DNA of 64,000 nt, taken from assembly GCA_030688225.1 (NCBI GenBank), contig JAUYIO010000021.1, forward strand, positions 12,080 through 76,079, in the 5' to 3' direction. Under the pieces are notes generated by a model. It had not been told where the DNA came from, ran no database searches, and was given only the letters and a program-made list of their open reading frames with translations. Of the stretch, positions 1 to 64,000 are shown in pieces. Source of the stretch: Nanobdellota archaeon. Its GTDB lineage: Archaea > Nanobdellota > Nanobdellia > Pacearchaeales > GW2011-AR1. How positions within the stretch are numbered: the stretch's first letter is position 1; the number at the start of each line of letters is the position of its first letter. Both the position numbers and the translations under genes were made by a program.

Positions 1-65
1 AAGAGGATTTATGCAAGAAGAGAGTGATTTCTAAACATTTAAAAAATTAATATATCTCCTAATTT

Positions 66-137
66 GGGACCTTAGCTCAGCGGGAGAGCACATGACTGAA
101 GCTCATGGTGTGCTGGGTTCGACTCCCAGAGGTCCCA
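66..137 (+). tRNA. tRNA-Phe (anticodon GAA)
   Basis: Cloverleaf read by eye: acceptor GGGACCT/AGGTCCC, D arm GCTC-AGCGGGAG-AGC, anticodon stem CATGA/TCATG with loop CTGAAGC (GAA), T arm CTGGG-TTCGACT-CCCAG, discriminator A; CCA not encoded. Confidence 0.85.
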
Positions 138-228
138 CTCCTTAAAATACTGAGTCCAATATTTTCTACATCTTGATAAAGATAGATAACTTCAAAACTT
201 TTATAAATAAGATTTATTTAGTTTAATT

Positions 229-492
229 ATGGCTGAGAAAAAAGGTGGTGAGGCATTAGGAATTTCTGGATTTACTCTTGCAATGGCAGGAATGTTTGGG
301 TTAATTTTAATGGGGCCTTTTAGCTTGCCGATATTTATTGTTGGATTTATTTTCTGCTGGATACAACAAAAAAGAAAATCTACAAAACTCGGAAAATCAG
401 GATTAATAATCAATGGCTTAGGAATAATTGCTTCATTAATCTGGGGTTATATTTTTTTAAAATACCTTTTTAGTTTAAATGCAACAGCTTAA
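229..492 (+). CDS. small hydrophobic membrane protein, hypothetical
   Basis: 87 aa ORF with two long hydrophobic segments; no recognisable motif. Confidence 0.3.
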   Translation: MAEKKGGEALGISGFTLAMAGMFGLILMGPFSLPIFIVGFIFCWIQQKRKSTKLGKSGLIINGLGIIASLIWGYIFLKYLFSLNATA

Positions 493-1045
493 AATGAAAA
501 AAAATCGCAAGGCTGCAATGGAGATGAGTGTTGGAACTATTGTTACAATAGTCTTACTAATGACAGTTTTAATTCTTGGAATTTTTCTTGTTCAGAGAAT
601 TTTCGGGACTGCAACAACAGTTATTGATTTAACAGATAACCAGTTAAGAGAAGAAATAAATAAATTATTTGGGGAAGATAAAGAGTTAGTAATTTACCCG
701 AGCTCAAGAAGAGTTGAAATAAAACAAGAAGATGAAGATGGTGTTGGAATTGGTATTAAAAATCTGTTGCAGGGAACCTCTGGAACAAGCACATTTTCAT
801 ACGAAGTTGTTGTAAGCGATGCTTCTGATTGTTCTGAATCAAAAGAAGAAATTGAAGAATGGTTCACTGTTGGACAGGCAGAGGAGAATATTCCTATTCC
901 TGTCGGAAGTTCTGCAATTCAAAAAGTTTTATTTAGAATTCCAACAGGGACTTCTCTGTGCACTGCAAGATTTAGAGTCAATGTAAATGCCGGAGAAAAA
1001 ATATATGCAACTGATTTCTTTGACATAACTGTGAAAGCAAAATAA
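479..1045 (+). CDS. hypothetical protein with N-terminal basic stretch plus TM (possible class III signal / pilin-like)
   Basis: N-terminus KKNRKAA-MEMSVGTIVTIVLLMTVLILGIF resembles prepilin-type signal; remainder acidic/Ser-rich, 2 Cys. Confidence 0.3.
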   Translation: MQQLKMKKNRKAAMEMSVGTIVTIVLLMTVLILGIFLVQRIFGTATTVIDLTDNQLREEINKLFGEDKELVIYPSSRRVEIKQEDEDGVGIGIKNLLQGTSGTSTFSYEVVVSDASDCSESKEEIEEWFTVGQAEENIPIPVGSSAIQKVLFRIPTGTSLCTARFRVNVNAGEKIYATDFFDITVKAK

Positions 1046-1081
1046 TTAAAGTTTTTTAAATTCCTTTTTCTTGAATAGTTA

Positions 1082-2476
1082 ATGATTAAAATTTACAACA
1101 CGTTATCAAGAAAAAAAGAGATATTTAAACCGATAAAGTCTGGAGAAGTGAAAATATATACGTGTGGCCCAACTGTTTATTATTATGCGCACATTGGAAA
1201 TTTTCGTGCTTATGTTTTTGCAGATATTCTTAGAAGAACTCTTGAGATGAATGATTATGATGTCAAACAAGTAATAAATCTCACAGATGTTGGGCATTTA
1301 ACTTCTGATCAGGATGAGGGTGAAGACAAAATTGAGAAAGAAGCAAAAAAAGAAAATAAAACTCCTAAGCAAATTGCAGATTTTTATACAAATGCTTTTT
1401 TTGAAGATTTTAAAAAATTAAATATTGAAAAACCAGAGGTTGTGTGCAAAGCAACAGAACATGTGAAGGAGATGATTGAACTTATAAAAAACCTTGAGAA
1501 AAAAGACTATGCTTATGTCGGCGAAAATGGAAATGTTTATTTTGACACTTCCAAATTCAAGAAATATGGAGAGCTAGCTAGACTTGATTTGAAAGAGTTG
1601 AAAGCTGGTGCAAGAATTAAAGTTGATAAGAAAAAGAAAAATCCTCGTGATTTTGTTTTGTGGTTTGTTGAAAAAGGCAGCAAATATAAAGAACATATTT
1701 TGAAATGGAAATCACCCTGGGGCGAGGGATGGCCTGGCTGGCATATTGAATGTTCTGCTATGTCAATGAAATATCTGGGAGAAACTTTTGATATTCATAC
1801 TGGAGGAGAGGATCACATTCCTGTTCATCACACAAATGAAATCGCACAAAGCGAAGGAGCAACTGGAAAAAAATTTGTAAATTATTGGCTTCATACTTCT
1901 TTCTTGCAATTTAATTCTGAAAAGATGTCAAAAAGCAAAGGAGGAATCTTGAGATTAGAAGATTTAGAAAAAGAAGGATATTCTCCTATGGATTTGAGAT
2001 ACTTTTATTTGTCAGGGCATTACAGAAAACCTTTGAACTTTACTTTTACAAACCTAAAAAATTCTAAAAATTCTTATGAAAGATTGAAGAATATAATTTC
2101 GGCTTTGAAAAAATCAGGAGAGAAAATAAATAATAAGAACATTGATGGTGCAAAAAAACAATTTCTGGAAATTATAAATGACGACTTGAATTCTCCTAAA
2201 GCGCTTTCATTTTTATGGGACATATTAAGAGAAGAAAAATTAAATGATTCTGAAAAATACAAACTTGCTTTGGAATTTGATAAAATTCTTGGGTTGAAGT
2301 TAGATGAAGAAGAAAAGATTAACATTCCTAAAGAAATTAAAAAATTATCAAATGAAAGAGAAACAGCAAGAAAGAAAAAAGATTTTGTTACTGCAGATAA
2401 AATTAGAGAAAAGATTAATAAATTAGGATATGTTCTTGAAGATACTGGGAAGGGGGTTGAAGTAAAAAAGAGATAA
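1082..2476 (+). CDS. cysS: cysteinyl-tRNA synthetase
   Basis: CGPTVYYYAHIGNFR (HIGH motif), KMSKSKG motif, Cys/Trp-rich active site region WGEGWPGWHIEC; 464 aa. Confidence 0.9.
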   Translation: MIKIYNTLSRKKEIFKPIKSGEVKIYTCGPTVYYYAHIGNFRAYVFADILRRTLEMNDYDVKQVINLTDVGHLTSDQDEGEDKIEKEAKKENKTPKQIADFYTNAFFEDFKKLNIEKPEVVCKATEHVKEMIELIKNLEKKDYAYVGENGNVYFDTSKFKKYGELARLDLKELKAGARIKVDKKKKNPRDFVLWFVEKGSKYKEHILKWKSPWGEGWPGWHIECSAMSMKYLGETFDIHTGGEDHIPVHHTNEIAQSEGATGKKFVNYWLHTSFLQFNSEKMSKSKGGILRLEDLEKEGYSPMDLRYFYLSGHYRKPLNFTFTNLKNSKNSYERLKNIISALKKSGEKINNKNIDGAKKQFLEIINDDLNSPKALSFLWDILREEKLNDSEKYKLALEFDKILGLKLDEEEKINIPKEIKKLSNERETARKKKDFVTADKIREKINKLGYVLEDTGKGVEVKKR

Positions 2477-3903
2477 TGGCTGTTCAATTTAATTATGTTG
2501 CAAAAAGAGGATGGAAACCAAAAAATCCTGATGAGAATTATATTATTACTCTGCTTAAAGTAGAACTTGATGAAAAAGCAGTAAAAGAAGCAAAGTATCA
2601 CCATTCTAAAAAAATTTCTGAGAAAAAATTTAGGAATGATTTGTTTGAAGAAGCTGCCGGAACTGTTGCTGCCGAGTCTTCAACAGGAACATGGACAAAA
2701 GTTTATGACGGGAAAGATTCAGGAATAAATCTGGCAAGCGAAAAAAGAGCAATGGCTTATGATTTGGATTATAAAAGAAGCATGTTCAAAATTGCATATC
2801 CTATAGAGCTTTTTGAATTGAACAATGTCTCTGGTTTGCTTGCAGGAGTTATAGGAAATATTGCTGGAATGAAAATGGTTTCTGCGATGAGAGTTTATGA
2901 TATTAGATTTCCAAGAAAAATGATTGAGGCTTTCCCTGGACCGAGATTTGGAGTTGAAGGAGTTAGAAAATTATTGAAAAAACCAAGAGGATGTTTAGTT
3001 GCAACTGTTCCAAAACCAAAAATAGGGAGAACAGACGAGGAACAGGCAAGACTTGCAAAGACATTGTTTACATCAGGTAATGGAACTTACGACGGGATTA
3101 AAGATGATGAAAATTTAACCAGTTTGAAATTTAATGATTTTTATAAGAGATGTAAAAAAGTTTTGGCTGAGGCAAAAGAAGCAGAGAAAAAAACAGGGCA
3201 CAAAAAATTTTATCTTTGCAACACCACTCACTCAGACATTAACGAAATGATGAAGAGAGCAAAAGCAATAAAAAATAATGGAGGAATTTTTATGATGATG
3301 GATGTTGTAACGACGGGCTTTGCAGCTGTAGATTACATAAGAAGAAATAATCCTGGTTTGGCTATTCATGCTCACAGAGCAATGCACGGATTTATTACGA
3401 GAGATAATTCTCCTGGAATTCATGGAGAAGGAAAACTTTACGGCTTCAGTATTTCAATGATTTTTTTGGCAAAATTATTTAGATTGCTTGGAGTTGATTC
3501 AATTCATGGTGGAAGTCCTCTTGCAAAAATGGAAGATTATGGGGAAGCAGAATATATTTGTAAAGTTCTTCAGGAAAAAAATCTAAAACCCCACCACAAA
3601 ATTCCCACACTTGGACAAAACTGGCATAAGATTAAACCAGTGTGGATGACTGCATCAGGAGGATTACACCCAGGAGATTTTGAATCTGTTTTGAGTAAAT
3701 TAGGAGATGATGTAATCATGCAATGTGGTGGAGGGTTATTAGGACATCCGAATGGGGTGGCTGCAGGAGTAAAAGCTATTGAGGAAGCAAGAGATATTTA
3801 TTACAAGAGAATTCCAATAAGAAAATTTGTTAAGGAAAACCCAAAATCAGAACTTGCTGTTGCTGTTAAACATTGGGGTTATGGACCTAAAATAGTTTAT
3901 TGA
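2476..3903 (+). CDS. rbcL: ribulose-1,5-bisphosphate carboxylase/oxygenase large subunit, form III (archaeal)
   Basis: AAESSTGTWT, VPKPKIGRTDEE, DGIKDDENLTS (carbamylated Lys + DDE), HAHRAMH, SGGLHPG, CGGGLLGHPNG all match catalytic motifs of bona fide RuBisCO (by memory of T. kodakarensis RbcL). Confidence 0.85.
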   Translation: MAVQFNYVAKRGWKPKNPDENYIITLLKVELDEKAVKEAKYHHSKKISEKKFRNDLFEEAAGTVAAESSTGTWTKVYDGKDSGINLASEKRAMAYDLDYKRSMFKIAYPIELFELNNVSGLLAGVIGNIAGMKMVSAMRVYDIRFPRKMIEAFPGPRFGVEGVRKLLKKPRGCLVATVPKPKIGRTDEEQARLAKTLFTSGNGTYDGIKDDENLTSLKFNDFYKRCKKVLAEAKEAEKKTGHKKFYLCNTTHSDINEMMKRAKAIKNNGGIFMMMDVVTTGFAAVDYIRRNNPGLAIHAHRAMHGFITRDNSPGIHGEGKLYGFSISMIFLAKLFRLLGVDSIHGGSPLAKMEDYGEAEYICKVLQEKNLKPHHKIPTLGQNWHKIKPVWMTASGGLHPGDFESVLSKLGDDVIMQCGGGLLGHPNGVAAGVKAIEEARDIYYKRIPIRKFVKENPKSELAVAVKHWGYGPKIVY

Positions 3904-4026
3904 AAATGGGTTTCTTTTTTAGAAACGGGTTTTTCTTTGTAAAGAAAAACTACGATGGTAAAGAAACTCAAGATAGCATGGTAGAAAAAACTACAATTGT
4001 AAAATAAATTTTGAAATGAAATAAAA

Positions 4027-4260
4027 ATGGTGAAAAAAAGAGAACAAAATTTTAAGAGTGAATTTAAAAGATCTTTAAGCACTGCAATAATTGCTGCATT
4101 CAGCTTACTTGCTGCTCTTAGCTGGAGCGATGTTATAAGAGATTATCTTGGAAAACTTGAAAGTGTTAGCATTTTCCAAGGGAAGATTATCCTTTCAACA
4201 ATTGTAACACTCTTGGCAGCTCTTGCAGTTTATGTTGCTTCTAAAATAAATAAAAAATGA
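4027..4260 (+). CDS. small two-TM membrane protein, hypothetical
   Basis: 77 aa, basic N-terminus then two hydrophobic helices. Confidence 0.3.
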   Translation: MVKKREQNFKSEFKRSLSTAIIAAFSLLAALSWSDVIRDYLGKLESVSIFQGKIILSTIVTLLAALAVYVASKINKK

Positions 4261-4697
4261 AATTCAGAAAATCTGTTTTTATCGTCGTGTATTCTAAAAA
4301 TAAAAACAAAGTTGAATTTTTAGTTCTGAAAAGAAAACTTCATTGGAAAGGATGGGAATTTCCGAAAGGAGGAATTGAAAGATTTGAATTAAAAAGAAGT
4401 GCTGTTAAAAGAGAAATAAAAGAAGAAACAGGTTTGGAAATCTTGAAAGTAAAAAAGTTTAACTTCAGTGGAAAATTCAAATACTCTAAAAAATTTCCAG
4501 ACAGGCCAAATTTTTTAGGACAGAGTTATTCTCTTTATGCTGTTGAAGTAAAAAAGGGAAAAGTCAAAGTTGATAAAAAAGAACATTCTGATTATAAATG
4601 GTTGGATTTCAAAAAATCTGAGAGAAAACTGACATGGAAAAATCAACGATATTGTTTAAGAATAGTTAACAAATCGCTTCAAAGTCAAAAGATGTAA
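4257..4697 (+). CDS. NUDIX hydrolase
   Basis: Nudix box GGIERFELKRSAVKREIKEETGL (Gx5Ex7REUxEExGU). Confidence 0.7.
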   Translation: MKFRKSVFIVVYSKNKNKVEFLVLKRKLHWKGWEFPKGGIERFELKRSAVKREIKEETGLEILKVKKFNFSGKFKYSKKFPDRPNFLGQSYSLYAVEVKKGKVKVDKKEHSDYKWLDFKKSERKLTWKNQRYCLRIVNKSLQSQKM

Positions 4698-4734
4698 CTT
4701 TTGCCTAATCAAAGGAAATGTTTAAAGATTGTGG

Positions 4735-5100
4735 ATGATTGGTTGGAGGATGAAACTCCGTGAATTTGAAACAACGTCTGGAAAGAAAGTTTTGGCTGGG
4801 AAAGATGCGAACACAAATGAGGATTTGATTAAGCAAGTTGGGGCGAATGAAGAAGTTTTTCATACTGCAAAACCTGGAAGCCCTTTTGTGAATATCAAAG
4901 GCGAAGCGAACAAAAAAGACATTAAAGAGGCTGCGATTTTTTGTGCAAGAAAAAGTCAGGACTGGAGAGACAATAAAACTGATGTTGAAGTTCATCATTT
5001 CAAAGGAAAAGATATTTATAAAACGAAAGGAATGAAACTTGGAACTTTTGGAGTGAAGAAATTTAAAGTAATTAAAATTAAAAGGAAAGAATTGGAATGA
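4735..5100 (+). CDS. NFACT-R (DUF814) domain RNA-binding protein
   Basis: LAGKDANTNEDLIKQ...VFHTAKPGSPFVNIKG matches NFACT-R/DUF814 signature (GRDAxxNExL...H...GS..V); track ORF begins at a TTG, ATG at 4735 or 4750 more likely. Confidence 0.5.
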   Translation: MIGWRMKLREFETTSGKKVLAGKDANTNEDLIKQVGANEEVFHTAKPGSPFVNIKGEANKKDIKEAAIFCARKSQDWRDNKTDVEVHHFKGKDIYKTKGMKLGTFGVKKFKVIKIKRKELE

Positions 5101-5726
5101 TTTTTACATTAAAAGAAAAAAAAGATAAATTAACAGAGATGGTTTATAAAAAAAGTATGATAGAACTTTCTAAATTTTATGGGCTAAATTGGATAAAAAA
5201 TAGACCATCAATAATTTTTGTTGATACCAGAAAGGAAATAAATAAATTAAAAAGTAGAAAAACTGAGAAATGGGTCATTGGATGGAGTGAAAGGAACAAA
5301 ATATTTTTGCTTAATCCAAAGAAGTATAAAAAAGAGAGCAACCACAAATATTTCCGAAAAGAATTTATAGCATTAATAAAACATGAGCTAAGTCATTCTT
5401 TTTTCTCTATGAAAACACGAAGAGCTAGTTATAAACCATTGTGGTTAAATGAGGGAATAGCTATCTTTGTTTCAGGACAAAATAAATTCAAGAAAAAACC
5501 TGAAAAGTTTGAAAGAGTATTAAGTTTTTATGAGGAAGGGGGAGAAGGAATATATAAAGAATCTGGATTTTTAATAGAATTATTATTAAATAAATTTGGG
5601 AAAGCTAAATTAATCAAGTTAATTGAAGATCTTGAAAAAATTAATAGCAGAAAAGAATTTGAAAAATTATTCAAAAGAATCTATGGATTTGAATTAAATT
5701 ATGAGAAGATTAATAAAATAAAATGA
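5097..5726 (+). CDS. mini-gluzincin (MA-clan zinc metallopeptidase-like, Peptidase_MA_2-like)
   Basis: HELSH (HExxH) followed 20 aa later by WLNEGIA, the third-ligand Glu motif typical of M1-type gluzincins, in a protein of only 209 aa. Confidence 0.45.
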   Translation: MIFTLKEKKDKLTEMVYKKSMIELSKFYGLNWIKNRPSIIFVDTRKEINKLKSRKTEKWVIGWSERNKIFLLNPKKYKKESNHKYFRKEFIALIKHELSHSFFSMKTRRASYKPLWLNEGIAIFVSGQNKFKKKPEKFERVLSFYEEGGEGIYKESGFLIELLLNKFGKAKLIKLIEDLEKINSRKEFEKLFKRIYGFELNYEKINKIK

Positions 5727-5968
5727 AACCTATTGGAAAAATTCAGCTTGGAAAACAAGGACTAACTGAGAATTTTATAGGAAGTCTTAGGAATATTTTT
5801 AAAACTCATGAAAATGTCAAGATTTCTGTTTTGAAAAGTGCAGGACATGACAAAAAAAAGGTGAAAGAATATTCTGAAAAAATTTTGGAGAAATTAGGAA
5901 AAAAGTATACTGCAAGAAATATCGGATTTACAATTTCTATAAAAAAGTGGAGAAAAGAAAGAGGATAA
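5723..5968 (+). CDS. CRM-domain (YhbY/CRS1-like) RNA-binding protein
   Basis: IGKQGLTENFIGSLRNIFKTHENVKISVLK matches YhbY GKxGLT...EL(V/I)KV pattern; 81 aa. Confidence 0.55.
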   Translation: MKPIGKIQLGKQGLTENFIGSLRNIFKTHENVKISVLKSAGHDKKKVKEYSEKILEKLGKKYTARNIGFTISIKKWRKERG

Positions 5969-6009
5969 TTTAAGATATAAATTTTTAAAAAGAATCAAAA
6001 TCTTTTGCT

Positions 6010-6342
6010 TTGATGCCAGAAGAAAAACCTCTTTATGAAGACTCAGATTTGAAAATTGATTATTTTAAAAGCCCTGACGGAAACAAAAGTTGCGAGGACC
6101 ACGAGATACAATTTGTGTGTTCAAATGAAAGGTATATTCTTCTTCAAAGAGGAGTTTTAAAAGAATTGGCACATGCAAAAAGATCAAGGCTTATCCAAAT
6201 TCTTGATAATATTTCAGGTCACATGAGTTTTAAGGATTTACGCAGACATAATTTAACTGCAGATGCTATTGGTGTTGCAGCACATTGTGCTTACATAGAA
6301 GAAGAAAAAAGATTTGAAGAATACAAGGCAAAATCTTTATAA
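6010..6342 (+). CDS. hypothetical protein
   Basis: 110 aa ORF, no recognisable motif. Confidence 0.3.
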   Translation: MMPEEKPLYEDSDLKIDYFKSPDGNKSCEDHEIQFVCSNERYILLQRGVLKELAHAKRSRLIQILDNISGHMSFKDLRRHNLTADAIGVAAHCAYIEEEKRFEEYKAKSL

Positions 6343-6410
6343 ACCTCTTTCTCAATTAATTTTGAGGTAAATAACCTTTAGGTTAATCTATTGTCGCAAG
6401 ACAAGCCAAG

Positions 6411-6836
6411 ATGACAAGCGTATTTGAATTAAATGCTCATGAATATAACAGGAAATTAGCTGAAGCTTTGAAAAAAGTCCCTGAATTTGAAGAGCCTGAA
6501 TGGGTAAAGTTTGTGAAATCAGGGCCTGCAAAGGAAAGACCGATTGACGAGGAAGATTTCTGGTATAAAAGAGCTGCGAGTATTTTAAGACAAATTTACA
6601 AAAAAAATGTTGTCGGTGTTAGCAGACTTAGGACAAAATACGGTGGAAAAATACATCGTGGAATGAAACCTGAAGAATTCCGAAGAGCAGGCGGGAAGAT
6701 AATTAGAACAATTCTCCAGCAATCTGATAAAGCAGGATTTACAGAAATTGCAAAAGTGATTAAAGGTGTGAAAGGGAAAAAACCAGGAAGACAATTAACT
6801 CAAAAAGGAAAAGAATTTTTGGAGGGAATGAAATGA
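6411..6836 (+). CDS. rps19e: ribosomal protein S19e
   Basis: WYKRAASILRQIY ... GVSRLRTKYGG typical of eS19. Confidence 0.8.
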   Translation: MTSVFELNAHEYNRKLAEALKKVPEFEEPEWVKFVKSGPAKERPIDEEDFWYKRAASILRQIYKKNVVGVSRLRTKYGGKIHRGMKPEEFRRAGGKIIRTILQQSDKAGFTEIAKVIKGVKGKKPGRQLTQKGKEFLEGMK

Positions 6837-7072
6837 GTTATTCAGATAATTTAAGGCATGGAGAAAAAATGTACATAATTCCTTATGGATGTTCTAATGT
6901 AAAAGATGTTATTAGTGTAGAGCCGCAAACAGGGTTATTTACAAGATTAACCATTTATTTTCCAGGAGATAAATATCAGGTTATCTCTAATAGTCTTTTA
7001 AAAGAAAGAGGAATTAGTCTTAAAACTTATATTGAACAAACTGAAGGGTGGAGACCAAAAAATGGGAATTAA
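6833..7072 (+). CDS. hypothetical small protein
   Basis: 79 aa ORF wedged between rps19e and rpl39e. Confidence 0.3.
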   Translation: MSYSDNLRHGEKMYIIPYGCSNVKDVISVEPQTGLFTRLTIYFPGDKYQVISNSLLKERGISLKTYIEQTEGWRPKNGN

Positions 7073-7265
7073 AAATCAAAAGAAAAAAGAGACACTTGCG
7101 AAGAAGGGAAGGCAAACAAAGTGGGCGCCGGTTTGGATAGTCTTGAGAAAATTTGGTATGGGAAAAAGAGTTCATCCTTCAAGAATCACAAGATACAGAC
7201 GTTCGTGGAAGAGAACTAAGCTTCATATTAAACCAAGAAAGATGAGGAAATCTCACTTCGGTTAA
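7062..7265 (+). CDS. rpl39e: ribosomal protein L39e
   Basis: KKGRQTKWAPVWIVLRK...HPSRITRYRRSWKRTKL matches eL39; start moved to internal ATG at 7062. Confidence 0.7.
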   Translation: MGIKNQKKKETLAKKGRQTKWAPVWIVLRKFGMGKRVHPSRITRYRRSWKRTKLHIKPRKMRKSHFG

Positions 7266-7272
7266 GAATAAA

Positions 7273-7527
7273 ATGAAAAGTATAGAAACACCCTTAGAAA
7301 TTGCAAGGAGAAATTTGAGAGAAATAGATTGTATTCTAAATAGTATAAGAACACATAAAATATCTTTCTCTGCAGAAGGGGAAATATCTGAAAAAGGCAA
7401 TATCCCTCTCCCAAATAAAGAAATAAGGAATGCAAGAGAATGGGCAAAAATTTATGCTCAAAAAGGATGGTCTGGACAGATTGAAATAGAAGAATATAAT
7501 GGAGGATATTGCATAACTTATTTATAA
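7273..7527 (+). CDS. hypothetical small protein
   Basis: 84 aa ORF inserted between rpl39e and rpl31e. Confidence 0.3.
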   Translation: MKSIETPLEIARRNLREIDCILNSIRTHKISFSAEGEISEKGNIPLPNKEIRNAREWAKIYAQKGWSGQIEIEEYNGGYCITYL

Positions 7528-7530
7528 AAA

Positions 7531-8115
7531 ATGGCGAAAAAAACTGAGACAAAAACACCTGTTGAAAAAATTGAAAGAGAATATGTTATCCCTCTTAGAG
7601 AAAGATTGAGAAGTGTTCCAATTTACAAAAAAACTCCTAAAGCTATAAAGACAATAAAAGAATTTTTAGTGAAACACATGAAAATTTATGACAGAGATCT
7701 GAAAAAAATTAAGATTGACAAATATTTGAATGAATTTATTTGGGACAGAGGAATAAAAAACCCTGTTCATAAAGTAAAAGTCAAAGCAATTAAGGAAGGA
7801 GAAATTGTAAGAGTAGAACTTGTGGAAATTCCTGAAAGATTAAAATTCAAGAAATTAAGAGAGGAAAAGAGAGAACAAAAGTCAAAAGAAGTTTTAGATG
7901 GAAAAAAGAAAGTTCTTGAGAAGAAAACTGAAGAAAAACCAAAAGAAGAAACTGCTGAAAAAATAGAAGAAAAAAAGGTTGAAGAAAAGGAAAAAAAGGC
8001 TTCTGTTGTTGAGGCTGGAAAAGAAATTGAAAAAGCTGCAGCAAAGCAAATGAAACATCAGGTTGGTGGAAAGGAAAAAGCCCCTAAGATAAAAAGAGTT
8101 GCGCTGAAGAAATAA
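7531..8115 (+). CDS. rpl31e: ribosomal protein L31e with long K/E-rich C-terminal extension
   Basis: REYVIPLRERLRSVPIYKKTPKAIKTIKEFLVKHMK...NEFIWDRGIKNP matches eL31 core; about 90 extra K/E-rich residues at C-terminus. Confidence 0.75.
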   Translation: MAKKTETKTPVEKIEREYVIPLRERLRSVPIYKKTPKAIKTIKEFLVKHMKIYDRDLKKIKIDKYLNEFIWDRGIKNPVHKVKVKAIKEGEIVRVELVEIPERLKFKKLREEKREQKSKEVLDGKKKVLEKKTEEKPKEETAEKIEEKKVEEKEKKASVVEAGKEIEKAAAKQMKHQVGGKEKAPKIKRVALKK

Positions 8116-8144
8116 TTTTTATACTAAAGAGTTCTAAATTTTTT

Positions 8145-8852
8145 ATGCTGTCTCTAATTAAAAAAGAAATTCAATCTCTTGCAAATCCAGAACAGGCAAA
8201 AAATCTTCAAAGATTTTTCAAGACAGGAAAAGGACAATATGGAGAGGGAGATGTTTTTTTTGGACTGAATTCTCAACAAATAAAAGATGTTGCAAAAAAG
8301 TTTTATGAAACTGATTTGGGAAATATTCAAGAATTGATTAACTCCAAAATTCACGAGGAGAGAATGTGTGCGCTAAGGATTTTAATTCAACAATACAAAA
8401 AAGCTAAAAAAAATCCTCTGCAAAGAAGAAGGATTTTTGAATTTTATTTGAAAAATTCTAAAAAAATAAACAATTGGGATTTGGTTGATGTTTCTGCACC
8501 AAATATTGTTGGAGATTTTCTTGAAAGAGAAGACTCTGGAATTTTAAGACAACTTGCAATTTCTGAAAATCTTTGGGAAAAAAGGATTGCAATTGTTTCA
8601 ACTTACACATTCATTAAAAAAAGAAAATTTGGAGAGACTCTTGCGATTTCAGAGATTCTTATGAATGACGAACATGATTTGATTCATAAGGCTGTTGGAT
8701 GGATGTTGAGAGAAGTTGGAAAAAGAAACATGGAAGTGTTGGAAATTTTTCTTGCAACGAGATACAAAAAAATGCCGAGGACAATGCTGAGATATGCTAT
8801 TGAAAAATTTCCTGAAGAAAAAAGAAAAGCTTATTTGAAAGGAGAAATTTGA
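8145..8852 (+). CDS. DNA alkylation repair protein (AlkD/AlkC-like HEAT-repeat glycosylase)
   Basis: N-terminus QSLANPEQAKNLQRFFKTGKGQYGEGDVFFGL is the hallmark of the DNA_alkylation repair family. Confidence 0.7.
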   Translation: MLSLIKKEIQSLANPEQAKNLQRFFKTGKGQYGEGDVFFGLNSQQIKDVAKKFYETDLGNIQELINSKIHEERMCALRILIQQYKKAKKNPLQRRRIFEFYLKNSKKINNWDLVDVSAPNIVGDFLEREDSGILRQLAISENLWEKRIAIVSTYTFIKKRKFGETLAISEILMNDEHDLIHKAVGWMLREVGKRNMEVLEIFLATRYKKMPRTMLRYAIEKFPEEKRKAYLKGEI

Positions 8853-9757
8853 TTCTTCATGAACCATTCATAAGTTTTTTGCAAACCTTGTCCAAGAGTG
8901 AATTTTGGTTTCCAACCATAGTTTCTTATTTTATCTGAATTTAAAGAAGATCTCATTTGTTCTCCTTTTTTCCCTGGAACATATCTTTTTTCAAAATTTC
9001 CATTAAAGAAATTAACATTTATTGTATCAAACAGCTCATTCACGTTTGTTTCTATTCCTGTCCCAATATTATAAATTCCTGAGGGCAATTTTCTTAGAGC
9101 TAAAACATTTGCATCAACAACATCTTCAACAAAAACATAATCGCGTGTCTGTAATCCATTGCCGTTTATCGTCGGTGAACGATTGTTTAACATGGAGTCA
9201 AAGAAGATTGCAATAACACCTGCCTCTCCTTTTGCATTCTGCCGAGGACCATAAACATTTGCGTATCTCAAAGAGACAAAATCAATACCAGACTCCTGCA
9301 GAAATTTATCAACATTCAATTTATTAAATCCGTATGGAGATTTGGGATTTTCAAAATCCTGTTCTGATGCACAGAGTATTTTATCGTCGTAAATAGCCCC
9401 TCCACTTGAGGAAAAAATAAATTTGGATTTATGTTCTTTTGCTAAACTTATGAGATTTTTACTTCCTTCAACATTAACCTGATAATCATAACCAGGATTT
9501 GATACACTTTTTCTTACATCAATTTGTGCTGCCATATGAAAAACAGCTTTTGGTTTTTCTCTGTTAAAAATTTTTTTCATTTCTTCATTATTGCAGATGT
9601 TTTCATTATAAATCTTAAGTCTAGGATGATTTAAAGAAAGATTTTCAAGTGTCTCTGAAGAAAAATCAATAACAGCAACATTATGTCCTTCTTGAAGAAG
9701 CCTATTTGTTAAATTGCTTCCTATGAATCCTGCTCCACCTGTTACAATATAATTCAT
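8831..9757 (-). CDS. NAD-dependent epimerase/dehydratase (GalE-like)
   Basis: MNYIVTGGAGFIGSNL Rossmann motif, YxxxK region; 308 aa. Confidence 0.8.
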   Translation of the reverse strand: MNYIVTGGAGFIGSNLTNRLLQEGHNVAVIDFSSETLENLSLNHPRLKIYNENICNNEEMKKIFNREKPKAVFHMAAQIDVRKSVSNPGYDYQVNVEGSKNLISLAKEHKSKFIFSSSGGAIYDDKILCASEQDFENPKSPYGFNKLNVDKFLQESGIDFVSLRYANVYGPRQNAKGEAGVIAIFFDSMLNNRSPTINGNGLQTRDYVFVEDVVDANVLALRKLPSGIYNIGTGIETNVNELFDTINVNFFNGNFEKRYVPGKKGEQMRSSLNSDKIRNYGWKPKFTLGQGLQKTYEWFMKNQISPFK

Positions 9758-9808
9758 TGCGAGAGAAAATGTAAAATATTTATAAAGATTATTCCTCCAG
9801 AGAATATA

Positions 9809-10624
9809 ATGGAAATAAAGAATATCCTGGAATTTTCAATTTTGAATATAGATAAACCCTCTGGGCCTACGAGTTTTGATATTTCTAATTTTGTGAGAAA
9901 AAAACTTGGATTGAGAAAAACAAGTCATTTTGGAACTCTTGATCCAAAAGTTACAGGAGTTTTACCAATTGCTTTAAACAGGGCGTGCAAACTTACAGGA
10001 TTTTTTTTAGGAGAAGATAAGGAGTATGTTGGAATTATGAGACTTCATGAAGAAGTTTCCATGGAAGAAATTAAGAAAAAAATAAAAGAGAAATTTTTAG
10101 GAAAGATAAAACAAACTCCTCCTGTAAAATCTCGTGTAAAAAGAGAAGAGAGAGAAAGAGAGATTAAAAAATTTGAGATTCTTGAGAAAGAGGGGAAAGA
10201 TGTTTTATTTCGTGTTGAATGTCAGGGAGGGACTTATATTAGGAAGTTGATTGATGATTTAGGAAAAGAATTAGGAATTGGTGCACATATGCTTGAATTG
10301 AGGAGAATTCGTGCAGGAATTTTTAAAGAGACAGATAAGGAATTTTTAAATTTATATGAATTTGAAAAAATAGTTAATGATGAAAAAGATTTGAAAAAAT
10401 TCCTGATTCCTGCTGAAGAAGCATTGAAGAAAATATTTCCTGTTATACAAGTTAAGAAAGATTCTGTAAGTGGGTTGTTGACAGGGAAACCCATTTTCAA
10501 GAAAGATATCGTGGGAAAAATGAAAGATAAATTTATTGCATTCTACAAAGAAAGATTTATAGGAGTTTACAAAAGAACTGGCGAAGTTGCAAAGCCTGAG
10601 TTTGTTTATCAGGAGATAAGGTAA
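9809..10624 (+). CDS. cbf5: H/ACA RNP pseudouridine synthase Cbf5 (TruB family)
   Basis: DKPSGPTSFD, HFGTLDPKVTGVL catalytic Asp motif, GGTYIRKL, GAHMLELRRIRAG, C-terminal PUA-like region; contains K/E-rich insertion. Confidence 0.75.
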   Translation: MEIKNILEFSILNIDKPSGPTSFDISNFVRKKLGLRKTSHFGTLDPKVTGVLPIALNRACKLTGFFLGEDKEYVGIMRLHEEVSMEEIKKKIKEKFLGKIKQTPPVKSRVKREEREREIKKFEILEKEGKDVLFRVECQGGTYIRKLIDDLGKELGIGAHMLELRRIRAGIFKETDKEFLNLYEFEKIVNDEKDLKKFLIPAEEALKKIFPVIQVKKDSVSGLLTGKPIFKKDIVGKMKDKFIAFYKERFIGVYKRTGEVAKPEFVYQEIR

Positions 10625-10677
10625 ACAACATATTTCATAATTGAAAGATTTATATATGGGAAAAAGGCAGAATTTAT

Positions 10678-11034
10678 ATGAAAAACAATCAAATCAAAGC
10701 CATGGAAAGACTTAGTATAGACTCTGGAATGAGAACCCTAATTGGGAATATGTGGAAGCATGGTTATAGGACTTTGAATAGCTGTGAAGGAGAGAGTTCA
10801 GAAGCATATGTTATGTTTAATGGAGGAGATGGGTGGTTTGAGGAAAATGCTTCAAAGTACGGTTTAACAAAAGTTGAAAATAAAGCTTGTTGCCAAAGAG
10901 AATTTTTAGAAGAGGTTAAAAAACATAATTTAGACCCAAGTATGTTTGTTGATAGAAGAAAAACATGTGGTTGTGGCGCAGGTGTAAATGGAAATGTTGT
11001 ATACAGGGGCCAGTTAATGCAATTTTCTCAATAA
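10678..11034 (+). CDS. hypothetical Cys-containing protein
   Basis: 118 aa; CEGE...CC...CGCGAG cysteine pattern, no family recognised. Confidence 0.3.
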   Translation: MKNNQIKAMERLSIDSGMRTLIGNMWKHGYRTLNSCEGESSEAYVMFNGGDGWFEENASKYGLTKVENKACCQREFLEEVKKHNLDPSMFVDRRKTCGCGAGVNGNVVYRGQLMQFSQ

Positions 11035-11093
11035 TAAATCCTGTAGAAGTAAGATAAAGAAATATTTAATAATCTATGTCTTTTTCCTAGTGT

Positions 11094-11369
11094 ATGAAAA
11101 AAACAGTTAGACTTTATATTACCGGAGTTGTTCAGGGAATTTTTTTTAGAATGTTTGTCAAGGAAAATGCAGAGAAATATAATGTTAAAGGATTTGTTAG
11201 AAATTTAGATAATGGAAAAATTGAGGCTTTTTTAGAAGGTGATACAAACGATGTTGAGAAAATGATTGAACTTTGCAAAAAAGGGCCTAAACACAGCCAA
11301 ATAAAAAACGTTGAAATAAAAAATGAAAGATTTCAGGGATTGAAAACTTTCAAAATTTTGCATATATGA
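11094..11369 (+). CDS. acyP: acylphosphatase
   Basis: VRLYITGVVQGIFFRMF and GFVRNLDNGKIEAF are the two acylphosphatase signatures. Confidence 0.75.
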   Translation: MKKTVRLYITGVVQGIFFRMFVKENAEKYNVKGFVRNLDNGKIEAFLEGDTNDVEKMIELCKKGPKHSQIKNVEIKNERFQGLKTFKILHI

Positions 11370-11370
11370 A

Positions 11371-11865
11371 ATGACAAACTATTCTGTGATAATTAGAGGT
11401 CCTGCTGGAGTTGGTAAAACTACTCTTGGGAAAATGTTAGCTAAAAAAATTAAGGGATATTATATTTCTGTTGATAAAATATTGAAGAAACATAAACTTG
11501 ATTATGTTCAAGATGAGTCTTGCATTTCTGAAGAAAATTGCTTAAAAAGTAATGAATTGATTCTTCTGCAATTTTCTGAAGCAATTAAAAAAAATAATCA
11601 TTTGGTAATAGAAGGTTGTTTTTATCACAAAAGCCAATTAAAGCATTTGTTAAGCAAACTTCCAAATAAATCCTTAATTTTTACACTTAAAGCTGAACTT
11701 CCAGAATTAATAAAGAGAGATAAAACTCGCAAAGGAATTGGTATAGAGTCGATAAAAGCAGTTCATAAACTTTCTTCACAATTTGATTATGGGATAATAA
11801 TTGATACTAATAATAAAACTAAATCACAGATAATTAAAGAGATGGGTTCATTTTTACCACGATGA
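11371..11865 (+). CDS. P-loop nucleotide/nucleoside kinase-like protein
   Basis: Walker A GPAGVGKTT at N-terminus; 164 aa. Confidence 0.5.
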   Translation: MTNYSVIIRGPAGVGKTTLGKMLAKKIKGYYISVDKILKKHKLDYVQDESCISEENCLKSNELILLQFSEAIKKNNHLVIEGCFYHKSQLKHLLSKLPNKSLIFTLKAELPELIKRDKTRKGIGIESIKAVHKLSSQFDYGIIIDTNNKTKSQIIKEMGSFLPR

Positions 11866-12290
11866 TTTATACAAATTCAGATGGAGGTTCTCGTGGAAAT
11901 CCAGGGCCAGGGGCAGTTGGAATTTTAATAAGAGATGGTGAAAAAATTCTTGTGAAGCAAAGTAAATTCATCGGGAGATTTGTCACGAATAACATGGCAG
12001 AGTATGATGCTTTAATCATGGCTTTAAAACTTGCATCAAAACACACGAACAAAGAAATAACTTGTTGTCTTGATTCAGAATTGATTGTCAATCAGCTTTT
12101 AGGAAAATACAGAGTTAGAAATTCAAAATTGCTTCCTCTTTTTTTAGAAGTCCAAAAACTTCAGGAAAATTTTGAGAAAATTATTTATAAGTATGTAAGC
12201 CGAGAGGACAAATTCCAAATACTTGCAGATGAATTGGTTAATGATGAATTGGAAAGAGCTGGTTATCCAAAGTTTCCTGGAAAGAGATAG
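11862..12290 (+). CDS. rnhA: ribonuclease HI
   Basis: DGGSRGNPGPGAVG ... MAEYDAL ... catalytic DEDD-type RNase H1 pattern. Confidence 0.75.
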   Translation: MIYTNSDGGSRGNPGPGAVGILIRDGEKILVKQSKFIGRFVTNNMAEYDALIMALKLASKHTNKEITCCLDSELIVNQLLGKYRVRNSKLLPLFLEVQKLQENFEKIIYKYVSREDKFQILADELVNDELERAGYPKFPGKR

Positions 12291-12315
12291 ATTTTATAAA
12301 TTAAGAAATATTTAG

Positions 12316-13824
12316 TTGGTTATGGAAAAGTTTTTTTGGGCAGATAAAATTGCCGAAGATATAATTAAAGAAAGAGGTAAAAAGAAAGAATATGTTTGTG
12401 CTTCTGGTATTGGTGTTTCTGGAACTCTTCACATAGGGAATTTCAGAGATGCAATAACAACTGATTTAGTCGTAAGAGCATTGAAAGATGCCGGGAAAAA
12501 AACCATGTTTATTTATTCATGGGATGATTATGATAGATTCAGAAAGATTCCTGCAAATTTACCTGAAAACAAGAAAAAAGAATACGAGAAATATATTGGT
12601 ATGGCTGTAAGTGACATTCCTGCACCAACAGGAAAAGAAAGTTATTCAGAATATTTTGAAAAGCCTTTTGAAAAATCTTTGAAAAAAGTTGGAATAAATC
12701 CAAAGTTTATAAGTCAAAGCAAGATGAATAAGGCATGCAAATATGCTGAGCTGATAAAAAAAGCGTTAGATGACAATGAAGAGATAAAAAAAATTTTGAA
12801 CAGATATAGAAAAGAACCGCTTTCAAAAAATTGGTATCCTGTAACTGTTTATTGTGAAAAATGTAAGAAAGATTCTACACAAATAATAAACGTAGAAGGA
12901 TATTTTATTGAGTATATTTGTGAGTGTGGATTTACAAACAAAATAGATTTCAGAAAAAAAGGTATTGTAAAATTAAAATGGAGAATAGACTGGCCTGCAA
13001 GATGGTTTTATGAAAAAGTTGATTTTGAACCAGGAGGAGCAGACATAAATGCTGCAGGAGGTTCTTATGTAACTGGAAAAGAAATATCAAAAAAGATTTA
13101 TGATTACGAACCTCCAAAAACAACTTTTTATGAATTTGTAACTATCAAAGGAGCAGGAGGAAAAATCTCTGGCTCTAAAGGGAACGTTTTGACTATTGAC
13201 GATGTTGAGGAGATTTATGAGCCTGAAATTTTGAGATATTTATTTGTTGGAACAAGGCCGAGCAAAAGTTTTGACATAAGTTTTGACAACGATGTTATAA
13301 AAATTTATGAAGACTATGATGCGCTTGAAGAAAAATATTATTCTAAAAAAGCAAATATGCAGGAGAAAAGAATTTATGAGATGTGTCAGTTAAATAAATT
13401 AAAAAAGAAAAGGCCTGAGAAAAAAAGTTTCAGACATCTTATTACTTTTGTACAAGTTGGGAAAACAAAGGATTTCAGCAAAGAAGACAAATTCAGAGCA
13501 GAGAAAGTTAAAAACTGGCTTGAAAAATATGCTGGAGATGACATGAAGTTCAAAGTGCAAGAGAGAATTTCAATTAAATTAAATGAAAAGGAAAAAAACT
13601 CTTTAATAGAATTGAGAGAGATTTTAAAACAAAAGAGTCTGACAGAAGAGCAATTATTTAATGAGTTTTATGAAATTTGCAAAAATGTTGGAATAAATAA
13701 CAAGGAATTTTTTGATGCTGCATATCGCGTGATAATTAACAAGAAGAAAGGGCCAAGACTTGCAAGTTTGATTCTTGCTATTGGAAAAGAAAAAATTATT
13801 AAATTATTAAATCAGATAAAATAA
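12316..13824 (+). CDS. lysK: lysyl-tRNA synthetase, class I (archaeal type)
   Basis: SGTLHIGNFRD (HIGH), zinc-finger-like CEKCKK...CECG, KISGSKGN (KMSKS-like); 502 aa. Confidence 0.85.
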   Translation: MVMEKFFWADKIAEDIIKERGKKKEYVCASGIGVSGTLHIGNFRDAITTDLVVRALKDAGKKTMFIYSWDDYDRFRKIPANLPENKKKEYEKYIGMAVSDIPAPTGKESYSEYFEKPFEKSLKKVGINPKFISQSKMNKACKYAELIKKALDDNEEIKKILNRYRKEPLSKNWYPVTVYCEKCKKDSTQIINVEGYFIEYICECGFTNKIDFRKKGIVKLKWRIDWPARWFYEKVDFEPGGADINAAGGSYVTGKEISKKIYDYEPPKTTFYEFVTIKGAGGKISGSKGNVLTIDDVEEIYEPEILRYLFVGTRPSKSFDISFDNDVIKIYEDYDALEEKYYSKKANMQEKRIYEMCQLNKLKKKRPEKKSFRHLITFVQVGKTKDFSKEDKFRAEKVKNWLEKYAGDDMKFKVQERISIKLNEKEKNSLIELREILKQKSLTEEQLFNEFYEICKNVGINNKEFFDAAYRVIINKKKGPRLASLILAIGKEKIIKLLNQIK

Positions 13825-13825
13825 A

Positions 13826-14014
13826 ATGGTACTTATAGTAAAATCAAATATAAAAAAAGTTGTGAAGGAAATTCAAGGAAAAAACGAAGAGATTAGTTCT
13901 GTTTCAGAAGAAGTTGGAACTGAATTAGAAAAAAAAGTTGAAGATATTTTAAGACAGGGAATTGAAAGAGCTAAAAAGAATCAGAGAAGAACTTTACAGG
14001 CGAGGGATTTGTGA
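13826..14014 (+). CDS. histone-fold protein, C-terminally short
   Basis: EISSVSEEVGTELEKKVEDILRQGIERAKKNQRRTLQARDL parallels archaeal histone RVSxDA...AxHAGRKTIxAEDI; ORF stops right after ARDL. Confidence 0.4.
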   Translation: MVLIVKSNIKKVVKEIQGKNEEISSVSEEVGTELEKKVEDILRQGIERAKKNQRRTLQARDL

Positions 14015-14058
14015 AATCATTAGAAAAATTTAAATAGCTAATAAATTAGCAACTTACA

Positions 14059-14280
14059 ATGGTAAATGAAGATTATGTCGCACTTTATAGAATTGGTAGT
14101 TGCAACCCTTTAGGTGTAGTTAGAAATAGTATTGTGGATTCCCTATTGAGTGATTTGGAAGCACATACAAATCAACATTACTGGACTAAACCAATTACAT
14201 CTGAACAAGCAAAACAAGTAAAAGAAGAAATTACGAGAGGTTCAGTAGAGGTAGAAAACCTTTTTGCAAGAAAAGCCTGA
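14059..14280 (+). CDS. hypothetical protein
   Basis: 73 aa ORF. Confidence 0.25.
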   Translation: MVNEDYVALYRIGSCNPLGVVRNSIVDSLLSDLEAHTNQHYWTKPITSEQAKQVKEEITRGSVEVENLFARKA

Positions 14281-14324
14281 TAATTCTCAAGAAAATATAA
14301 ATACCTCCTACTCTTTCTCCTCTT

Positions 14325-14867
14325 ATGAAAAATCCTAACAAAGAAAAAATTCTTGAGATGATTAAAAAAGCAGGAAACGAGGAATATGAAACTTCATGGG
14401 ATGAGAGAGGAATTCCTGTTTCAAAGAAAAAATCAGAAATTCAAAAGGGAAAAAAATCCCGTTCAGCAGGAGCGAATTTTGAACTTCGCGTCAGAAAAGA
14501 TTTGGAAGACAAAGGGAGAATTGTTGATAAATGGACAAATAATATTGATTTTGAGAAAAATAAAATTGTTCCTGCAAAAAGAAAATATAATCCATTTAAA
14601 AAAATGCTCGTTGTCGGTACAGGTTTTCCTGATTTTGTCTCAATAAAACATATTCACGATGAAGTTTATAGTGTGATAGGAGTTGAAGTTAAAACAAATG
14701 GGACTCTGTCAAAAGAAGAAAAACAAAAATGCGCATGGTATCTGAAAAATAAAATTTTCTCTGAAATCTGGGTTGCAAAAAAAGGGCAGAAAAAAGGGCA
14801 GATTGAATATGATAATTTCTCAGAAAAATATGGGAAAAAGTATATGGGACAGAATAATAATACTTAA
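14325..14867 (+). CDS. Hjc-like Holliday junction resolvase / PD-(D/E)xK nuclease with N-terminal extension
   Basis: SRSAGANFELRVRKDLEDKG, GFPDFVSIKH, GVEVKT follow the Hjc G..ERE...G / PD...EVK pattern. Confidence 0.45.
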   Translation: MKNPNKEKILEMIKKAGNEEYETSWDERGIPVSKKKSEIQKGKKSRSAGANFELRVRKDLEDKGRIVDKWTNNIDFEKNKIVPAKRKYNPFKKMLVVGTGFPDFVSIKHIHDEVYSVIGVEVKTNGTLSKEEKQKCAWYLKNKIFSEIWVAKKGQKKGQIEYDNFSEKYGKKYMGQNNNT

Positions 14868-14891
14868 AATTGATTTCCTCCATTAATCTTT

Positions 14892-15413
14892 ATGAGAAAA
14901 TTAATATTAGGAATTTTATTTATTTTATTACTCCAAAATATCTCTGCAACCTGTGAAGACAACCAAGTTGATATAAATGCTGCTTCTTCAACAGAACTTG
15001 ACAAAATAATTTGGGTTGGTCCTTCTACTGCGGAAAAAATAATCTCTGCCAGGCCTTTTGAAAGTGTGGATGATTTAACAAAAGTGAGTGGGATTGGAGA
15101 AGTGAAAATATTGGACATAAAAGAACAAGGAATTGCCTGTGTTGGAAGTGAAACTCAAGAGGAGGAAAAAGAAAAGATAAATCTAAAAGATGTTGAGATT
15201 TATGCTGAAAAAAATTATTCAGAACAAGATAATTCTCCTCCAGAAGTAATCAACCTAAATCCAAAAACTATAAAAACAGAAAACAACACCGAGAGTTCTG
15301 ATAAAAACAAATATGCTCTTAGAGGTTTTGCATTTTTTTGTGTTTTGCTCGTGTTTTTGTTTGTTTTTAAAATAAGAAGAGACAAAGTCAATAAAAATGA
15401 ATTCAGAGATTGA
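14892..15413 (+). CDS. ComEA-like helix-hairpin-helix DNA-binding protein, secreted and C-terminally membrane-anchored
   Basis: Signal peptide; VDINAASSTELDKIIWVGPSTAEKIISARPFESVDDLTKVSGIG matches ComEA HhH; C-terminal FAFFCVLLVFLFVFKIRRDK TM plus basic tail. Confidence 0.6.
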   Translation: MRKLILGILFILLLQNISATCEDNQVDINAASSTELDKIIWVGPSTAEKIISARPFESVDDLTKVSGIGEVKILDIKEQGIACVGSETQEEEKEKINLKDVEIYAEKNYSEQDNSPPEVINLNPKTIKTENNTESSDKNKYALRGFAFFCVLLVFLFVFKIRRDKVNKNEFRD

Positions 15414-15879
15414 AGAAACAAAAGGCATAAAGGCCATGATGATTCTGGAAATAGTTGGAAAACCTCCAGAGCATCTTGTGGAAACTCTTGAGAATTTAAT
15501 CAAGAATATAGATGAAGAAAAAGGTGTTTCTGTCAGGGAGAAAAAAATAAAAGAACCTGTTATTATAAAAAATAAGAAGACAGGAGAAGAGAACAAAGAT
15601 GGATTTTACACTACTTTTGCAGAAATTGAGGTTGAAGTTGAAGAGATTACATATTTGGCAATGTTGATGTTCAAATACATGCCTGCACATATTGAGGTTA
15701 TTGAACCTGAGTTGATAATTCTCTCAAATACTGGATGGGGAGATATTTTAAGTGAGCTTACAAGAAGACTTCATGGGTATGATGAAGTTGCAAGAATTGT
15801 TCAAGCTGAAAAGGCAATACTTGAAGAAAAATTAAGAGAAGTTTTATCTGGAAAGAAAAAAGAAGAGAAAGAAGAATAA
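15397..15879 (+). CDS. hypothetical acidic protein
   Basis: 160 aa ORF, K/E-rich. Confidence 0.3.
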   Translation: MNSEIEETKGIKAMMILEIVGKPPEHLVETLENLIKNIDEEKGVSVREKKIKEPVIIKNKKTGEENKDGFYTTFAEIEVEVEEITYLAMLMFKYMPAHIEVIEPELIILSNTGWGDILSELTRRLHGYDEVARIVQAEKAILEEKLREVLSGKKKEEKEE

Positions 15880-15881
15880 TC

Positions 15882-16802
15882 TTATTTCTTTTTCCCAAAT
15901 AAATTAACTTCAGATTTTACAGAGTAATATTTATTTCTTACAAACCAGATTATTAAGATTATTATTACAAGAAGACTCCATCCTAAAATTTTCCAAGTGG
16001 AATTTTTAGGTATTTCTTTACAAATTCCTGAACAACAAAGATTGTCTTTCCCATAAGAAGATTCTCCATCACAAATCTCCAAATTCTGGACACAAACTGA
16101 TTTATTCATCTCTGCACAAGTTTGTTTTGTTGAAACAGAAATTATCTTTTCAGACTTAGACGTGTTTATTATTTCTTCTGATTTATTCCCAGAGATATTT
16201 TGAGGGGTTGTGTTTTCTTCTTCTATTTCCTGCTCTTTTACAAAAACATAAACAGGAATTTTATATTCAAGATTTTCTGTTTTCATTTCTAATATTTGCA
16301 GTGAAGTTTGTTTTATATCCCCAATGCCAAAAGTTATCTGTCTCATTTCATTTGATTCAAAAAAAAAGGAACTTGATTTACTGCTGAAATTTGTATTTAT
16401 CAAGGTTTTTGAATTTTTGAGGTTTGTAATGTCTATTGAAAAATCCTTATCAGTTATTATAAATCCTTTATTAATTGAAAAGTCTGCTGTCTCTGAATCT
16501 ATTGTAAAATTCTTTGAATCTTCATTGATATTTATAGAATAATCATCAGGAATTTTCTCGTCTAGAGAGGCGTAAATATAATAATCATCATTTATTCTTA
16601 CAATTTTTGGAATTATTGAAGTTTGCATGTGACGCCTGAAGAAGATTACATCTTGCTCTGTTAAAGGCTGAGCAAAATCTCCTGAAACTTTTGCAATAAA
16701 ACTTTCCCCTTGACTAAAATTTGTTTTCATATCAAATTCAACAGCTGAAATAAACTGAAGTGAAAACAAAATTAATACGAATAAAATCACCACCTTTCTC
16801 AT
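15882..16802 (-). CDS. surface protein with signal peptide, 6-Cys module and C-terminal TM anchor
   Basis: N-terminal hydrophobic signal; CAEMNKSVCVQNLEICDGESSYGKDNLCCSGIC module; C-terminal LGWSLLVIIILIIWFVRNKYY. Confidence 0.45.
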   Translation of the reverse strand: MRKVVILFVLILFSLQFISAVEFDMKTNFSQGESFIAKVSGDFAQPLTEQDVIFFRRHMQTSIIPKIVRINDDYYIYASLDEKIPDDYSININEDSKNFTIDSETADFSINKGFIITDKDFSIDITNLKNSKTLINTNFSSKSSSFFFESNEMRQITFGIGDIKQTSLQILEMKTENLEYKIPVYVFVKEQEIEEENTTPQNISGNKSEEIINTSKSEKIISVSTKQTCAEMNKSVCVQNLEICDGESSYGKDNLCCSGICKEIPKNSTWKILGWSLLVIIILIIWFVRNKYYSVKSEVNLFGKKK

Positions 16803-16834
16803 TAATATAAAAAAGAAAAGGACTTAATAAATTT

Positions 16835-18553
16835 TTATTTTCCAATCTCTTTCAATTTTTTTAAAACCTCGTCAAGTTCTTCTTTTCTTTTTGGTTGAGC
16901 CTGAGGTTTTCTTGCAGGAGATCTTTGTTGAGGAGTTGGCAAAATTCTTCTTCTAATAATTCCTCTTGGTATTTGCGAATGTTGGGGTGAAGAAGGGAAT
17001 TCGCTTGGAGGAGCTTTCTTGAACTTAGAACTTAATCTGAACCAGAATTCTTTAAATTTATTCCTGAAAATTATTCCTAATGTTGTTAAGACAATTAAAA
17101 TTAACAAAACCCAGATGTACCAATAACTCGATCCTCCCTGTGGAACACAACAGAAATCAGTGGAATAGTCACATTGGAAGTTTTTTATTTCTTCATTATC
17201 TCCGCATGAAATCTTACAAGCCCCTCCATTTATTGCGCATTCTGTTTTTGGTTGCTCTGAAGGAGTTGTGCATGAACCAAGACAACAATTAGGAGTGTCA
17301 TCTGCAGAAACAATTTTTCCGTTACATACTTCATTTGATGTGCAAATGTCTCCATTTTGTGCAGAACATGTTGGAAGAACTAAAGGAACACTACAACATT
17401 TCAAAGTTCCTGTACAAGTCCCGGTTATAATATTTCCTTCACAATCTGCAGAAGGAAGACAATAACCTCCAGACGATAAACAATCTGTTCCGTTCAAAGG
17501 TTTTAATGGCCAAACAGAATATAAAATAAATCCTGTATTTCTTATATTATCCCAACAACCATCTGTTTTTTGATTATCAATTAGCCAGTTCATTGCATTT
17601 GTTTTTGCTTCAGAAGTTTCTGGTTGCAGAGGATATAATGCTAAAGCAGTATCATATAATTTGTCTCCTGAAGAATCCCAGTATTTATTTTCTCTCTGAA
17701 GAGAAAGCAAATCTTCATAATAAGTATTTCCTGCCAACAAATACAAAAATGACTCAGGAAGGTATCTTTCATTTTTATTTGCAGAAATTATTAAGTATGG
17801 GATGTATGAAGAAGCATCAGTATTTGCTTGAGTCAGAGATAATGCTCCCCATAAAGTTCCTTCGTAATCGCAGGAATCTGTTGTTGAGAAACAATTTGAT
17901 TTTACTTTTTCAGTTATAGAAGATGATGCAGAACCAGAATTTATCTTGTCAGAAATGAAATAAGTTGGGGAATTGATGTCCTTAAAAATCATGTTCGTCT
18001 TGAATGATTTATCACAAGAAATTTTAAACTCTTTATCATAACATGTTGAGGGAACTCTCAGCCAATAATCGTCTTTATCCAAACGCAAGCATTCTCCTGC
18101 AGAAGAATCTATTTTTTTATCTTCTCCAAGATTTACTGAATAAGAAGAAGAGTCGTAAGAGATTGTGCAAGAAGTTGCTTCATTGCTGTCAATTTGCAAA
18201 TACCATAAAACATCTGTAGAAATTTTTGTCTGGGACAATAGCCATGATTGTGCTTTTTCTGTTGAAGTTCCAACACTATTTAGAGCCAATATTGACTGAG
18301 CTGTTTGTTTTATCGTGCATCCTGATTTGGGCCAGCATTCTGCATTATTTTGTGAGTCTGTTAAAAGTTCTCCCTCACATTTTTGAACTCCTAGCAAAGA
18401 AAAAATTTTTTCCTCTGTTGTCAAACTTGAACAAGTATTTTTTGCTACCTGATTTTCAAGACATTGGACAGCCTTTTCAACTTCTGCCTGCTGTGAAGAA
18501 ACTATAGGGAAAATTAGCAAAATTAAAACTAAAAATATTATTCCTCTTCTCAT
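16835..18553 (-). CDS. large surface protein with alpha/alpha-toroid (prenyltransferase/terpene-cyclase-like) repeats, three 6-Cys modules, TM and basic cytoplasmic tail
   Basis: Signal peptide; repeats of the QxxDGxW kind (DNQKTDGCWDN, LWGALSL, ALALYPL); three tandem C-x5-7-C...CC...C modules before TM WYIWVLLILIVLTTLGIIF. Confidence 0.45.
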   Translation of the reverse strand: MRRGIIFLVLILLIFPIVSSQQAEVEKAVQCLENQVAKNTCSSLTTEEKIFSLLGVQKCEGELLTDSQNNAECWPKSGCTIKQTAQSILALNSVGTSTEKAQSWLLSQTKISTDVLWYLQIDSNEATSCTISYDSSSYSVNLGEDKKIDSSAGECLRLDKDDYWLRVPSTCYDKEFKISCDKSFKTNMIFKDINSPTYFISDKINSGSASSSITEKVKSNCFSTTDSCDYEGTLWGALSLTQANTDASSYIPYLIISANKNERYLPESFLYLLAGNTYYEDLLSLQRENKYWDSSGDKLYDTALALYPLQPETSEAKTNAMNWLIDNQKTDGCWDNIRNTGFILYSVWPLKPLNGTDCLSSGGYCLPSADCEGNIITGTCTGTLKCCSVPLVLPTCSAQNGDICTSNEVCNGKIVSADDTPNCCLGSCTTPSEQPKTECAINGGACKISCGDNEEIKNFQCDYSTDFCCVPQGGSSYWYIWVLLILIVLTTLGIIFRNKFKEFWFRLSSKFKKAPPSEFPSSPQHSQIPRGIIRRRILPTPQQRSPARKPQAQPKRKEELDEVLKKLKEIGK

Positions 18554-18589
18554 AAGAAGAATAAGGAAGAATTGTTTTTAAAATTATCT

Positions 18590-19900
18590 TTATTTTTTCC
18601 CTTTTTTATTCGCAAGAAGATTTTTTCTTATAACATAGTTTGAGGGATTTTTAATTAATTTGCAGAATTCGTCTGGAAAACAAACCCCTATTCCTTGATA
18701 AAATTCTTTACAGTTAGGAGGAAGAACTGGTTTTTTTCTGTAAGCCCATGAAAGCTGAGAAGTTATGTAACCTTGTTTAAGAGGTGGTTTGTTTTTTTTG
18801 TTCCATTCTTCAATTATTTTTTCAAGTTCAACTTTGTCCATTCCAACAGAGCGAAACAAATTTATCAAAACGAATAATGCTCTTTTTCTTCCGTCGGCAA
18901 TTCCTTTTAAAATTAATTTAATGCAAGGAGGGTAATTTTCTTCTGTCAGATTTTTCAATTCAATTGGTTTAAAAGTTGCAAATTTTCCCTCTATTTTTTC
19001 TTTTCCAGGGGTGTTTTCTTTGTACCAATCCAATGCCTGAGTTAAAAGCTCTTTTGCTTCTCCTTCTTCTGAATCAGGAAGGAAATTTTTTATCTTGACT
19101 TTCATAGGGTCTGCATCCTTTGGTTGGAAACTTGAAATTTTATTTGCGTCAATAACAGCACTTGCTAAAGATGTTTTTTCGTGAAGAGAATAAGGCATTC
19201 TGAACAAATGTCTTGGAGAAACTAATATTATATCTGGCATGACTTCTTTTGGAGCCTGAAAATCTTTTACATATTTATTTGGTTTAGAAAGTTCTGAAAT
19301 TTTTTTTATTAATTTTTCTTTTGTTTTTTCTATTATGTATTTTGTAATTATTCTAGGGTATTCTGGGAACATATCTGAGGTTCTCACCTGATTTATCTGC
19401 TTCGGAAAAGACTTCCAAGGAATTATTATGTGAAACCCCTTGCTTCCTGAGAATTTTATTCCTATGTTTTTTATCCCATGGAATTTCAGAAAATCAATTA
19501 TTATCTCTGCAGAGATTTTACTATAATCAATATATTTACTATCAATATCAATTAACAAATCCCATCCTTCACGAAGTTCGTTTAATTTATTTTCATTCAT
19601 CCCTGTTTGTATGTTCAAAGGATCAGTCCAAAGTTCTTCAGAGCAATGAAAAGATGTTGCCCCTTTTTTTGTTAATTCAAAAATGTCCCCCTGATATTGC
19701 AGAATGTCAGGGCGCTTTCCAAATCCTTCAAAATATCTTGGAACAACTTCACGAGATTTAGAAAAATCAAATATTGCCTTTTGAATGTCTTTTCTTGAAT
19801 AATATAATTGGGTGAGATTTCTGATTCTCTTTTCTTTAAAGGAAGACTCTTCCATAAAATAGAATAATGGAGAAGCTTTAAATAAATACCCCCTTTTCAT
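18590..19900 (-). CDS. DNA primase, fused small catalytic subunit (PriS) plus PriL C-terminal Fe-S domain
   Basis: AEP motifs LLIDIDS (DxD), FSGSKGFHIII (SGxRGxH), RMPYSLHEKT; C-terminal YPPCIKLILKGIADGRKRALFVL (PriL PPCM motif) and 4 Cys (PPC, NCKEF, GVCF, EFCK). Confidence 0.7.
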   Translation of the reverse strand: MKRGYLFKASPLFYFMEESSFKEKRIRNLTQLYYSRKDIQKAIFDFSKSREVVPRYFEGFGKRPDILQYQGDIFELTKKGATSFHCSEELWTDPLNIQTGMNENKLNELREGWDLLIDIDSKYIDYSKISAEIIIDFLKFHGIKNIGIKFSGSKGFHIIIPWKSFPKQINQVRTSDMFPEYPRIITKYIIEKTKEKLIKKISELSKPNKYVKDFQAPKEVMPDIILVSPRHLFRMPYSLHEKTSLASAVIDANKISSFQPKDADPMKVKIKNFLPDSEEGEAKELLTQALDWYKENTPGKEKIEGKFATFKPIELKNLTEENYPPCIKLILKGIADGRKRALFVLINLFRSVGMDKVELEKIIEEWNKKNKPPLKQGYITSQLSWAYRKKPVLPPNCKEFYQGIGVCFPDEFCKLIKNPSNYVIRKNLLANKKGKK

Positions 19901-19939
19901 AACAATAATGCTTAAAAAATAGGCAGGACTTTTTAAAAG

Positions 19940-20665
19940 ATGTTACTTAAATTGGAAAACCCGAGCCTGCTTTCAAGAGTTATAGAAATTGTTTCTGAAC
20001 TTGTCACAGAAGTTAGAATAAAGGTAAATGAGACTGGGATGAGTATTGTTGCGATGGATCCTGCAAATGTTTCAATGGTTGGATTCAAACTTCCGAAGAG
20101 TTCTTTCTCACAATTTGAATCAGACAAAGAAGTTCTTGGAATTAATCTTGACAGTTTAAAAAGAATTTTAAAAAGATGCGGAAACAGTAGCTCTCTTATC
20201 TTGGAAAGAAAAGAAAATTTATTATCAATTCAAATTCTTGACAGAATAACAAGGAATTTTAAATTAAGCCTTATAGATATAGAAAGCGAAGACAAAGAAA
20301 TGCCAAGCCTTGAATTCAGTTCTAAGATTGAAATAAATTCAATAGATTTGATTGATTCAATTGAAGATTGTGCAGTTGTTTCTGACGCATGTTCATTTAT
20401 TGTAAGAGATGGAAAATTTATTATTGAGGCGAAAGGACTTAATGCTGCGAGTTCTGAATTTAGCGGAGATGAGGTCAAGATTATTGCTGAAAATTGCAAA
20501 TCAAAATACAGTCTTGAATATCTGCAAAAGTTTATCAAAGGCGCAAAATTATGCGACAAAACAATTCTGAATTTTGCAAATGACCATCCTTTGAAGATGG
20601 AGTTGAAAACAGAAAACATGGAATTGGATTTTATTCTTGCTCCAAGGGTTGAAACCGAAGATTGA
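19940..20665 (+). CDS. pcn: PCNA sliding clamp
   Basis: N-terminus LENPSLLSRVIEIVSELVTEVRIKVNETGMSIVAMDPANVSMVGFKL matches PCNA; 241 aa. Confidence 0.8.
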   Translation: MLLKLENPSLLSRVIEIVSELVTEVRIKVNETGMSIVAMDPANVSMVGFKLPKSSFSQFESDKEVLGINLDSLKRILKRCGNSSSLILERKENLLSIQILDRITRNFKLSLIDIESEDKEMPSLEFSSKIEINSIDLIDSIEDCAVVSDACSFIVRDGKFIIEAKGLNAASSEFSGDEVKIIAENCKSKYSLEYLQKFIKGAKLCDKTILNFANDHPLKMELKTENMELDFILAPRVETED

Positions 20666-20720
20666 GTAAATAATAAATTTAAATAAAAGAATTTTTAAAC
20701 GAGAATTACTTTAGATTCAT

Positions 20721-21497
20721 ATGCAAATAAAAGAGGATAAGAATGGGCAAGTTACAATTTTTATTATTGTTGCAGTCGTGATTATTGCGATAGGTGTTGC
20801 GGCATATTTTGTTTATCCGAAAGTCAAAACTACTGAAACTTTTGATTCAAAAAATCCTTCTGCATTTATTCAAAGTTGCTTGGAAAGTGAATTGAGGAAT
20901 AATGTTGAATTAATTTCTTCTCAAGGAGGGAGTTTAAATCCAGGAAATTATATTTTATATGATAATTCAAAAGTTGAATATTTATGTTATACAAATCAAG
21001 ATTATCAAACCTGCGTCATGCAACAGCCTTTATTAAAAGAACATATTGAATCTGAAATTAAGAACAGTATAGAAGTTTCTGCAAAAGATTGCTTCACATC
21101 TTTAGTGAATAGTTATGAAAAAATTGGGGAGAATGTTAATTTGGAAGAAGGAAATACTGATGTTGAGCTGATTCCTAAAAAAATTATCGTGACTTTCAAC
21201 AAAGTTTTAACCTTGACCGATGGAAACTCAGAAAGATATGAAAACTTTAAGATTAATCTTGATAATAATCTTTATGAATTGGTGAGTATTACAGATAGCA
21301 TCTTGGAATGGGAGGCACGTTATGGCGACGCTGATTCAAGTGGTTATATGGATTATTATCATTGGCTAAAAGTTGAAAAAGAAAAAAGAGATGATGGAAG
21401 CAAAATTTATATCTTAACAGATAAAGATAAAGGAAATAAATTTCAATTTGCTTCCAGAAGTATTGTGTGGCCTTCTGGGTATGGAGAGGTTATATAA
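20721..21497 (+). CDS. class III (prepilin-type) signal peptide protein
   Basis: KNG-QVTIFIIVAVVIIAIGVAAYF: basic residue, Gly, then Q at +1 and a hydrophobic stretch. Confidence 0.4.
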   Translation: MQIKEDKNGQVTIFIIVAVVIIAIGVAAYFVYPKVKTTETFDSKNPSAFIQSCLESELRNNVELISSQGGSLNPGNYILYDNSKVEYLCYTNQDYQTCVMQQPLLKEHIESEIKNSIEVSAKDCFTSLVNSYEKIGENVNLEEGNTDVELIPKKIIVTFNKVLTLTDGNSERYENFKINLDNNLYELVSITDSILEWEARYGDADSSGYMDYYHWLKVEKEKRDDGSKIYILTDKDKGNKFQFASRSIVWPSGYGEVI

Positions 21498-21500
21498 AAA

Positions 21501-23021
21501 ATGGGTAAAAAAATTTTAATTCTGGCAATTGGAATGTTTTTAATATTTAGCAGTTTTGTTTTTTTAATTCAAAATGTTTCTGCTGCAAGTTTATATTGCT
21601 GTGAAAAAACTTTAAGTGGTGCGTGGTGTCAAAACGCTCCAAAAGATCAGTGCGATACTGACAACGGGCTTAATGTTGCTGCGACTTCATGCGATGCAAC
21701 TTCTTTTTGTAAACTTGGAACATGCATAGATAATCAAGGGGCATGTAAGATAAATACTGCTCAAACAACATGCAGGCAAAATGGAGGCTACTGGGCAGAA
21801 GGAAAACCAGAAAATATCCCTCAATGTCAGAAAGGATGTTGTCTTGTAGAAGGACAAGGGCCTTCTTTCATTGAACAAGCAAGATGCACGAGTTATTCTT
21901 CTCTGTATGGCGCTCAAATAGAATTTAGAGGAGATATTAAAAATTCAGAGTTGTGCTCTGCAAGTGCGACGTCAAACGTAAAAGGAGCATGTGTGTTGGA
22001 AGAAGAACTTGGTAAAAGAAATTGTAAATTCTTGACACAGAGAGAATGTGTAAATGCAAAAGGGAGTTTTAATGAAAATGTTTTATGTACTGCAACATGG
22101 TTAAATACTTCTTGTGTAAAGACAAAAGAAACAACTTGCTTTGATGAGAAAGTTTATTTTAAAGATAATTGTGGAAATTTAGCAAATATTTATGATGCTT
22201 CAAAATACGACGACCAAGATTATTGGAACATTGTAATTGCTCCTGAAAATAGTTGTGGTTTTGACGATTTAAGTGGAAATGCAAATTCTCCAAGCTGCGG
22301 AAATTGTGATTATCATTCTGGAAGTGCCTGTAAAATGGCTGTAAGGGGGCAAGACGCAACTCCTACAATTGGGAACAATATTTGTAGAGATTTATCTTGC
22401 AAGTACGAAGGAGAAACTTATCAGCAAGGAGAAAAATGGTGTGTAACAAATACCGAGAACTCTAATCTTCAGAATAATCCTGGTGGCGAGAGTTGGGTTT
22501 TAGAGTGTAGGGATGGGGAAGTTCTTCCAGAATTGTGTGGTGATGGGCCAGGAGCCAGAGACAAAATATGCGTTCAGGAAGAATTATCAAACGGATTCAA
22601 AAGTGCAAACTGTGTTGCAAATAATTGGCAGGAATGCGTTTTTCAAGACAATGAAGAAGATTGTTTGATTGAAGAGTTAGATTGTAAATGGATTAAAGAT
22701 TATAGTTTTGGAGAGTATAATCCAAACAATGAAGGAGTTTGCGTTCCAAGATATTCTCCAGGATTTACTTTTTGGAACCCCGAAGAAAAAACTAGAGATA
22801 TTTGTTCTCAGGGAACTGTTACATGTTCTGTAACTTATGAAAAAGGATTAGGTGGAAAATGGGAAGCTAAAACAAATGCAGAATGTGATCCTTCTAATCA
22901 GAATTATCAAAGTTGGCTAAATAAAATGGAAGGCGTTTGTGTGGCTCTCGGAGATTGTGGAAGCAGTGTCAACTATAGAGGACAAAAAGGTTTCAACGAA
23001 TTAAAAGCGACAAAAGTATAA
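21501..23021 (+). CDS. secreted cysteine-rich protein
   Basis: Sec-type signal peptide ending VSA-A; more than 50 Cys in repeated C-x-C / CC patterns. Confidence 0.4.
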   Translation: MGKKILILAIGMFLIFSSFVFLIQNVSAASLYCCEKTLSGAWCQNAPKDQCDTDNGLNVAATSCDATSFCKLGTCIDNQGACKINTAQTTCRQNGGYWAEGKPENIPQCQKGCCLVEGQGPSFIEQARCTSYSSLYGAQIEFRGDIKNSELCSASATSNVKGACVLEEELGKRNCKFLTQRECVNAKGSFNENVLCTATWLNTSCVKTKETTCFDEKVYFKDNCGNLANIYDASKYDDQDYWNIVIAPENSCGFDDLSGNANSPSCGNCDYHSGSACKMAVRGQDATPTIGNNICRDLSCKYEGETYQQGEKWCVTNTENSNLQNNPGGESWVLECRDGEVLPELCGDGPGARDKICVQEELSNGFKSANCVANNWQECVFQDNEEDCLIEELDCKWIKDYSFGEYNPNNEGVCVPRYSPGFTFWNPEEKTRDICSQGTVTCSVTYEKGLGGKWEAKTNAECDPSNQNYQSWLNKMEGVCVALGDCGSSVNYRGQKGFNELKATKV

Positions 23022-23022
23022 A

Positions 23023-25065
23023 ATGAATACATCAGGAAAAATTGCGTTTTTTGAGATTTTTATTTTATTAATTGGGATTGTGGGGATTTCTTGGAGTATT
23101 GGAAGTGAGATAAAGGTTGTTAAGGGGGAGGATTTTTTTGTTTTTAATCAATTCACAGGAAAAGTAGAAAATCTTGGTTCTTCTTCTAATCCTATCCCTG
23201 CTACAGCTAAATCTCCTTTTTCACTTTGGGGGAAGATTAAAGATTTATTTGGATTTGGCGGGGAAGAGACAGCTAAAGCTGTAACTGGAAAGATGGCTTC
23301 TGTTTGGAAATCTGCAGAAACTATTGGAAGAAATGCAGGGATTGCTTATGGGGTTTATTATGGTTTAAAATTAGGGCTTGATGCTTTCGGAGTTGGAGAA
23401 GGAACTGCTGAAGCAACTGCAATAGCTGGAAGAAATGCTTATTTTATTGGCAAAACAACTTATGATTTGTTATCAACAGGAACAGGAAAAGCTTTGTTAT
23501 CAAAAATTGGATTACATGTTAGTGCAGGAACTGTTGCACTCCCTGTTAGCATAATTGTTTTTTACATTTCATACAAAGAAAAGAAAACAGCTACAATTAC
23601 TTTTGAATGTAAACCGTGGCAAGCAGCGACAGGAGGAAATAAATGTGAAGAATGTAATGAACAACTCCTTGGATGCAACGAATATCAGTGTAAGAGTTTA
23701 GGTAGATCATGCGAATTAATCAATAAAGGAACTGACAGAGAAATGTGTGCTGATTCAAATAAAAATGATGTAAGTCCCCCAGTGATAGAAATTTCTGAAG
23801 GTTATCTATTAGAAGATTATGAATATACTTCTCCTACTTCAACAGGAGTTAAAATTGAATATACTAAATCCAGCGACGGGTGCATTCCTTTCTTCAGACC
23901 ATTTAGTTTTGGATTTACCACAGATGAGCCTGCATATTGTAAAATAGATTATCAAAGAAAAGAAAATTTTGAAGAGATGGGATATGATTTTGGGGGAACA
24001 AATAATCTAGAGTATAATCACACACATACTTTGGGTTTGCCCGGAAAAGTTTCTTATGAAGCAGAAAACATTACTCTCCCTGATGGATTTGGGAATTATA
24101 ATCTGTATGTAAGATGCCAAGATGCAAAACCAAATACGAATTCTGCAGATTTTGTTTTCAAATTCTGCATTGATAATGGTCCTGATATCTACAAGCCAGA
24201 GATTAAGGGAACAAGTATACAAGATGGGATGCCTGTCGGTTTCGGTGTACAAAAAACATCATTAAATCTATATACAAATGAACCTGCGAGTTGCAAATGG
24301 AGTACAAGAGATCAAGCATATGAAAATATGGAGCATGAGATGGAATGTCCTACTAGTATTAGTGAAATCAACACACAAATGACCTATACTTGCGAAACAG
24401 AATTGGTTGATTTAAAAGACAAGGAAGACAGCGTGTTTTATTTCAGATGCCAAGATATTTCTCCTGCAAAAAATACAATGGAAATTTCCCATAGATTAAC
24501 ATTAAAAGGAAGTCAGCCGCTTGTAATTGATTCTGTCGGACCAGAAGGGACAATTAAAGATTCAACAGAATTTGTGAGAGTTAGTTTAACTGCAAAAACA
24601 TCTGCAGGATTTAATGAAGGTAATTCAAAATGTTCTTACAGCGAAGATGGTGAAAAATATGTTGAATTTTTTGAAACAGGTTCTCACACACATTCCCAGG
24701 ATTTGGTTTTGACAAAAGGAATTTACAAATACTTTATACAATGTACTGATTTAGCAGGAAATTCTGAAACAAAAACAATCGCATTTGAAGTTGAATCTGA
24801 TCCTTATGCTCCAAGCATTGTGAGAGTTTACAAAGACGGAAGCAATTTGAAATTGATAACTGATGAAGAAGCAGAATGTGTTTATACTACTTTTGGTTGC
24901 AGTTATTCTTTTGCAGATGGAACAACCATAACAACTAGCGACGGTAAAAATCACTTTACTTCATGGAATCCTAAAGCAAATTTCTATATTAAATGTAAAG
25001 ACACTTATGGAAATGAACCTTTCCCAAATGAATGCAGCATAACTGTCAAACCATTGAAGATTTAA
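23023..25065 (+). CDS. large membrane-anchored surface protein with repeated Cys-containing beta-domain modules
   Basis: N-terminal TM, second TM near residue 180, then repeated YxxRCxD / FxCxD...GN modules; 680 aa. Confidence 0.4.
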   Translation: MNTSGKIAFFEIFILLIGIVGISWSIGSEIKVVKGEDFFVFNQFTGKVENLGSSSNPIPATAKSPFSLWGKIKDLFGFGGEETAKAVTGKMASVWKSAETIGRNAGIAYGVYYGLKLGLDAFGVGEGTAEATAIAGRNAYFIGKTTYDLLSTGTGKALLSKIGLHVSAGTVALPVSIIVFYISYKEKKTATITFECKPWQAATGGNKCEECNEQLLGCNEYQCKSLGRSCELINKGTDREMCADSNKNDVSPPVIEISEGYLLEDYEYTSPTSTGVKIEYTKSSDGCIPFFRPFSFGFTTDEPAYCKIDYQRKENFEEMGYDFGGTNNLEYNHTHTLGLPGKVSYEAENITLPDGFGNYNLYVRCQDAKPNTNSADFVFKFCIDNGPDIYKPEIKGTSIQDGMPVGFGVQKTSLNLYTNEPASCKWSTRDQAYENMEHEMECPTSISEINTQMTYTCETELVDLKDKEDSVFYFRCQDISPAKNTMEISHRLTLKGSQPLVIDSVGPEGTIKDSTEFVRVSLTAKTSAGFNEGNSKCSYSEDGEKYVEFFETGSHTHSQDLVLTKGIYKYFIQCTDLAGNSETKTIAFEVESDPYAPSIVRVYKDGSNLKLITDEEAECVYTTFGCSYSFADGTTITTSDGKNHFTSWNPKANFYIKCKDTYGNEPFPNECSITVKPLKI

Positions 25066-25100
25066 AAAAACTTTATTAAGGATATTTCTTTTATTATCTC

Positions 25101-25511
25101 ATGAAGAAAAGAGGTGCATTAAATTTGTCTTTTGGAATGATTTTTTCAATTTTCCTGATAATCTTTTTCCTGGGGTTTGCATTTTATATCATTCCGAAAT
25201 TTCTTGGATTCCAAGATGATGCGAAAATAGGAAGCTTTGTTAATGATTTTCAAAATGACGTGAATAAAATGTGGAAATCAACAAAAGGTTCCCAAGTTGT
25301 TGAATATAGCTTGCCAAAAAAAGTATCAGAAATTTGTTTTGATGAAAAATCAAGAATTTATTTCAACCCATTTGGAAGCGGAGGAAATTTTGATTATTCT
25401 GAAACAGAACACTTGGATGTGCAATCTGATTCCTGTTTTGAAGTTGTTGATGGAAAAATAAGTATGACAATTAAAAAGGATTTTGGAGAGGTTTTGGTGA
25501 GGGTTGAATGA
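25101..25511 (+). CDS. type IV pilin-like protein (class III signal peptide)
   Basis: MKKRG-ALNLSFGMIFSIFLIIFFLGFAFYII. Confidence 0.45.
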   Translation: MKKRGALNLSFGMIFSIFLIIFFLGFAFYIIPKFLGFQDDAKIGSFVNDFQNDVNKMWKSTKGSQVVEYSLPKKVSEICFDEKSRIYFNPFGSGGNFDYSETEHLDVQSDSCFEVVDGKISMTIKKDFGEVLVRVE

Positions 25512-25530
25512 AAATTAGAAAAGTTGTAAA

Positions 25531-26448
25531 ATGAAAAAGAAAGGTGCTTTACAAATTTCATTTGCATGGATATTTGCACTAATTGTTGGAGTGTTTATTT
25601 TATTTCTTGCGATTTATGCAGTTACAAAATTCATAGGAAACGAGCAAGAAATTAGCGACGCTGAAATTGCAAAACAGATAACTGTTTTGATTAACCCTCT
25701 TGAAACAGGATTTGAAAGTGGGAAAGTTACTTCATTAATTCTGCCGGTAGAAACAAGAATATATAACCGGTGTGATAGCATTGGTTCTTTCGGAACACAA
25801 TCCATTAAAATTGCTCAAAAAAGTTTTGGAAAATGGACAGATACAAACACAGATATTGAATCACTCAACAAATATATTTTCTCAGAAGAATATGCAGAAG
25901 GAAAAAAACTCTATTTATTCTCAAAACCATTTGAATTTCCCTTTAAAGTTTCTGATTTGATTTATTTAACTTCTTCTGAAAAAGAATACTGTTTTGTAAA
26001 TCCTCCAAAAGATGTAAAAGATGAACTTTCTGAGTTGAATCAAGAAAATTTAATCTTTGAATGCTCTTCAAACAGCATTAAGATTTGTTTTGAAGAAAAA
26101 ACAGGATGCGATATAATTGTGAATAAAAATGCAAAATATGTTGAGAAAGATAATACAAAAATTTATTTTGAAGGAGATGCTTTGATGTATGCAGGAATTT
26201 TCTCTGACAAAGATATCTATGAGTGTCAAGTGAAAAGGTTAATGCAAAAAGTTGGGAATCTTGTGGATATTTATCAAGAAAAAGAAATACTTGTCTCAGG
26301 AATTTGTGATGCAGAATTATATGAAGAATTATCTCAACTGAAAAGTTTAGTAGTGGAGTTAAACAATTCTGATGAAATTTATAAGATAAATAATTTGGCT
26401 GAAGATATTCAAAATAAAAATGAAAGGGGTACTTGTGCATTATGGTGA
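25531..26448 (+). CDS. type IV pilin-like protein (class III signal peptide), paralogous N-terminus
   Basis: MKKKG-ALQISFAWIFALIVGVFILFLAIYAV, near-identical architecture to 25101 ORF. Confidence 0.45.
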   Translation: MKKKGALQISFAWIFALIVGVFILFLAIYAVTKFIGNEQEISDAEIAKQITVLINPLETGFESGKVTSLILPVETRIYNRCDSIGSFGTQSIKIAQKSFGKWTDTNTDIESLNKYIFSEEYAEGKKLYLFSKPFEFPFKVSDLIYLTSSEKEYCFVNPPKDVKDELSELNQENLIFECSSNSIKICFEEKTGCDIIVNKNAKYVEKDNTKIYFEGDALMYAGIFSDKDIYECQVKRLMQKVGNLVDIYQEKEILVSGICDAELYEELSQLKSLVVELNNSDEIYKINNLAEDIQNKNERGTCALW

Positions 26449-26455
26449 AGAAAAA

Positions 26456-26968
26456 ATGAAAAAGGCTCAGATGAAAATTCAACAAATGGCATTTGTATTA
26501 ATTGCAATTACTTTGTTTTTCGTATTGACAGGAATTTTTGTTTTTGCTTTTAAATTTTCAGGATTAAAACAATCTGCAACAGATTTGGAAGAAGAAAATG
26601 CATTCTTACTTTCAACAAAACTAATGAATTCTCCTGAATTCTCTTGTGGAGAATCTTTTGGAGATACAAGAATAAATTGCGTTGACGAAGACAAGTTAAT
26701 GGCTCTCAAAGAAAACACTGCTTATACTAATTCAAATTTTTGGGGGGCCTCAAACATAGAAGTCAGAAAGATTTATCCTGAAGAATCAGAAAAAGTTTGT
26801 AATTCTGAAAACTATCCTGACTGTAACACTATAAAAATTTATAATCAAGAAGTAAGTGGTTTTGATGTTTCTAATTTTGTATCTTTATGCAGAAAAGCTT
26901 TATCGGATGGGAAAGTATATACTAAATGCGAACTTGCTAAAATAATAGTAAGTTATGAGAAAAAATGA
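26456..26968 (+). CDS. pilin-like protein
   Basis: MKKA-QMKIQQMAFVLIAITLFFVL; start moved to internal ATG to avoid overlap with the upstream gene. Confidence 0.35.
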   Translation: MKKAQMKIQQMAFVLIAITLFFVLTGIFVFAFKFSGLKQSATDLEEENAFLLSTKLMNSPEFSCGESFGDTRINCVDEDKLMALKENTAYTNSNFWGASNIEVRKIYPEESEKVCNSENYPDCNTIKIYNQEVSGFDVSNFVSLCRKALSDGKVYTKCELAKIIVSYEKK

Positions 26969-27459
26969 CGAATAAAATCAGAAAAATAAAAAAGGCACAA
27001 GAAGAGATGGTGGGATTTGCAATAATCATAATTTTGGTTTCAATAATTCTTGTTGTTTTTTTGGGGTTGAGTTTAGGAAACAAAAACGAAATAACAACAG
27101 AGAGTTACGAAACAAATAGTTTTGTTCATTCAACACTTCAATATACTACTGGATGCAGTGATAGTTATGAATATCTCTCAATTCAAAAATTAATTATCGC
27201 GTGCTCAAATAATGAAATTTGCTCAGAGGGAAATAATTCTTGTGAAATTCTTGAGAATAATTTGGGAGAGATTCTTGAAGCAAGTTGGAATGTGGGAGAA
27301 GGGAGTAAAAATAAAGGATATTCATTAAACATAAGTTCTGATGATGGAGAAATCTTCTTTGAAAAAGAAGGAAATGAAACATTGAACTCAAGAGCAGGGT
27401 TCCAGGCTTTCTCAAGAGAAGGAAATGACTTTGAAGTTTTCTTCACTATTTACTCTTAA
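26965..27459 (+). CDS. pilin-like protein
   Basis: IRKIKKA-QEEMVGFAIIIILVSIILVVFLGL. Confidence 0.35.
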   Translation: MTNKIRKIKKAQEEMVGFAIIIILVSIILVVFLGLSLGNKNEITTESYETNSFVHSTLQYTTGCSDSYEYLSIQKLIIACSNNEICSEGNNSCEILENNLGEILEASWNVGEGSKNKGYSLNISSDDGEIFFEKEGNETLNSRAGFQAFSREGNDFEVFFTIYS

Positions 27460-27809
27460 AATTTTAGATTTATTGAAATAGTGTCAGAAGTTAGTTTTGG
27501 TTTGTGTCTGATTCTATTTTTAGTAGTTTCTTCTGTTATTTCCACAAACCCAAATCTTTTTAGAAGTTTAATGTCATCTTGCACAGATTTAAATCCTCTT
27601 CCAAGTTTTTTTGCAAGATCATAAATTGATTGGGGATTCTCATGTTTGATTACATGCAAAATTCTTGCTTTCTCATTGCTCAATAATTGTCTTAATAATT
27701 GTATTCCTGAAAAATCATAGTCTTCTTTACTGGATTTTGATTTTTTAAATATGTTAAAGGCTCCTTTTGATTCAGTAATTGTTATCTCTCTTATTTTTGT
27801 TGTCGGCAT
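27456..27809 (-). CDS. winged helix-turn-helix transcriptional regulator
   Basis: SIYDLAKKLGRGFKSVQDDIKLLKRFGFVEI HTH plus wing; 117 aa. Confidence 0.55.
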   Translation of the reverse strand: MPTTKIREITITESKGAFNIFKKSKSSKEDYDFSGIQLLRQLLSNEKARILHVIKHENPQSIYDLAKKLGRGFKSVQDDIKLLKRFGFVEITEETTKNRIRHKPKLTSDTISINLKF

Positions 27810-27828
27810 CGGTGTTTTAATCTAAAAA

Positions 27829-27856
27829 ATATGTAAAAAGTATATTTTTTACATAT
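27829..27856. promoter_or_regulatory. inverted repeat (11-bp arms ATATGTAAAAA / TTTTTACATAT) 20-47 bp upstream of the regulator start codon
   Basis: Read directly; lies in divergent promoter region between the wHTH regulator and the 850-aa surface protein gene. Confidence 0.35.
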
Positions 27857-28192
27857 CTGTTTTTATTTATAATATATTATATTTTAAAACATCTATCTTA
27901 ATAAATGTTTGTTTTTTAATAAAAAATAAAGTAGTTGTAATATGTATTAATAATATAGTGACAGCATAATCTTTATAAATAAAACCTATAAAATAAGGGT
28001 TTTTATGTGTGAAAAAGGAAAAATAGGGGAGAAGCTTTTTAAAGAAACTCTGATTCAGTATTATACACCTTACGGTGTTCTATAGGGGATAAACCTAGAG
28101 ATATTTTAAGGAAATAGTGTTCCCTATCGCTATTGACTTAAGATAAGTTGTCATAGACAACAATAATATAGGTGAAAGGAGGTATAAAAGAG

Positions 28193-30724
28193 ATGAGATT
28201 TAATTTCAAAAAAATAGTAGCTTTAGGAACTAGTGCTTTGATGACTGTATCTGGTATTGGATTTGCTGCTGCTGCAAATTTCCCTGCTCCTTTTGTGAGT
28301 GGAGGAAGTGCAAATGTGGCAATTGTTTATGGTACTGGAACAGGAGTATCATCATTAGACCTTGTTGAAGCAAGTAACATACAAGCTAACTTACAAACAT
28401 TCATGACTGGAACAAGTGGAGGAACTTCATCTTCTGTTGAAGGTGGAGAAGGAGTAATTATTCAAAAATCAAGTGATAATTGGAATATAAGAGACTCTAT
28501 GTCTAGCTTAGTTTCTACTCTTGACTATGAAGATTTACCAACTCTTCTTGCAAAAGGAACATATGTTGCAGATGACAACGATGAGTTTAAATATGAACAA
28601 AAAATAACTCTTGGGGGAGTCACACTGGAACATTTTAAAGATTCTGATTATGAAGATGAAATGGGTCTGGACACTCCAACACCTGTAGTTGGTTTAAAAA
28701 TTAATTCAAGTGAATTTGTATTAAACTATACACTTGATTTTACTACAGATGCTGAATCAGATATTGTAAGTTCTGAACTTGATGATATTGAAGGAAGTGA
28801 CATACCTTTGTTTGGAAAAACATATTATGTATCTGACTTTGATTCAACTGGAGGAGTTGTTGCTTGTGGTGCTACGTACAATTGTCTTGGTACATTAACT
28901 CTTCTTGATTCTGCTGAAATAGGAAGTGTTTCAGAAGGAGAAACAACAACTATTGCAGGGCATGATGTAAGTATTCAGTTTATGGATAACGACGAAGTAG
29001 TTTTCACTGTTGATGGACAAAGAGCTCCTGCAAGTGGAAAACTTTCTGCTGGAGGTTCTTACAAACTTAATGACGGCTCTTACATTGGAGTAAGAGATAT
29101 CAGCAAGTTAGAAGTTTCAGGGGAAATCGGTACTGCTTCATTTAGCATTGGAACTGGTAAAATAGAAATAGTTTCTGGTTCTGAAGTAGAGCTTAATGAT
29201 GAAGCTATTGACGGAGTAAAAGCATGGGTTTATAATTCAAGTGGAGGAACATCAACTCTTGCGAAGATGGACAAGATTGTTATAGAATGGAAAGCTGATG
29301 AAGAATCATTCATAACTCCTGACAATGATGTTCTTGTCCCAGGATTTGGTGGATTAAAATTCACTATGAATGAACTTGTTAGAAACACTGAAGAAGTTGT
29401 TAAAGTTGAAAAAGACGGAAGTAAAGCTATGTCTTTAACTCTTCCTTTGAAAGATGGAAGCGTTACGATACCTATTTTATTTGCTAATTCAACAGGGAAC
29501 TATCTTGGTATTGGTAAAGATAACAATACAAGATTGGCAACATCAGGGAATAGTACAATAAAAATCTATGAAAAGCATAGTGGTGCAGATTGGGACAAAT
29601 ACTTTGTTGCTACGTATAACACTTCAGCACAAGGAGAATCTTATGTATTAAGAGTTAATACTGAAGAAGTTACCGGATACAATCAAACCAGAATTGACAA
29701 ACTTACATCCTCTGGTTGGGTGAATGGTATTTGTGATGACAAAAGAGCTACAGATGAGTGTTCAATTGGAAATGTTGTTCTTACTATTAATGCAGTTACA
29801 TATACATCGGGTGGAAACAGAACTGTTGATATTGAAGGTGGAACAAATGTAGGTTTCCACACAGCAATAACTGCTGGAGGATTATCTGTATTCTTGCCTT
29901 ACACTATTAATGCAAGTACTGCTGCAACAGCTGCAGGTGCTATTAATGTAACACAAAATGAAACAGCTGGTGATGATGGGCTTAAAGATCTTTGGAATGG
30001 TGCAACAGCAGGACATGGTTATGACACCTTCTGGTTGTCTTTTGATGGTGAAGATAAAGACGACACTATATCTGCTGGAACAGGATTCAATCTAACTATT
30101 GACGACACTGGCTCTAGTGACTACGATTTGCAAGTTTCACAGATAGATGGTACTGGAACTGGAGGTTCAAGAGGAGAGGAAATTGGAGAAACTGATGTGT
30201 ATGAAACATACATAGCTGACGATGTTGCTCCAAGAATATTGCATAAAGTCCCTTCAAGTGGTGCAGATTCAGCAGAAGTATATTATCCAACAGGTAACTC
30301 TGAAACATATGCAGAGATATATGTTGCTGAACAAGGTTCAACAATTTCAAGCACAACAACGCCAAGCGGAACAACTTCACTTGGAGAGGTGTTAGTTAAA
30401 GATAGCGAAGTAAGCTCTGTAAGTTCAAAGAACTTGATTGTAGTTGGTGGAAGCTGTATTAATTCAGTTGCTGCAAACTTAGTTGGTGGTGCTTACTGTG
30501 GTTCTGCATTCACAGAATCAACAGGTGTAGGCTCAGGACAATTCCTAATAAAGAGCTACAGTGGCAAATATGCGTCTGGAAAGATTGCATTATTAGTTGC
30601 TGGTTACGAAGTTGCTGATACTGTAAATGCTGCTAAATACCTAAGAACTCAAACTGTTGATACTGGCAAAGAGTATAAAGGAACATCTGCAACAAGCGCT
30701 GAGCTTGTTACAACAGAAGCATAA
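28193..30724 (+). CDS. candidate S-layer / major surface (glyco)protein
   Basis: GGAGGT RBS 10 nt upstream of ATG 28193; signal peptide MRFNFKKIVALGTSALMTVSGIGFAAA-ANFPAPF; Thr/Ser/Gly-rich, many N-x-S/T sites, no TM; 380-bp AT-rich upstream region and strong T-tract terminator downstream. Confidence 0.45.
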   Translation: MRFNFKKIVALGTSALMTVSGIGFAAAANFPAPFVSGGSANVAIVYGTGTGVSSLDLVEASNIQANLQTFMTGTSGGTSSSVEGGEGVIIQKSSDNWNIRDSMSSLVSTLDYEDLPTLLAKGTYVADDNDEFKYEQKITLGGVTLEHFKDSDYEDEMGLDTPTPVVGLKINSSEFVLNYTLDFTTDAESDIVSSELDDIEGSDIPLFGKTYYVSDFDSTGGVVACGATYNCLGTLTLLDSAEIGSVSEGETTTIAGHDVSIQFMDNDEVVFTVDGQRAPASGKLSAGGSYKLNDGSYIGVRDISKLEVSGEIGTASFSIGTGKIEIVSGSEVELNDEAIDGVKAWVYNSSGGTSTLAKMDKIVIEWKADEESFITPDNDVLVPGFGGLKFTMNELVRNTEEVVKVEKDGSKAMSLTLPLKDGSVTIPILFANSTGNYLGIGKDNNTRLATSGNSTIKIYEKHSGADWDKYFVATYNTSAQGESYVLRVNTEEVTGYNQTRIDKLTSSGWVNGICDDKRATDECSIGNVVLTINAVTYTSGGNRTVDIEGGTNVGFHTAITAGGLSVFLPYTINASTAATAAGAINVTQNETAGDDGLKDLWNGATAGHGYDTFWLSFDGEDKDDTISAGTGFNLTIDDTGSSDYDLQVSQIDGTGTGGSRGEEIGETDVYETYIADDVAPRILHKVPSSGADSAEVYYPTGNSETYAEIYVAEQGSTISSTTTPSGTTSLGEVLVKDSEVSSVSSKNLIVVGGSCINSVAANLVGGAYCGSAFTESTGVGSGQFLIKSYSGKYASGKIALLVAGYEVADTVNAAKYLRTQTVDTGKEYKGTSATSAELVTTEA

Positions 30725-30732
30725 GTCTAAAA

Positions 30733-30770
30733 ATTTATTTTTATTTTTCCCTTTTTTCTTTTTTATTTTA
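30733..30770 (+). terminator. oligo-T transcription terminator
   Basis: tttatttttatttttcccttttttcttttttatttt immediately after surface protein stop. Confidence 0.4.
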
Positions 30771-30817
30771 ACTTATATGACGTAAGTCTCTAAAGCAAAG
30801 TTTTTATATCTAAAGGA

Positions 30818-31763
<946 letters not shown>

Positions 31764-31840
31764 TAAGTCTTTTCAAAATGTTTCCAAAAAGAATCCTTTG
31801 CCATAATAAAACTTATAAAGCCGAAAGAGAGTGAATAAAT

Positions 31841-32485
31841 ATGGTTAAAAGAGATGAAGAAGAAAATAAAGAAGAATTGCAGAGAGCAAGAGAAGACAAG
31901 CAATTAAAGATTTTTTTCGTAGGAATTTCTTTGGTTGTTGTGGCAATATTTGTTGTAATATTGGTTATTCATGGATTTAAAAATTTTGAACAAGGAGGAG
32001 TTACATTTAACGTTGTTAAGTTTTGTGATACTCAACCATGTTTAACAACATATCAAACTTCTTTCCCAGTGCTCTCTGAGGGTAAGCCTGCAGAATACAA
32101 TATTTATTTGAGAAATGATCCGAGGAAACTAAAAGAAGAAATTCCTTTTGAAGGAGTTATAACACTTGATATTCCGTTAAAACAAGTGATAGTGAATATT
32201 AGTGATGAAGAGATAATTGATTGTAACAAAGACGGGGGAATTGCTATTGGGAACCTTAATAAGATATTTACTATTTCTGGAATGAAAGTTGGAAAAGATG
32301 TAAATGCAACATGCGATCCTCAAGGAAGATATATGTTTATTCAGATAGGGCCTGGAAACTCCACAATTGTTGAACAAACAGGGCCTGCATGTTACACCAT
32401 CTCTGTGGATAATTGCGAAATTCTAAAAGGAACAGAAAGATTTATGGTTGAAACTTTTGAAAGAATTAACAAAGAATGGTTATAA
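31841..32485 (+). CDS. membrane-anchored hypothetical protein
   Basis: acidic N-terminus, TM IFFVGISLVVVAIFVVILVI, extracytoplasmic domain with Cys pairs. Confidence 0.35.
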   Translation: MVKRDEEENKEELQRAREDKQLKIFFVGISLVVVAIFVVILVIHGFKNFEQGGVTFNVVKFCDTQPCLTTYQTSFPVLSEGKPAEYNIYLRNDPRKLKEEIPFEGVITLDIPLKQVIVNISDEEIIDCNKDGGIAIGNLNKIFTISGMKVGKDVNATCDPQGRYMFIQIGPGNSTIVEQTGPACYTISVDNCEILKGTERFMVETFERINKEWL

Positions 32486-32952
32486 AACTTTTTTACGCGC
32501 TTCTTCTTACAATAATGCCTGTTACAGAATTGAGAGTTGGGCTTCCCTTGGCGATATTATATGCAAGAGAAAACGGAATTCCAATTTATCTAATCTTTTT
32601 TCTTGTAGTTCTCTTAAATGTTCTTGTAATTTTTTTCATTTTTTATTTTTTAGACAACATACATCACGTTTTCATGAAGAGAGGATTTTACAGAAAATCT
32701 TTTGGGAATTATCTTAAAAGAAAAAGGGAGAAGATAGACAAATTTGAAAGAAGATATTCTGAGTTCGGATTTATCGCTTTAGTATTATTTGTTGCTATCC
32801 CTCTTCCAGGAACAGGTGCATGGACAGGGACATTTGTATCATGGATTTTGGGGTTAGATAGAAAAAAAAGTGTTTTGGCAATAGCTCTTGGTGTTTTAAT
32901 TGCAGGTATCCTCGTAATGTTGGGGACTTTAGGAGTTATTGGATTATTTTAG
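32476..32952 (+). CDS. small multi-TM membrane protein (putative small multidrug export family, COG2426-like)
   Basis: N-terminal PVTELRVGLPLAIL resembles ELRGAIP motif of Sm_multidrug_ex family; 4 TM. Confidence 0.4.
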   Translation: MVIKLFYALLLTIMPVTELRVGLPLAILYARENGIPIYLIFFLVVLLNVLVIFFIFYFLDNIHHVFMKRGFYRKSFGNYLKRKREKIDKFERRYSEFGFIALVLFVAIPLPGTGAWTGTFVSWILGLDRKKSVLAIALGVLIAGILVMLGTLGVIGLF

Positions 32953-33456
32953 TTTCTTAAATAGAAATCTTAAATCAGAATATATCGGAATTTTTTTTAT
33001 CTTAAAATATTTAACTTCAAAAAACCAAATACCGACGACAAAAACGATACTCCCAACATACCAAAATAATTTATGAGTTATATCAAACCATTGGGAATTT
33101 GATAAGAATAATATGCTCAGCAAAAATATTCTTATTATATTTATTACAAGAAAGGCTAAAAATGCGAATGCAAGCATCTTAAATCTTTTTTTTAATTTAA
33201 CGTCAGGAACAGAAAGATTGAATATTAATAGGAGATAATATGCAGAACCAGCTATGCATGCTCCAATCAGTTCTATTGAGCGATATCCAATCATAATAAA
33301 GTCTCCTCTTAGGGAAACATCATAGAACAAGTTAAGCAAAAAATAAACAGGGTAAAGAGTTAATGGTGTGAATATTAGATATAAAAGATAAAAATTAGGA
33401 AAGGCTACGATTATTAAAATTATATACCTTAAAAAAATATCAAAAATTTTATTCAT
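32944..33456 (-). CDS. exosortase/archaeosortase-like polytopic membrane protein (short)
   Basis: IELIGACIAGSAYYLLL (Cys in ACxG context as in exosortase active site), NIIRIFLL conserved Arg; 5-6 TM, 170 aa. Confidence 0.3.
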   Translation of the reverse strand: MNKIFDIFLRYIILIIVAFPNFYLLYLIFTPLTLYPVYFLLNLFYDVSLRGDFIMIGYRSIELIGACIAGSAYYLLLIFNLSVPDVKLKKRFKMLAFAFLAFLVINIIRIFLLSILFLSNSQWFDITHKLFWYVGSIVFVVGIWFFEVKYFKIKKIPIYSDLRFLFKKLK

Positions 33457-33506
33457 ATGAAAACAATAGTGGAAATGTATTTAAATAATTTGATGTTTGT
33501 TAAGTT

Positions 33507-34115
33507 ATGTTAAAAAAAAGAGGGATAATATGGACAGCCATCATATTGGCTGTCTTTTTAATTTTTTATTTTGACGTGCAAATAGTCAAAGGAATTTCTT
33601 TAATAAATAATGCTGTGCTTAATGATTTCTTCTTAGGAATAACTTTTATTAGTTCAGAGATAATAATCTTCTTTTTTCTAACAAGTTTGTTTTTATGGCA
33701 CGAGCATAAGAGAAAATGGATCCTTCCTTTGTGGATAACTCTTGGAACAGTAGTAGTCATAAGTTTTTTATTGAAGGTTTTAGTTCATAGATTAAGACCT
33801 TTTCAAATAGGAATTGTTTCAATATTGCCTTCATTAGAATCTACAAGTTATCTCATCTGGAATTTTTCTTTTCCTTCTTTTCAATCAATGCTTGCCTTTT
33901 GTGCAATCCCTATTTTGTCAAAAGAATTTCCTAAATTCAAGTATATTTGGATTATTCTTGCGAGTTTAATTGCTTTTTCAAGAGTTTATTTTGGACTGCA
34001 TTTTATGAGTGATGTTCTTGTCGGAGGAATAATTGGATATTTAATAGGTGTTGGGATTATTAAAATAGAAAATAAAACAAAATTTGGAGAGAGAATTTGG
34101 AAGAGGGTTTTTTAA
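33507..34115 (+). CDS. PAP2 family phosphatase (membrane)
   Basis: KVLVHRLRP (Kx6RP), SFPSFQS (PSGH-like), SRVYFGLHFMSDV (SRx5Hx3D). Confidence 0.7.
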   Translation: MLKKRGIIWTAIILAVFLIFYFDVQIVKGISLINNAVLNDFFLGITFISSEIIIFFFLTSLFLWHEHKRKWILPLWITLGTVVVISFLLKVLVHRLRPFQIGIVSILPSLESTSYLIWNFSFPSFQSMLAFCAIPILSKEFPKFKYIWIILASLIAFSRVYFGLHFMSDVLVGGIIGYLIGVGIIKIENKTKFGERIWKRVF

Positions 34116-34292
34116 TATTATCTTTGATTATAAGCAAAATCAAGTTTATCTAAATATTTTTCTTTAATTTTTCCGTTTTTTATTTTTTTAATTTCCTTTT
34201 TCACAAGTTTATATTCTTGTTCTCTGAATTCATCTTCAGATATAGAAGATATCAAATCAATTCTTGAGGATAAATCAAAAGTCATTTTAGAA

Positions 34293-36050
34293 TTATTTAG
34301 CAACTCTTACTGCTATAACAATTATTATTATAACTAAGATAACATTCAATGCTCCAATTAACCATAAATACCAGTTGCTTCCGAAAGAGAATCCACCAAA
34401 TCCAGATTGTTCAATTGAAACTGAAACAGGTTGTTTCATTACTAAATCAGTTCCTGAAAGAACTTCTATGTTGAATGTTTGATCTCCTGAAGCGTCATTG
34501 TTAACTTTGAATGTTAATAGAGCTTCTTTTGATTCTCCTGAATTCACTATTAATGTGATTGGGTCAATACTTGATAATGATGCCCATGAAGAATAATCTG
34601 CTGCATTCAAAGTGTAAGTTGCTGAAGTAGTTCCTGTATTTGTTATTGTTGTTTTTATTACCAAGTCATCTCCTGCTTTTCCTCCTGATTGCAAACTTGC
34701 AGAAACTAATGCTTTTTGACTAACTCCACAATTTCCTTCTACTACAAGAGGTGCTGTGAATTTTGAATCTTCGTCATCAAAATCATTTTCATAAATATCT
34801 CCATCTTCGTCAAATACTGTAAATTCTAAGTAATATGTTTTTTCAGATGCATCTTCAGGTATCTGAACTGTGAAAGTAAGCTTTTCATTATCAAATTCTT
34901 TTATTCTTGAAAATTCTGTTCTTTCATCAATTCCCAATTCTGTGTTTCTTAATAAAACAAGAACATCATCTTGTTCATCTGAACCTATATTCCAAACATC
35001 TGCCAATATTTGAACATCCATTCCACATTGAACTGTTTCTGGGAAATCAATATTGTTAATTATTACAAAATCTGTTTCTTCTTCAATTGAAACATCTTCA
35101 GAATCATAATGACAACTTTTTTCTCCATCGTTTGAAGAATCTCTATCGTCAATTGTTCCTGTTGCTCTTACAACAATCTTATAATTATTTCCAACTATCT
35201 CATCAAGATCCATATCAAGATCCTTTTCTCTTAATTGGAATGTGACTATAAAAGTGTCATCTTTTCCATCTTTGAGGTTGAATTCTTTTATCTCATCCAT
35301 CTCAAGAACCCAATTATTAAGGTTAGAATCTGCAATGCCCCATTCTAAAGAAATATCATCAACATCATAATTTCCATCATTTTCAACTCTTACTTCTATT
35401 TCTACTTCATCCAGTGGAAGCCATTCTTCATCTTTTCCGTAACCTTCTATAACAGTTATGTCTCTTATATCTACTTTTAATTCTCCAGGATTTTGAGTAA
35501 CTCCAGAATCATATGCACAGAAATCTGCTGTTGAGGAAGTTGCTGTTCCTTCTATGACAACATTATCTAATCTACAGAATTCAGCTGTAGCATCTGTTGA
35601 ACATTCTATTTTTATTCTGAATCCAGCATTATTATTTGCTGAAGAAGGCAAATTAAATGTCTTTGAAACAAATGAAGCATCATTAGGTAAATCAGGACTG
35701 TCTGCTGTAACTCCAACAACTTCTTCTAAATTAGTGTATGTGCTTCCATCAACAGACCAAGATAATTTAAAATTATTGTCAGTTTCCCAACCATTTCCTA
35801 ATTGTCTGTCATATTTAACAATGATAGTTTCATAACCAGAAGTACTAATTGTTCTCTCAAGAGTAGCGTTATCAACATTTGTGGATTCTGCATAAGTTCC
35901 TGCATTTGACCAGTTGCTTGTTGTCCAACCAGTTAAATCTCCATCATCAAAATTATCAGAGAAAACTGTTGCAGCGCTTGCGAAATTCAAAACTAAAACT
36001 AATGCGAAGATGCTTGCGATAGACAAACAAAATGTTTTGTTTTTTATCAT
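34293..36050 (-). CDS. large secreted surface protein with C-terminal TM anchor plus basic tail
   Basis: Signal peptide FCLSIASIFALVLVLNFASA; acidic Asp/Thr-rich beta-type domains; C-terminus GFGGFSFGSNWYLWLIGALNVILVIIIIVIAVRVAK. Confidence 0.45.
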   Translation of the reverse strand: MIKNKTFCLSIASIFALVLVLNFASAATVFSDNFDDGDLTGWTTSNWSNAGTYAESTNVDNATLERTISTSGYETIIVKYDRQLGNGWETDNNFKLSWSVDGSTYTNLEEVVGVTADSPDLPNDASFVSKTFNLPSSANNNAGFRIKIECSTDATAEFCRLDNVVIEGTATSSTADFCAYDSGVTQNPGELKVDIRDITVIEGYGKDEEWLPLDEVEIEVRVENDGNYDVDDISLEWGIADSNLNNWVLEMDEIKEFNLKDGKDDTFIVTFQLREKDLDMDLDEIVGNNYKIVVRATGTIDDRDSSNDGEKSCHYDSEDVSIEEETDFVIINNIDFPETVQCGMDVQILADVWNIGSDEQDDVLVLLRNTELGIDERTEFSRIKEFDNEKLTFTVQIPEDASEKTYYLEFTVFDEDGDIYENDFDDEDSKFTAPLVVEGNCGVSQKALVSASLQSGGKAGDDLVIKTTITNTGTTSATYTLNAADYSSWASLSSIDPITLIVNSGESKEALLTFKVNNDASGDQTFNIEVLSGTDLVMKQPVSVSIEQSGFGGFSFGSNWYLWLIGALNVILVIIIIVIAVRVAK

Positions 36051-36177
36051 GTTGTAATTCTGCAGTTACTATGGTTTATAAATATTTGTATTATAAAAAA
36101 TATATTCTGATTTTAGATTATTTTGTCTTGTTAAAAAGATTTATATAATTTAATTATTTTAATTTATTGACGGAAAT

Positions 36178-36226
36178 GAGGGGCACCAAGGTTCTCCTTA
36201 CAGTAACCCCTCTTTTTTAGAGGGTT
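36178..36226 (+). promoter_or_regulatory. leader hairpin GAGGGG...CCCCTC followed by T6, overlapping an alternative hairpin AACCCCTCT...AGAGGGTT
   Basis: Read directly in 5-prime leader of membrane protein gene at 36237. Confidence 0.3.
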
Positions 36227-36236
36227 AAAAAACAAA

Positions 36237-36626
36237 ATGGCGATTGAAGCAAAAGAAAATTCTCTTGGCGCAAAGGCTTTCTTAGCAGGAGTTGTTCTTG
36301 CAATACTTATCGGATTATCTACAAGTTTGATTCCTATTCCTGCATTAAAGAAGTATAGCTCTGCAATTTATGCAATATTGGTTCTTCTTGGATTATTTAT
36401 TGGATTTACAATAAAAGTTTCGCAAAAAGATTCTCAAACATTCATGATTGCAGGAGCCATCCTTGTTATTGTTAGTAAATTTGGTATGGATAGTGTTCAT
36501 GGTTCATTAATAGGAATAGGTGTTGGAGACACTGTTGCAGCAGTATTTGGAGCTTTATTAGCATTGTTTGTTCCTGCAACAATTATTGTGGCTATAAAGA
36601 ATCTGTTTGGAATTGCAAGAGTTTAG
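36237..36626 (+). CDS. small 4-TM membrane protein, hypothetical
   Basis: 129 aa, four hydrophobic helices. Confidence 0.35.
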   Translation: MAIEAKENSLGAKAFLAGVVLAILIGLSTSLIPIPALKKYSSAIYAILVLLGLFIGFTIKVSQKDSQTFMIAGAILVIVSKFGMDSVHGSLIGIGVGDTVAAVFGALLALFVPATIIVAIKNLFGIARV

Positions 36627-36653
36627 TATAATAATAGGGTGAGAATTTTAATT

Positions 36654-36986
36654 TTAAAATATTTCTCTTGAAACCCTATAACTCCCCTCTATTCCTTCTC
36701 CATCTATTGCTCCCGAGTAATAAACTATCCCTTTGCCACATGGAGATAATGCAAATTTTTCAGCTTGCTCTTTATCGTCTCCAAATAATGCAATTTCATT
36801 AAAAGGATTTTCGAACGCTTTTACTGGTGCAGAATAACATACGTTGAGTTTTGGTCTTTCAGGCTTAACAACAGAATTAGGTAAAATATTATCTAAGGAA
36901 TCTTTCCCAATTAAAGATAAACTCCCAAAACCAAAAAGAATTGTTTTAAAGAAATCTCTTCTCTTTATTTTGTTCATTTTAATCAA
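36654..36986 (-). CDS. small secreted protein with twin-arginine-like signal
   Basis: KIKRRDFFKTILFGFGSLSLIG resembles Tat motif RRxFLK plus h-region. Confidence 0.35.
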   Translation of the reverse strand: MIKMNKIKRRDFFKTILFGFGSLSLIGKDSLDNILPNSVVKPERPKLNVCYSAPVKAFENPFNEIALFGDDKEQAEKFALSPCGKGIVYYSGAIDGEGIEGSYRVSREIF

Positions 36987-37371
36987 ACCTGTTTCTTGGT
37001 TCTTCTTTGTCTATTTTCTCTGGTTGCTTTTGGATTTTTGCAAAAGAAGGTGTTACAATAACAATATTTTCTCCAAATCCAGCAATAGTTCCTTCAAGAG
37101 CATCTGTTGTTTTCTTTATTTTTGAGACAGCCCTTTTTAGTTCAATAGGATCTTTTTTTCGGATTACCTTAATATCAATTACTGCGATAGTATATCCTTC
37201 TCTCAAAGCATTAAGAATTTCGTTTACATCTTCGTAATCTTTCAAAATGAATAGTTTCACCAAAACTTTTTTTTCTTTTTCTTCGTGACCAACATCAATC
37301 TCCAAATATTCGTCGTCCATAGGTTCTGCAACAGAATCGGAGAAAACTTTTTTTATCTTATCAAATACCAT
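36979..37371 (-). CDS. sepF: cell division protein SepF
   Basis: LKDYEDVNEILNALREGYTIAVIDIKVI...ALEGTIAGFGENIVIVTP matches SepF/DUF552. Confidence 0.65.
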   Translation of the reverse strand: MVFDKIKKVFSDSVAEPMDDEYLEIDVGHEEKEKKVLVKLFILKDYEDVNEILNALREGYTIAVIDIKVIRKKDPIELKRAVSKIKKTTDALEGTIAGFGENIVIVTPSFAKIQKQPEKIDKEEPRNRFD

Positions 37372-37425
37372 AATAAAATTTATGAGTGAGATATTTATAA
37401 AGATTTCGGGGATTTTTCACATATA

Positions 37426-37746
37426 TTATTTCTTTATCCCCTTCATTATCACGTCTCTTAATTTTTCCAATCTTTCTGTTAGGGAAGACTCTTGTTTCTC
37501 AATATTCTTAATTCTTAACTCAAGAATCTTTTCTTTGTTTGAAAGTTCCTCGTTTATTTTCTTTTTATCTGTCTTAATCATTAATTGTCCTATTATCTTG
37601 AATACATCTTCTTTGGATTTTTCTATCTCTGACAATGCAGATTTTGTTTCAGACATCTCCATCTGAAAAGCTTGTTTTTGCATCAACAAATTTTGCAGAG
37701 TTTGTTCCAGGATTTGCATTTCCTGAATATTTTTGTCAGAAGACAT
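37426..37746 (-). CDS. pfdB: prefoldin beta subunit
   Basis: coiled-coil-hairpin-coiled-coil layout, QILEQTLQNLLMQKQAFQ...; 106 aa. Confidence 0.7.
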   Translation of the reverse strand: MSSDKNIQEMQILEQTLQNLLMQKQAFQMEMSETKSALSEIEKSKEDVFKIIGQLMIKTDKKKINEELSNKEKILELRIKNIEKQESSLTERLEKLRDVIMKGIKK

Positions 37747-37747
37747 T

Positions 37748-37885
37748 TTACTTCACCTTTACTTTTTTTATTTTAGTTCTTGGCTTGTAAAAAATTTTGC
37801 TTCCACAATGAGGACAAACAAATCTTTTTTCAAGAGCTTTAGAAACTATACTTTTCTCGCATTTAAAACACTTGTATTGAACCAT
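37748..37885 (-). CDS. rpoP: DNA-directed RNA polymerase subunit P (RpoP/Rpb12)
   Basis: Not in ORF track; hand translation MVQYKCFKCEKSIVSKALEKRFVCPHCGSKIFYKPRTKIKKVKVK, C-x2-C...C-x2-C zinc ribbon with CPxCGSKI signature. Confidence 0.7.
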   Translation of the reverse strand: MVQYKCFKCEKSIVSKALEKRFVCPHCGSKIFYKPRTKIKKVKVK

Positions 37886-37926
37886 TTTATTTTAATATTC
37901 TCTTCCTTTATTTAATTTTCTAATTT

Positions 37927-38142
37927 TCATTCTAAATAATAGGCGTGGCCTGCAAATTTTTTTTCGCATTTAGGGCATTTCCAGATGCCTTTTGATAATC
38001 TTTTTACACCTATTTTTTTACAGAAAGGGCATTTTTGTTTTTTTCTTTGCTTGTTTTCAACTTCAACTAATCTTGCCCTTACTTTCTTTCCGTATCTTGC
38101 TCCAAACCTTCCTGATGCTTTTGATTTTTTTGATTTTGGCAT
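37927..38142 (-). CDS. rpl37ae: ribosomal protein L37Ae (eL43)
   Basis: GRFGARYGKKVRARL...CPFCKK...WKCPKCEKKFAGHAY. Confidence 0.8.
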   Translation of the reverse strand: MPKSKKSKASGRFGARYGKKVRARLVEVENKQRKKQKCPFCKKIGVKRLSKGIWKCPKCEKKFAGHAYYLE

Positions 38143-38164
38143 TTTGTGTATTGTTAAATATAAA

Positions 38165-38237
38165 TGGGGCTGCCCGGATTTGAACCGGGGTCGTCAGGTC
38201 CCAAACCTGAAAGGCTACCAGGCTACCCCACAGCCCC
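38165..38237 (-). tRNA. tRNA-Pro (anticodon UGG)
   Basis: Minus-strand cloverleaf: acceptor GGGGCTG/CAGCCCC, anticodon stem TCAGG/CCTGA loop TTTGGGA, T arm CCCGG-TTCAAAT-CCGGG, discriminator A. Confidence 0.8.
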
Positions 38238-38269
38238 CTATTGAGAGAGAGGGAAATTAATTTATAAAA

Positions 38270-38929
38270 CTATTTTTTCTTAGTTTCTTTCTTTTCTTCC
38301 TTCGGTGCCTCTTCAGTTTTTTTCTCGTCTGTCTTTTCTTCTTTAGCAGCTTCCTGTGCAGCTTGCTCCTGCTTTAGAAGTTTTTCCTGCATTTCCTTTA
38401 ACTCTGCAAAATATTTGTCAAGTTCTGCTTTTTTTTCTGCAGAAGTTTCTGTCTTTTCTGAATTAATTTCTTTGTCGTATTTTCCTTCTTCAATTTCTCG
38501 TTCAACTTCAAGAGGAGATTTGCTCTCAACAAGAATTCCCAAACTAGCACAAGTTCCGACGATAGTTTTAACAGCTGATTTTAAATCTTTAGAAAGCATA
38601 TTAGGTAATTTTATTTTTGCAACAGAAATAATTTGTTCTATTGAAGCATTTGCAACTTTTGTTTTTTTCTGAAGTCCTGAAGCTTTTTCTATCTTTAATT
38701 CTTTTTTTAATAATTCTGAAGCAGGAGGAGAAAAAACTTTAATATCAAATTCTTTTGTTGATGCATCTATTTTTAATTCAACTGGAACTTTTAATCCGTT
38801 GAAATCTTTTGTCGCTTCGTTTATCTTCTGAATTATGTTGTTTATGTTTATTCCAAGAGGACCGAGTTTCTGACTAAGTGCAGGGCCTGGTTTCATGCTT
38901 CCACCTTCTACTAAAAGTTTTGTTTGCAT
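38270..38929 (-). CDS. rpl11: ribosomal protein L11 with K/E-rich C-terminal extension
   Basis: LLVEGGSMKPGPALSQKLGPLGININ...FSPPASELLKKEL...LKSAVKTIVGTCASLG matches archaeal uL11; start set to internal ATG (MQTKLLVEGG). Confidence 0.85.
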   Translation of the reverse strand: MQTKLLVEGGSMKPGPALSQKLGPLGININNIIQKINEATKDFNGLKVPVELKIDASTKEFDIKVFSPPASELLKKELKIEKASGLQKKTKVANASIEQIISVAKIKLPNMLSKDLKSAVKTIVGTCASLGILVESKSPLEVEREIEEGKYDKEINSEKTETSAEKKAELDKYFAELKEMQEKLLKQEQAAQEAAKEEKTDEKKTEEAPKEEKKETKKK

Positions 38930-38930
38930 T

Positions 38931-39386
38931 TTATTCGTCGTCCTCGGCATCTTCACGCCTTATGACTTTAACATTATCAAGTTTAATTGTAACTGGCAAT
39001 GGAACAACTGCTCCTAATAAGCTAACAACTACTTCTCCTTTTTGTTTATCAATTCTTAAAACTTTTGCTTTTTCTTTTTTGAAAGGTTCTGCGATTATTT
39101 CTACAATATCTCCATCTTTTATTGAAACAGCTGTCACAGAAGGTTCTACCATATTTTTTATCTCTTCATAACCGACGGTTTTTCCAATTATTCCTTTTAT
39201 GTAAGGTAAATTAAAAACAGCTTCTTCTGCAGATTCTCTGTCTTCTGCTTCAAGAAGAATGTAACCTCGCAAACCATGCGGACGCAAAACTGAAAAAACA
39301 TTTAAGTTTTTCTTTTCAACTTTTTCTGCAATCATGTCAACTGCTCTCTCTTCCTTGTTTGTTATTACTTTTACAATAAATATCAT
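38931..39386 (-). CDS. spt5: transcription elongation factor Spt5 (archaeal NusG)
   Basis: NGN domain plus KOW GDIVEIIAEPFKKEKAKVLRID. Confidence 0.8.
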   Translation of the reverse strand: MIFIVKVITNKEERAVDMIAEKVEKKNLNVFSVLRPHGLRGYILLEAEDRESAEEAVFNLPYIKGIIGKTVGYEEIKNMVEPSVTAVSIKDGDIVEIIAEPFKKEKAKVLRIDKQKGEVVVSLLGAVVPLPVTIKLDNVKVIRREDAEDDE

Positions 39387-39466
39387 TTTGTTCGCACTAC
39401 CCCATAACTTCTTAAGAAGTAGATGAAGATTTATAAAATTAGAGGTTTATAAATTTTTGTGAGAGG

Positions 39467-41422
39467 TTATTTATGTGAAACAACAAGTCTTGGTCTTTTT
39501 GAAGTATCAGGATTGTCGCTGCTACGGAATGCCCCATCATTAGAGGGACGTTTGTAAGAGGCTGTTAAAGCCATACCATAATTAGAAACTCCTTTAACCC
39601 ATTCTTCAACCAGAGGCGTTACGTCAAATTCATGCCACCCATTATAATTTGTAAGTGTCACACTTGTTATATTTTTATTATCATAATCAGGTTTGTTATT
39701 CCATTTAATAGATTCATTCCAATTTTCCAAAACTTTTTTTACATTGACTTTTACAGGTTCGTTGTATAAAGATCCTACTCCATACAAATATAATTTTGCA
39801 GAAGTGATTGAAGCTCCGGAAGGAATTGAGGATAATGGAAATTGAATGAATGATTCATAATCCCAAATTCCTGATAACTTGGATACCTCTAATCTTTCGT
39901 TATCTTCTCCTTCATAAGAAACATTTCCATTCGCGTAGTAATTTACAGAAACATAAGCATCTTTTCCTTCTGGGCCAGGTTGTATTGTTGTTGTGATTTC
40001 TTGTCCTGTTGAACCCATCTCATTTAAAATTTTTTCAAATGAAATTACAGGATAAGCATAATCTGGAATAACACTGCTAAATATTCCCATATCAACGCCA
40101 AGAGTCATCCAAAAATTTCCATAAAGTTTCCAACTTATTGGTGATGCGGCTTCAAATTTTAAACCGCTATTCACAGCTCCTTTTGGACCAGGAAAACCTT
40201 CATAAAATAAAATATTCAAAGACATTCCTGCATAAATTTCTGATTTTAAATCTTCTTTTACTAAACTATTAGAAAATTCAAAACTATTAGAAAACTCTCT
40301 TGATGTTCTCCAACCATTTTCATAGATAATTGCAGGAGAAAAATTTGCTTTTTGGAGAACGCGCGTTTCTAACGAGCCCATCAAAGTTGATTTTATTCCG
40401 ACGACAACATCCAGTTTTGGAGTGACTACAATTGGAACCGGAGGTGCAGGAGGAGGAAGAACAAAAGTGTAGGCTCCCAAATCTAATCTCGCAATTGTTT
40501 TCTCATTAGGAAGAATATAGTATCTTGCAGTGGAAGTTAGTTTAAGATCAACAGATTCATCAGAAACAATTTTGAATAAAAATTTTCCTGGAGTTTTAAA
40601 TTCGGCATCCAAGATATAATCTAAATTAAATGAAATATTTCCGTCAAGAAAAATTTCCTTATTTCTATCTTCAAGAATAACTTTTTTCAAGTCATATGAG
40701 AAAGCAGATGCAGATGAAGCATTTTTAAAAACTCCCTCGGAAAACTCTGTTGTTTTCGCAGTTGAGGGAGAAAGAGTTTGTCTAATTGAAAAAGAATTAT
40801 TTTTCAAAACTTTTTCAAGAGTTCCTTGTTTTGTCTGAATTGTTCTTTTATCCTGAGAAATATTTGTTATCTCTCTTAAAATTCCTTTAGGAGTGTTATT
40901 GTTTATTCCTGCAACAATTATGTCTCCTTGAGAAAAAGAAACAGGATTTGTGAAAGATAAGCTGTTTTCATTAACAGAAGATAATTGATTAATCTGATTT
41001 TGGGAGAGAACATTTACGTTATAAGAATTTTTTACAAGTAAATTCCAAGATTGTTCTGCTCTTGCATTTTCTCCGTCGGCAACTATTAATTTAACAGAGT
41101 AAATCTTGTCTTGTGAAACTTCTGGAGATGTTCCAAAAATAATATTGTGAGTGACTGACAACCAGGAAGGGCCTTCAATTCTGTAATTCACCAAATCTCC
41201 GTCAGGATCTTGTGCTTGAATTTGATATTCGTAATAAGAATTTTCATCAATTTGCGTTAAAGGGCTGGAAGAAATTACTGGAGGATTATTTTTTTGAGAA
41301 ATTTGGGTTGAAGATTGTTTTTGAGAGATGGATGTTGGAGAAGAATCATCTCCACAAGTTATTAACAAAAGTGAGGTTAAACCAGTTATTAAACCTCTTT
41401 TCAACACTCTTTCAAGATTCAT
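39467..41422 (-). CDS. large lipoprotein-type surface protein with cadherin-like (He_PIG) and DNRLRE-like C-terminal domain
   Basis: Lipobox-like LLLITC; YEYQIQAQDPDGDLVNYRIEGPSWLSV He_PIG-like; C-terminal DNERLEVS...LYLYGVGS region resembles DNRLRE domain. Confidence 0.4.
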   Translation of the reverse strand: MNLERVLKRGLITGLTSLLLITCGDDSSPTSISQKQSSTQISQKNNPPVISSSPLTQIDENSYYEYQIQAQDPDGDLVNYRIEGPSWLSVTHNIIFGTSPEVSQDKIYSVKLIVADGENARAEQSWNLLVKNSYNVNVLSQNQINQLSSVNENSLSFTNPVSFSQGDIIVAGINNNTPKGILREITNISQDKRTIQTKQGTLEKVLKNNSFSIRQTLSPSTAKTTEFSEGVFKNASSASAFSYDLKKVILEDRNKEIFLDGNISFNLDYILDAEFKTPGKFLFKIVSDESVDLKLTSTARYYILPNEKTIARLDLGAYTFVLPPPAPPVPIVVTPKLDVVVGIKSTLMGSLETRVLQKANFSPAIIYENGWRTSREFSNSFEFSNSLVKEDLKSEIYAGMSLNILFYEGFPGPKGAVNSGLKFEAASPISWKLYGNFWMTLGVDMGIFSSVIPDYAYPVISFEKILNEMGSTGQEITTTIQPGPEGKDAYVSVNYYANGNVSYEGEDNERLEVSKLSGIWDYESFIQFPLSSIPSGASITSAKLYLYGVGSLYNEPVKVNVKKVLENWNESIKWNNKPDYDNKNITSVTLTNYNGWHEFDVTPLVEEWVKGVSNYGMALTASYKRPSNDGAFRSSDNPDTSKRPRLVVSHK

Positions 41423-41469
41423 TATAAATCTATTTTCTTTTAGAAATATTTAAAGATTTATGTAAAAGA

Positions 41470-41640
41470 CTATACAAAAACTTTCATCAACAAACTAATT
41501 GCAAATCCAATTGCCCCCACTATCCCTATTCCAATTGCAGAAACTTTTGAAATTGTTTGAAATTCTTTTCTTGAAGGTTTTTTCAAAATATGCCACACTC
41601 TTCTGCATTTAATGAAAAATGATTTTGCCTGTTCAATCAT
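41470..41640 (-). CDS. secE: protein translocase subunit SecE (Sec61 gamma)
   Basis: Not in ORF track; hand translation MIEQAKSFFIKCRRVWHILKKPSRKEFQTISKVSAIGIGIVGAIGFAISLLMKVFV: amphipathic N-part with KKPSRKEF then single TM; sits between ftsZ and spt5 as in many archaea. Confidence 0.6.
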   Translation of the reverse strand: MIEQAKSFFIKCRRVWHILKKPSRKEFQTISKVSAIGIGIVGAIGFAISLLMKVFV

Positions 41641-41670
41641 GATTTAAGGAGAAATAGGGAGTTTTTAAAA

Positions 41671-42774
41671 TTATTCAAAAAACTCAATCCCCAATTCCTC
41701 TTCAATTTCCTGGTGTTTTCTTTTTTCCAAACTATCTGTGTGTCCTAAAATCTGATTACTCTTTACACCTGTAACAATTAACAAAACTCTTATTGATTTT
41801 TCCATGTCTGGTGAAAGTTGTGCTCCCCAGATTAATTTCGCATCAGGGTTTAATTTTTCTCCAACTGCCTCAATTATTAATTTGCATTCGTCAAGGCTCA
41901 TGTCAGAACCCCCGATAATATTTACAAGAGCGCCTGTTGCATTTGAGATATCAACATCAAGAAGTGGATTTTGAATTGCCTTTTCAACAGCTTCTATTGC
42001 TCTTTGTTGTGTGTCTGATTCTCCCAAACCAATCAACGAAACTCCTCCGTCAACCATCACAGCTTTTATATCTGCAAAATCTAAATTTACCAAACCTGAT
42101 TTTGTTACAAGCTCTGTAACCCCTTTTACTGCGTTTGTCAAAATCTCGTCGGCAATTTTAAATGCTGTGTGTAATGGCAGTTCTGGTGCAAGTTCAAGAA
42201 GTTTATCATTTGGAATTACAATCAGCGTATCAACTGTTGATTCCATTCTTTCCAAACCTTCCATTGCATTTTCAATTCTTTTTTTCCCTTCAATTGTGAA
42301 AGGAAGAGTAACAACCCCTATTGTTAAAGCGCCTTGTTTTTTCGCCAGATTCGCGACGACAGGAGCGGCGCCAGTTCCTGTTCCACCTCCTAAACCACAG
42401 GTAATGAATATCATATCACTTCCTTCAATTTTTTTCTTTATCTCAGACTCAGATTCTTTTGCAGCTTCTTTTCCAACTGTCGGATTACTTCCTGCTCCCA
42501 AACCTTGAGTTAATTCTCTCCCAATTAATATTTTCTGATCAGAATTTGCATATAATAAATCTTGGGCATCTGTGTTAATTGCAATTAATTCTCCCCCTTT
42601 AATCCCTATCTCTTTCATTCTGCTTAAAGAGTTATTTCCTCCACCCCCAACACCAATTACTTTTATTTTTGCAGATTGTTTTTTTAGAAGTTCTTCTAAT
42701 TCTCTGTCAATTTCTTGCAAATGTGGTGCAATGTCAGATATTACAGAACCATTATCGCTTGAGTAAACAGCCAT
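41671..42774 (-). CDS. ftsZ: cell division GTPase FtsZ
   Basis: GVGGGGNN, tubulin signature GLGGGTGTGAAP; 367 aa. Confidence 0.9.
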   Translation of the reverse strand: MAVYSSDNGSVISDIAPHLQEIDRELEELLKKQSAKIKVIGVGGGGNNSLSRMKEIGIKGGELIAINTDAQDLLYANSDQKILIGRELTQGLGAGSNPTVGKEAAKESESEIKKKIEGSDMIFITCGLGGGTGTGAAPVVANLAKKQGALTIGVVTLPFTIEGKKRIENAMEGLERMESTVDTLIVIPNDKLLELAPELPLHTAFKIADEILTNAVKGVTELVTKSGLVNLDFADIKAVMVDGGVSLIGLGESDTQQRAIEAVEKAIQNPLLDVDISNATGALVNIIGGSDMSLDECKLIIEAVGEKLNPDAKLIWGAQLSPDMEKSIRVLLIVTGVKSNQILGHTDSLEKRKHQEIEEELGIEFFE

Positions 42775-42805
42775 GATTATTATAGCTAACTGCTATTTAT
42801 AAGAA

Positions 42806-43444
42806 TTATTGTGATGTTTTAGGGATTTCCTTGATTTCAAGTTCTAATCCTAAAAGGTCTTTGAATTTATCCCTGAATAAGTTAAAGAATTCTCCAAATT
42901 GCTTGTCAGCTTCTATAAAAAGCTTTTTTCCTTCAATATTAAATTTAAAATCTTTTCTTGTAAAGAATTCTATTAGTGCTTTTGTTTTTTCATTTATATC
43001 TTCTACTTTTTTTAATACTTTTACCTCATAAACAACAGTTTTTCCTGCAAGAGGATGATTAAAATCAACAATAACTCTTCCCCCTGAGACTGACAAAACT
43101 TTTGCTATCTTCCCATCAAAGTTAAAAACAGAACCAGGAACAGGATTTGTTTTTTGTTGATGAAAAATTTTGATTGGAATTACTTGAACCAAATTAGTCT
43201 CTCTCTTTCCAAAAGCTTTTTCAGGAGACAATTCAATTTCATATCTTCCATTTTCTTTTCCAATAAGAAAGTCTTCAACACCTTTAAGGAACATACCTTC
43301 TCCTAAACAAAAAACAAAAGGTTTTGCTTCCAATTTTAATCCTGCTTTTTTAATATCCTCTTGAATGTTTGAATCAAAAATAGAGCTATTTTTTATTTTC
43401 CCTGTGAATTCTATCTCAATAAAATCTTTTTTTGCAAATGGCAT
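42806..43444 (-). CDS. FKBP-type peptidyl-prolyl cis-trans isomerase (archaeal long FKBP with IF domain)
   Basis: FVFCLGEGMFLKGVEDFLIG...VDFNHPLAGKTVVYEVKV. Confidence 0.75.
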   Translation of the reverse strand: MPFAKKDFIEIEFTGKIKNSSIFDSNIQEDIKKAGLKLEAKPFVFCLGEGMFLKGVEDFLIGKENGRYEIELSPEKAFGKRETNLVQVIPIKIFHQQKTNPVPGSVFNFDGKIAKVLSVSGGRVIVDFNHPLAGKTVVYEVKVLKKVEDINEKTKALIEFFTRKDFKFNIEGKKLFIEADKQFGEFFNLFRDKFKDLLGLELEIKEIPKTSQ

Positions 43445-43496
43445 TTATTAATTGGATTTTGAGAATGTTTATAAATGTATTTTTTTTAGTTAAAAT

Positions 43497-43883
43497 ATGG
43501 TTTTGAAAATAATTGAGGCGACACAAGCGAAAGTAGGAACAAATATTATCGTCGATGGAACACCGTGCGTTGTCAAGAGCATGGACATTAGTAAAACAGG
43601 AAAACACGGACATGCGAAAGTTAGAATAGAAGCTGTCGGGATAATCACTGGACAAAAAAAAGTTTTTGTTGTTCCAGGGCATGAAAGAATGGAAGTTCCT
43701 ATGGTAGACAAGAGAAAAGGACAGGTTCTCTCAGTAGGAGATAATGTTAGCTTAATGGATTTGGAGAACTTTGAAACCTTAGAAGTTGCTTGTCCTGAAG
43801 AGATAAAATCAGAGCTTGAAGAAAATTCCAATGTAGAATATTGGGATGTTGAAGGTGAAAAAATAATTAAACGTAAATTATAA
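43497..43883 (+). CDS. eif5a: translation initiation factor 5A
   Basis: hypusination loop SKTGKHGHAKV. Confidence 0.85.
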   Translation: MVLKIIEATQAKVGTNIIVDGTPCVVKSMDISKTGKHGHAKVRIEAVGIITGQKKVFVVPGHERMEVPMVDKRKGQVLSVGDNVSLMDLENFETLEVACPEEIKSELEENSNVEYWDVEGEKIIKRKL

Positions 43884-43884
43884 C

Positions 43885-44046
43885 ATGGCAAAGATACAGG
43901 AAGCTACCACGAGATTGTTTAAGAATGTTTTTGTTTGTAAAAAGTGTCATACAAAAATAAGAGCGAAGCAACTGAAGATTCTTGAAGGGAAAGTAAAATG
44001 CAGAAAATGTGGAAGAAAAGCATTTCGTCCTTTAAAGAAAAAATAA
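43885..44046 (+). CDS. rpl40e: ribosomal protein L40e
   Basis: Not in ORF track; hand translation MAKIQEATTRLFKNVFVCKKCHTKIRAKQLKILEGKVKCRKCGRKAFRPLKKK with C-x2-C...C-x2-C as in eL40. Confidence 0.7.
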   Translation: MAKIQEATTRLFKNVFVCKKCHTKIRAKQLKILEGKVKCRKCGRKAFRPLKKK

Positions 44047-44053
44047 ATAAGTT

Positions 44054-45493
44054 TTGAAAAAGATGGTTAATTTAGTTGTGCTTGATTTGTTACTGTTAGC
44101 TCTATTTGTAATTTTAATATCTTTTTTTCTTTACAAAAATAGAAAGAATCTTGGACAAGAAGGATGGCTTATGCTTTACAGGACAAAGTGGGGAATTAAA
44201 CTTATTGATTACGTCGGTAAAAAATATCAAAAAACTCTCAAAATTTTAAGTTACATCTCCATCGCAACAGGATACGTCTTGATGGTAGGTATTGTTATTT
44301 TAATCATTCAATCTGTTTATCTTTATTTCACTTCATCAATTTTGCAAAATTTCAAAGCCCCTCCTGTGGCCCCACTCATCCCTTATTTCCCAAAAATATT
44401 TGGATTGGAAGGTTTTTTTCCTGAATTTTATTTCATTGATTTTATAATAGCAATATTGATTGTTGCTACAGTTCATGAATTTTCCCACGGGATTTTTGCC
44501 AGAAGATACAACATCAGAATAAAATCAACTGGTTTTGCTTTCCTGAAATATTTCCCTGCAATTTTTGGGGCTTTTGTTGAGCAAGATGACAAACAGATGA
44601 CGAAAAAAACAAAGTTCAGCCAAATGTCGGTTCTTTCTGCAGGAGTATTTGCAAACATAATAACTTCAATTCTATTTTACTTCATACTCTTTTTATTTTT
44701 CTCTGTTTCTTTTTCAGCTACAGGAGTTGGATTTAATTCTTATAGTTATTCTATTGTGAATGTTTCAAAGATAGATTCTGTGAATGGCATTGAAGTAAAT
44801 AACATCCAAAATTATGATAATCTTCTTGAAAATTTAGAAGAAGAAGGATTAAATGAATTTTCTGCTGAAGATAAAAATTATATTGCTTCAAAGAAATTTC
44901 TTGAGAACCAAAAAGAAAACCAAGGGTTAATAATCCTCTATAACGACGCCCCGGCAATTAGGGCAGGGATTGGGAATATAATTCTCAAAATAAATGGTGA
45001 GGCTACTACCAGCTTGGAAAAATTAGAATCTGAATTGAAAAAATATTCTCCTGGAGATGTTGTTGAAATAGAGACACTTGAAAGCTCTGATATCAAAAAA
45101 TATAATGTTGAACTTAAAGAAAACCCGAATGACAAAACAAGAGTTTGGCTTGGAGTAGGATTTCTTTCACAGAAACAAAGTGGAGTAATTGGGAAAACCA
45201 TCTCTTACTTTCCTTCTTATAAAGAGCCTTATGTTTATTATGAACCAAAAAATGAACTCAGCTCTTTCATAAAAGATTTATTATGGTGGATTGTAATAAT
45301 CAATTTGCTTGTTGGATTTTTCAATATGCTTCCTTTAGGGATTCTCGACGGAGGAAGATTCTTTTATCTGACTATTCTAAGCATTACAAAATCTGAAAAA
45401 ATTGCCAAGAAATTTTTTAGCATAGTGTCTCTTCTTATTTTCTTACTTTTTTTCCTTCTATTAGCAAGATGGATTTTTATTAGAATTCTGTAA
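44054..45493 (+). CDS. site-2 protease (M50 family) with PDZ domain
   Basis: HEFSHGIFAR (HExxH in TM), FNMLPLGILDGG (LDG motif), PDZ-like insert. Confidence 0.7.
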   Translation: MKKMVNLVVLDLLLLALFVILISFFLYKNRKNLGQEGWLMLYRTKWGIKLIDYVGKKYQKTLKILSYISIATGYVLMVGIVILIIQSVYLYFTSSILQNFKAPPVAPLIPYFPKIFGLEGFFPEFYFIDFIIAILIVATVHEFSHGIFARRYNIRIKSTGFAFLKYFPAIFGAFVEQDDKQMTKKTKFSQMSVLSAGVFANIITSILFYFILFLFFSVSFSATGVGFNSYSYSIVNVSKIDSVNGIEVNNIQNYDNLLENLEEEGLNEFSAEDKNYIASKKFLENQKENQGLIILYNDAPAIRAGIGNIILKINGEATTSLEKLESELKKYSPGDVVEIETLESSDIKKYNVELKENPNDKTRVWLGVGFLSQKQSGVIGKTISYFPSYKEPYVYYEPKNELSSFIKDLLWWIVIINLLVGFFNMLPLGILDGGRFFYLTILSITKSEKIAKKFFSIVSLLIFLLFFLLLARWIFIRIL

Positions 45494-45769
45494 AATTTTA
45501 AAAAAATTTATTTTTGGATTTTAAAAAAAATCTTGGGAAAAAGTATTTAAAGCTTCTTAACGTAATAAAAATAATTAAAAAGAGGTATGAAAATGGCAAA
45601 AAAGAAAGCTAAGAAAAAAGCTAAGAAAAAGAAAAGAAGGTAATTGAATTTATTTTTTATTTTTATTTTTTATTTATTATAAAATTTTAAGGTTTTATTT
45701 TTGTGTCCAATTTAACTTCTTTTTCTCTGTAAAAGATGGGTTTATAAAATATTTTTCTTTTTATTCAAT

Positions 45770-46441
45770 ATGGATGGTTTTAATAAAAAAGAGATTACTA
45801 TCTTAAAAAAACTGAATACTCCGTCGAAAATACAAGATTTTCTGGAGGAATTAGAGATAAATTTTGAAAAGAATGGTGATACTTGTGTTTCCCCAAAAAA
45901 AGTTCTTGAAACAGGAAAAGCTCATTGCATAGAGGCAGCCATATTTGCATGTGCTGCATTAAAAATGAATAATTATCCTCCTCTCGTCGTGGATTTAACT
46001 GCAAACGACAAAGATTATGATCACGTCATTGCTGTTTTTAAAAAAGGAAAATTCTGGGGAGCGATAAGCAAATCAAACAGAGCTATTTTAAAATACAGAG
46101 ATCCTATTTACAAATCAATAAGAGAATTAGTTATGTCTTATTTTAATGAATATTTTACCGACGATGGGAAAAAAACTTTGAGATCATACAGCATGCCTGT
46201 GAATTTAGATAAGTTCAATAAGTTGAATTGGATGTGTTCTGATGAAAATATATGGTTCATACCAGAATATCTTTTAGAGGTAAAACATTTTCCAATAGTT
46301 TCAAAAAAACAAGTTCATTCTCTTAGAAAAACCGAAGCCATAGAAGTTCATGCCGGAAAAATTCAACAATGGAAACCTGTTGGTGAAAAGGCAACAAAAA
46401 TAAAATATAAGAGAGATAAAATTTCTAAGATGGAGGTTTAG
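45770..46441 (+). CDS. hypothetical protein, possible papain/transglutaminase-like Cys-His fold
   Basis: KAHCIEAAIFACAAL ... DYDHVIAVF suggests a Cys...His catalytic pair; weak. Confidence 0.25.
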   Translation: MDGFNKKEITILKKLNTPSKIQDFLEELEINFEKNGDTCVSPKKVLETGKAHCIEAAIFACAALKMNNYPPLVVDLTANDKDYDHVIAVFKKGKFWGAISKSNRAILKYRDPIYKSIRELVMSYFNEYFTDDGKKTLRSYSMPVNLDKFNKLNWMCSDENIWFIPEYLLEVKHFPIVSKKQVHSLRKTEAIEVHAGKIQQWKPVGEKATKIKYKRDKISKMEV

Positions 46442-46795
46442 TTACAAATCAATAACTCCTTCTTTAGTGAGGGCTGCGAATCTTATTCCGACAGGCAAAT
46501 TGATTAGTGCAGAAATCAAAGCCATGTGTTCTTTTCCTTCGCCACTTGCTATTGAAAGGGCGACTTCTGTTCCATTTATTTTTCCTTTAAGTTTTTGTAA
46601 AAATTCATTTTGCAAATCTTTTATTTTTTTATCCAAATCTACTTTGAGAAATTCAAATTTTTTTTCATGTTTGAAATCTTTTGCAAAGTCTCCCCCAAGA
46701 AGAATTACATTGTCCCATTCTCCATGAGTCATTAATCCTGAAACTTGTGCCCAAGAACCTTTTCCTGTTGAAAGTAATGCTATGAGTTCCATCAA
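46442..46795 (-). CDS. hypothetical protein
   Basis: 117 aa ORF. Confidence 0.3.
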   Translation of the reverse strand: MMELIALLSTGKGSWAQVSGLMTHGEWDNVILLGGDFAKDFKHEKKFEFLKVDLDKKIKDLQNEFLQKLKGKINGTEVALSIASGEGKEHMALISALINLPVGIRFAALTKEGVIDL

Positions 46796-47042
46796 AAGAC
46801 ACCTCGCGGTTTCTTTTGTAAGCTTCCCTTCCTGTATTTGAAGGACGACATTTTCTTTGCAATCCGAAGATGTCGTATAAACATGGAATCACTTTTAAAT
46901 ACCATGTTAGGGAAAACAAGAATTTATTTATAAGGATTGTTATAGTAAAACTTATAAATGCCTTTTATCTAAGGAATTCATCGTACTACATCATCACGAA
47001 ATAAATTCTATGCTCGTGGTGCATAGGTAGAAGATATTTAAG

Positions 47043-47672
47043 ATGGATTTGAATGAAGATTTGAAAACAGCTTTAGCTGAATTAAGAAAAACAGAAGAAA
47101 GAAAATTCAACCAGAGTGTTGACTTAATTATAAATCTGCAAAAATTTGATGTCAAAAAAAATTCAATTAATCTTTTTACTTCTGTCCCTCATAAAATCAA
47201 AGACAAGAAAATTGCTGCATTCCTGGAAACTAAAAATAAAAATGTTGATACTATCACAAAGATGGAATTTAAAAAATATTCAGACAAAAAAGAAGTAAAA
47301 AAATTGGTAAAAAAATTTGATTTCTTTATTGCTCAGGCGAGTTTAATGCCTTCTGTTGCAACATCTTTTGGTAGAGTTTTGGGACCAGCAGGAAAAATGC
47401 CCTCTCCTCAATTAGGAATTATTACTAATAGCGATGACAAAACTATTAGTGAATTAAAAAATAAAATAGAAAATAGTGTGAAAATAAAAGTCAAAGAAGC
47501 AAGTATAAAACTTGCTGTTGGGAAACAAAGCATGAAAGACGAAGATATTATTGAGAACATTTTGGCAGTTTATAATGCTGTAATAAAAGCTCTCCCAAGA
47601 GACAAGGAGAACATAAAAAATATAGAGGTAAAATTCACAATGACTAAACCTCAGAAAATAAAAATAAGATGA
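47043..47672 (+). CDS. rpl1: ribosomal protein L1
   Basis: uL1 pattern throughout; 209 aa. Confidence 0.85.
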   Translation: MDLNEDLKTALAELRKTEERKFNQSVDLIINLQKFDVKKNSINLFTSVPHKIKDKKIAAFLETKNKNVDTITKMEFKKYSDKKEVKKLVKKFDFFIAQASLMPSVATSFGRVLGPAGKMPSPQLGIITNSDDKTISELKNKIENSVKIKVKEASIKLAVGKQSMKDEDIIENILAVYNAVIKALPRDKENIKNIEVKFTMTKPQKIKIR

Positions 47673-48010
47673 GTGAAGAAACAGAATTTCAGAAAAAATT
47701 TAAGAGAAATGAAGAATTTTATACTCAGGAGTATGTCATAAAGACAATAATGGATTCTTTTCCAGATGATGGAAGATATTCTAATGCGAGGGGATTTAAG
47801 GGTTTGATTAGAATCGCAAATGGTTCAATATGGGGACCAAAAAAACCAGAAAGTGTGGAAGAATTGACAAGAATAATTCCAAGTTTTTATCTTATTGAGC
47901 AATCTATAAGTATTTATGAAAAAGGTTCGGAATGTGATGAATGTAAAACTTCTTTCTTAGTTACTGACTGCGGATATATTTGCATTGAAAAGGAGGCTAT
48001 AAACTTTTAA
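47669..48010 (+). CDS. hypothetical zinc-ribbon protein inserted between rpl1 and P0
   Basis: 113 aa; C-terminal CDECKTSFLVTDCGYIC (C-x2-C-x9-C-x3-C). Confidence 0.35.
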   Translation: MSEETEFQKKFKRNEEFYTQEYVIKTIMDSFPDDGRYSNARGFKGLIRIANGSIWGPKKPESVEELTRIIPSFYLIEQSISIYEKGSECDECKTSFLVTDCGYICIEKEAINF

Positions 48011-48011
48011 A

Positions 48012-48878
48012 ATGACAGGGAAAAAAACAACTCATGTTTCAGAAGAAAAGAAAAAAATTGTAAAAGAATTGGCTAATTTGATAAAGAACAAAAAAACTGT
48101 TTTAATTGCATCAATAAAAAATCTTCCTGGTTCGCAATTTCAAGAAGTTGTGAAAAAGCTGAGAAGAAAGGCCATAGTGGTTGTTCCTAAGAAGAGTTTG
48201 ATTTTTAGAGCAATAGATGAATCAGGAAATGAAGCTGTCAAAAAGATAAAAGACAATATTACTGAAAGTGTTGCAATTCTATTTTCTGATTTGGATGCTT
48301 TTGAACTTGCAGGAGAGTTAATCAAAAGCAAGAGTGCTGCAAAGGCAAAAGTCGGGCAAGAAGCTCCAAGAGATATTGAAATAGAAGCAGGACCAACAGA
48401 ACTTGTTCCAGGACCTGCAATAAGCGAATTAGGTGCTTTGGGTATTCAAATTCAAATTAAAGACGGGAAAATAGAAATCAAGGCTCAAAAAATTATTGTG
48501 AAGCAAGGAGAGAAAATTTCTCAAGGTGCATGTGACATAATGAGCAAGTTAGATATAAAACCTTTTGAAAGTGGTTTTATCCCTGTTGCAGGTTTTGATA
48601 CTAAAGAAAATAAATTATATCTAGATATAAAAATAGATAGAGCAGGAACTTTGGAAAGCTTGAAAACATCTTATTCCAAATCTTTGGCTTTTGCTGTTGA
48701 AATTGAATATTTCTCTGAAGACACGATTAAATTTATTTTAAGAAAAGCTGCGATGGAAGAGAAGAAATTAGAAAGTTTGGAATCTTCTGAAGGAAGCCAG
48801 ACTAAAGAAGCTGAAGAAGAAAAAACAGGTGAGAGTAATGAAAATGTTCCTCAAGTAAATTTAGAGGAAGGGAAATAA
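48012..48878 (+). CDS. rplP0: ribosomal protein P0 (uL10)
   Basis: uL10/P0 N-domain and acidic tail. Confidence 0.85.
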   Translation: MTGKKTTHVSEEKKKIVKELANLIKNKKTVLIASIKNLPGSQFQEVVKKLRRKAIVVVPKKSLIFRAIDESGNEAVKKIKDNITESVAILFSDLDAFELAGELIKSKSAAKAKVGQEAPRDIEIEAGPTELVPGPAISELGALGIQIQIKDGKIEIKAQKIIVKQGEKISQGACDIMSKLDIKPFESGFIPVAGFDTKENKLYLDIKIDRAGTLESLKTSYSKSLAFAVEIEYFSEDTIKFILRKAAMEEKKLESLESSEGSQTKEAEEEKTGESNENVPQVNLEEGK

Positions 48879-48882
48879 AATA

Positions 48883-49188
48883 ATGGAAAACGTATATGCG
48901 GCACTTTTGTTGCACAAACTTGGAAAAGAAGTCAATGAAGAGAATGTGAAGAAAGTTGTTGCAGCTGCTCTTGGAGAGGCAGGACAAGTAGATGAATCAA
49001 AAATCAAATCTCTTGTCGCAAGTCTGAAAGGTGTGGATATAGCAAAAGAACTTGAAAGTGCAAGTTTGGTTGCTGCTGCTCCGGTTGCAAGCGCTGGTGC
49101 GCAAGCAGGTGCAGAAAAGAAAGAAGAAAAACCTAAAGAAGAGAAGAAAGAAGCTGCGGCAGAAGGACTTAGTGCATTGTTCGGTTAA
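48883..49188 (+). CDS. rpl12: ribosomal stalk protein P1 (L12)
   Basis: MENVYAALLLHKLGKEVNEENV...Ala-rich hinge...EEKKEAAAEGLSALFG. Confidence 0.8.
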   Translation: MENVYAALLLHKLGKEVNEENVKKVVAAALGEAGQVDESKIKSLVASLKGVDIAKELESASLVAAAPVASAGAQAGAEKKEEKPKEEKKEAAAEGLSALFG

Positions 49189-49298
49189 ATTATTATTTAA
49201 TGCGCTAAGTTCTGACTTTTTCTAGATGGAATCACAAAACAATTAATCTTATAACCTCCAATTTTCTAATTCTTCTATTCTAAATTTATTTACAAAAG

Positions 49299-51236
49299 AT
49301 GTGGAATTTATATCAAAGAGAGAAATTTCTTGAACCGTTGAAATTCTCCAACGGGAAAACGCAAGAAGATATTGTGAGAGAAGTTTTAGAAGCAATTAAA
49401 GAAGGAAATAAAATTATTTTTATTCATGGGGTCTGCGGGACTGGGAAAAGTGCAATTGCTTTGAACATAGCGAGAAATCTTGGAAAATCTTCAGTAATTG
49501 TTCCTGGAAAAACTTTGCAGAACCAATATAAGAGAGATTATGAAAATGAAAAATATCTTCTGAAGAATGATGGAAGCAAATTAAAAATCAGTGTCATAAC
49601 CGGGAGAAATAATCACAAATGTAAATTTCTTGAAGACAACAAAAATTCAATTCCTGTAATAAAAAAAGAAATTGATTCTAAACTACATGATATTTTCTCT
49701 GGAAAAAGAGAAGAAATTGAAGAAACGATTGCAGGAGATATTTCTGCAGATAATTCAAATCTCCCATGCAAAATAGAACTCAAAGAAAAAAATTGGAAGA
49801 AAATTATGCAGTATATAAAACAAAATAAAAAAAATAATTCTGGAAATTTTCTTGAGATGAAAGACGTTAGAAGAGTCCCTGTAGCAAGTGCATGTCCTTA
49901 TTGGAGTCCTGTTCTTCCAGAGAAATACGAGCTAAAAGATTTTGGGGAGAATAAAAAAAGAAAATTCAAAGGCATCGGTGGAGATTTTGTCTTTCACCAA
50001 GGAAAACCTGGCTGTAGTTTTTATGAGCAATTTCATTCATACATTGATGCAGATGTAATTGTTTTTAATTCTTGGAAATATAAATTTGAATCTATAATTG
50101 GAAGGAAGCCTTTAACAGAAGCTGAAATAATTGACGAAGGAGATGAATTTTTAGATAGTTTTGCAAATCAGAGAAGCTTAAACATTGACAGAGTTCAAAA
50201 CTCTCTCTTAGGAATTTCCGAAGGAGAAGATAACATTATGAGATTTAAAAATGAAATTCTTGAAACTATAAAAAATTTGAAGAAAGATGAAAGAATTCAA
50301 GAATCTGCTTCTTCAGGAGAAATCATTCCTTTAAAAGAAACAGGTGTTTATGATTTATTGACAAGAGTTGCAGACAATACTGAATTTTTAGATTGGATTG
50401 ATGAGGAGAGTTATCTTTTCCAGGTTAAAGAAACCAGCAGAATGTTTGACGAATTCTATAATGAGACTTATGTGACTTTTAGCAAGCAAGACAATAATCT
50501 CGTAGCTAGTCTTGTAACGACTAATCTTGAAAAGAGATTTGAAGAATTAGTAAGCAAAAACAAGATAATTATTTTTATGTCTGGAACGCTTCATTCTGAA
50601 AAAGTTTTAGAGGATATTTTTGGGTTAAAAGATTTCAAAAAAATAGATGCTGAAAAAGAACAGCAAGGAAGCATAAATGTTTTAAGAACAGGATATGAAA
50701 GAGATTACAAGTATGCTAATTTCTCCAACGGAAGATTCTCAAGAGAAGACTATCTTGATTCTCTAAACAGGTGTCTGGAGATTGCTGAGAAACCTGTTTT
50801 GGTTCATGTAAATGCATTTAGTGACTTGCCCTCTGAAGAGGAAATTAAAAAATTTAAATTAAAAAATTTAATAAGTTCAGAAAAATTGAAAGAACTTCAA
50901 TTTGGAGACAAAGAAAATTCTGCTATAAAAGAATTTAAAGATGGGAGAATAAAAGTTCTTTTCACAACAAAATGTGCAAGAGGAATTGATTTTCCTGGTG
51001 ACGAATGCAAGAGTATTTTATTCACAAAATATCCTAATCCTAATGTGCAGGATGCTTTCTGGAAAATACTTATGAAAACAAAACCACAACAGTATTGGGA
51101 CTTTTACAAGGACAAAGCGCGAAGAGAATTACTTCAAAAAGTTTATCGCGGTTTGAGATTTAAAGAGGACAAAGTTAATTTGCTTAGTCCTGATTCAAGA
51201 GTTTTGGATTTTTTTGAGAACGATAGAAATCTTTAA
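49299..51236 (+). CDS. Rad3/XPD-family (DinG-like) Fe-S helicase
   Basis: Walker A GVCGTGKS; four Cys between motif Ia and II including ACPYW; DEGDEF Walker B; C-terminal helicase domain KVLFTTKCARGIDFPGD. Confidence 0.55.
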   Translation: MWNLYQREKFLEPLKFSNGKTQEDIVREVLEAIKEGNKIIFIHGVCGTGKSAIALNIARNLGKSSVIVPGKTLQNQYKRDYENEKYLLKNDGSKLKISVITGRNNHKCKFLEDNKNSIPVIKKEIDSKLHDIFSGKREEIEETIAGDISADNSNLPCKIELKEKNWKKIMQYIKQNKKNNSGNFLEMKDVRRVPVASACPYWSPVLPEKYELKDFGENKKRKFKGIGGDFVFHQGKPGCSFYEQFHSYIDADVIVFNSWKYKFESIIGRKPLTEAEIIDEGDEFLDSFANQRSLNIDRVQNSLLGISEGEDNIMRFKNEILETIKNLKKDERIQESASSGEIIPLKETGVYDLLTRVADNTEFLDWIDEESYLFQVKETSRMFDEFYNETYVTFSKQDNNLVASLVTTNLEKRFEELVSKNKIIIFMSGTLHSEKVLEDIFGLKDFKKIDAEKEQQGSINVLRTGYERDYKYANFSNGRFSREDYLDSLNRCLEIAEKPVLVHVNAFSDLPSEEEIKKFKLKNLISSEKLKELQFGDKENSAIKEFKDGRIKVLFTTKCARGIDFPGDECKSILFTKYPNPNVQDAFWKILMKTKPQQYWDFYKDKARRELLQKVYRGLRFKEDKVNLLSPDSRVLDFFENDRNL

Positions 51237-51262
51237 AACTATTTGATTAATTCTAATGATAT

Positions 51263-51342
51263 GCCTCCGGCGCATAACGGTCGTGCACCGGTCTTGAAAA
51301 CCGGGCCCTTTGGGCTACCAGGTTCGACTCCTGGCGGGGGCG
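51263..51342 (+). tRNA. tRNA-Ser (anticodon UGA)
   Basis: Acceptor GCCTCCG/CGGGGGC, 3-bp D stem, anticodon stem CCGGT/ACCGG loop CTTGAAA, variable arm GCCC-TTT-GGGC, T arm CCAGG-TTCGACT-CCTGG. Confidence 0.8.
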
Positions 51343-51383
51343 TTTTTAGAAATATTTAAAAAGAGATTTATTTCTAGAAAGTC

Positions 51384-51953
51384 ATGAATGCTCAAGATAA
51401 AGCAAGGCTTAATAGAAAACTGAAACCAAGAGTTTACAAGTATTCTAACGAGGAACTTGGTTCTGTAGGAATAAATTCTAGACTTATAATTCCTCACCCA
51501 GAATACGAATTAGAGATTAGTGGTACCCCGAAAAACCCAATTATCCAAAATACCGGGATTACTTTAGATTATTTATTTGAAAAATATAAAAAAACATTAG
51601 ACAAAGAAGAAAGAATTTGCGAAGAGGCTCTAGAAATTTTGAATAACCCTGAAGAAAGTTACCTTAAAATTTTAAATGGTTTTTCAGGTTATTGGAATCC
51701 TACGAAGTACCATACTTTTCACATCTCAGTTACACCTCTTGAAGAACAAGAATCTGAAAGAATATTAAATCTTATTCAAAAAAAAGGTTTGGGAAACATA
51801 TCTAAACACCAAAAAAGTACTAATAGTTTTTTAGAAAGAGTTATTCAAAAATTTAAAGGAAAAAATCCAAAAGAAAATATAGAGGATCCTTGGATGTTGA
51901 AAGGGTATGTTATGAATTTATGTTCTTTCTTAAAAGAAACGCTTGGGGATTAA
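51384..51953 (+). CDS. hypothetical protein
   Basis: 189 aa ORF. Confidence 0.3.
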   Translation: MNAQDKARLNRKLKPRVYKYSNEELGSVGINSRLIIPHPEYELEISGTPKNPIIQNTGITLDYLFEKYKKTLDKEERICEEALEILNNPEESYLKILNGFSGYWNPTKYHTFHISVTPLEEQESERILNLIQKKGLGNISKHQKSTNSFLERVIQKFKGKNPKENIEDPWMLKGYVMNLCSFLKETLGD

Positions 51954-52231
51954 TTTCTAAACCAACTTTTAATTCTTCTCCATAAAGAAAAATTTATACG
52001 AATAGGATTATCGTGTTCGTCCATTATAACGTATTTTATTTTTGGTTTTTCCTTCACAATTGGGGCTGCTGCTGCAAGTTCTTTATTAGCTTGTTCAAGT
52101 GCCTGAGTTACTTCAATTTTTGAATAGCCTTGACTAACGAGCGCCCATTTCAAAGAATCCTCTGTATAACCTTTTGTTAAATTTTTTTTAAAATAATCTA
52201 CAAGAACCCTTTTTGATTCGTATCTTGCCAT
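51950..52231 (-). CDS. hypothetical protein
   Basis: 93 aa ORF. Confidence 0.3.
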   Translation of the reverse strand: MARYESKRVLVDYFKKNLTKGYTEDSLKWALVSQGYSKIEVTQALEQANKELAAAAPIVKEKPKIKYVIMDEHDNPIRINFSLWRRIKSWFRN

Positions 52232-52312
52232 AACAAAAATAGAAAGCTGAAGTTTAAAAAATTAGTTGTGATGATTTAGTTTAATCTTTTTTATTAATTC
52301 TAGCGAGCCCTA

Positions 52313-53008
52313 TTATTCACTTTTCGCAGGGGCACATACCCCAAAAGCATGGCCACCAACGACGTCGATCCAGCCGCCATCAACGCCCAAACTAGCGCCC
52401 AATCTGCCCAAGTCCCAGCTGCCGCTCAAGGCAGAGATTCTTGCTTTTTCTTCATCAACAGAATCAAAACTCCAAAGTTTAGGATTTTTCTTATATTTTG
52501 AAGCAACTTCTGTAATTTTTTGCGCACCTTCTTCTCCATATCTTGCAATAATGTAAGGATTTTTTTCTAATTCTCTTAAATTTTGTTCTCCAATTTTATA
52601 ACCAAATGGAACAAATTTTACATTAGAATCATTATATCGTAATCTCTTTATTAAAGAATCTTTGTTCATATCTAATTTTCCATTTGTTATTTTAGGATAA
52701 TGTTCAAGAATAACTCCGTTGTTGATTTCTTCATTTGATTTTGGAAGATAAATATTTCCTGTGAATTCCCAAAACCAAGCATCTTTTAGAATTTTAATTA
52801 TCTCTGATTCATATTCTCCCTTTCTATTTTGAAAAGCATCATAAACCAACGACGCTGTTTCAGGAGAATTTGGACGTTTCAACCCTTCTTTGTCTATTGC
52901 TTCTGCAACATTTCCATAAGTTCCTCTAAATGCAGGATACTGGAAAGTACGTTTTCCGTTTTCGTGTGGAATTTCCTCCAAATAAGATTTTCCTATTCTT
53001 GCTTTCAT
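52313..53008 (-). CDS. hypothetical protein
   Basis: 231 aa ORF, Gly-rich C-terminus. Confidence 0.3.
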   Translation of the reverse strand: MKARIGKSYLEEIPHENGKRTFQYPAFRGTYGNVAEAIDKEGLKRPNSPETASLVYDAFQNRKGEYESEIIKILKDAWFWEFTGNIYLPKSNEEINNGVILEHYPKITNGKLDMNKDSLIKRLRYNDSNVKFVPFGYKIGEQNLRELEKNPYIIARYGEEGAQKITEVASKYKKNPKLWSFDSVDEEKARISALSGSWDLGRLGASLGVDGGWIDVVGGHAFGVCAPAKSE

Positions 53009-53076
53009 ACATTTTCCATAAATTAAAAGTTTATAAACTTTTCTATTTTGTTGTCTTTAATAAGAAGTAACAATTA

Positions 53077-54561
53077 TTATATCTTAATTGGTTTTTTATC
53101 TTGATAAAATTTGACTGCCTGGTTAAGTCTTTGTTCTGATTCTGAGTAAATTGTCAGGAGAGGTTTGCCTTTTTTTACTTTTTCATTAACATGAGAATGG
53201 ATAAACAATCCTGCAGATTTATCTAAAGGACAACCTGTAATTCTTGCAAGAAAATTTATCTTTTTGTTGTCTATCTCCTTAATCTTCCCTGATTTTTTTG
53301 AAACAACGACATGACTTAATTTTGCCAACTTAATCCTGTTTAAATCTCCTCCTTGAGCCTCAATTATCTTTTTGAATTTTTCAAAAGCTTTTCCTGAAGA
53401 GAGAATTTCTTTTGCAAGTTGAATTCCTTTTCCTTTTTTTGATTTCCCAATCATCTCAAATATCTCTCCTGCAAGAAATAATGATTTTTTTTCCAAGTCT
53501 TTTGGAAGTCCTTGTTCATTTTTTAAGACCTTTATTACATCAGTGAGTTCAAGAGCAGGACCCACCCCGTTTCCAATTGGTTGACTGCCGTCAGTAAGAA
53601 TGCACTTAAGCTTCACTTTGAAAAATTTTCCAAGCTTCTCAAATTTATGCTTGAGCTGAATTGCTTGTTGTTTATTCGCTTTTGCAGATTTCCCATAAGG
53701 GATGTCTATAAGAATGTATTTACTTCCGACAGCAAGTTTTTTCGCCATTATAGAAGCTAATAATTGTGATTGCGGATCTATCCCAAGAGATTTTTCTATA
53801 CGAATTATTTTTGAGTCTGCAGGAACCATTCCCAAAGCTCCTCCCCACACCATACAAGCTTTTGTTTTTTTCAAGATTTTTTTTATTTGCTTTATTGAAA
53901 ATTCAACATTCGCTATCATCTCTATGACGTCTGCAGTTCCTGCAGCACTTGTTATTGCTCTTGAAGAAGTTTTTGGAAATACCAAACCACCAGCAGCTGC
54001 ACAAATAGATACCACAATAGGAGTTGTCCTGTTTCCTGCAACTCCTCCTATTGAATGTTTGTCTATCACAAATTTATCTTTTAATTTAAGCTTGTTCCCT
54101 GTTTTTAATATTGCTTTTATTAAGAAAGTTATTTCCTCCAAGTTCATTCCATTCTTATGCATGGCTGAAATAAAAAGTGCAATTTCTGATTCTGCAAGAG
54201 AATTATTTACGACATCGTCAATTATTTCTAAAATTTCTTTTTCAGAAAGAGTTTTTTTATTTAGTTTCTTTTTTATTGACTCAAGACTTTTTGGAGATTC
54301 TGCAAGATTGATATTTACTTTTTGCCCTGATTTTAATCCAAGTCTTTGTTTTAATTCATGAGAAACTGCAATTTCATTTTTCCTTACAACTCCTTTAGCA
54401 GTATCAATTATTGTTGTTATTTCTGTAGGACGCGTTGAGAAAGTTCTTATAGAAATTCTGTCGCTTGGGCGAACTCCTATCTCTTCTGCAGTTTTCTCGT
54501 TTAAAATCGCTACTGGAAATCCTGTGGACCACCATTTAAGAAGCTTTATTCTTAATTCCAT
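53077..54561 (-). CDS. deoA: AMP phosphorylase (archaeal thymidine-phosphorylase family, DeoA)
   Basis: N-terminal MELRIKLLKWWSTGFPVAILNEKTAEEIGVRPSDRISI domain typical of AMPpase; HSIGGVAGNRTTPIV...TSSRAITSAAGTAD phosphorylase core; 494 aa. Confidence 0.8.
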   Translation of the reverse strand: MELRIKLLKWWSTGFPVAILNEKTAEEIGVRPSDRISIRTFSTRPTEITTIIDTAKGVVRKNEIAVSHELKQRLGLKSGQKVNINLAESPKSLESIKKKLNKKTLSEKEILEIIDDVVNNSLAESEIALFISAMHKNGMNLEEITFLIKAILKTGNKLKLKDKFVIDKHSIGGVAGNRTTPIVVSICAAAGGLVFPKTSSRAITSAAGTADVIEMIANVEFSIKQIKKILKKTKACMVWGGALGMVPADSKIIRIEKSLGIDPQSQLLASIMAKKLAVGSKYILIDIPYGKSAKANKQQAIQLKHKFEKLGKFFKVKLKCILTDGSQPIGNGVGPALELTDVIKVLKNEQGLPKDLEKKSLFLAGEIFEMIGKSKKGKGIQLAKEILSSGKAFEKFKKIIEAQGGDLNRIKLAKLSHVVVSKKSGKIKEIDNKKINFLARITGCPLDKSAGLFIHSHVNEKVKKGKPLLTIYSESEQRLNQAVKFYQDKKPIKI

Positions 54562-54562
54562 C

Positions 54563-55591
54563 TTATGATTTTACCAGCAATCCTGGGACTCTTTGATGTC
54601 TATAAACTTCAAGAATTACAAGAAGATAAGCAAGAATTAACGGCCCAAGTATTAATCCGAGAACCCCGAATAAAAATAATCCTCCTATCATACCTATCAA
54701 TATCACAGGAGATGTTATGCTTGTTCTTTTTGCGACAATAAGTGGTTTTATTATGTTGTCTATTGTTGAAGCAACAAGTCCGAAAAGAGCTACTCCTATT
54801 GCTGCGAAGTTATTTCCTCCTATCAGAAGATAAATGACAACAGGTATCCAGACTAGTCCTGTAGCTATTATAGGGAGAACACCTGCCAACACTGCAAGAA
54901 GGGAGAGAACTAATGCGTTAGAAACTCCGAATATGAAAAATCCTGCTCCTGCAATAATTCCCTGAATAATTCCGACGACAATTTGCCCGTAGATAACAGA
55001 ACTGGTTATTCCTTTTGTGTTATCAAATAGTTTTTTTTCAATTTCCGGAGGGAAAGGGAGAAGACTTTTTATGTATAAAACAAGTTGTTCTTTATCTCTT
55101 AAAACAAAAAAGAAAGTGAAAAACACCACAGAGATTTGCAATAATAATCTTGGAAAATCAAGAATCAAGTTTGCAAAAGAATTCATAAGTGAGTTTGACA
55201 CATTTGTTACAAAGGAATAAATTATTGAACCGACTTGTTGTGAAAATTCTTCAGATGCAAATAATGAAGGGAAAACTGATTTTAAGGGGGTTACAAAATC
55301 CATTTGCTGTGCGGCCAAATAAGTTTTGATTGATTGGTCTATGAGTATAGGAACTAAAAACCAGAAAGGAATTACTATGAGAAGTATGATTATTATGCAA
55401 ATTATTGAAACAGATAGATTTTTTGATTTGACAATCTTGACAAGTCTGTCATGAACAGGAGAGAAAACAAATGCAAGTATTAGTCCAAGAACTATTGAGA
55501 GTAAAATAGGTTTTAACAAGAAGAAAGACAAAACTATGAGGACTATTAACAATATAGCAGTTGTAATTCTTTTAAAAAAAGTTTCTTCCAT
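54563..55591 (-). CDS. AI-2E (PerM/UPF0118) family membrane transporter
   Basis: 342 aa, about 8 TM, architecture typical of AI-2E permeases. Confidence 0.45.
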   Translation of the reverse strand: MEETFFKRITTAILLIVLIVLSFFLLKPILLSIVLGLILAFVFSPVHDRLVKIVKSKNLSVSIICIIIILLIVIPFWFLVPILIDQSIKTYLAAQQMDFVTPLKSVFPSLFASEEFSQQVGSIIYSFVTNVSNSLMNSFANLILDFPRLLLQISVVFFTFFFVLRDKEQLVLYIKSLLPFPPEIEKKLFDNTKGITSSVIYGQIVVGIIQGIIAGAGFFIFGVSNALVLSLLAVLAGVLPIIATGLVWIPVVIYLLIGGNNFAAIGVALFGLVASTIDNIIKPLIVAKRTSITSPVILIGMIGGLFLFGVLGLILGPLILAYLLVILEVYRHQRVPGLLVKS

Positions 55592-55711
55592 TTATTATCA
55601 AGGGCGTTTAAATTTAAAAATGTTCTTATAGGAAAATTTATGTTGAAATCTTTGTTTTCTTAATAAAATTTCTGACGAAATGTTTATAAGCAAAATTGGG
55701 TAATAATTTTT

Positions 55712-56410
55712 ATGAACTTTATAAAAAAGATTTTTGAGGGAAAAATTGGTGAAGATGTTCATCTGCAGTTTCAAAAATTCAGCAAGGGAGAATTTCGTGA
55801 TAAGGCGTTGGTTAAAGCAAGAAGAACAGGAGGAAAATATACAATTACAACAACTCCTGAATTTGCAAATGAGATGGTTAGAAATGTTGCTGAAAAATTA
55901 GGGGAAAGAAAAACAAATGTTACTGGTGCGATTGTTTCTACGAGTGATTTGACTGGAAAAATTGACTTTAAAGAGAAAAAACAATTTCAAGAAGTTAAGA
56001 GATATTTGATTGATAAGGAAATGTCTGGGAGGGAGATAATTAATTTGCTTGATGAATTTCCAAAAACTTTTTTTGCATTAAGTTTTAAATCTGAAGATTC
56101 TGAATTAAAAATAAAACCTAAAGCTCCTAAATCTGCAAAGCCAGGCTCAAAAGGGGATGAAAGACCAAAACCGGATTTTTGCAAACTTATTACAACAGAT
56201 TCTGAATTAGGAAAGAGTTTTATTTTTGAGAAACCGGATTTCAAATCTGCAGATCTTAATCACACTTTTTTTATTGATGAGATAATTGCTCCTCAGGGAG
56301 AAAAAGATTTTGCAAAAATTAGAGAGGTGGCAAAGAGGAAAGGAAGAATTCTAAGAGAAGGAGAAATTGACGGGGAAAAGATTAGAGAGGAGAAGGGGTT
56401 TAGTGCTTAG
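55712..56410 (+). CDS. hypothetical protein
   Basis: 232 aa ORF. Confidence 0.3.
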   Translation: MNFIKKIFEGKIGEDVHLQFQKFSKGEFRDKALVKARRTGGKYTITTTPEFANEMVRNVAEKLGERKTNVTGAIVSTSDLTGKIDFKEKKQFQEVKRYLIDKEMSGREIINLLDEFPKTFFALSFKSEDSELKIKPKAPKSAKPGSKGDERPKPDFCKLITTDSELGKSFIFEKPDFKSADLNHTFFIDEIIAPQGEKDFAKIREVAKRKGRILREGEIDGEKIREEKGFSA

Positions 56411-56439
56411 GAAGAGGGTGTGAGAGAGGAAAATATAAA

Positions 56440-56904
56440 ATGAAGATTAGTGAGTTACTAAATAAAAAGTGGACAAATCTATTGGATAATTTTAGGAATT
56501 TAGAAAATAATGGGTGCCCAGGCGTTTATATTTTAGCTTATACAGATAAAGACTTAGAAGGAAAATCTATCAAAATTGAAGACATATTTTATGTTGGTAT
56601 GACCAATTCTCGTGGAGGTTTAAAACAGAGATTAAATCAGTTTATTAGTGGTATTCATAAATGTTACGGACATAGTGCGGGAAATAGATTTTTTCAAGAC
56701 TATAGTAAAGGAAAATCTTTTGCTATTGCTAATCACAAAAAGAAGTTTTTTGTAGCTTCTTTGTCTTTTCCATGCAAAGTTCATAAAGATGAAAGAACAG
56801 CAGAAGATTTAAGGAAGATGGGAGAAGTGGCAAAGTTTGAATACGAGGTTTTAGCTTATATTAAAGAAAATTTGGGAAGAGAGCCTGAACTGAATAAAAA
56901 ATAG
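56440..56904 (+). CDS. GIY-YIG domain nuclease-like protein
   Basis: PGVYILAY...IFYVGMTNSRGGLKQRLNQF resembles GIY...YIG...R motif. Confidence 0.45.
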   Translation: MKISELLNKKWTNLLDNFRNLENNGCPGVYILAYTDKDLEGKSIKIEDIFYVGMTNSRGGLKQRLNQFISGIHKCYGHSAGNRFFQDYSKGKSFAIANHKKKFFVASLSFPCKVHKDERTAEDLRKMGEVAKFEYEVLAYIKENLGREPELNKK

Positions 56905-57036
56905 ACTGATTTTTCTGTTAAAAAATTATCCAAAATCGGACTCGTTTTCAATTCCCCAATAAGTAAGTTTTAAAAACCTACATTTTCTCAGTATTTTATT
57001 CCAGGGAAAACAAAATGTTATCCGCACTAATTAGAA

Positions 57037-57981
57037 ATGCCTACGAGAAAATCACCGAGGAAAGGAAGTCTGCAGTTTTGGCCAAGAAAAAGGGCCAGTA
57101 AATTCTTGCCTAGTGTAAACTGGGACGCGATTCATTCTGGAAAGAATATCAAAGGTTTCATATGTTACAAGGCTGGAATGATGTCTGCTTATGTAATGGA
57201 CAACACTGCTAATTCTCTGACAAAAGGGAAAAAAATTGTGGTTCCTGTCACAATTCTTGAATGTCCTTCTATGAAGATTTTTTCTGTGAGATTCTATAAA
57301 AATGGAATAGTTATGAAAGATATTCTTGCTGAAAATCTTGACAAAGAATTGAAAAAGAAAATAAAAATTCCAAGCAAGAAATCTTCTGGAAAAATTGAAG
57401 ATATAAAAGATTATGATGATGTAAGGATTATTGTTTATTCTCAGGTTAAAAAAACAAACATCAAGAAAACTCCTGACATGATTGAAGTTGGATTAAAAGG
57501 AAGCATTGAAGAAAAAATTAATTTTATCAAGGAAAATTTAAACAAAGAAATTTCTGTTTCAGAAGTTTTTGAAAATGGGAAACTTGTGGACTTGAGAGGA
57601 TTGACAACAGGAAGAGGACTTTCAGGACCTGTAAAAAGATTCGGAATAACCTTGAAATCGCATAAATCTGAAAAAGGTGTCAGAAGACCAGGAAGTTTAG
57701 GGCCTTGGCATCCTGCAAGAGTTACTTTCAGAGCTCCGATGGCTGGACAACTTGGAATGTTCACAAGAGTTATTTACAACAACAAAATAATTGACATTGG
57801 TTCTGCAGGAAAAGATGGAAAATTCAAAGGCATAAAAAATTTTGGAGACATTAAAACAGATTACATCGTCGTGAATGGCTCAATTCAAGGACCTTCAAAA
57901 AGACAATTATTAATTACTGCTCCCTTAAGGGAAACTAAAAAGCAATTAAAAAAGAATTTTGAATTGGTGGAATTGAAATGA
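57037..57981 (+). CDS. rpl3: ribosomal protein L3
   Basis: PRKGSLQFWPRKRA... uL3. Confidence 0.9.
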   Translation: MPTRKSPRKGSLQFWPRKRASKFLPSVNWDAIHSGKNIKGFICYKAGMMSAYVMDNTANSLTKGKKIVVPVTILECPSMKIFSVRFYKNGIVMKDILAENLDKELKKKIKIPSKKSSGKIEDIKDYDDVRIIVYSQVKKTNIKKTPDMIEVGLKGSIEEKINFIKENLNKEISVSEVFENGKLVDLRGLTTGRGLSGPVKRFGITLKSHKSEKGVRRPGSLGPWHPARVTFRAPMAGQLGMFTRVIYNNKIIDIGSAGKDGKFKGIKNFGDIKTDYIVVNGSIQGPSKRQLLITAPLRETKKQLKKNFELVELK

Positions 57982-58772
57982 AATCAAAAATATTAACTAT
58001 TGACGGAAAAGAAAAAGGAACAGTTGAACTTCCGAAATGTTTTTCACAGCCTGTAAGAGAAGACTTGATTATGAAAGTTCTTGAAGCTAAAAAAAGAAAA
58101 CAGCCTTATGCTCCGTCGCTGGTTGGAGGGAAACAATCTTCTGCAAGTGGAAAATTAGTTCATAGAAGACATGTTTGGAAATCTCAGTATGGGAGAGGAA
58201 TGTCAAGAGTTCCAAGAAAATCTCTTTCACGAAGAGGAACACAATTTAACTGGGTTGGTGCAGAAGTTCCTAACACAAGAGGTGGAAGAAGAGCTCATCC
58301 TCCAAAAATTATTGGAATGATTAACACGAATAAAATAAACAAGAAAGAAGAAAAAATAGCTTTAATGTCTGCAATAAGTGCGACTGCAAATGAAAAAATG
58401 ATAAATAAAAAATATGAAAAAATAGACCATGCAAAAAATCTTCCTTTGATTGTTGAGTCAGGAATAACAAAATTAAAAACAAAAGAATTGCTTTCTTCAC
58501 TAAAGAAAATTTTAGGAGAATTGTTTGAAGTTGCTCTGCAGAAAAAGAAAGTGAGAAGTGGAAAAGGAAAATTAAGGGGAAGAAAATACAAGAAGAATGC
58601 AGGATTGCTTCTTGTCGTAGGAAAAGATGAAAAAATAAAAACAAGTGCTTTTGATATTTCAGATGTAAAAAGTCTTGGAATCAACGACGTTGCCAAAGGT
58701 GGTGCTGGAAGATTAACTATTTACACTGAAAATGCAATTAAAAATCTTGGAGAGAGGTTTAAAGAAAAATGA
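57978..58772 (+). CDS. rpl4: ribosomal protein L4
   Basis: uL4 pattern. Confidence 0.9.
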   Translation: MKSKILTIDGKEKGTVELPKCFSQPVREDLIMKVLEAKKRKQPYAPSLVGGKQSSASGKLVHRRHVWKSQYGRGMSRVPRKSLSRRGTQFNWVGAEVPNTRGGRRAHPPKIIGMINTNKINKKEEKIALMSAISATANEKMINKKYEKIDHAKNLPLIVESGITKLKTKELLSSLKKILGELFEVALQKKKVRSGKGKLRGRKYKKNAGLLLVVGKDEKIKTSAFDISDVKSLGINDVAKGGAGRLTIYTENAIKNLGERFKEK

Positions 58773-59014
58773 CTACCTTAAAACCGATTATAACTGAAAA
58801 AGCAGTGATGATGATTGAAAGAGAAAATGTTTTGACATTCGTATTAGACAAAAATATGGACAAAGATGAAATCAAAAAAGAAGTTGAAGAAATTTTCAAC
58901 GTGAAAGTTGAGAAAATTAGAACATTGATTAGAGGAAATAAAAAACAAGCTTATGTTAAATTAAAAAAAGAATTTCCAGCTATTGACTTGGCTACGAAAT
59001 TGGAGTTAATATAA
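58769..59014 (+). CDS. rpl23: ribosomal protein L23
   Basis: uL23 pattern, 81 aa. Confidence 0.85.
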   Translation: MTTLKPIITEKAVMMIERENVLTFVLDKNMDKDEIKKEVEEIFNVKVEKIRTLIRGNKKQAYVKLKKEFPAIDLATKLELI

Positions 59015-59224
59015 ATGGGTAAAAAATTATTAGAAACAAATTTAGGAAATTGGGGAGAAACTGCATTCGTATATAATGGAAAAAGGGTTATGGATTTACA
59101 AGAATTGCCAGAAATATTAAGTAAAGAATGTAATCCTTATATTACTGGAAATAATGAAGGAGTTATAGTTTATCTTTCTAAAGAAGAATTTGAGAAAATA
59201 AAACAAAAGACAAACATAAAATAA
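59015..59224 (+). CDS. hypothetical small protein inserted between rpl23 and rpl2
   Basis: 69 aa ORF; C-terminal GVIVYLSKEEFEKIK is antitoxin-like (weak). Confidence 0.35.
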   Translation: MGKKLLETNLGNWGETAFVYNGKRVMDLQELPEILSKECNPYITGNNEGVIVYLSKEEFEKIKQKTNIK

Positions 59225-59225
59225 A

Positions 59226-59924
59226 ATGGGAAAAAGAATAATTGTTCAGGCGCGTGGAAAAGGAAGTCATACTTACAGAGTCAGAAGACAAGCATTTAGA
59301 TTTAAACTGCAATTCCCAAAAATGCTCTCTGGAGAAGGAACTGTTTTAAAACTGATGAACTCTGCAGGACATAGTGCTCCGTTGGCCAAAGTAAAATATG
59401 AAAAAGGAAGTTTTTACATCCCTGCTTTCAAAGGCATGGTTGAAGGACAAAAATTGAATTTTGAAGGAAAAGAAATAAAAGAAGGAAATATAATGAGATT
59501 GAGAGATATTCCAATAAAAACATTTGTTTATAATGTTGAATCAAGGCCTGGGGATGGAGGGATTTTCATAAAAACTGCAGGAAGCTCTGCAATAATTAAT
59601 AGAAAAATGGAAAAAAGTGTTTTTGTGGTTATGCCTTCAAAAAAAGAAAAGAAATTTAATGAAAATTGCAGAGCAATTGTAGGGGAAATTGCTGGAACAG
59701 GAAGACTTGACAAACCACTCATGAAAGCTGGTAAGCAATTTCACATCAAAAAATCAAAAAGTAAATTATGGCCAAGAACATCTGCAGTAAAGATGAATGT
59801 AATAGATCATCCATTTGGTTCTGGTAGAGGAAAAAATCCTAAGAGCAAAGTTGCGAAGAGGAATGCTCCTCCTGGAAGAAGAGTTGGATTGTTAAGGCCA
59901 AGAAGAACAGGACACAGAAAATGA
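59226..59924 (+). CDS. rpl2: ribosomal protein L2
   Basis: uL2 pattern. Confidence 0.9.
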   Translation: MGKRIIVQARGKGSHTYRVRRQAFRFKLQFPKMLSGEGTVLKLMNSAGHSAPLAKVKYEKGSFYIPAFKGMVEGQKLNFEGKEIKEGNIMRLRDIPIKTFVYNVESRPGDGGIFIKTAGSSAIINRKMEKSVFVVMPSKKEKKFNENCRAIVGEIAGTGRLDKPLMKAGKQFHIKKSKSKLWPRTSAVKMNVIDHPFGSGRGKNPKSKVAKRNAPPGRRVGLLRPRRTGHRK

Positions 59925-60328
59925 GAACAAAAAAAATAATTAAACAAATATCCCGAAGAGAAAAATTGAAATCTCCTAAAAATATTCCTGTTGAAAAAAG
60001 ACACGGAAAGATAAAGATTACTGAAATAAGTAATAGAGAGGAATTGAGATACTTAACTCGGGGAGCAGTGATACAGACTAATTACGGAAATTTAACTTTT
60101 GCTCATTTTTATAAGGGGAAAAATGAAGTTGAATTCATCAAACAACTTGATAAAGAAAGAGGGAAGATAATTTCCTATGATGTAGATATAAGAAACGGGA
60201 GTATAAACCTAATTGGAAAAGGCTTGGAGATAAAAAGTTGCCCTTTTGTATTATATTCTGAACAGAGTAAAGAAGAATATGAAATCAGAAAGAGGATATT
60301 AACTAAAGCAGGATTATGGAGAAACTAA
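59921..60328 (+). CDS. hypothetical protein inserted between rpl2 and rps19
   Basis: 135 aa basic ORF. Confidence 0.35.
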   Translation: MRTKKIIKQISRREKLKSPKNIPVEKRHGKIKITEISNREELRYLTRGAVIQTNYGNLTFAHFYKGKNEVEFIKQLDKERGKIISYDVDIRNGSINLIGKGLEIKSCPFVLYSEQSKEEYEIRKRILTKAGLWRN

Positions 60329-60329
60329 A

Positions 60330-60728
60330 ATGGAAAACGTAGAAAAAAAACAATTAACATTCAGAGGAAAAACAATTGAAGAATTGCAAAAGCTAGATGT
60401 GAGAGAATCTGCAAAATATTTCAAATCTCGTCAGAGAAGAGCTGTATTGAGACAGTTCCAGGAAATTGAGAATTTTATTAAGAGAGCACAAGTAAAACTT
60501 TCCAAAAATAAACCAATCAAAACTCATTTCAGAGAACTAGTAATTGTTCCTCAGATGGTTGGAATGAAATTACAAATTTATAATGGTAAAACTTTTGTCC
60601 CTGTAGAAATTACTGGAGAGATGCTTGGGCACAGATTTGGAGAATTTTCACCGACGAGAACAAAGGTTAAACACGGAAGTGCAGGAGTTGGTGCGACAAG
60701 AGGAACTAAACATAAAGCTAAGAAATAA
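60330..60728 (+). CDS. rps19: ribosomal protein S19
   Basis: uS19 pattern. Confidence 0.9.
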   Translation: MENVEKKQLTFRGKTIEELQKLDVRESAKYFKSRQRRAVLRQFQEIENFIKRAQVKLSKNKPIKTHFRELVIVPQMVGMKLQIYNGKTFVPVEITGEMLGHRFGEFSPTRTKVKHGSAGVGATRGTKHKAKK

Positions 60729-60729
60729 A

Positions 60730-61053
60730 ATGAGAACAATAAATGTATACGATACTGCAAAGGGAAGAGACATAATGAATTATTTAGCAAATAATGGAAT
60801 AGATAGTGATAGTATTCAAATTTGGGGGCATAAAAATCAAGTTGAGGTAAGTGATGAGGAAATTTTCCAGAAAATTGTTAAAGTTACAGGGCAAAAACAA
60901 TTAAGAAAATTTCACGGCTTAGATTTTTGGACAAAGATTCCTCGTGATGGAAGCAATTCTCCTCACGAAATTTTAGTTTGTTTAGATATGGAAAGAACCC
61001 AACAATTTTTAAGAAAATACGGAAGAGAATACGAGGTAGTTAGAATAAAATGA
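60730..61053 (+). CDS. hypothetical protein inserted between rps19 and rpl22
   Basis: 107 aa; ATG at 60730 one nt after rps19 stop; the longer track ORF would overlap rps19. Confidence 0.35.
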   Translation: MRTINVYDTAKGRDIMNYLANNGIDSDSIQIWGHKNQVEVSDEEIFQKIVKVTGQKQLRKFHGLDFWTKIPRDGSNSPHEILVCLDMERTQQFLRKYGREYEVVRIK

Positions 61054-61676
61054 CAGAAAAAGATTACAATCCAGAGAGAAGGAATAAAAAAGTTATGGAG
61101 AATTCTAAATTAAATTCTCCGAAACCAACTACAAATCCTGAAATAAAAAAGACAGCAAATCAAACCAAAGAAGAAATCAAAAAAGAAGAACAAAAAAATG
61201 ATGAAAAGAAAGTTGAAGAAAAAGCAAAACCTGTTCAAAAGAAACCTGTTGTAAAGAAAAATGAGGCTATTGTTAGAGGAAGTAGTCTTGCAATCTCTAC
61301 AAAAGTTTCAAGAGATATTTGCAAATTTATCAAGAACAAAAAAATCAGCGACGCTGTTGCAGATTTGGAGATGGTAATAAGAAAGAAAAAAGCAGTTCCA
61401 ATGAAAGGGGAAATCCCTCACAGAAAAGGGAAAATAATGGCAGGAAGATTTCCTAAAAATGCTTCAGAAGAATTTGTAAAGATGTTAAAAACACTTGGGG
61501 CAAATTCAAATGTGAATGGATTAGAAAATCCAATAATTACTGAAGCTATTGCAAATATTGCTCCGCGTCCTTTTGGAAAATTCGGAAGAGTTAGAAGAAA
61601 AAGAACACATGTTTTAATTAAATGCAAGGAAAAGAAAAATGTTACAGAAAGCAAAAATAAGGAGAATAAAAAATAA
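61050..61676 (+). CDS. rpl22: ribosomal protein L22 with K/E-rich N-terminal extension
   Basis: uL22 pattern. Confidence 0.85.
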   Translation: MTEKDYNPERRNKKVMENSKLNSPKPTTNPEIKKTANQTKEEIKKEEQKNDEKKVEEKAKPVQKKPVVKKNEAIVRGSSLAISTKVSRDICKFIKNKKISDAVADLEMVIRKKKAVPMKGEIPHRKGKIMAGRFPKNASEEFVKMLKTLGANSNVNGLENPIITEAIANIAPRPFGKFGRVRRKRTHVLIKCKEKKNVTESKNKENKK

Positions 61677-61731
61677 TGGAAGCAAATTATAAATTTTCAC
61701 ACATTAAAAAATTACTTGGAGGTTATTTTTA

Positions 61732-62430
61732 ATGGAAGAAAGAAAAACTGTTAATTTTAAGAAAGAAGAATACAATATTCGTGAATATATCAAAAATTTC
61801 ATCGGGAAAGGAAAAGTTAGCAGAGTTAAAATTGAATACACTCCTATGGGAGAAAAGATAATCGTGTCAACGAATAAACCTGGTTTGGTTATTGGAAGAG
61901 GGGGAGAGAAAATTGAAGAATTGACAAAAGTTTTGAAAGATAAATTTAAACTTGAAAATCCAAGAATTGAAATTGACGAGATAAGAGAAGCTGAATTAGA
62001 TGCGCAGATAATGGCTGATGAAATTGCGTTGGGATTGGAAAGATTAGGGCCTATAAAATTCAAAGTTATTGCATACAAAACATTGCAGAAGATAATGGAC
62101 AGAGGAGCTTTAGGAGTTGAAATAAGATTGAACGGAAAACTTCCAGGTGCAAGAGCAAAAGCATGGAGATTTGCACAGGGATATTTGAAAAAAGTCGGAG
62201 ACAGTGCAAAAGTTGTAGATAAAGCTCAAGCAAGAGCTGAAACAAAACCTGGAACAGTAGGAGTAAAAGTTAGCATTTTATCCCCTTATGTGAAATTAAA
62301 AGATAATGTTGTTATTGATGAGAATTTTTTAAAAAAAATAAAAGATAACGAAGGGAAAATGGAAGATGAAAAAGAAAAAAAGACAATTAAAAAACCAAGA
62401 AAAACAACTAAAAAAATTGAAGGAAAATGA
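61732..62430 (+). CDS. rps3: ribosomal protein S3
   Basis: KH domain GLVIGRGGEKIEEL. Confidence 0.9.
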   Translation: MEERKTVNFKKEEYNIREYIKNFIGKGKVSRVKIEYTPMGEKIIVSTNKPGLVIGRGGEKIEELTKVLKDKFKLENPRIEIDEIREAELDAQIMADEIALGLERLGPIKFKVIAYKTLQKIMDRGALGVEIRLNGKLPGARAKAWRFAQGYLKKVGDSAKVVDKAQARAETKPGTVGVKVSILSPYVKLKDNVVIDENFLKKIKDNEGKMEDEKEKKTIKKPRKTTKKIEGK

Positions 62431-62624
62431 AAAACAAAGAACTTAAACAACTGACAAAAGAAGATAGAGAGAAAAGACTAAAAGAATTAAAGCTTGAATT
62501 AATAAAATCAAAAGGAAAAGCATCTAAAACAGGAAATGCAAAAACAAAAGAAATCAAAAAAATAATTGCAAGAATTATCATGCTCAACAAAACTGATTCA
62601 TCAGGGGAGTTGAAAAATAAATAA
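62427..62624 (+). CDS. rpl29: ribosomal protein L29
   Basis: uL29 helical pattern. Confidence 0.8.
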   Translation: MKNKELKQLTKEDREKRLKELKLELIKSKGKASKTGNAKTKEIKKIIARIIMLNKTDSSGELKNK

Positions 62625-62626
62625 CT

Positions 62627-62923
62627 ATGGAAATATGTCCAAAATGCGGCTTGCCGAAGCAAGCCTGTGTGTGCGAACAGATTGTAAAAGGTTCGCAGAG
62701 GATAAAGGTAACAACCACAAAGAAGCGATATGGAAAAATCGTGACGATTGTTACTGGATTTGACAGCGGAATCGACGTAAAGAAGATCGCAAAAAGCCTG
62801 AAAAATGAGCTTGCTTGCGGTGGGACTTACAAAGGCGATTCAATTGAATTGCAAGGAGACCACAAGAAGAGAATAAAAGAACTTCTTGTTAAACTTGGAT
62901 TTGATGAAGAGTCAATAGAATAA
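62627..62923 (+). CDS. sui1: translation initiation factor SUI1 (aIF1)
   Basis: N-terminal C-x2-C...C-x-C; KKRYGKIVTIVTGF. Confidence 0.85.
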   Translation: MEICPKCGLPKQACVCEQIVKGSQRIKVTTTKKRYGKIVTIVTGFDSGIDVKKIAKSLKNELACGGTYKGDSIELQGDHKKRIKELLVKLGFDEESIE

Positions 62924-62951
62924 CTTCCTTTATCACACAAGAAAAAAGAAA

Positions 62952-63305
62952 ATGGAAAAGAAAACAAAGAAAAAAACAGAAGAGAAAGCAGAAAACATAG
63001 CTGGAACTATGTGCAACGACAAAACTTGCCCAAAACATGGTAATTTAAAAATCAGAGGAAAAATCTTTGAAGGGAAAGTAACAAAGAAATTCCTTAAGAG
63101 AGTTGTTGTTGAATTTGAAAGAATGGTTTATATTAGAAAATATGAGAGGTATGCAAAAGCCAGAACAAAAATACATGCGAGATTGCCGACTTGTCTTGAA
63201 AATGAAATTCACGTAGGAGATTTAATAAAAGTCCAAGAATGCAGACCTTTAAGCAAGATAATTCATTTTGCAGTCATTGGAAAAATCGGAGGAAAAAGTA
63301 AATGA
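62952..63305 (+). CDS. rps17: ribosomal protein S17
   Basis: uS17 OB fold, HVGDLIKVQECRPLSK. Confidence 0.85.
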   Translation: MEKKTKKKTEEKAENIAGTMCNDKTCPKHGNLKIRGKIFEGKVTKKFLKRVVVEFERMVYIRKYERYAKARTKIHARLPTCLENEIHVGDLIKVQECRPLSKIIHFAVIGKIGGKSK

Positions 63306-63703
63306 AATCAATTTCGGCAAGAGCAACAGCAGGATTGAATTTAGGTGCAAAAGTAATTGCTGCGGACAATAGTGGGGCAGAGATTGTTAGACTCGTCGGA
63401 GTTAAGAGAGGAAAAGGAAAAAAAGGAAAACAAATGTGTGCTAAAATTGCAGACTGGGTAAAAGTTAGTGTGAAGAAAGGGATTCCGGACATGAAAGGGA
63501 AAGTATTTGATGCAGTTGTTATAAGACAAAAAAAATCGTACAGAAGATTAAACGGAGAAAGAATTGCATTTGAAGATAATGCGGTTGCAATATTAAAGGA
63601 CGAAAAAGGAAATCCAAAAGGAACAAAAATCAAAGGACCAATTGCAAGGGAGGTTCAGGAGCGATGGGGAAGTGTTGCAAAAATCGCTTCAATTGTATAT
63701 TAA
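63302..63703 (+). CDS. rpl14: ribosomal protein L14
   Basis: AADNSGAEIVRLVGV. Confidence 0.9.
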   Translation: MKSISARATAGLNLGAKVIAADNSGAEIVRLVGVKRGKGKKGKQMCAKIADWVKVSVKKGIPDMKGKVFDAVVIRQKKSYRRLNGERIAFEDNAVAILKDEKGNPKGTKIKGPIAREVQERWGSVAKIASIVY

Positions 63704-63704
63704 G

Positions 63705-63950
63705 ATGAAAGATAAAAATAAATATTTAGATGGAAGAAGTGCTGTTAAAAAAATGAGGGATTTATTGGGAGATATATGGAGACAAAATGAGTTAAGACCA
63801 TTTTATAATGAAAGTCTTGAATGGATAAATAAAAATTATAAGGAAGCAAGAGATTCAGCAATAGCTTTTGGGAAAGATGTATCGAGATATCCAAAAAAGA
63901 TAAGATGGCAAACAGCAGGATTAGAAATTATAGAGGGGGTTAGAAGTTGA
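63705..63950 (+). CDS. hypothetical small protein inserted between rpl14 and rpl24
   Basis: 81 aa; ATG 2 nt after rpl14 stop. Confidence 0.3.
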   Translation: MKDKNKYLDGRSAVKKMRDLLGDIWRQNELRPFYNESLEWINKNYKEARDSAIAFGKDVSRYPKKIRWQTAGLEIIEGVRS

Positions 63951-63954
63951 TAAA

Positions 63955-64000
63955 ATGAAAAAGAAATTTTCAACAGCGTGGAAAGCAAGCAAACAGCCTC
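63955..64000 (+). CDS. rpl24: ribosomal protein L24 (5-prime partial, runs off window)
   Basis: MKKKFSTAWKASKQP: SKQP(RKQR) start typical of archaeal uL24. Confidence 0.5.
   Translation, partial: MKKKFSTAWKASKQP

What the first reader, a model, noticed from the sequence alone, without database searches (positions are those of the whole stretch)
18590..19900. Single-polypeptide primase: PriS catalytic core fused to the PriL C-terminal Fe-S domain
All three AEP catalytic motifs plus the PriL PPCx motif and four C-terminal Cys are in one 436-aa protein. A comparable fusion is known from Nanoarchaeum. It is divergently paired with PCNA across a 39-bp spacer.
Basis: partly seen in the sequence, partly recalled or inferred. 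Interest (0 to 1): 0.6.

Follow-up and report, generated by a model that had tools for sequence, protein, structure and literature searches.

The report
Known DPANN single-chain PriS–PriL primase

Summary
It has an N-terminal AEP/PriS catalytic core: DxD at D103/D105, sxH at H142, and the third acidic residue D208. It has a C-terminal PriL-type domain with four cysteines: C311, C382, C392 and C398. Two details need correcting. The true start is almost certainly the second ATG (19855). That makes the protein 421 aa rather than 436, and the spacer to the divergent PCNA gene 84 bp rather than 39.

The evidence for the later start is consistent. All homologues and the GenBank call begin there. A conserved TATA-like box also lies inside the supposed 15-codon extension.

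The protein aligns end to end with the biochemically characterised NEQ395 of Nanoarchaeum equitans (E = 1e-74, 38% identity). Every residue mutated in that study is conserved here. At least 454 species-level genomes labelled Pacearchaeota, Woesearchaeota or Nanoarchaeota carry a full-length orthologue. In 73 of the best 80 loci it is divergently paired with PCNA.

The fusion has been described since 2005. It is published as a synapomorphy of Undinarchaeota plus DPANN Cluster 2. I could not test whether a separate priL exists elsewhere in this genome; none is present in the 64-kb window.

The parts
18590..19855 (-). Most likely CDS of the monomeric PriS-PriL primase (421 aa plus stop). It is identical to GenBank MAG protein Q8P15_01165, which is annotated 'hypothetical protein'.
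19856..19900 (-). It is probably not translated, because it contains the conserved promoter element.
   Evidence: only 5 of 52 related loci have any in-frame upstream ATG
19070..19855 (-). PriS-type AEP catalytic core (residues 1-262). It contains a single Cys (C71), so it has no Zn-knuckle.
   Evidence: Pfam PF01896, 5.8e-9; Foldseek hits to Pri1 and PriS; pLDDT mostly 85-95; Cys count
19541..19558 (-). AEP motif I, LLIDID (D103 and D105, metal ligands). Aligns with NEQ395 D87/D89.
   Evidence: NEQ395 D87A+D89A is inactive (PMC10250227)
19430..19450 (-). AEP motif II, SGSKGFH (H142). Aligns with NEQ395 H125.
   Evidence: NEQ395 H125A is inactive
19181..19240 (-). AEP motif III region, MPD (D208) followed by RMPYSLH (219-225).
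19013..19054 (-). Predicted linker helix (residues 268-281) between the two domains. A low-confidence stretch (285-301) follows it.
   Evidence: the same layout is described for the NEQ395 model (PMC10250227)
18593..18952 (-). PriL C-terminal (Fe-S) domain equivalent (residues 302-421). No PriL N-terminal domain is present.
   Evidence: NCBIfam PriL models match only at model positions from about 180 to 341; PDB PriL 9f26_B at 1.1e-8; Pfam PF04104 below cut-off here (17.6 against 22.4) but above it in relatives
18923..18931 (-). PPC motif. C311 is the inferred first [4Fe-4S] ligand and aligns with NEQ395 C289.
18662..18721 (-). PPNC-x9-C-x5-C. C382, C392 and C398 are the inferred second to fourth [4Fe-4S] ligands and align with NEQ395 C364/C376/C384.
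19877..19888 (-). Conserved TATA-like box of the primase promoter (TATTTATTTAAA), 22-33 nt upstream of the M16 ATG.
   Evidence: column conservation 83-96% over 52 loci; promoter function is inferred
19907..19919 (+). Conserved TATA-like box of the PCNA promoter (AATGCTTAAAAAA), 21-33 nt upstream of the PCNA ATG.
   Evidence: TTAAAA core in 45 of 52 loci; promoter function is inferred
19940..20665 (+). PCNA sliding clamp, the divergently transcribed partner gene.
   Evidence: Pfam PCNA_N and PCNA_C, TIGR00590 at 3e-32; divergent PCNA found in 73 of 80 related loci

Best explanation
This is the chromosomal replicative primase of a DPANN archaeon of the Pacearchaeota/Woesearchaeota/'Nanoarchaeota' group. 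It is a single 421-aa polypeptide of the NEQ395 type.

Shown here: the N-terminal PriS-type AEP domain carries the catalytic residues D103, D105, D208 and H142. A helix and a flexible linker tether it to a PriL-CTD-type helical domain carrying four cysteines (C311, C382, C392, C398).

Inferred from NEQ395 biochemistry and general AEP primase mechanism:
- The PriL-like domain binds a [4Fe-4S] cluster. It helps hold the template and the initiating nucleotide so that the first dinucleotide can form.
- The PriS domain then extends a short RNA primer, which is about 9 nt in NEQ395.
- Covalent tethering replaces the PriL N-terminal domain, which normally docks PriL onto PriS. That explains why this domain is missing.

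The gene is transcribed from its own TATA box in an 84-bp divergent promoter region shared with PCNA. That arrangement probably allows co-regulation of two replisome components.
For: Domain content:
- Pfam PriS scores above its cut-off, with a PriL hit on residues 276-398 of the 436-aa ORF.
- NCBIfam PriL models match only their C-terminal halves.
- P. abyssi PriL is the only significant PDB hit for the C-terminal profile.
- Foldseek matches the N-terminal half to Pri1/PriS and other AEP folds.

Orthology to the characterised enzyme:
- BLASTP against NEQ395 gives E = 1e-74 over residues 18-407 versus 6-393.
- The alignment maps D87/D89, H125, C289/364/376/384 and F306 of NEQ395 onto identical residues here.
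- NEQ395 is a monomeric, [4Fe-4S]-containing, rNTP-using primase. It is the only AEP in its genome (PMC10250227).

Conservation and spread:
- 5030 proteins hit at E <= 1e-3 in the first homologue search, and the 120 listed are 69-100% identical.
- 782 clusters at 50% identity were found, 314 of them at E <= 1e-30.
- At least 454 GTDB species genomes carry a relative, and all 80 loci listed are archaeal, most labelled Pacearchaeota, Woesearchaeota or Nanoarchaeota.
- All catalytic and Cys positions are invariant or nearly invariant.

Chromosomal, housekeeping context:
- Divergent PCNA occurs in 73 of 80 loci.
- The window also holds a class I LysRS, tRNA genes and an S-layer protein.
- No phage record matches.
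- Relatives carry inteins, which is typical of essential replication proteins.
- No other PriS-like or PriL-like ORF lies in the window.

Literature: Raymann 2014 (PMC3914693), Dombrowski 2020 (PMC7414124) and a 2026 preprint describe exactly this fusion as a synapomorphy of this part of DPANN.
Against: - No experiment exists on this protein. Fe-S binding and primase activity are inferred from NEQ395, which is only 38% identical.
- The fold-level test of the C-terminal domain was inconclusive. The AF2 models have low confidence over the Cys-rich tail. Foldseek found nothing at E <= 0.001. The only thematically relevant hit was S. solfataricus PriX at E = 4.
- Pfam PF04104 is below its gathering score for this particular sequence.
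- Only 64 kb of the genome was available, so a second primase gene elsewhere is not excluded by my own data.
- In NEQ395 the Cys-to-Ala mutants remain active in vitro, so the role of the cluster is unresolved even in the model enzyme.
Confidence: 0.9

Rival explanations
1. It is a primase-polymerase of an integrated plasmid or virus, like PolpTN2 of Thermococcus nautilus or the pRN1 replicase. It would serve the element rather than the chromosome.
For: PriS-PriL-like fusions are known on archaeal plasmids (PMC3973330; Raymann 2014). The 2026 preprint argues that the DPANN monomeric primase may ultimately derive from a mobile element in the ancestor of the clade.
Against: - The same PCNA-primase-downstream-gene synteny is found in 70-73 of 80 species-level genomes.
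- The flanks hold housekeeping genes.
- No match exists in 50,697 phage records.
- The protein is a full-length homologue of NEQ395, the sole primase of N. equitans.
- Raymann 2014 reports no sequence similarity between PolpTN2 and the nanosized-archaea primases.
- An ancient mobile-element origin would not change the present-day role.
Confidence: 0.03
2. It is mainly a DNA-repair AEP, a PrimPol or LigD-polymerase-like enzyme for gap filling or end joining, rather than the replicative primase.
For: Foldseek E-values for Mycobacterium Prim-PolC and LigD polymerase domains are comparable to those for Pri1. There is a weak Pfam LigD_Prim-Pol hit (E = 0.045). Archaeal replicative primase can also act in double-strand-break repair (PMC12019639, abstract).
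Against: - All AEPs share the catalytic fold, so fold hits do not discriminate between these roles.
- LigD and PrimPol enzymes lack a PriL-CTD with four Cys, and this protein has one.
- NEQ395 uses rNTPs and not dNTPs, and it primes de novo.
- The gene is paired with PCNA, a linkage typical of priS and priL in archaea (PMC2643942).
- A secondary repair role is not excluded.
Confidence: 0.04
3. The protein is a PriS whose C-terminal extension only resembles PriL by chance or is a decayed remnant. A separate functional PriL encoded elsewhere in the genome would do the regulatory job.
For: Pfam PF04104 is below threshold for this sequence. The C-terminal fold search is inconclusive. Only 64 kb of the genome could be inspected.
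Against: - The C-terminal domain is as strongly conserved as the catalytic core, with all four Cys, F328, R325, W351 and the KNP motif invariant.
- Four independent NCBIfam PriL models and the P. abyssi PriL sequence match it, with the Cys residues in register.
- Relatives pass the Pfam PriL cut-off.
- Deletion of, or point mutations in, this domain abolish initiation in NEQ395.
- Dombrowski 2020 found only the fused form in all DPANN Cluster 2 genomes.
Confidence: 0.03

Closest known systems
NEQ395, the monomeric primase of Nanoarchaeum equitans (AAR39242.1; NAR 2023, PMC10250227)
   Same: - It has the same single-chain architecture: PriS catalytic core, linker helix, then PriL-CTD with four Cys.
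- The alignment is collinear end to end (E = 1e-74, 38% identity).
- All experimentally probed residues are conserved: the DxD pair, the motif II His, the four Cys and F306.
- It has no PriL N-terminal domain.
   Different: - This protein is 28 aa longer.
- The Cys spacing differs: C2-C3-C4 is 10 and 6 residues here, against 12 and 8 in NEQ395. Spacings of 12/6, 10/6 and 11/6 dominate the wider family.
- This protein has a lysine-rich C-terminal tail.
- It comes from a mesophile-like, 32% GC organism rather than a hyperthermophile.
- No biochemistry exists for this clade.
Fused PriS-PriL primases of DPANN Cluster 2 plus Undinarchaeota ('Nanostetteria') as defined by Raymann 2014 and Dombrowski 2020
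   Same: The window protein is 63-80% identical to hundreds of orthologues labelled Pacearchaeota, Woesearchaeota or Nanoarchaeota. It falls in the same family as the Nanobdella, Nanoclepta and Aenigmarchaeota proteins.
   Different: Nothing of substance. It is an ordinary member of the family. GenBank labels it only 'hypothetical protein'.
Canonical heterodimeric archaeal/eukaryotic primase (PriS plus PriL, for example P. abyssi 9f26 or human PRIM1/PRIM2)
   Same: It has the same catalytic fold and motifs. The Fe-S domain shows the same sequence signatures, PPC and PPNC..C..C. Linkage of the primase gene with PCNA is also common in other archaea (PMC2643942).
   Different: - It is one gene instead of two.
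- It lacks the PriL N-terminal (PriS-docking) domain, because the NCBIfam PriL models match only from about position 180 onward.
- It lacks a Zn-knuckle in PriS, with only one Cys in residues 1-310.
- There is no room for a PriS C-terminal domain (inference from length).
PolpTN2 (Thermococcus nautilus plasmid pTN2) and other mobile-element PriS-helix-bundle fusions (pRN1, RepB')
   Same: The concept is the same: an AEP catalytic domain covalently joined to a PriL-like or helix-bundle initiation domain.
   Different: The literature reports an independent origin, with no sequence similarity (Raymann 2014). Those enzymes replicate extrachromosomal elements. This gene sits in conserved chromosomal synteny. 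I did not test this comparison by direct alignment.

Membership tests
NEQ395-type monomeric PriS-PriL primase of DPANN Cluster 2/Undinarchaeota | Full-length, collinear sequence homology to NEQ395 | tested here: met
   BLASTP E = 1e-74, 38% identity, residues 18-407 against 6-393; multiple alignment A3
NEQ395-type monomeric PriS-PriL primase of DPANN Cluster 2/Undinarchaeota | AEP catalytic motifs I (hhhDhD), II (sxH) and III (hD/E) in the N-terminal domain | tested here: met
   LLIDID at 100-105, SGSKGFH at 136-142 and MPD at 206-208. These are invariant or nearly invariant in A1 and A3
NEQ395-type monomeric PriS-PriL primase of DPANN Cluster 2/Undinarchaeota | C-terminal PriL-CTD with four conserved Cys in the same polypeptide | tested here: met
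   C311/C382/C392/C398 align with NEQ395 C289/C364/C376/C384 and with the Cys of P. abyssi PriL
NEQ395-type monomeric PriS-PriL primase of DPANN Cluster 2/Undinarchaeota | Absence of the PriL N-terminal domain (compact protein of about 390-460 aa) | tested here: met
   The protein is 421 aa. PriL models match only at model positions from about 180 to 341. Pfam PF04104 is matched at profile positions 61-189 of 266
NEQ395-type monomeric PriS-PriL primase of DPANN Cluster 2/Undinarchaeota | Host belongs to DPANN Cluster 2 or Undinarchaeota | tested here: met
   The identical protein is in a GenBank 'Nanoarchaeota archaeon' MAG. The closest genomes are labelled Pacearchaeota, Woesearchaeota or Nanoarchaeota
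NEQ395-type monomeric PriS-PriL primase of DPANN Cluster 2/Undinarchaeota | It replaces the canonical genes, so the genome has no separate priS or priL | tested here: inconclusive
   No other PriS-like or PriL-CTD-like ORF lies in the 64-kb window (best other E >= 0.5). The rest of the genome was not available. The literature reports absence for the clade
NEQ395-type monomeric PriS-PriL primase of DPANN Cluster 2/Undinarchaeota | [4Fe-4S] cluster binding and de novo RNA primer synthesis as a monomer | not testable with these tools
   This needs anaerobic purification, UV-vis spectroscopy and a primase assay. It has been shown only for NEQ395
Pfam PF01896 (DNA_primase_S) | Score at or above the gathering threshold | tested here: met
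   37.0 bits against 26.8
Pfam PF04104 (DNA_primase_lrg) | Score at or above the gathering threshold | tested here: inconclusive
   This sequence scores 17.6 bits against 22.4, below the cut-off. Family members score 25-37 bits, above it, and NEQ395 carries a precomputed PF04104 hit
Canonical heterodimeric archaeal PriS/PriL primase | Two separate subunit genes, with PriL having an N-terminal PriS-binding domain | tested here: not met
   Single ORF and no PriL N-terminal domain
Canonical heterodimeric archaeal PriS/PriL primase | Zn-binding motif (Cys/His knuckle) in PriS after motif I. That this is a defining feature rests on established knowledge of the Pfu, Sso and human structures. | tested here: not met
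   Only one Cys (C71) in residues 1-310 and none between motif I and motif II
Plasmid PolpTN2-type PriS-PriL fusion | Sequence relatedness to PolpTN2 and a location on a mobile element | not tested
   I made no direct alignment. Raymann 2014 reports no similarity. The context here is chromosomal

The most novel reading that the evidence does not exclude
The Pacearchaeota/Woesearchaeota branch of the monomeric primase could work differently from NEQ395. Its Cys spacing around the presumed cluster is tighter (10 and 6 residues against 12 and 8). It also sits in a rigidly conserved 84-85-bp divergent promoter with PCNA, followed by a conserved gene for an unknown secreted, cysteine-rich membrane protein. 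Possible differences include another template-recognition triplet or primer length, or a physical or regulatory coupling to PCNA or to the downstream surface protein that has not been described. My data do not exclude this, but nothing in them requires it.
Probability: 0.1. Interest if true: 0.35.

Novelty: already known. Interest (0 to 1): 0.12.

Why it matters
It matters little as a discovery. The fused primase was first noted in 2005, was mapped across DPANN in 2014 and 2020, and was characterised biochemically in 2023.

The practical value is in annotation:
- The GenBank entry for this exact protein reads 'hypothetical protein' and could be renamed as a monomeric DNA primase (PriS-PriL fusion).
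- Naive longest-ORF calling over-extends the N-terminus into the promoter.
- The strongly conserved PCNA-primase divergent promoter gives a clean pair of candidate archaeal promoters in an uncultivated lineage.

The gene is also a reliable lineage marker. It places the window in the DPANN Cluster 2/Undinarchaeota clade.

Tried and rejected
- I folded the C-terminal domain alone to get a fold-level match to PriL-CTD. The model was weak (pLDDT 64, with the Cys-rich tail below 50), and Foldseek gave no significant hit. PriX at rank 4 is only suggestive. The PriL assignment therefore rests on sequence evidence.
- The supplement of the NEQ395 paper is not held as text. I obtained NEQ395 instead by a stepping-stone search from representative P0246, which has the NEQ-like Cys spacing.
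- The genome-contig scan returned only close relatives (63-76% identical) and not N. equitans.
- My first regular expressions for TATA boxes were too narrow and gave misleadingly low counts. I replaced them with column-wise conservation.
- A mobile-element origin was considered and rejected for the present-day gene, on the basis of synteny, housekeeping flanks and the absence of phage hits.
- A PCNA-interacting PIP box was looked for only by eye and not found. I make no claim about it.

Full report
**Observation.** The window contains an ATG-to-stop ORF at 18590..19900 on the minus strand (436 aa). A 241-aa ORF starts at 19940 on the plus strand, and it is an unambiguous PCNA (Pfam PCNA_N at 8.7e-19, PCNA_C, and TIGR00590 at 3e-32). 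In 436-aa numbering they are DID at 118-120, SGSKGFH at 151-157, D223, RMPYSLH at 234-240, PPC at 324-326, PPNC at 394-397, and Cys 407 and 413. In an alignment of 63 homologues every one of these positions is invariant or nearly invariant. The pattern is therefore a conserved feature and not chance.

**Correction of the start codon.** The 436-aa length and the 39-bp spacer come from using the first in-frame ATG.
- The identical protein in GenBank (MAG 'Nanoarchaeota archaeon', Q8P15_01165) is called at 421 aa, starting at the second Met.
- All homologues inspected start at the equivalent position, 'ME..SFKEQRIR'.
- In 52 related loci with a compact PCNA-primase intergenic region, the spacer is 85 bp in 24 loci and 84 bp in 8, and never about 39 bp. 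With the second ATG (19855) the window's spacer is 84 bp.
- A conserved element, TATTTATTTAAA, lies 22-33 nt upstream of that ATG, with 83-96% column conservation. In the window it is at 19877..19888, inside the supposed extra 15 codons.
- A second conserved element, AATGCTTAAAAAA (19907..19919, +), sits 21-33 nt upstream of the PCNA ATG. Its TTAAAA core is present in 45 of 52 loci.

By their sequence and position I read these as the two archaeal TATA boxes of a divergent promoter driving leaderless or near-leaderless mRNAs. That reading is an inference. From here on I use 421-aa numbering.

**N-terminal half.** The N-terminal region passes Pfam's gathering score for the primase small subunit (PF01896, 37 bits against 26.8). 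An AlphaFold2 model built on the 63-sequence alignment has pLDDT mostly 85-95 over residues 10-190 and 220-280. With Foldseek it matches the catalytic subunits of Xenopus, human and yeast primase, P. furiosus and P. abyssi PriS, and other AEP-fold enzymes such as Prim-PolC and the LigD polymerase domain, at E = 5.5e-7 to 2.6e-4.

**C-terminal part.**
- It matches NCBIfam PriL models at E = 1.6e-8, 2.7e-6, 5.4e-6 and 1.4e-3, always over the C-terminal half of the model only.
- Against all PDB sequences the full protein, the family profile and the C-terminal profile alone each find P. abyssi PriL (9f26_B), at E = 4.4e-7, 2.6e-7 and 1.1e-8. For both profile searches it is the only significant hit; the single-sequence search also gave weaker matches to designed TPR proteins in the N-terminal region.
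- The two aligned segments are exactly the PPC and PPNC...C...C stretches.
- Pfam's PriL model is below its cut-off for this sequence (17.6 bits against 22.4). Members of the same family score 25-37 bits, and NEQ395 and many relatives carry precomputed PF04104 hits.

**Missing domains.** There is no PriL N-terminal domain. There is also no Zn-knuckle in the PriS part, because residues 1-310 contain a single Cys.

**Direct comparison with NEQ395.** I reached the N. equitans protein (P0273, 393 aa, named NEQ395 by NCBI and UniRef) through a stepping-stone search. BLASTP of the window protein against it gives E = 1e-74 and 38% identity. It covers residues 18-407 against 6-393, which is end to end.

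In the multiple alignment, each NEQ395 residue mutated in the 2023 study aligns with an identical residue here (residue numbers from PMC10250227):

| NEQ395 | This protein |
|---|---|
| D87 / D89 | D103 / D105 |
| H125 | H142 |
| C289 / C364 / C376 / C384 | C311 / C382 / C392 / C398 |
| F306 | F328 |

The predicted linker helix followed by a floppy segment (residues 268-281 and 285-301) mirrors the published NEQ395 model and its proteolysis-sensitive site. The one visible difference is the spacing of the last three Cys. It is 10 and 6 residues here, against 12 and 8 in NEQ395. Spacings of 12/6, 10/6 and 11/6 dominate the wider family.

**Distribution and context.**
- The first homologue search scored 5030 proteins at E <= 1e-3. 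The best 120 are 69-100% identical and of similar length.
- An exhaustive search of 50%-identity representatives finds 782 clusters, 314 of them at E <= 1e-30.
- Among GTDB species genomes at least 454 encode a relative. The best 80 are all archaeal, most labelled Pacearchaeota, Woesearchaeota or Nanoarchaeota.
- PCNA lies divergently upstream in 73 of those 80 loci. A homologue of the window's 572-aa downstream ORF follows on the same strand in 70 (see also L001).
- Linkage of PCNA with priS or priL is an old observation in archaea (Berthon et al. 2008, PMC2643942).
- The window otherwise looks chromosomal. It holds a class I lysyl-tRNA synthetase, three tRNAs, an S-layer protein and an XPD-like helicase.
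- Profiles of the two halves find no other PriS-like or PriL-like ORF among 602 stop-to-stop segments of the window (best other E >= 0.5).
- There is no match in 50,697 phage records.

**Mechanism.**
- Shown: the architecture, the conservation of the catalytic and Cys residues, and homology to NEQ395.
- Taken from NEQ395 biochemistry: the enzyme acts as a monomer and carries a [4Fe-4S] cluster. It needs the PriL-like domain for initiation but not for elongation. It uses rNTPs and prefers Mn2+. It starts opposite the central T of a template triplet and stops at about 9 nt. The cluster itself is dispensable in vitro.
- Inferred for this protein: the same division of labour. The covalent linker substitutes for the missing PriL N-terminal docking domain, and the gene is co-regulated with PCNA through the shared divergent promoter.

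**Comparison with what is known.** According to Raymann et al. 2014, who cite Iyer et al. 2005, the fusion was first noted in N. equitans. Raymann et al. extended it to other nanosized archaea (PMC3914693). Dombrowski et al. [quoted passage not shown] A 2026 preprint reaffirms this and names the clade Nanostetteria. The NEQ395 paper itself states that the fusion is present in numerous other DPANN. The window's gene is therefore an ordinary member of a described family.

**Rivals.** I considered three alternatives: a mobile-element primase-polymerase, a repair-only AEP, and a PriS with a degenerate tail plus a separate PriL. The evidence above makes each unlikely. Only the third is limited by my inability to search the whole genome.

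**Verdict.** The novelty rating is 'already known', and interest is low (0.12).

Noticed in passing
window 18590..19855 (-): The identical GenBank protein (Q8P15_01165, MAG 'Nanoarchaeota archaeon') is annotated only as 'hypothetical protein'. Many orthologues have no name or are called just 'DNA primase catalytic subunit' or 'small subunit domain-containing protein'. The PriL half is generally not recognised by automated annotation, because PF04104 falls below its cut-off.
   Followed up: yes
window 19856..19939; L004-L083: The PCNA-primase divergent intergenic region has a very constrained length: 84-85 bp in 32 of 52 compact loci. It carries two conserved TATA-like boxes at fixed distances from the two ATGs, plus a conserved 'AGTATAGG'-like stretch just upstream of the primase-side box. 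This looks like a tidy bidirectional archaeal promoter.
   Followed up: partly
window 16835..18553 (-): A 572-aa ORF starts 36 nt downstream of the primase stop codon. It has a signal-peptide-like N-terminus, many Cys, a C-terminal TM helix and a basic, Pro-rich tail, and it has no Pfam hit. A homologue follows the primase on the same strand in 70 of 80 related loci, so PCNA<>primase>this gene is a conserved trio. Its function is unknown.
   Followed up: partly
P0121, P0128, P0157 (relatives, 934-1019 aa): Some members of the family carry inteins with LAGLIDADG homing endonuclease domains inserted in the PriS catalytic domain.
   Followed up: partly
P0190 (769 aa), P0138 (640 aa): Two relatives have extra C-terminal domains after the PriL-like domain: an alpha/beta-hydrolase and a class I SAM methyltransferase. 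These could be real fusions or gene-calling read-throughs. I did not resolve which.
   Followed up: no
P0181, P0256 (relatives, 509 and 549 aa): A variable insertion site lies between motif II and motif III (about residue 185-205 here, low pLDDT). In some relatives it holds about 80-100 aa with several CxxC pairs, resembling Zn-ribbons. The window protein has no such insert. Many representatives match in two stretches split at this site.
   Followed up: no
window 20721..25065 (+): Directly after PCNA comes a run of three ORFs of 258, 506 and 680 aa. They have hydrophobic N-termini and the 506-aa ORF is visibly Cys-rich. There are essentially no Pfam hits, only a sub-threshold Big_13 match. They are probably surface proteins of unknown function.
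   Followed up: no
window 51262..51343 (+): ARAGORN calls a tRNA-Ser (tga) here. The Rfam search at gathering threshold listed only the tRNAs at 66-137 and 38165-38237.
   Followed up: no
L003 (JGI Ga0307436_1000001): In this relative a PemK-family toxin gene and a small partner ORF are inserted between the primase and the conserved downstream large ORF. The gene upstream of the primase is a 113-aa ORF rather than PCNA, so the trio is not universal.
   Followed up: no

Follow-up and report, generated by a model that had tools for sequence, protein, structure and literature searches.

A previously undescribed seven-gene operon for pilin-like surface proteins beside an S-layer gene in DPANN archaea

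Introduction

In bacteria, sets of unlike minor pilins or pseudopilins are encoded in a row, as exemplified by GspHIJK and FimU-PilVWX. The nearest archaeal parallel is the Epd/EppA pilin system of Methanococcus maripaludis (archaeal TFF System 1), in which EppA substrates possess a leader ending in Gly followed by Gln at +1; archaeal pilin genes are often distant from the motor genes (PMC3875500; PMC6098224). Such a separation is seen in both M. maripaludis and H. volcanii, and the pilus genes of the former are spread over at least four loci, with the minor pilins being essential (PMC3875500). A pilin operon free of an ATPase gene is no rarity in archaea. For the DPANN archaea, FlaI/J/K are listed for Woesearchaeota and Nanoarchaeota, not for Pacearchaeota (PMC8407392); System 1 archaeal TFF have been reported in some DPANN, and one preprint describes type IV pilus parts as missing in DPANN. 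Two further systems bear on the locus described here. The Sulfolobus bindosome assembly system (BasABC), with its binding proteins bearing class III signals, is a pilin-like surface complex thought to lie near the S-layer and not to form a long filament (preprint 10.64898/2026.04.22.720090). The membrane-anchored Ig-domain S-layer-like proteins (arCOG02884 and arCOG02487; COG4743/PF07760), which belong to predicted envelope systems of archaea, combine two to four TM segments with extracellular Ig-like domains and are encoded beside S-layer-like genes. Additionally, cls.004306 (NEQ255) has been noted as DPANN-specific dark matter beside S-layer-like proteins (PMC5898192; PMC6393860).

Here we describe a seven-gene operon (g1 to g7) for pilin-like surface proteins that lies beside an S-layer gene in a 64-kb stretch of archaeal DNA (the window) and is previously undescribed. 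It shares with the Epd/EppA system the short basic leader, small residue, +1 Gln, and hydrophobic helix of its products, the presence of several unlike pilin-like genes in one operon, and the separation of these from ATPase and platform genes (PMC3875500). Unlike EppA substrates, its proteins lack Glu at +5 (the residue being F in g1, S in g4, Q in g6, and V in g7, which has Glu at +2 and +3 instead) and have G, A, or S at -1 in place of the exclusive Gly; they do not match PF04021 (DUF361), and the operon contains no eppA gene. Moreover, their globular domains are far bigger and rich in disulfides, and they are accompanied by a polytopic Ig-domain protein (g3) and a 41-Cys protein (g2). The locus also resembles the GspH-I-J-K and FimU-PilVWX-PilY1 sets in that four to five different pilin-like proteins, one of them large (g5, with 305 aa, compares with GspK), are encoded together, away from motor genes and adjoining a large surface protein. 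As in those sets, one copy per subunit would point to a stub or tip with a cap, a stoichiometry that we infer for the products of this operon. However, this resemblance is one of operon logic only: no similarity was found in sequence or in the fold of g5, the envelope is archaeal, and the large protein g3 is most likely embedded in the membrane rather than bound to a tip. The Bas locus differs in that ATPase and platform genes (BasEF) form part of it, and the operon lacks the substrate-binding domains of that system. Likewise, g3 recalls the membrane-anchored Ig-domain proteins but has no match to PF07760/DUF1616, and the MoxR ATPase, vWA, and DUF4350 genes of those systems are absent here.

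Gene order and conservation

The seven genes lie on the plus strand at 20721-27459 and are separated, from g1 to g7, by 3, 1, 35, 19, and 7 nt, the last pair overlapping by 4 nt. This spacing of at most 35 nt makes an operon likely. The seven co-directional genes described in the initial annotation are all present at the coordinates given there. The window comes from a low-GC DPANN archaeon catalogued at NCBI as a Nanoarchaeota MAG, and the operon occurs in hundreds of tiny, uncultured DPANN archaea of one large clade, entered in the records as Pacearchaeota, Woesearchaeota, or Nanoarchaeota. We recovered no relatives of any of the seven proteins in Pfam, NCBIfam, or the PDB. The order g1-g7, wHTH gene, S-layer gene recurs in some 60 of the 80 loci from related genomes (g7 in 63, the wHTH gene in 60, and the S-layer gene in 59) and in one divergent locus with different other flanks. 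Present as a single copy and throughout the clade, the operon is moderately conserved, with sequence identities of 41-55% for its proteins as against 70% for PCNA.

The wHTH gene (27456..27809, minus strand), a member of the HVO_A0114 family (PF25212, E=8.5e-17), follows g7 in 60 loci, including L104, where the other flanks differ, and is a syntenic partner of the operon. It is transcribed toward g7 and away from the S-layer gene. The adjacency to a wHTH gene proposed earlier holds, but the regulation of the operon proposed along with it is not supported, as the gene faces the S-layer promoter region and not the operon. The S-layer protein gene itself (28172..30724, likely ATG at 28193, plus strand; PF05124 S_layer_C, E=2.5e-10) neighbors the operon in 59 loci, and the C-terminus of its product has no TM segment, sorting signal, or membrane anchor.

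One explanation for this neighborhood, which we regard as rather unlikely, is that the operon encodes a structural complex of the envelope that fastens the S-layer protein, itself devoid of an anchor, to the membrane or keeps the two at a distance, with the pilin-like helices and a hairpin of g3 as the membrane foot and its string of Ig-like domains as the pillar; such a complex would not take part in adhesion and might do without a pilus motor. The adjacency of operon, wHTH gene, and S-layer gene in about 95% of the loci reaching that far, including those with altered other flanks, speaks for it, as do the lack of a TM segment or sorting signal in the S-layer protein, the single-copy, clade-wide presence of the operon, and the S-layer-like Ig proteins found alongside type IV filament loci of archaea (preprint 10.64898/2026.04.22.720090). 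Yet synteny in this clade is generally high, with the PCNA and primase genes likewise remaining adjacent to the operon in related loci, and adjacency is therefore weak evidence for a shared function. Furthermore, the operon proteins change far more slowly in evolution than the S-layer protein does (0.7-1.1 versus 0.22 bits per residue), and there is no sign of co-variation between them.

Pilin-like N-termini

Five products, g1, g4, g5, g6, and g7 (258, 136, 305, 170, and 164 aa), are marked by [K/R]-[G/A/S]-(Q or Y/F) directly before a hydrophobic N-terminal helix, with leaders of 4-11 aa in the window proteins, hydropathy peaks of 2.8-3.3, and hydrophobic stretches of at least 20 residues. 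Their N-termini are indeed as first read (KNG-QVTIFII, MKKRG-ALNLSF, MKKKG-ALQISF, MKKA-QMKIQQ, and KKA-QEEMVGF, respectively). With a slash at the putative cut, g1 (20721..21497, plus strand) begins KNG/QVTIFIIVAVV and continues into a globular domain with 4 conserved Cys; its family consensus is [KR][GAS]Q-VTIFIIIA, with Q10 invariant. The small g4 (25101..25511, plus strand; MKKRG/ALNLSFGMIF) has 2 conserved Cys and the consensus [KR][GA]Q-MK-LSFGMIFSI, and g5 (25531..26448, plus strand; MKKKG/ALQISFAWIF) has 8 and the consensus [KR][GA]-[YFA]L[QE]-ISFAWLFAIIVG. Six conserved Cys and invariant Q5, K7, and Q10 characterize g6 (26456..26968, plus strand, alternative start 26420; MKKA/QMKIQQMAFVLIA), and 4 conserved Cys with invariant Q12, E13, E14, G17, and F18 characterize g7 (26965..27459, plus strand; KKA/QEEMVGFAIIII). 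As the Cys in all five are even in number and about 100% conserved, the heads are extracellular. The N-terminal regions are related to each other (g4 with g5 at 96% and g7 with g1 at 91% in hhalign), and the globular parts are unrelated, a combination that constitutes the pilin pattern.

Across 63-78 homologues per family, [KR][GAS] occurs within 12 residues ahead of the helix in 85-94% of members, as against 28% of 229 control ORFs whose N-terminus contains a TM segment, a frequency far above chance. The extended motif [KR][GAS]Q is found in 56-83% of g1, g4, g6, and g7 members versus 4% of the controls, and in 0-14% of the neighboring single-pass proteins d2 and d3 (2/40 and 5/37), the Sec-type g2, and the S-layer protein. 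Gln stands at +1 in 71/79 g1, 48/64 g4, 52/61 g6, and 54/59 g7 members and is invariant in the alignments of g1, g6, and g7; the g5 family has F, Y, or A at this position. Judged by sequence, g1 and g4-g7, and arguably also g3, thus possess conserved class-III-type, pilin-like N-termini.

The strict signal pattern gives a different picture. The FlaFind-type pattern that we applied, [KRDE][GA][ALIFQMVED][ILMVTAS]x3, matches 54/78 g1 and 2/72 g4 homologues, none in the g5, g6, and g7 families, and 4/229 of the background. A FlaFind check had been suggested in the initial annotation; of the seven window proteins, none fits this pattern. In g4, g6, and g7, polar residues immediately follow the putative cut. 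Neither the seven proteins nor 49 g1 homologues matched a curated pilin or class III signal model of Pfam or NCBIfam at E<=1, and PDB-sequence profile searches produced no matches at E<0.01, including to bacterial minor pilins or pseudopilins; g4, g6, and g7 each lack a PDB relative. For g5, the only pilin-like protein modelled, a confident prediction shows a 44-residue N-terminal helix (residues 11-54) followed by a beta-sheet and a helical bundle, and fold searches with it matched no solved fold or pilin.

These negative results would suit ordinary uncleaved signal-anchor proteins, in which the basic-small-Gln motif does no more than guide the topology or packing of the TM helix at its cytoplasmic end and the seven proteins have nothing to do with type IV filament systems: no pilin model or pilin fold is matched, g4-g7 do not conform to the strict class III pattern, and the machinery is not seen in the window or related loci. 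We nevertheless consider this quite improbable, since the alternation of G, A, and S at one position after K/R across five families whose globular parts are unrelated, the invariant +1 Gln, and the rarity of [KR][GAS]Q in the neighboring anchors d2 and d3 are hard to explain by topology alone.

The large Cys-rich proteins g2 and g3

Both large products are extracellular and Cys-rich, in line with the initial reading of the former as a secreted protein and the latter as a two-TM protein with repeated Cys-containing modules. The 506-aa g2 (21501..23021, plus strand) starts with a Sec-type signal peptide, contains 41 Cys, and lacks a membrane anchor, and none of its 993 homologues has a Pfam domain or a name. 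The 680-aa g3 (23023..25065, plus strand) comprises an N-terminal helix, a variable linker, a probable TM hairpin (about 91-185), a Cys knot (196-242), and four Ig-like domains (about 250-680). Hydropathy marks two hydrophobic segments (1-34 and 157-185), most homologues show a pilin-like [KR]G-xxALSQ/E at the N-terminal helix, and 20 Cys are invariant. In the AF2 model (pLDDT 78) each of the four Ig-like domains contains Cys pairs, and its Foldseek matches are strings of Ig, cadherin, and FN3 adhesion ectodomains. These domains make g3 adhesin-like, as the earlier layout of tip, minor pilins, and adhesins had supposed. On the other hand, its N-terminal helix and probable TM hairpin make a polytopic membrane protein the most likely identity of g3; being held in the membrane, it cannot sit on a pilus tip, and we reject the role of a pilus-tip adhesin for it. 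Taken together, the pilus or tip-adhesin interpretation of the locus is partly supported.

Paralogues of about 1250 aa, in which g2 is fused N-terminally to a g3-like module, occur in 29 loci, where an extra g1 copy precedes the fusion gene; the fusion indicates that g2 and g3 work as one unit. Rare g3 homologues have LysM or PT-HINT inserted in the linker. The retention of g3 in the membrane is compatible with a structural link to the S-layer, but the duplicated g1 and g2-g3 modules and the rare LysM inserts suit variable binding better than a fixed pillar.

A proposed envelope complex

The reading that we tentatively prefer, while rating its chances somewhat below even, is that the operon specifies one heteromeric, membrane-anchored, pilin-like complex of the pseudopilus type in the envelope, possibly for attachment. 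Under this proposal, g1, g4, g5, g6, and g7 would be bitopic subunits whose type-IV-pilin-like (class III) N-termini correspond to the EppA/Epd type of Methanococcus and would be cut past the G/A/S residue by a prepilin peptidase encoded elsewhere. The hydrophobic helices thus freed may bundle into a short pseudopilus-like stalk, with one copy per subunit in the manner of a minor-pilin set and not as a homopolymer, positioned next to the membrane portion of g3 or on it. The polytopic g3 would raise its pillar of four Ig-like domains, on which the Sec-secreted g2 with its 41 Cys could dock. The disulfide-bonded heads and the g2-g3 ectodomain may then reach to or through the S-layer and bind a partner cell or surface there, so that host attachment would be a possible role. 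What is shown directly are the genes, their conserved order, the motif, the fusion, and the predicted folds, with cleavage, bundling, the position with respect to the S-layer, and adhesion being our inferences from them. The operon proteins are fairly well conserved, more so than expected for host-binding adhesins, which weakens this pilin-type reading.

Motor and peptidase genes

The claim that the locus has no assembly ATPase or platform gene was confirmed and can be extended. Neither the 64-kb window nor the flanks, up to 10 kb away, of more than 100 related loci yielded a T2SSE ATPase, T2SSF platform protein, or A24 prepilin peptidase; here, Pfam scans took in most of the larger ORFs of the window, and the remaining ORFs and all 85 cluster loci were covered by motif scans only. 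A T2SSE-type Walker A motif is likewise absent from the window, the 85 cluster loci, and 11 longer loci of the set defined by another window gene, ORF 479-1045. Together with the absent pilin-model matches, the unmatched g5 fold, the poor fit of all families but g1 to the strict pattern, the missing +5 Glu, and the literature that leaves Pacearchaeota or DPANN without such parts, the lack of motor and peptidase genes nearby counts against the pseudopilus-type complex; it also accords with an S-layer anchor.

ORF 479-1045 has an archaellin-like N-terminus, KNRKA/AMEMSVGTIVTIV, is highly conserved among the loci inspected, and is present in three tandem copies in L103. The existence of this pilin- or archaellin-like ORF shows that there are further putative substrates of this kind in the genome, which also favors the pseudopilus-type complex. 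It could supply the major pilin if the locus belonged to a true pilus, with g4-g7 (and g1) as minor pilins priming the filament, the ATPase, platform, and peptidase encoded at other loci, and g2-g3 as an accessory base or adhesin. The N-terminal evidence for this version is identical to that for the pseudopilus-type complex, and the dispersal of M. maripaludis pilus genes over at least four loci with essential minor pilins (PMC3875500) offers a precedent, as does the bacterial habit of placing four unlike pilin-like genes in a row. Nonetheless, we judge a true pilus unlikely: the operon has no gene of major-pilin size, the motor was not found in the window or related loci, the proteins, at up to 305 aa, differ in size from known minor pilins, as g5 does in its fold, and the clade is not known to make pili.

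Other neighboring genes

A gene 5 kb upstream of the operon (14892-15413) encodes a secreted, anchored HhH protein resembling ComEA. Given that competence genes have been reported in ultra-small prokaryotes (PMC9938205), the operon might form a DNA-uptake pseudopilus with this protein. This is very improbable, as the ComEA-like ORF has a match in only one related locus, and a weak one (E=1.7e-6), and no ComEC or ATPase gene lies near the operon. Finally, g1-g7 lack the C-terminal hydrophobic segment of the PACE-CTERM/pacearchaeosortase sorting signal; a sortase and a PACE-CTERM protein are encoded 5-8 kb downstream.

A probable envelope operon conserved across the clade

The best-supported account of the g1-g7 operon is that it encodes a heteromeric envelope complex. 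The run of seven co-directional genes at 20721-27459 (+ strand) proposed in the initial annotation is real: the ORFs encode proteins of 258, 506, 680, 136, 305, 170 and 164 aa, in the order g1 to g7, with successive gaps of 3, 1, 35, 19 and 7 nt and then a 4-nt overlap. When the seven proteins and 49 homologues of g1 were scanned against Pfam and NCBIfam, no genuine match emerged, the single hit in g3 being a sub-threshold one to Big_13; PDB sequence-profile searches with g1, g3, g4, g5, g6 and g7 found no relative. The flanking genes belong to known families, namely the HVO_A0114 family for the wHTH gene (27456..27809, - strand) and S_layer_C for the S-layer gene (28172..30724, + strand). NCBI lists g3 as "hypothetical protein Q8P15_01185 [Nanoarchaeota archaeon]", and the records in which its relatives are found bear the label Pacearchaeota, Woesearchaeota or Nanoarchaeota.

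A pattern scan of species-representative genomes, one per species, yielded 582 confirmed g3-like stretches, with two copies in many genomes, and a profile search returned 416 clusters (50% identity, E<=1e-30). Homologues number 1187 for g5 (90% clustering) and 993 for g2, every one of them unnamed. Among 85 related loci, the order g1-g2-g3-g4-g5-g6-g7, wHTH (opposite strand) and S-layer gene recurs wherever the contig is long enough (g4 in 73, g5 in 71, g6 in 65, g7 in 63, wHTH in 60 and S-layer in 59). The divergent locus L104 keeps the operon, wHTH and S-layer genes, followed by other genes downstream. Two distant homologues of g3 also lack an accompanying motor: one lies in this same operon, the other is a truncated copy of the cluster. 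In one marine lineage (L002/L003, 7297-7918 and 9377-10008), two toxin-antitoxin-like pairs of MNT (nucleotidyltransferase) and HEPN genes lie within the operon and split g1 from g2 and g2 from g3. Across 27 complete loci, median identity to the window is 41-55% for g1-g7, 70% for PCNA and 64% for the primase; the S-layer protein is far less conserved with respect to the window, at 0.22 bits per residue. No relative turned up on viral contigs in IMG/VR, and a viral or mobile origin was rejected on that ground.

The constant adjacency of operon and S-layer gene, together with the conservation of the operon, favors a rival reading in which it is a purely structural S-layer anchor. However, synteny is high in this clade generally, which makes the adjacency weaker evidence. 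Downstream of the operon, synteny extends to a pacearchaeosortase (32944-33456, - strand; NF033505, 221 bits) in 33 loci and to a putative S-layer protein of the PACE-CTERM type (34293-36050, - strand; NF033506, 397 bits) in 21; the region is thus a cell-envelope supercluster with two S-layer-type proteins. Elsewhere, the window encodes a large 651-aa surface protein with He_PIG Ig and CBM96/disaggregatase-related domains (39467-41422, - strand) and, at 16835-18553 (- strand), a secreted protein of 572 aa that contains 30 Cys and weak squalene-cyclase/prenyltransferase-like repeats and ends in a TM segment followed by a basic cytoplasmic tail. The latter and a 306-aa anchored protein (15882-16802) are syntenic upstream of the operon in about a dozen loci.

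Five families with pilin-like N-termini

The pilin-like N-termini that had been noticed in individual ORFs hold at the level of five families (g1 and g4-g7), each with its own conserved version of one plan: [KR][GAS]Q-VTIFIIIA in g1, [KR][GA]Q-MK-LSFGMIFSI in g4, [KR][GA]-[YFA]L[QE]-ISFAWLFAIIVG in g5, [KR][AGS]Q-[LM]KIQQ-MAFMLIAV in g6 and [KR][AGS]Q-EE-MVGFALIII in g7. The residues [KR][GAS] precede the helix in 85-94% of family members, as against 28% of controls (229 other ORFs with an N-terminal TM segment). The longer [KR][GAS]Q is seen in 56-83% of g1, g4, g6 and g7 members versus 4% of these controls, and is rare or absent (0-14%) in the neighbouring single-pass proteins d2 and d3, the Sec-type g2 and the S-layer protein; its Gln is invariant in the g1, g6 and g7 alignments. 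Profile comparison finds the N-terminal regions related (g4 with g5, 96%; g1 with g7, 91%) and the globular parts unrelated. The heads contain Cys residues that are about 100% conserved and always even in number (4 in g1, 2 in g4, 8 in g5, 6 in g6 and 4 in g7), which points to extracellular disulfides in all five.

Prepilin-peptidase substrates are defined by a cut on the N-terminal side of their hydrophobic domain (PMC6098224), and those of EppA, the Methanococcus maripaludis enzyme, have a leader ending in Gly followed by Gln at +1 (PMC3875500). The g1, g4, g6 and g7 families likewise have a basic-small leader end and then a +1 Gln, but the operon proteins differ from EppA substrates in lacking their +5 Glu. 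They deviate from the classical pattern in two more ways: directly after the putative cut, g4, g6 and g7 have fixed polar residues, and under a strict FlaFind-type regex the g1 family alone fits and no protein of the window does. A rival reading holds that the operon proteins are uncleaved signal anchors.

Predicted structures and the g2-g3 unit

Models were obtained for g3 and g5. In that of g5 (pLDDT 84, pTM 0.80), an N-terminal helix of 44 residues leads into a beta-sheet, and a helical bundle forms the C-terminal part. For at least one operon protein, the fold is predicted with confidence and has no solved relative. For the 680-aa g3, in which two TM segments and repeated Cys-containing modules had been noted, structure prediction (pLDDT 78) gives a helix at residues 5-27, a disordered linker, helices at 91-183, a Cys knot and four beta-sandwich domains, which in the predicted structure resemble the strings of Ig, cadherin and FN3 domains of adhesion ectodomains.

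Natural fusions of g2 and g3, about 1250-1400 aa long, occur in 29 loci (L002 2794-6492, L076 7418-11575 and 27 more). They align with g2 (about residues 4-495) and then with g3 (about 170-680), and imply that the two proteins act together. In L076 the fusion stands in place of separate g2 and g3 genes, and an extra g1 copy lies upstream of every fusion gene; g1 plus the g2-g3 unit looks like a duplicable module. Within the fusion, the hydrophobic region has the g2 part, rich in Cys, on one side and the Ig part with its disulfides on the other. In rare g3 homologues, the variable linker behind the first helix holds a LysM domain (P0058, residues 44-73) or a pretoxin-HINT domain, PT-HINT (P0029, residues 220-334). 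Both flanks of the hydrophobic region therefore look extracellular, which requires an even number of membrane crossings, and most g3 homologues have at least two hydrophobic helices there. Most likely, g3 is anchored by its N-terminal helix and a TM hairpin. A protein so anchored cannot ride on a pilus tip, which counts against the tip-adhesin layout suggested for the locus. The LysM insert would suggest peptidoglycan or chitin of another organism as ligand, but at one of 91 locus ORFs LysM is too rare in g3 linkers to carry weight.

Assembly with or without a motor

The initial annotation saw no assembly ATPase or platform gene at the locus, and the searches agree: Pfam scans of most of the larger ORFs in the window found no T2SSE (pilus ATPase), T2SSF (platform) or A24 prepilin peptidase match, the other ORFs being checked by hydropathy and motif only. 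Across all ORFs of the window and the 85 loci, no true candidate with a T2SSE-type Walker A, or with an A24-like GxGD motif and at least four TM segments, was found, the motif scan returning chance matches alone, in g3-like proteins. In archaea it is normal for a pilin operon to lie apart from motor genes (PMC3875500). The literature disagrees on type IV filament machinery in these organisms: some DPANN have FlaI/TadC loci with divergent pilins (PMC6393860), FlaI/J/K are reported for most Woesearchaeota MAGs (PMC11606122) and annotated in Nanoarchaeota and Woesearchaeota while unlisted for Pacearchaeota (PMC8407392), and one preprint has type IV pilus parts missing in DPANN.

In the heteromeric envelope complex that we favor, a prepilin peptidase would probably cut the five pilin-like subunits, whose helices would then probably bundle into a short stalk; these subunits would act together with g2 and with its partner g3, a pillar embedded in the membrane, and would reach the S-layer. 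An adhesive role is plausible, though inferred. There is a minority chance that the operon works without any pilus motor. We consider it unlikely that it represents a motor-independent use of pilin-type N-termini in a clade devoid of a type IV filament motor and perhaps of a classical prepilin peptidase. If so, a fixed organelle of the envelope, serving as S-layer pillar or host-contact device, would arise by self-assembly of the five subunits with the g2-g3 unit, and the g3 hydrophobic hairpin and the 41-Cys g2 could join in membrane contact with a partner cell. Such an organelle would add a novel type to the surface machines of archaea, one shared across this large DPANN clade.

In groundwater, lakes and the ocean, Pacearchaeota and Woesearchaeota rank with the most abundant of the uncultured archaea, and they are thought to live attached to other cells; we know of no attachment apparatus for either. 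The operon, being clade-wide, next to an S-layer gene and composed only of family-less proteins, at least one of them with a confidently predicted fold that no solved structure shares, is a good target. It offers concrete objects for cryo-ET, metaproteomics and heterologous cleavage tests, and is relevant to the question whether type IV filament machinery has any place in these organisms. Our literature searches found it nowhere described. The nearest published remarks are of a general kind, one on divergent pilins of DPANN and one on a secreted protein specific to DPANN beside S-layer-like genes (PMC6393860). We rate it as a previously undescribed version among class-III-signal/pilin-like systems.

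Other pilin-like and possibly uptake-related genes, and the genome setting

A further rival to the envelope complex is a true pilus whose major pilin is encoded elsewhere. A 188-aa ORF at 479-1045 (+ strand; alternative start 494), with the archaellin- or pilin-like N-terminus KNRKA/AMEMSVGTIVTIV (KNRKA/AMEMSVGTIVTIVLLMTVLILGIF) and no Pfam or NCBIfam match, may be the major pilin of the organism. It adjoins CysRS in all 11 inspectable of 17 metagenome loci, usually with RuBisCO and often with a P-type ATPase upstream, and L103 has three tandem copies; none of the 11 metagenome loci long enough to judge has a pilus ATPase nearby. A DNA-uptake pseudopilus was also considered, in view of a ComEA-like helix-hairpin-helix protein (14892-15413, + strand), whose signal peptide and C-terminal TM segment suggest extracellular DNA binding. 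Its gene is non-syntenic, with one weak ORF match in a single related locus, and the ComEA link was for this reason rejected as the main reading.

The window has a GC content of about 32%. Its archaeal housekeeping genes are of the kind usual in DPANN: PCNA, the small subunit of primase, class I LysRS, FtsZ, SepF, form III RuBisCO and an AMP-phosphorylase-like gene. ARAGORN places a tRNA-Ser(tga) at 51262-51343 (+ strand), which is absent from the Rfam output at the gathering threshold. The form III RuBisCO large subunit (2476-3903, + strand) and the AMP-phosphorylase-like gene (53077-54561, - strand; glycosyl transferase family 3 with PYNP_C) together point to AMP salvage by the archaeal route.
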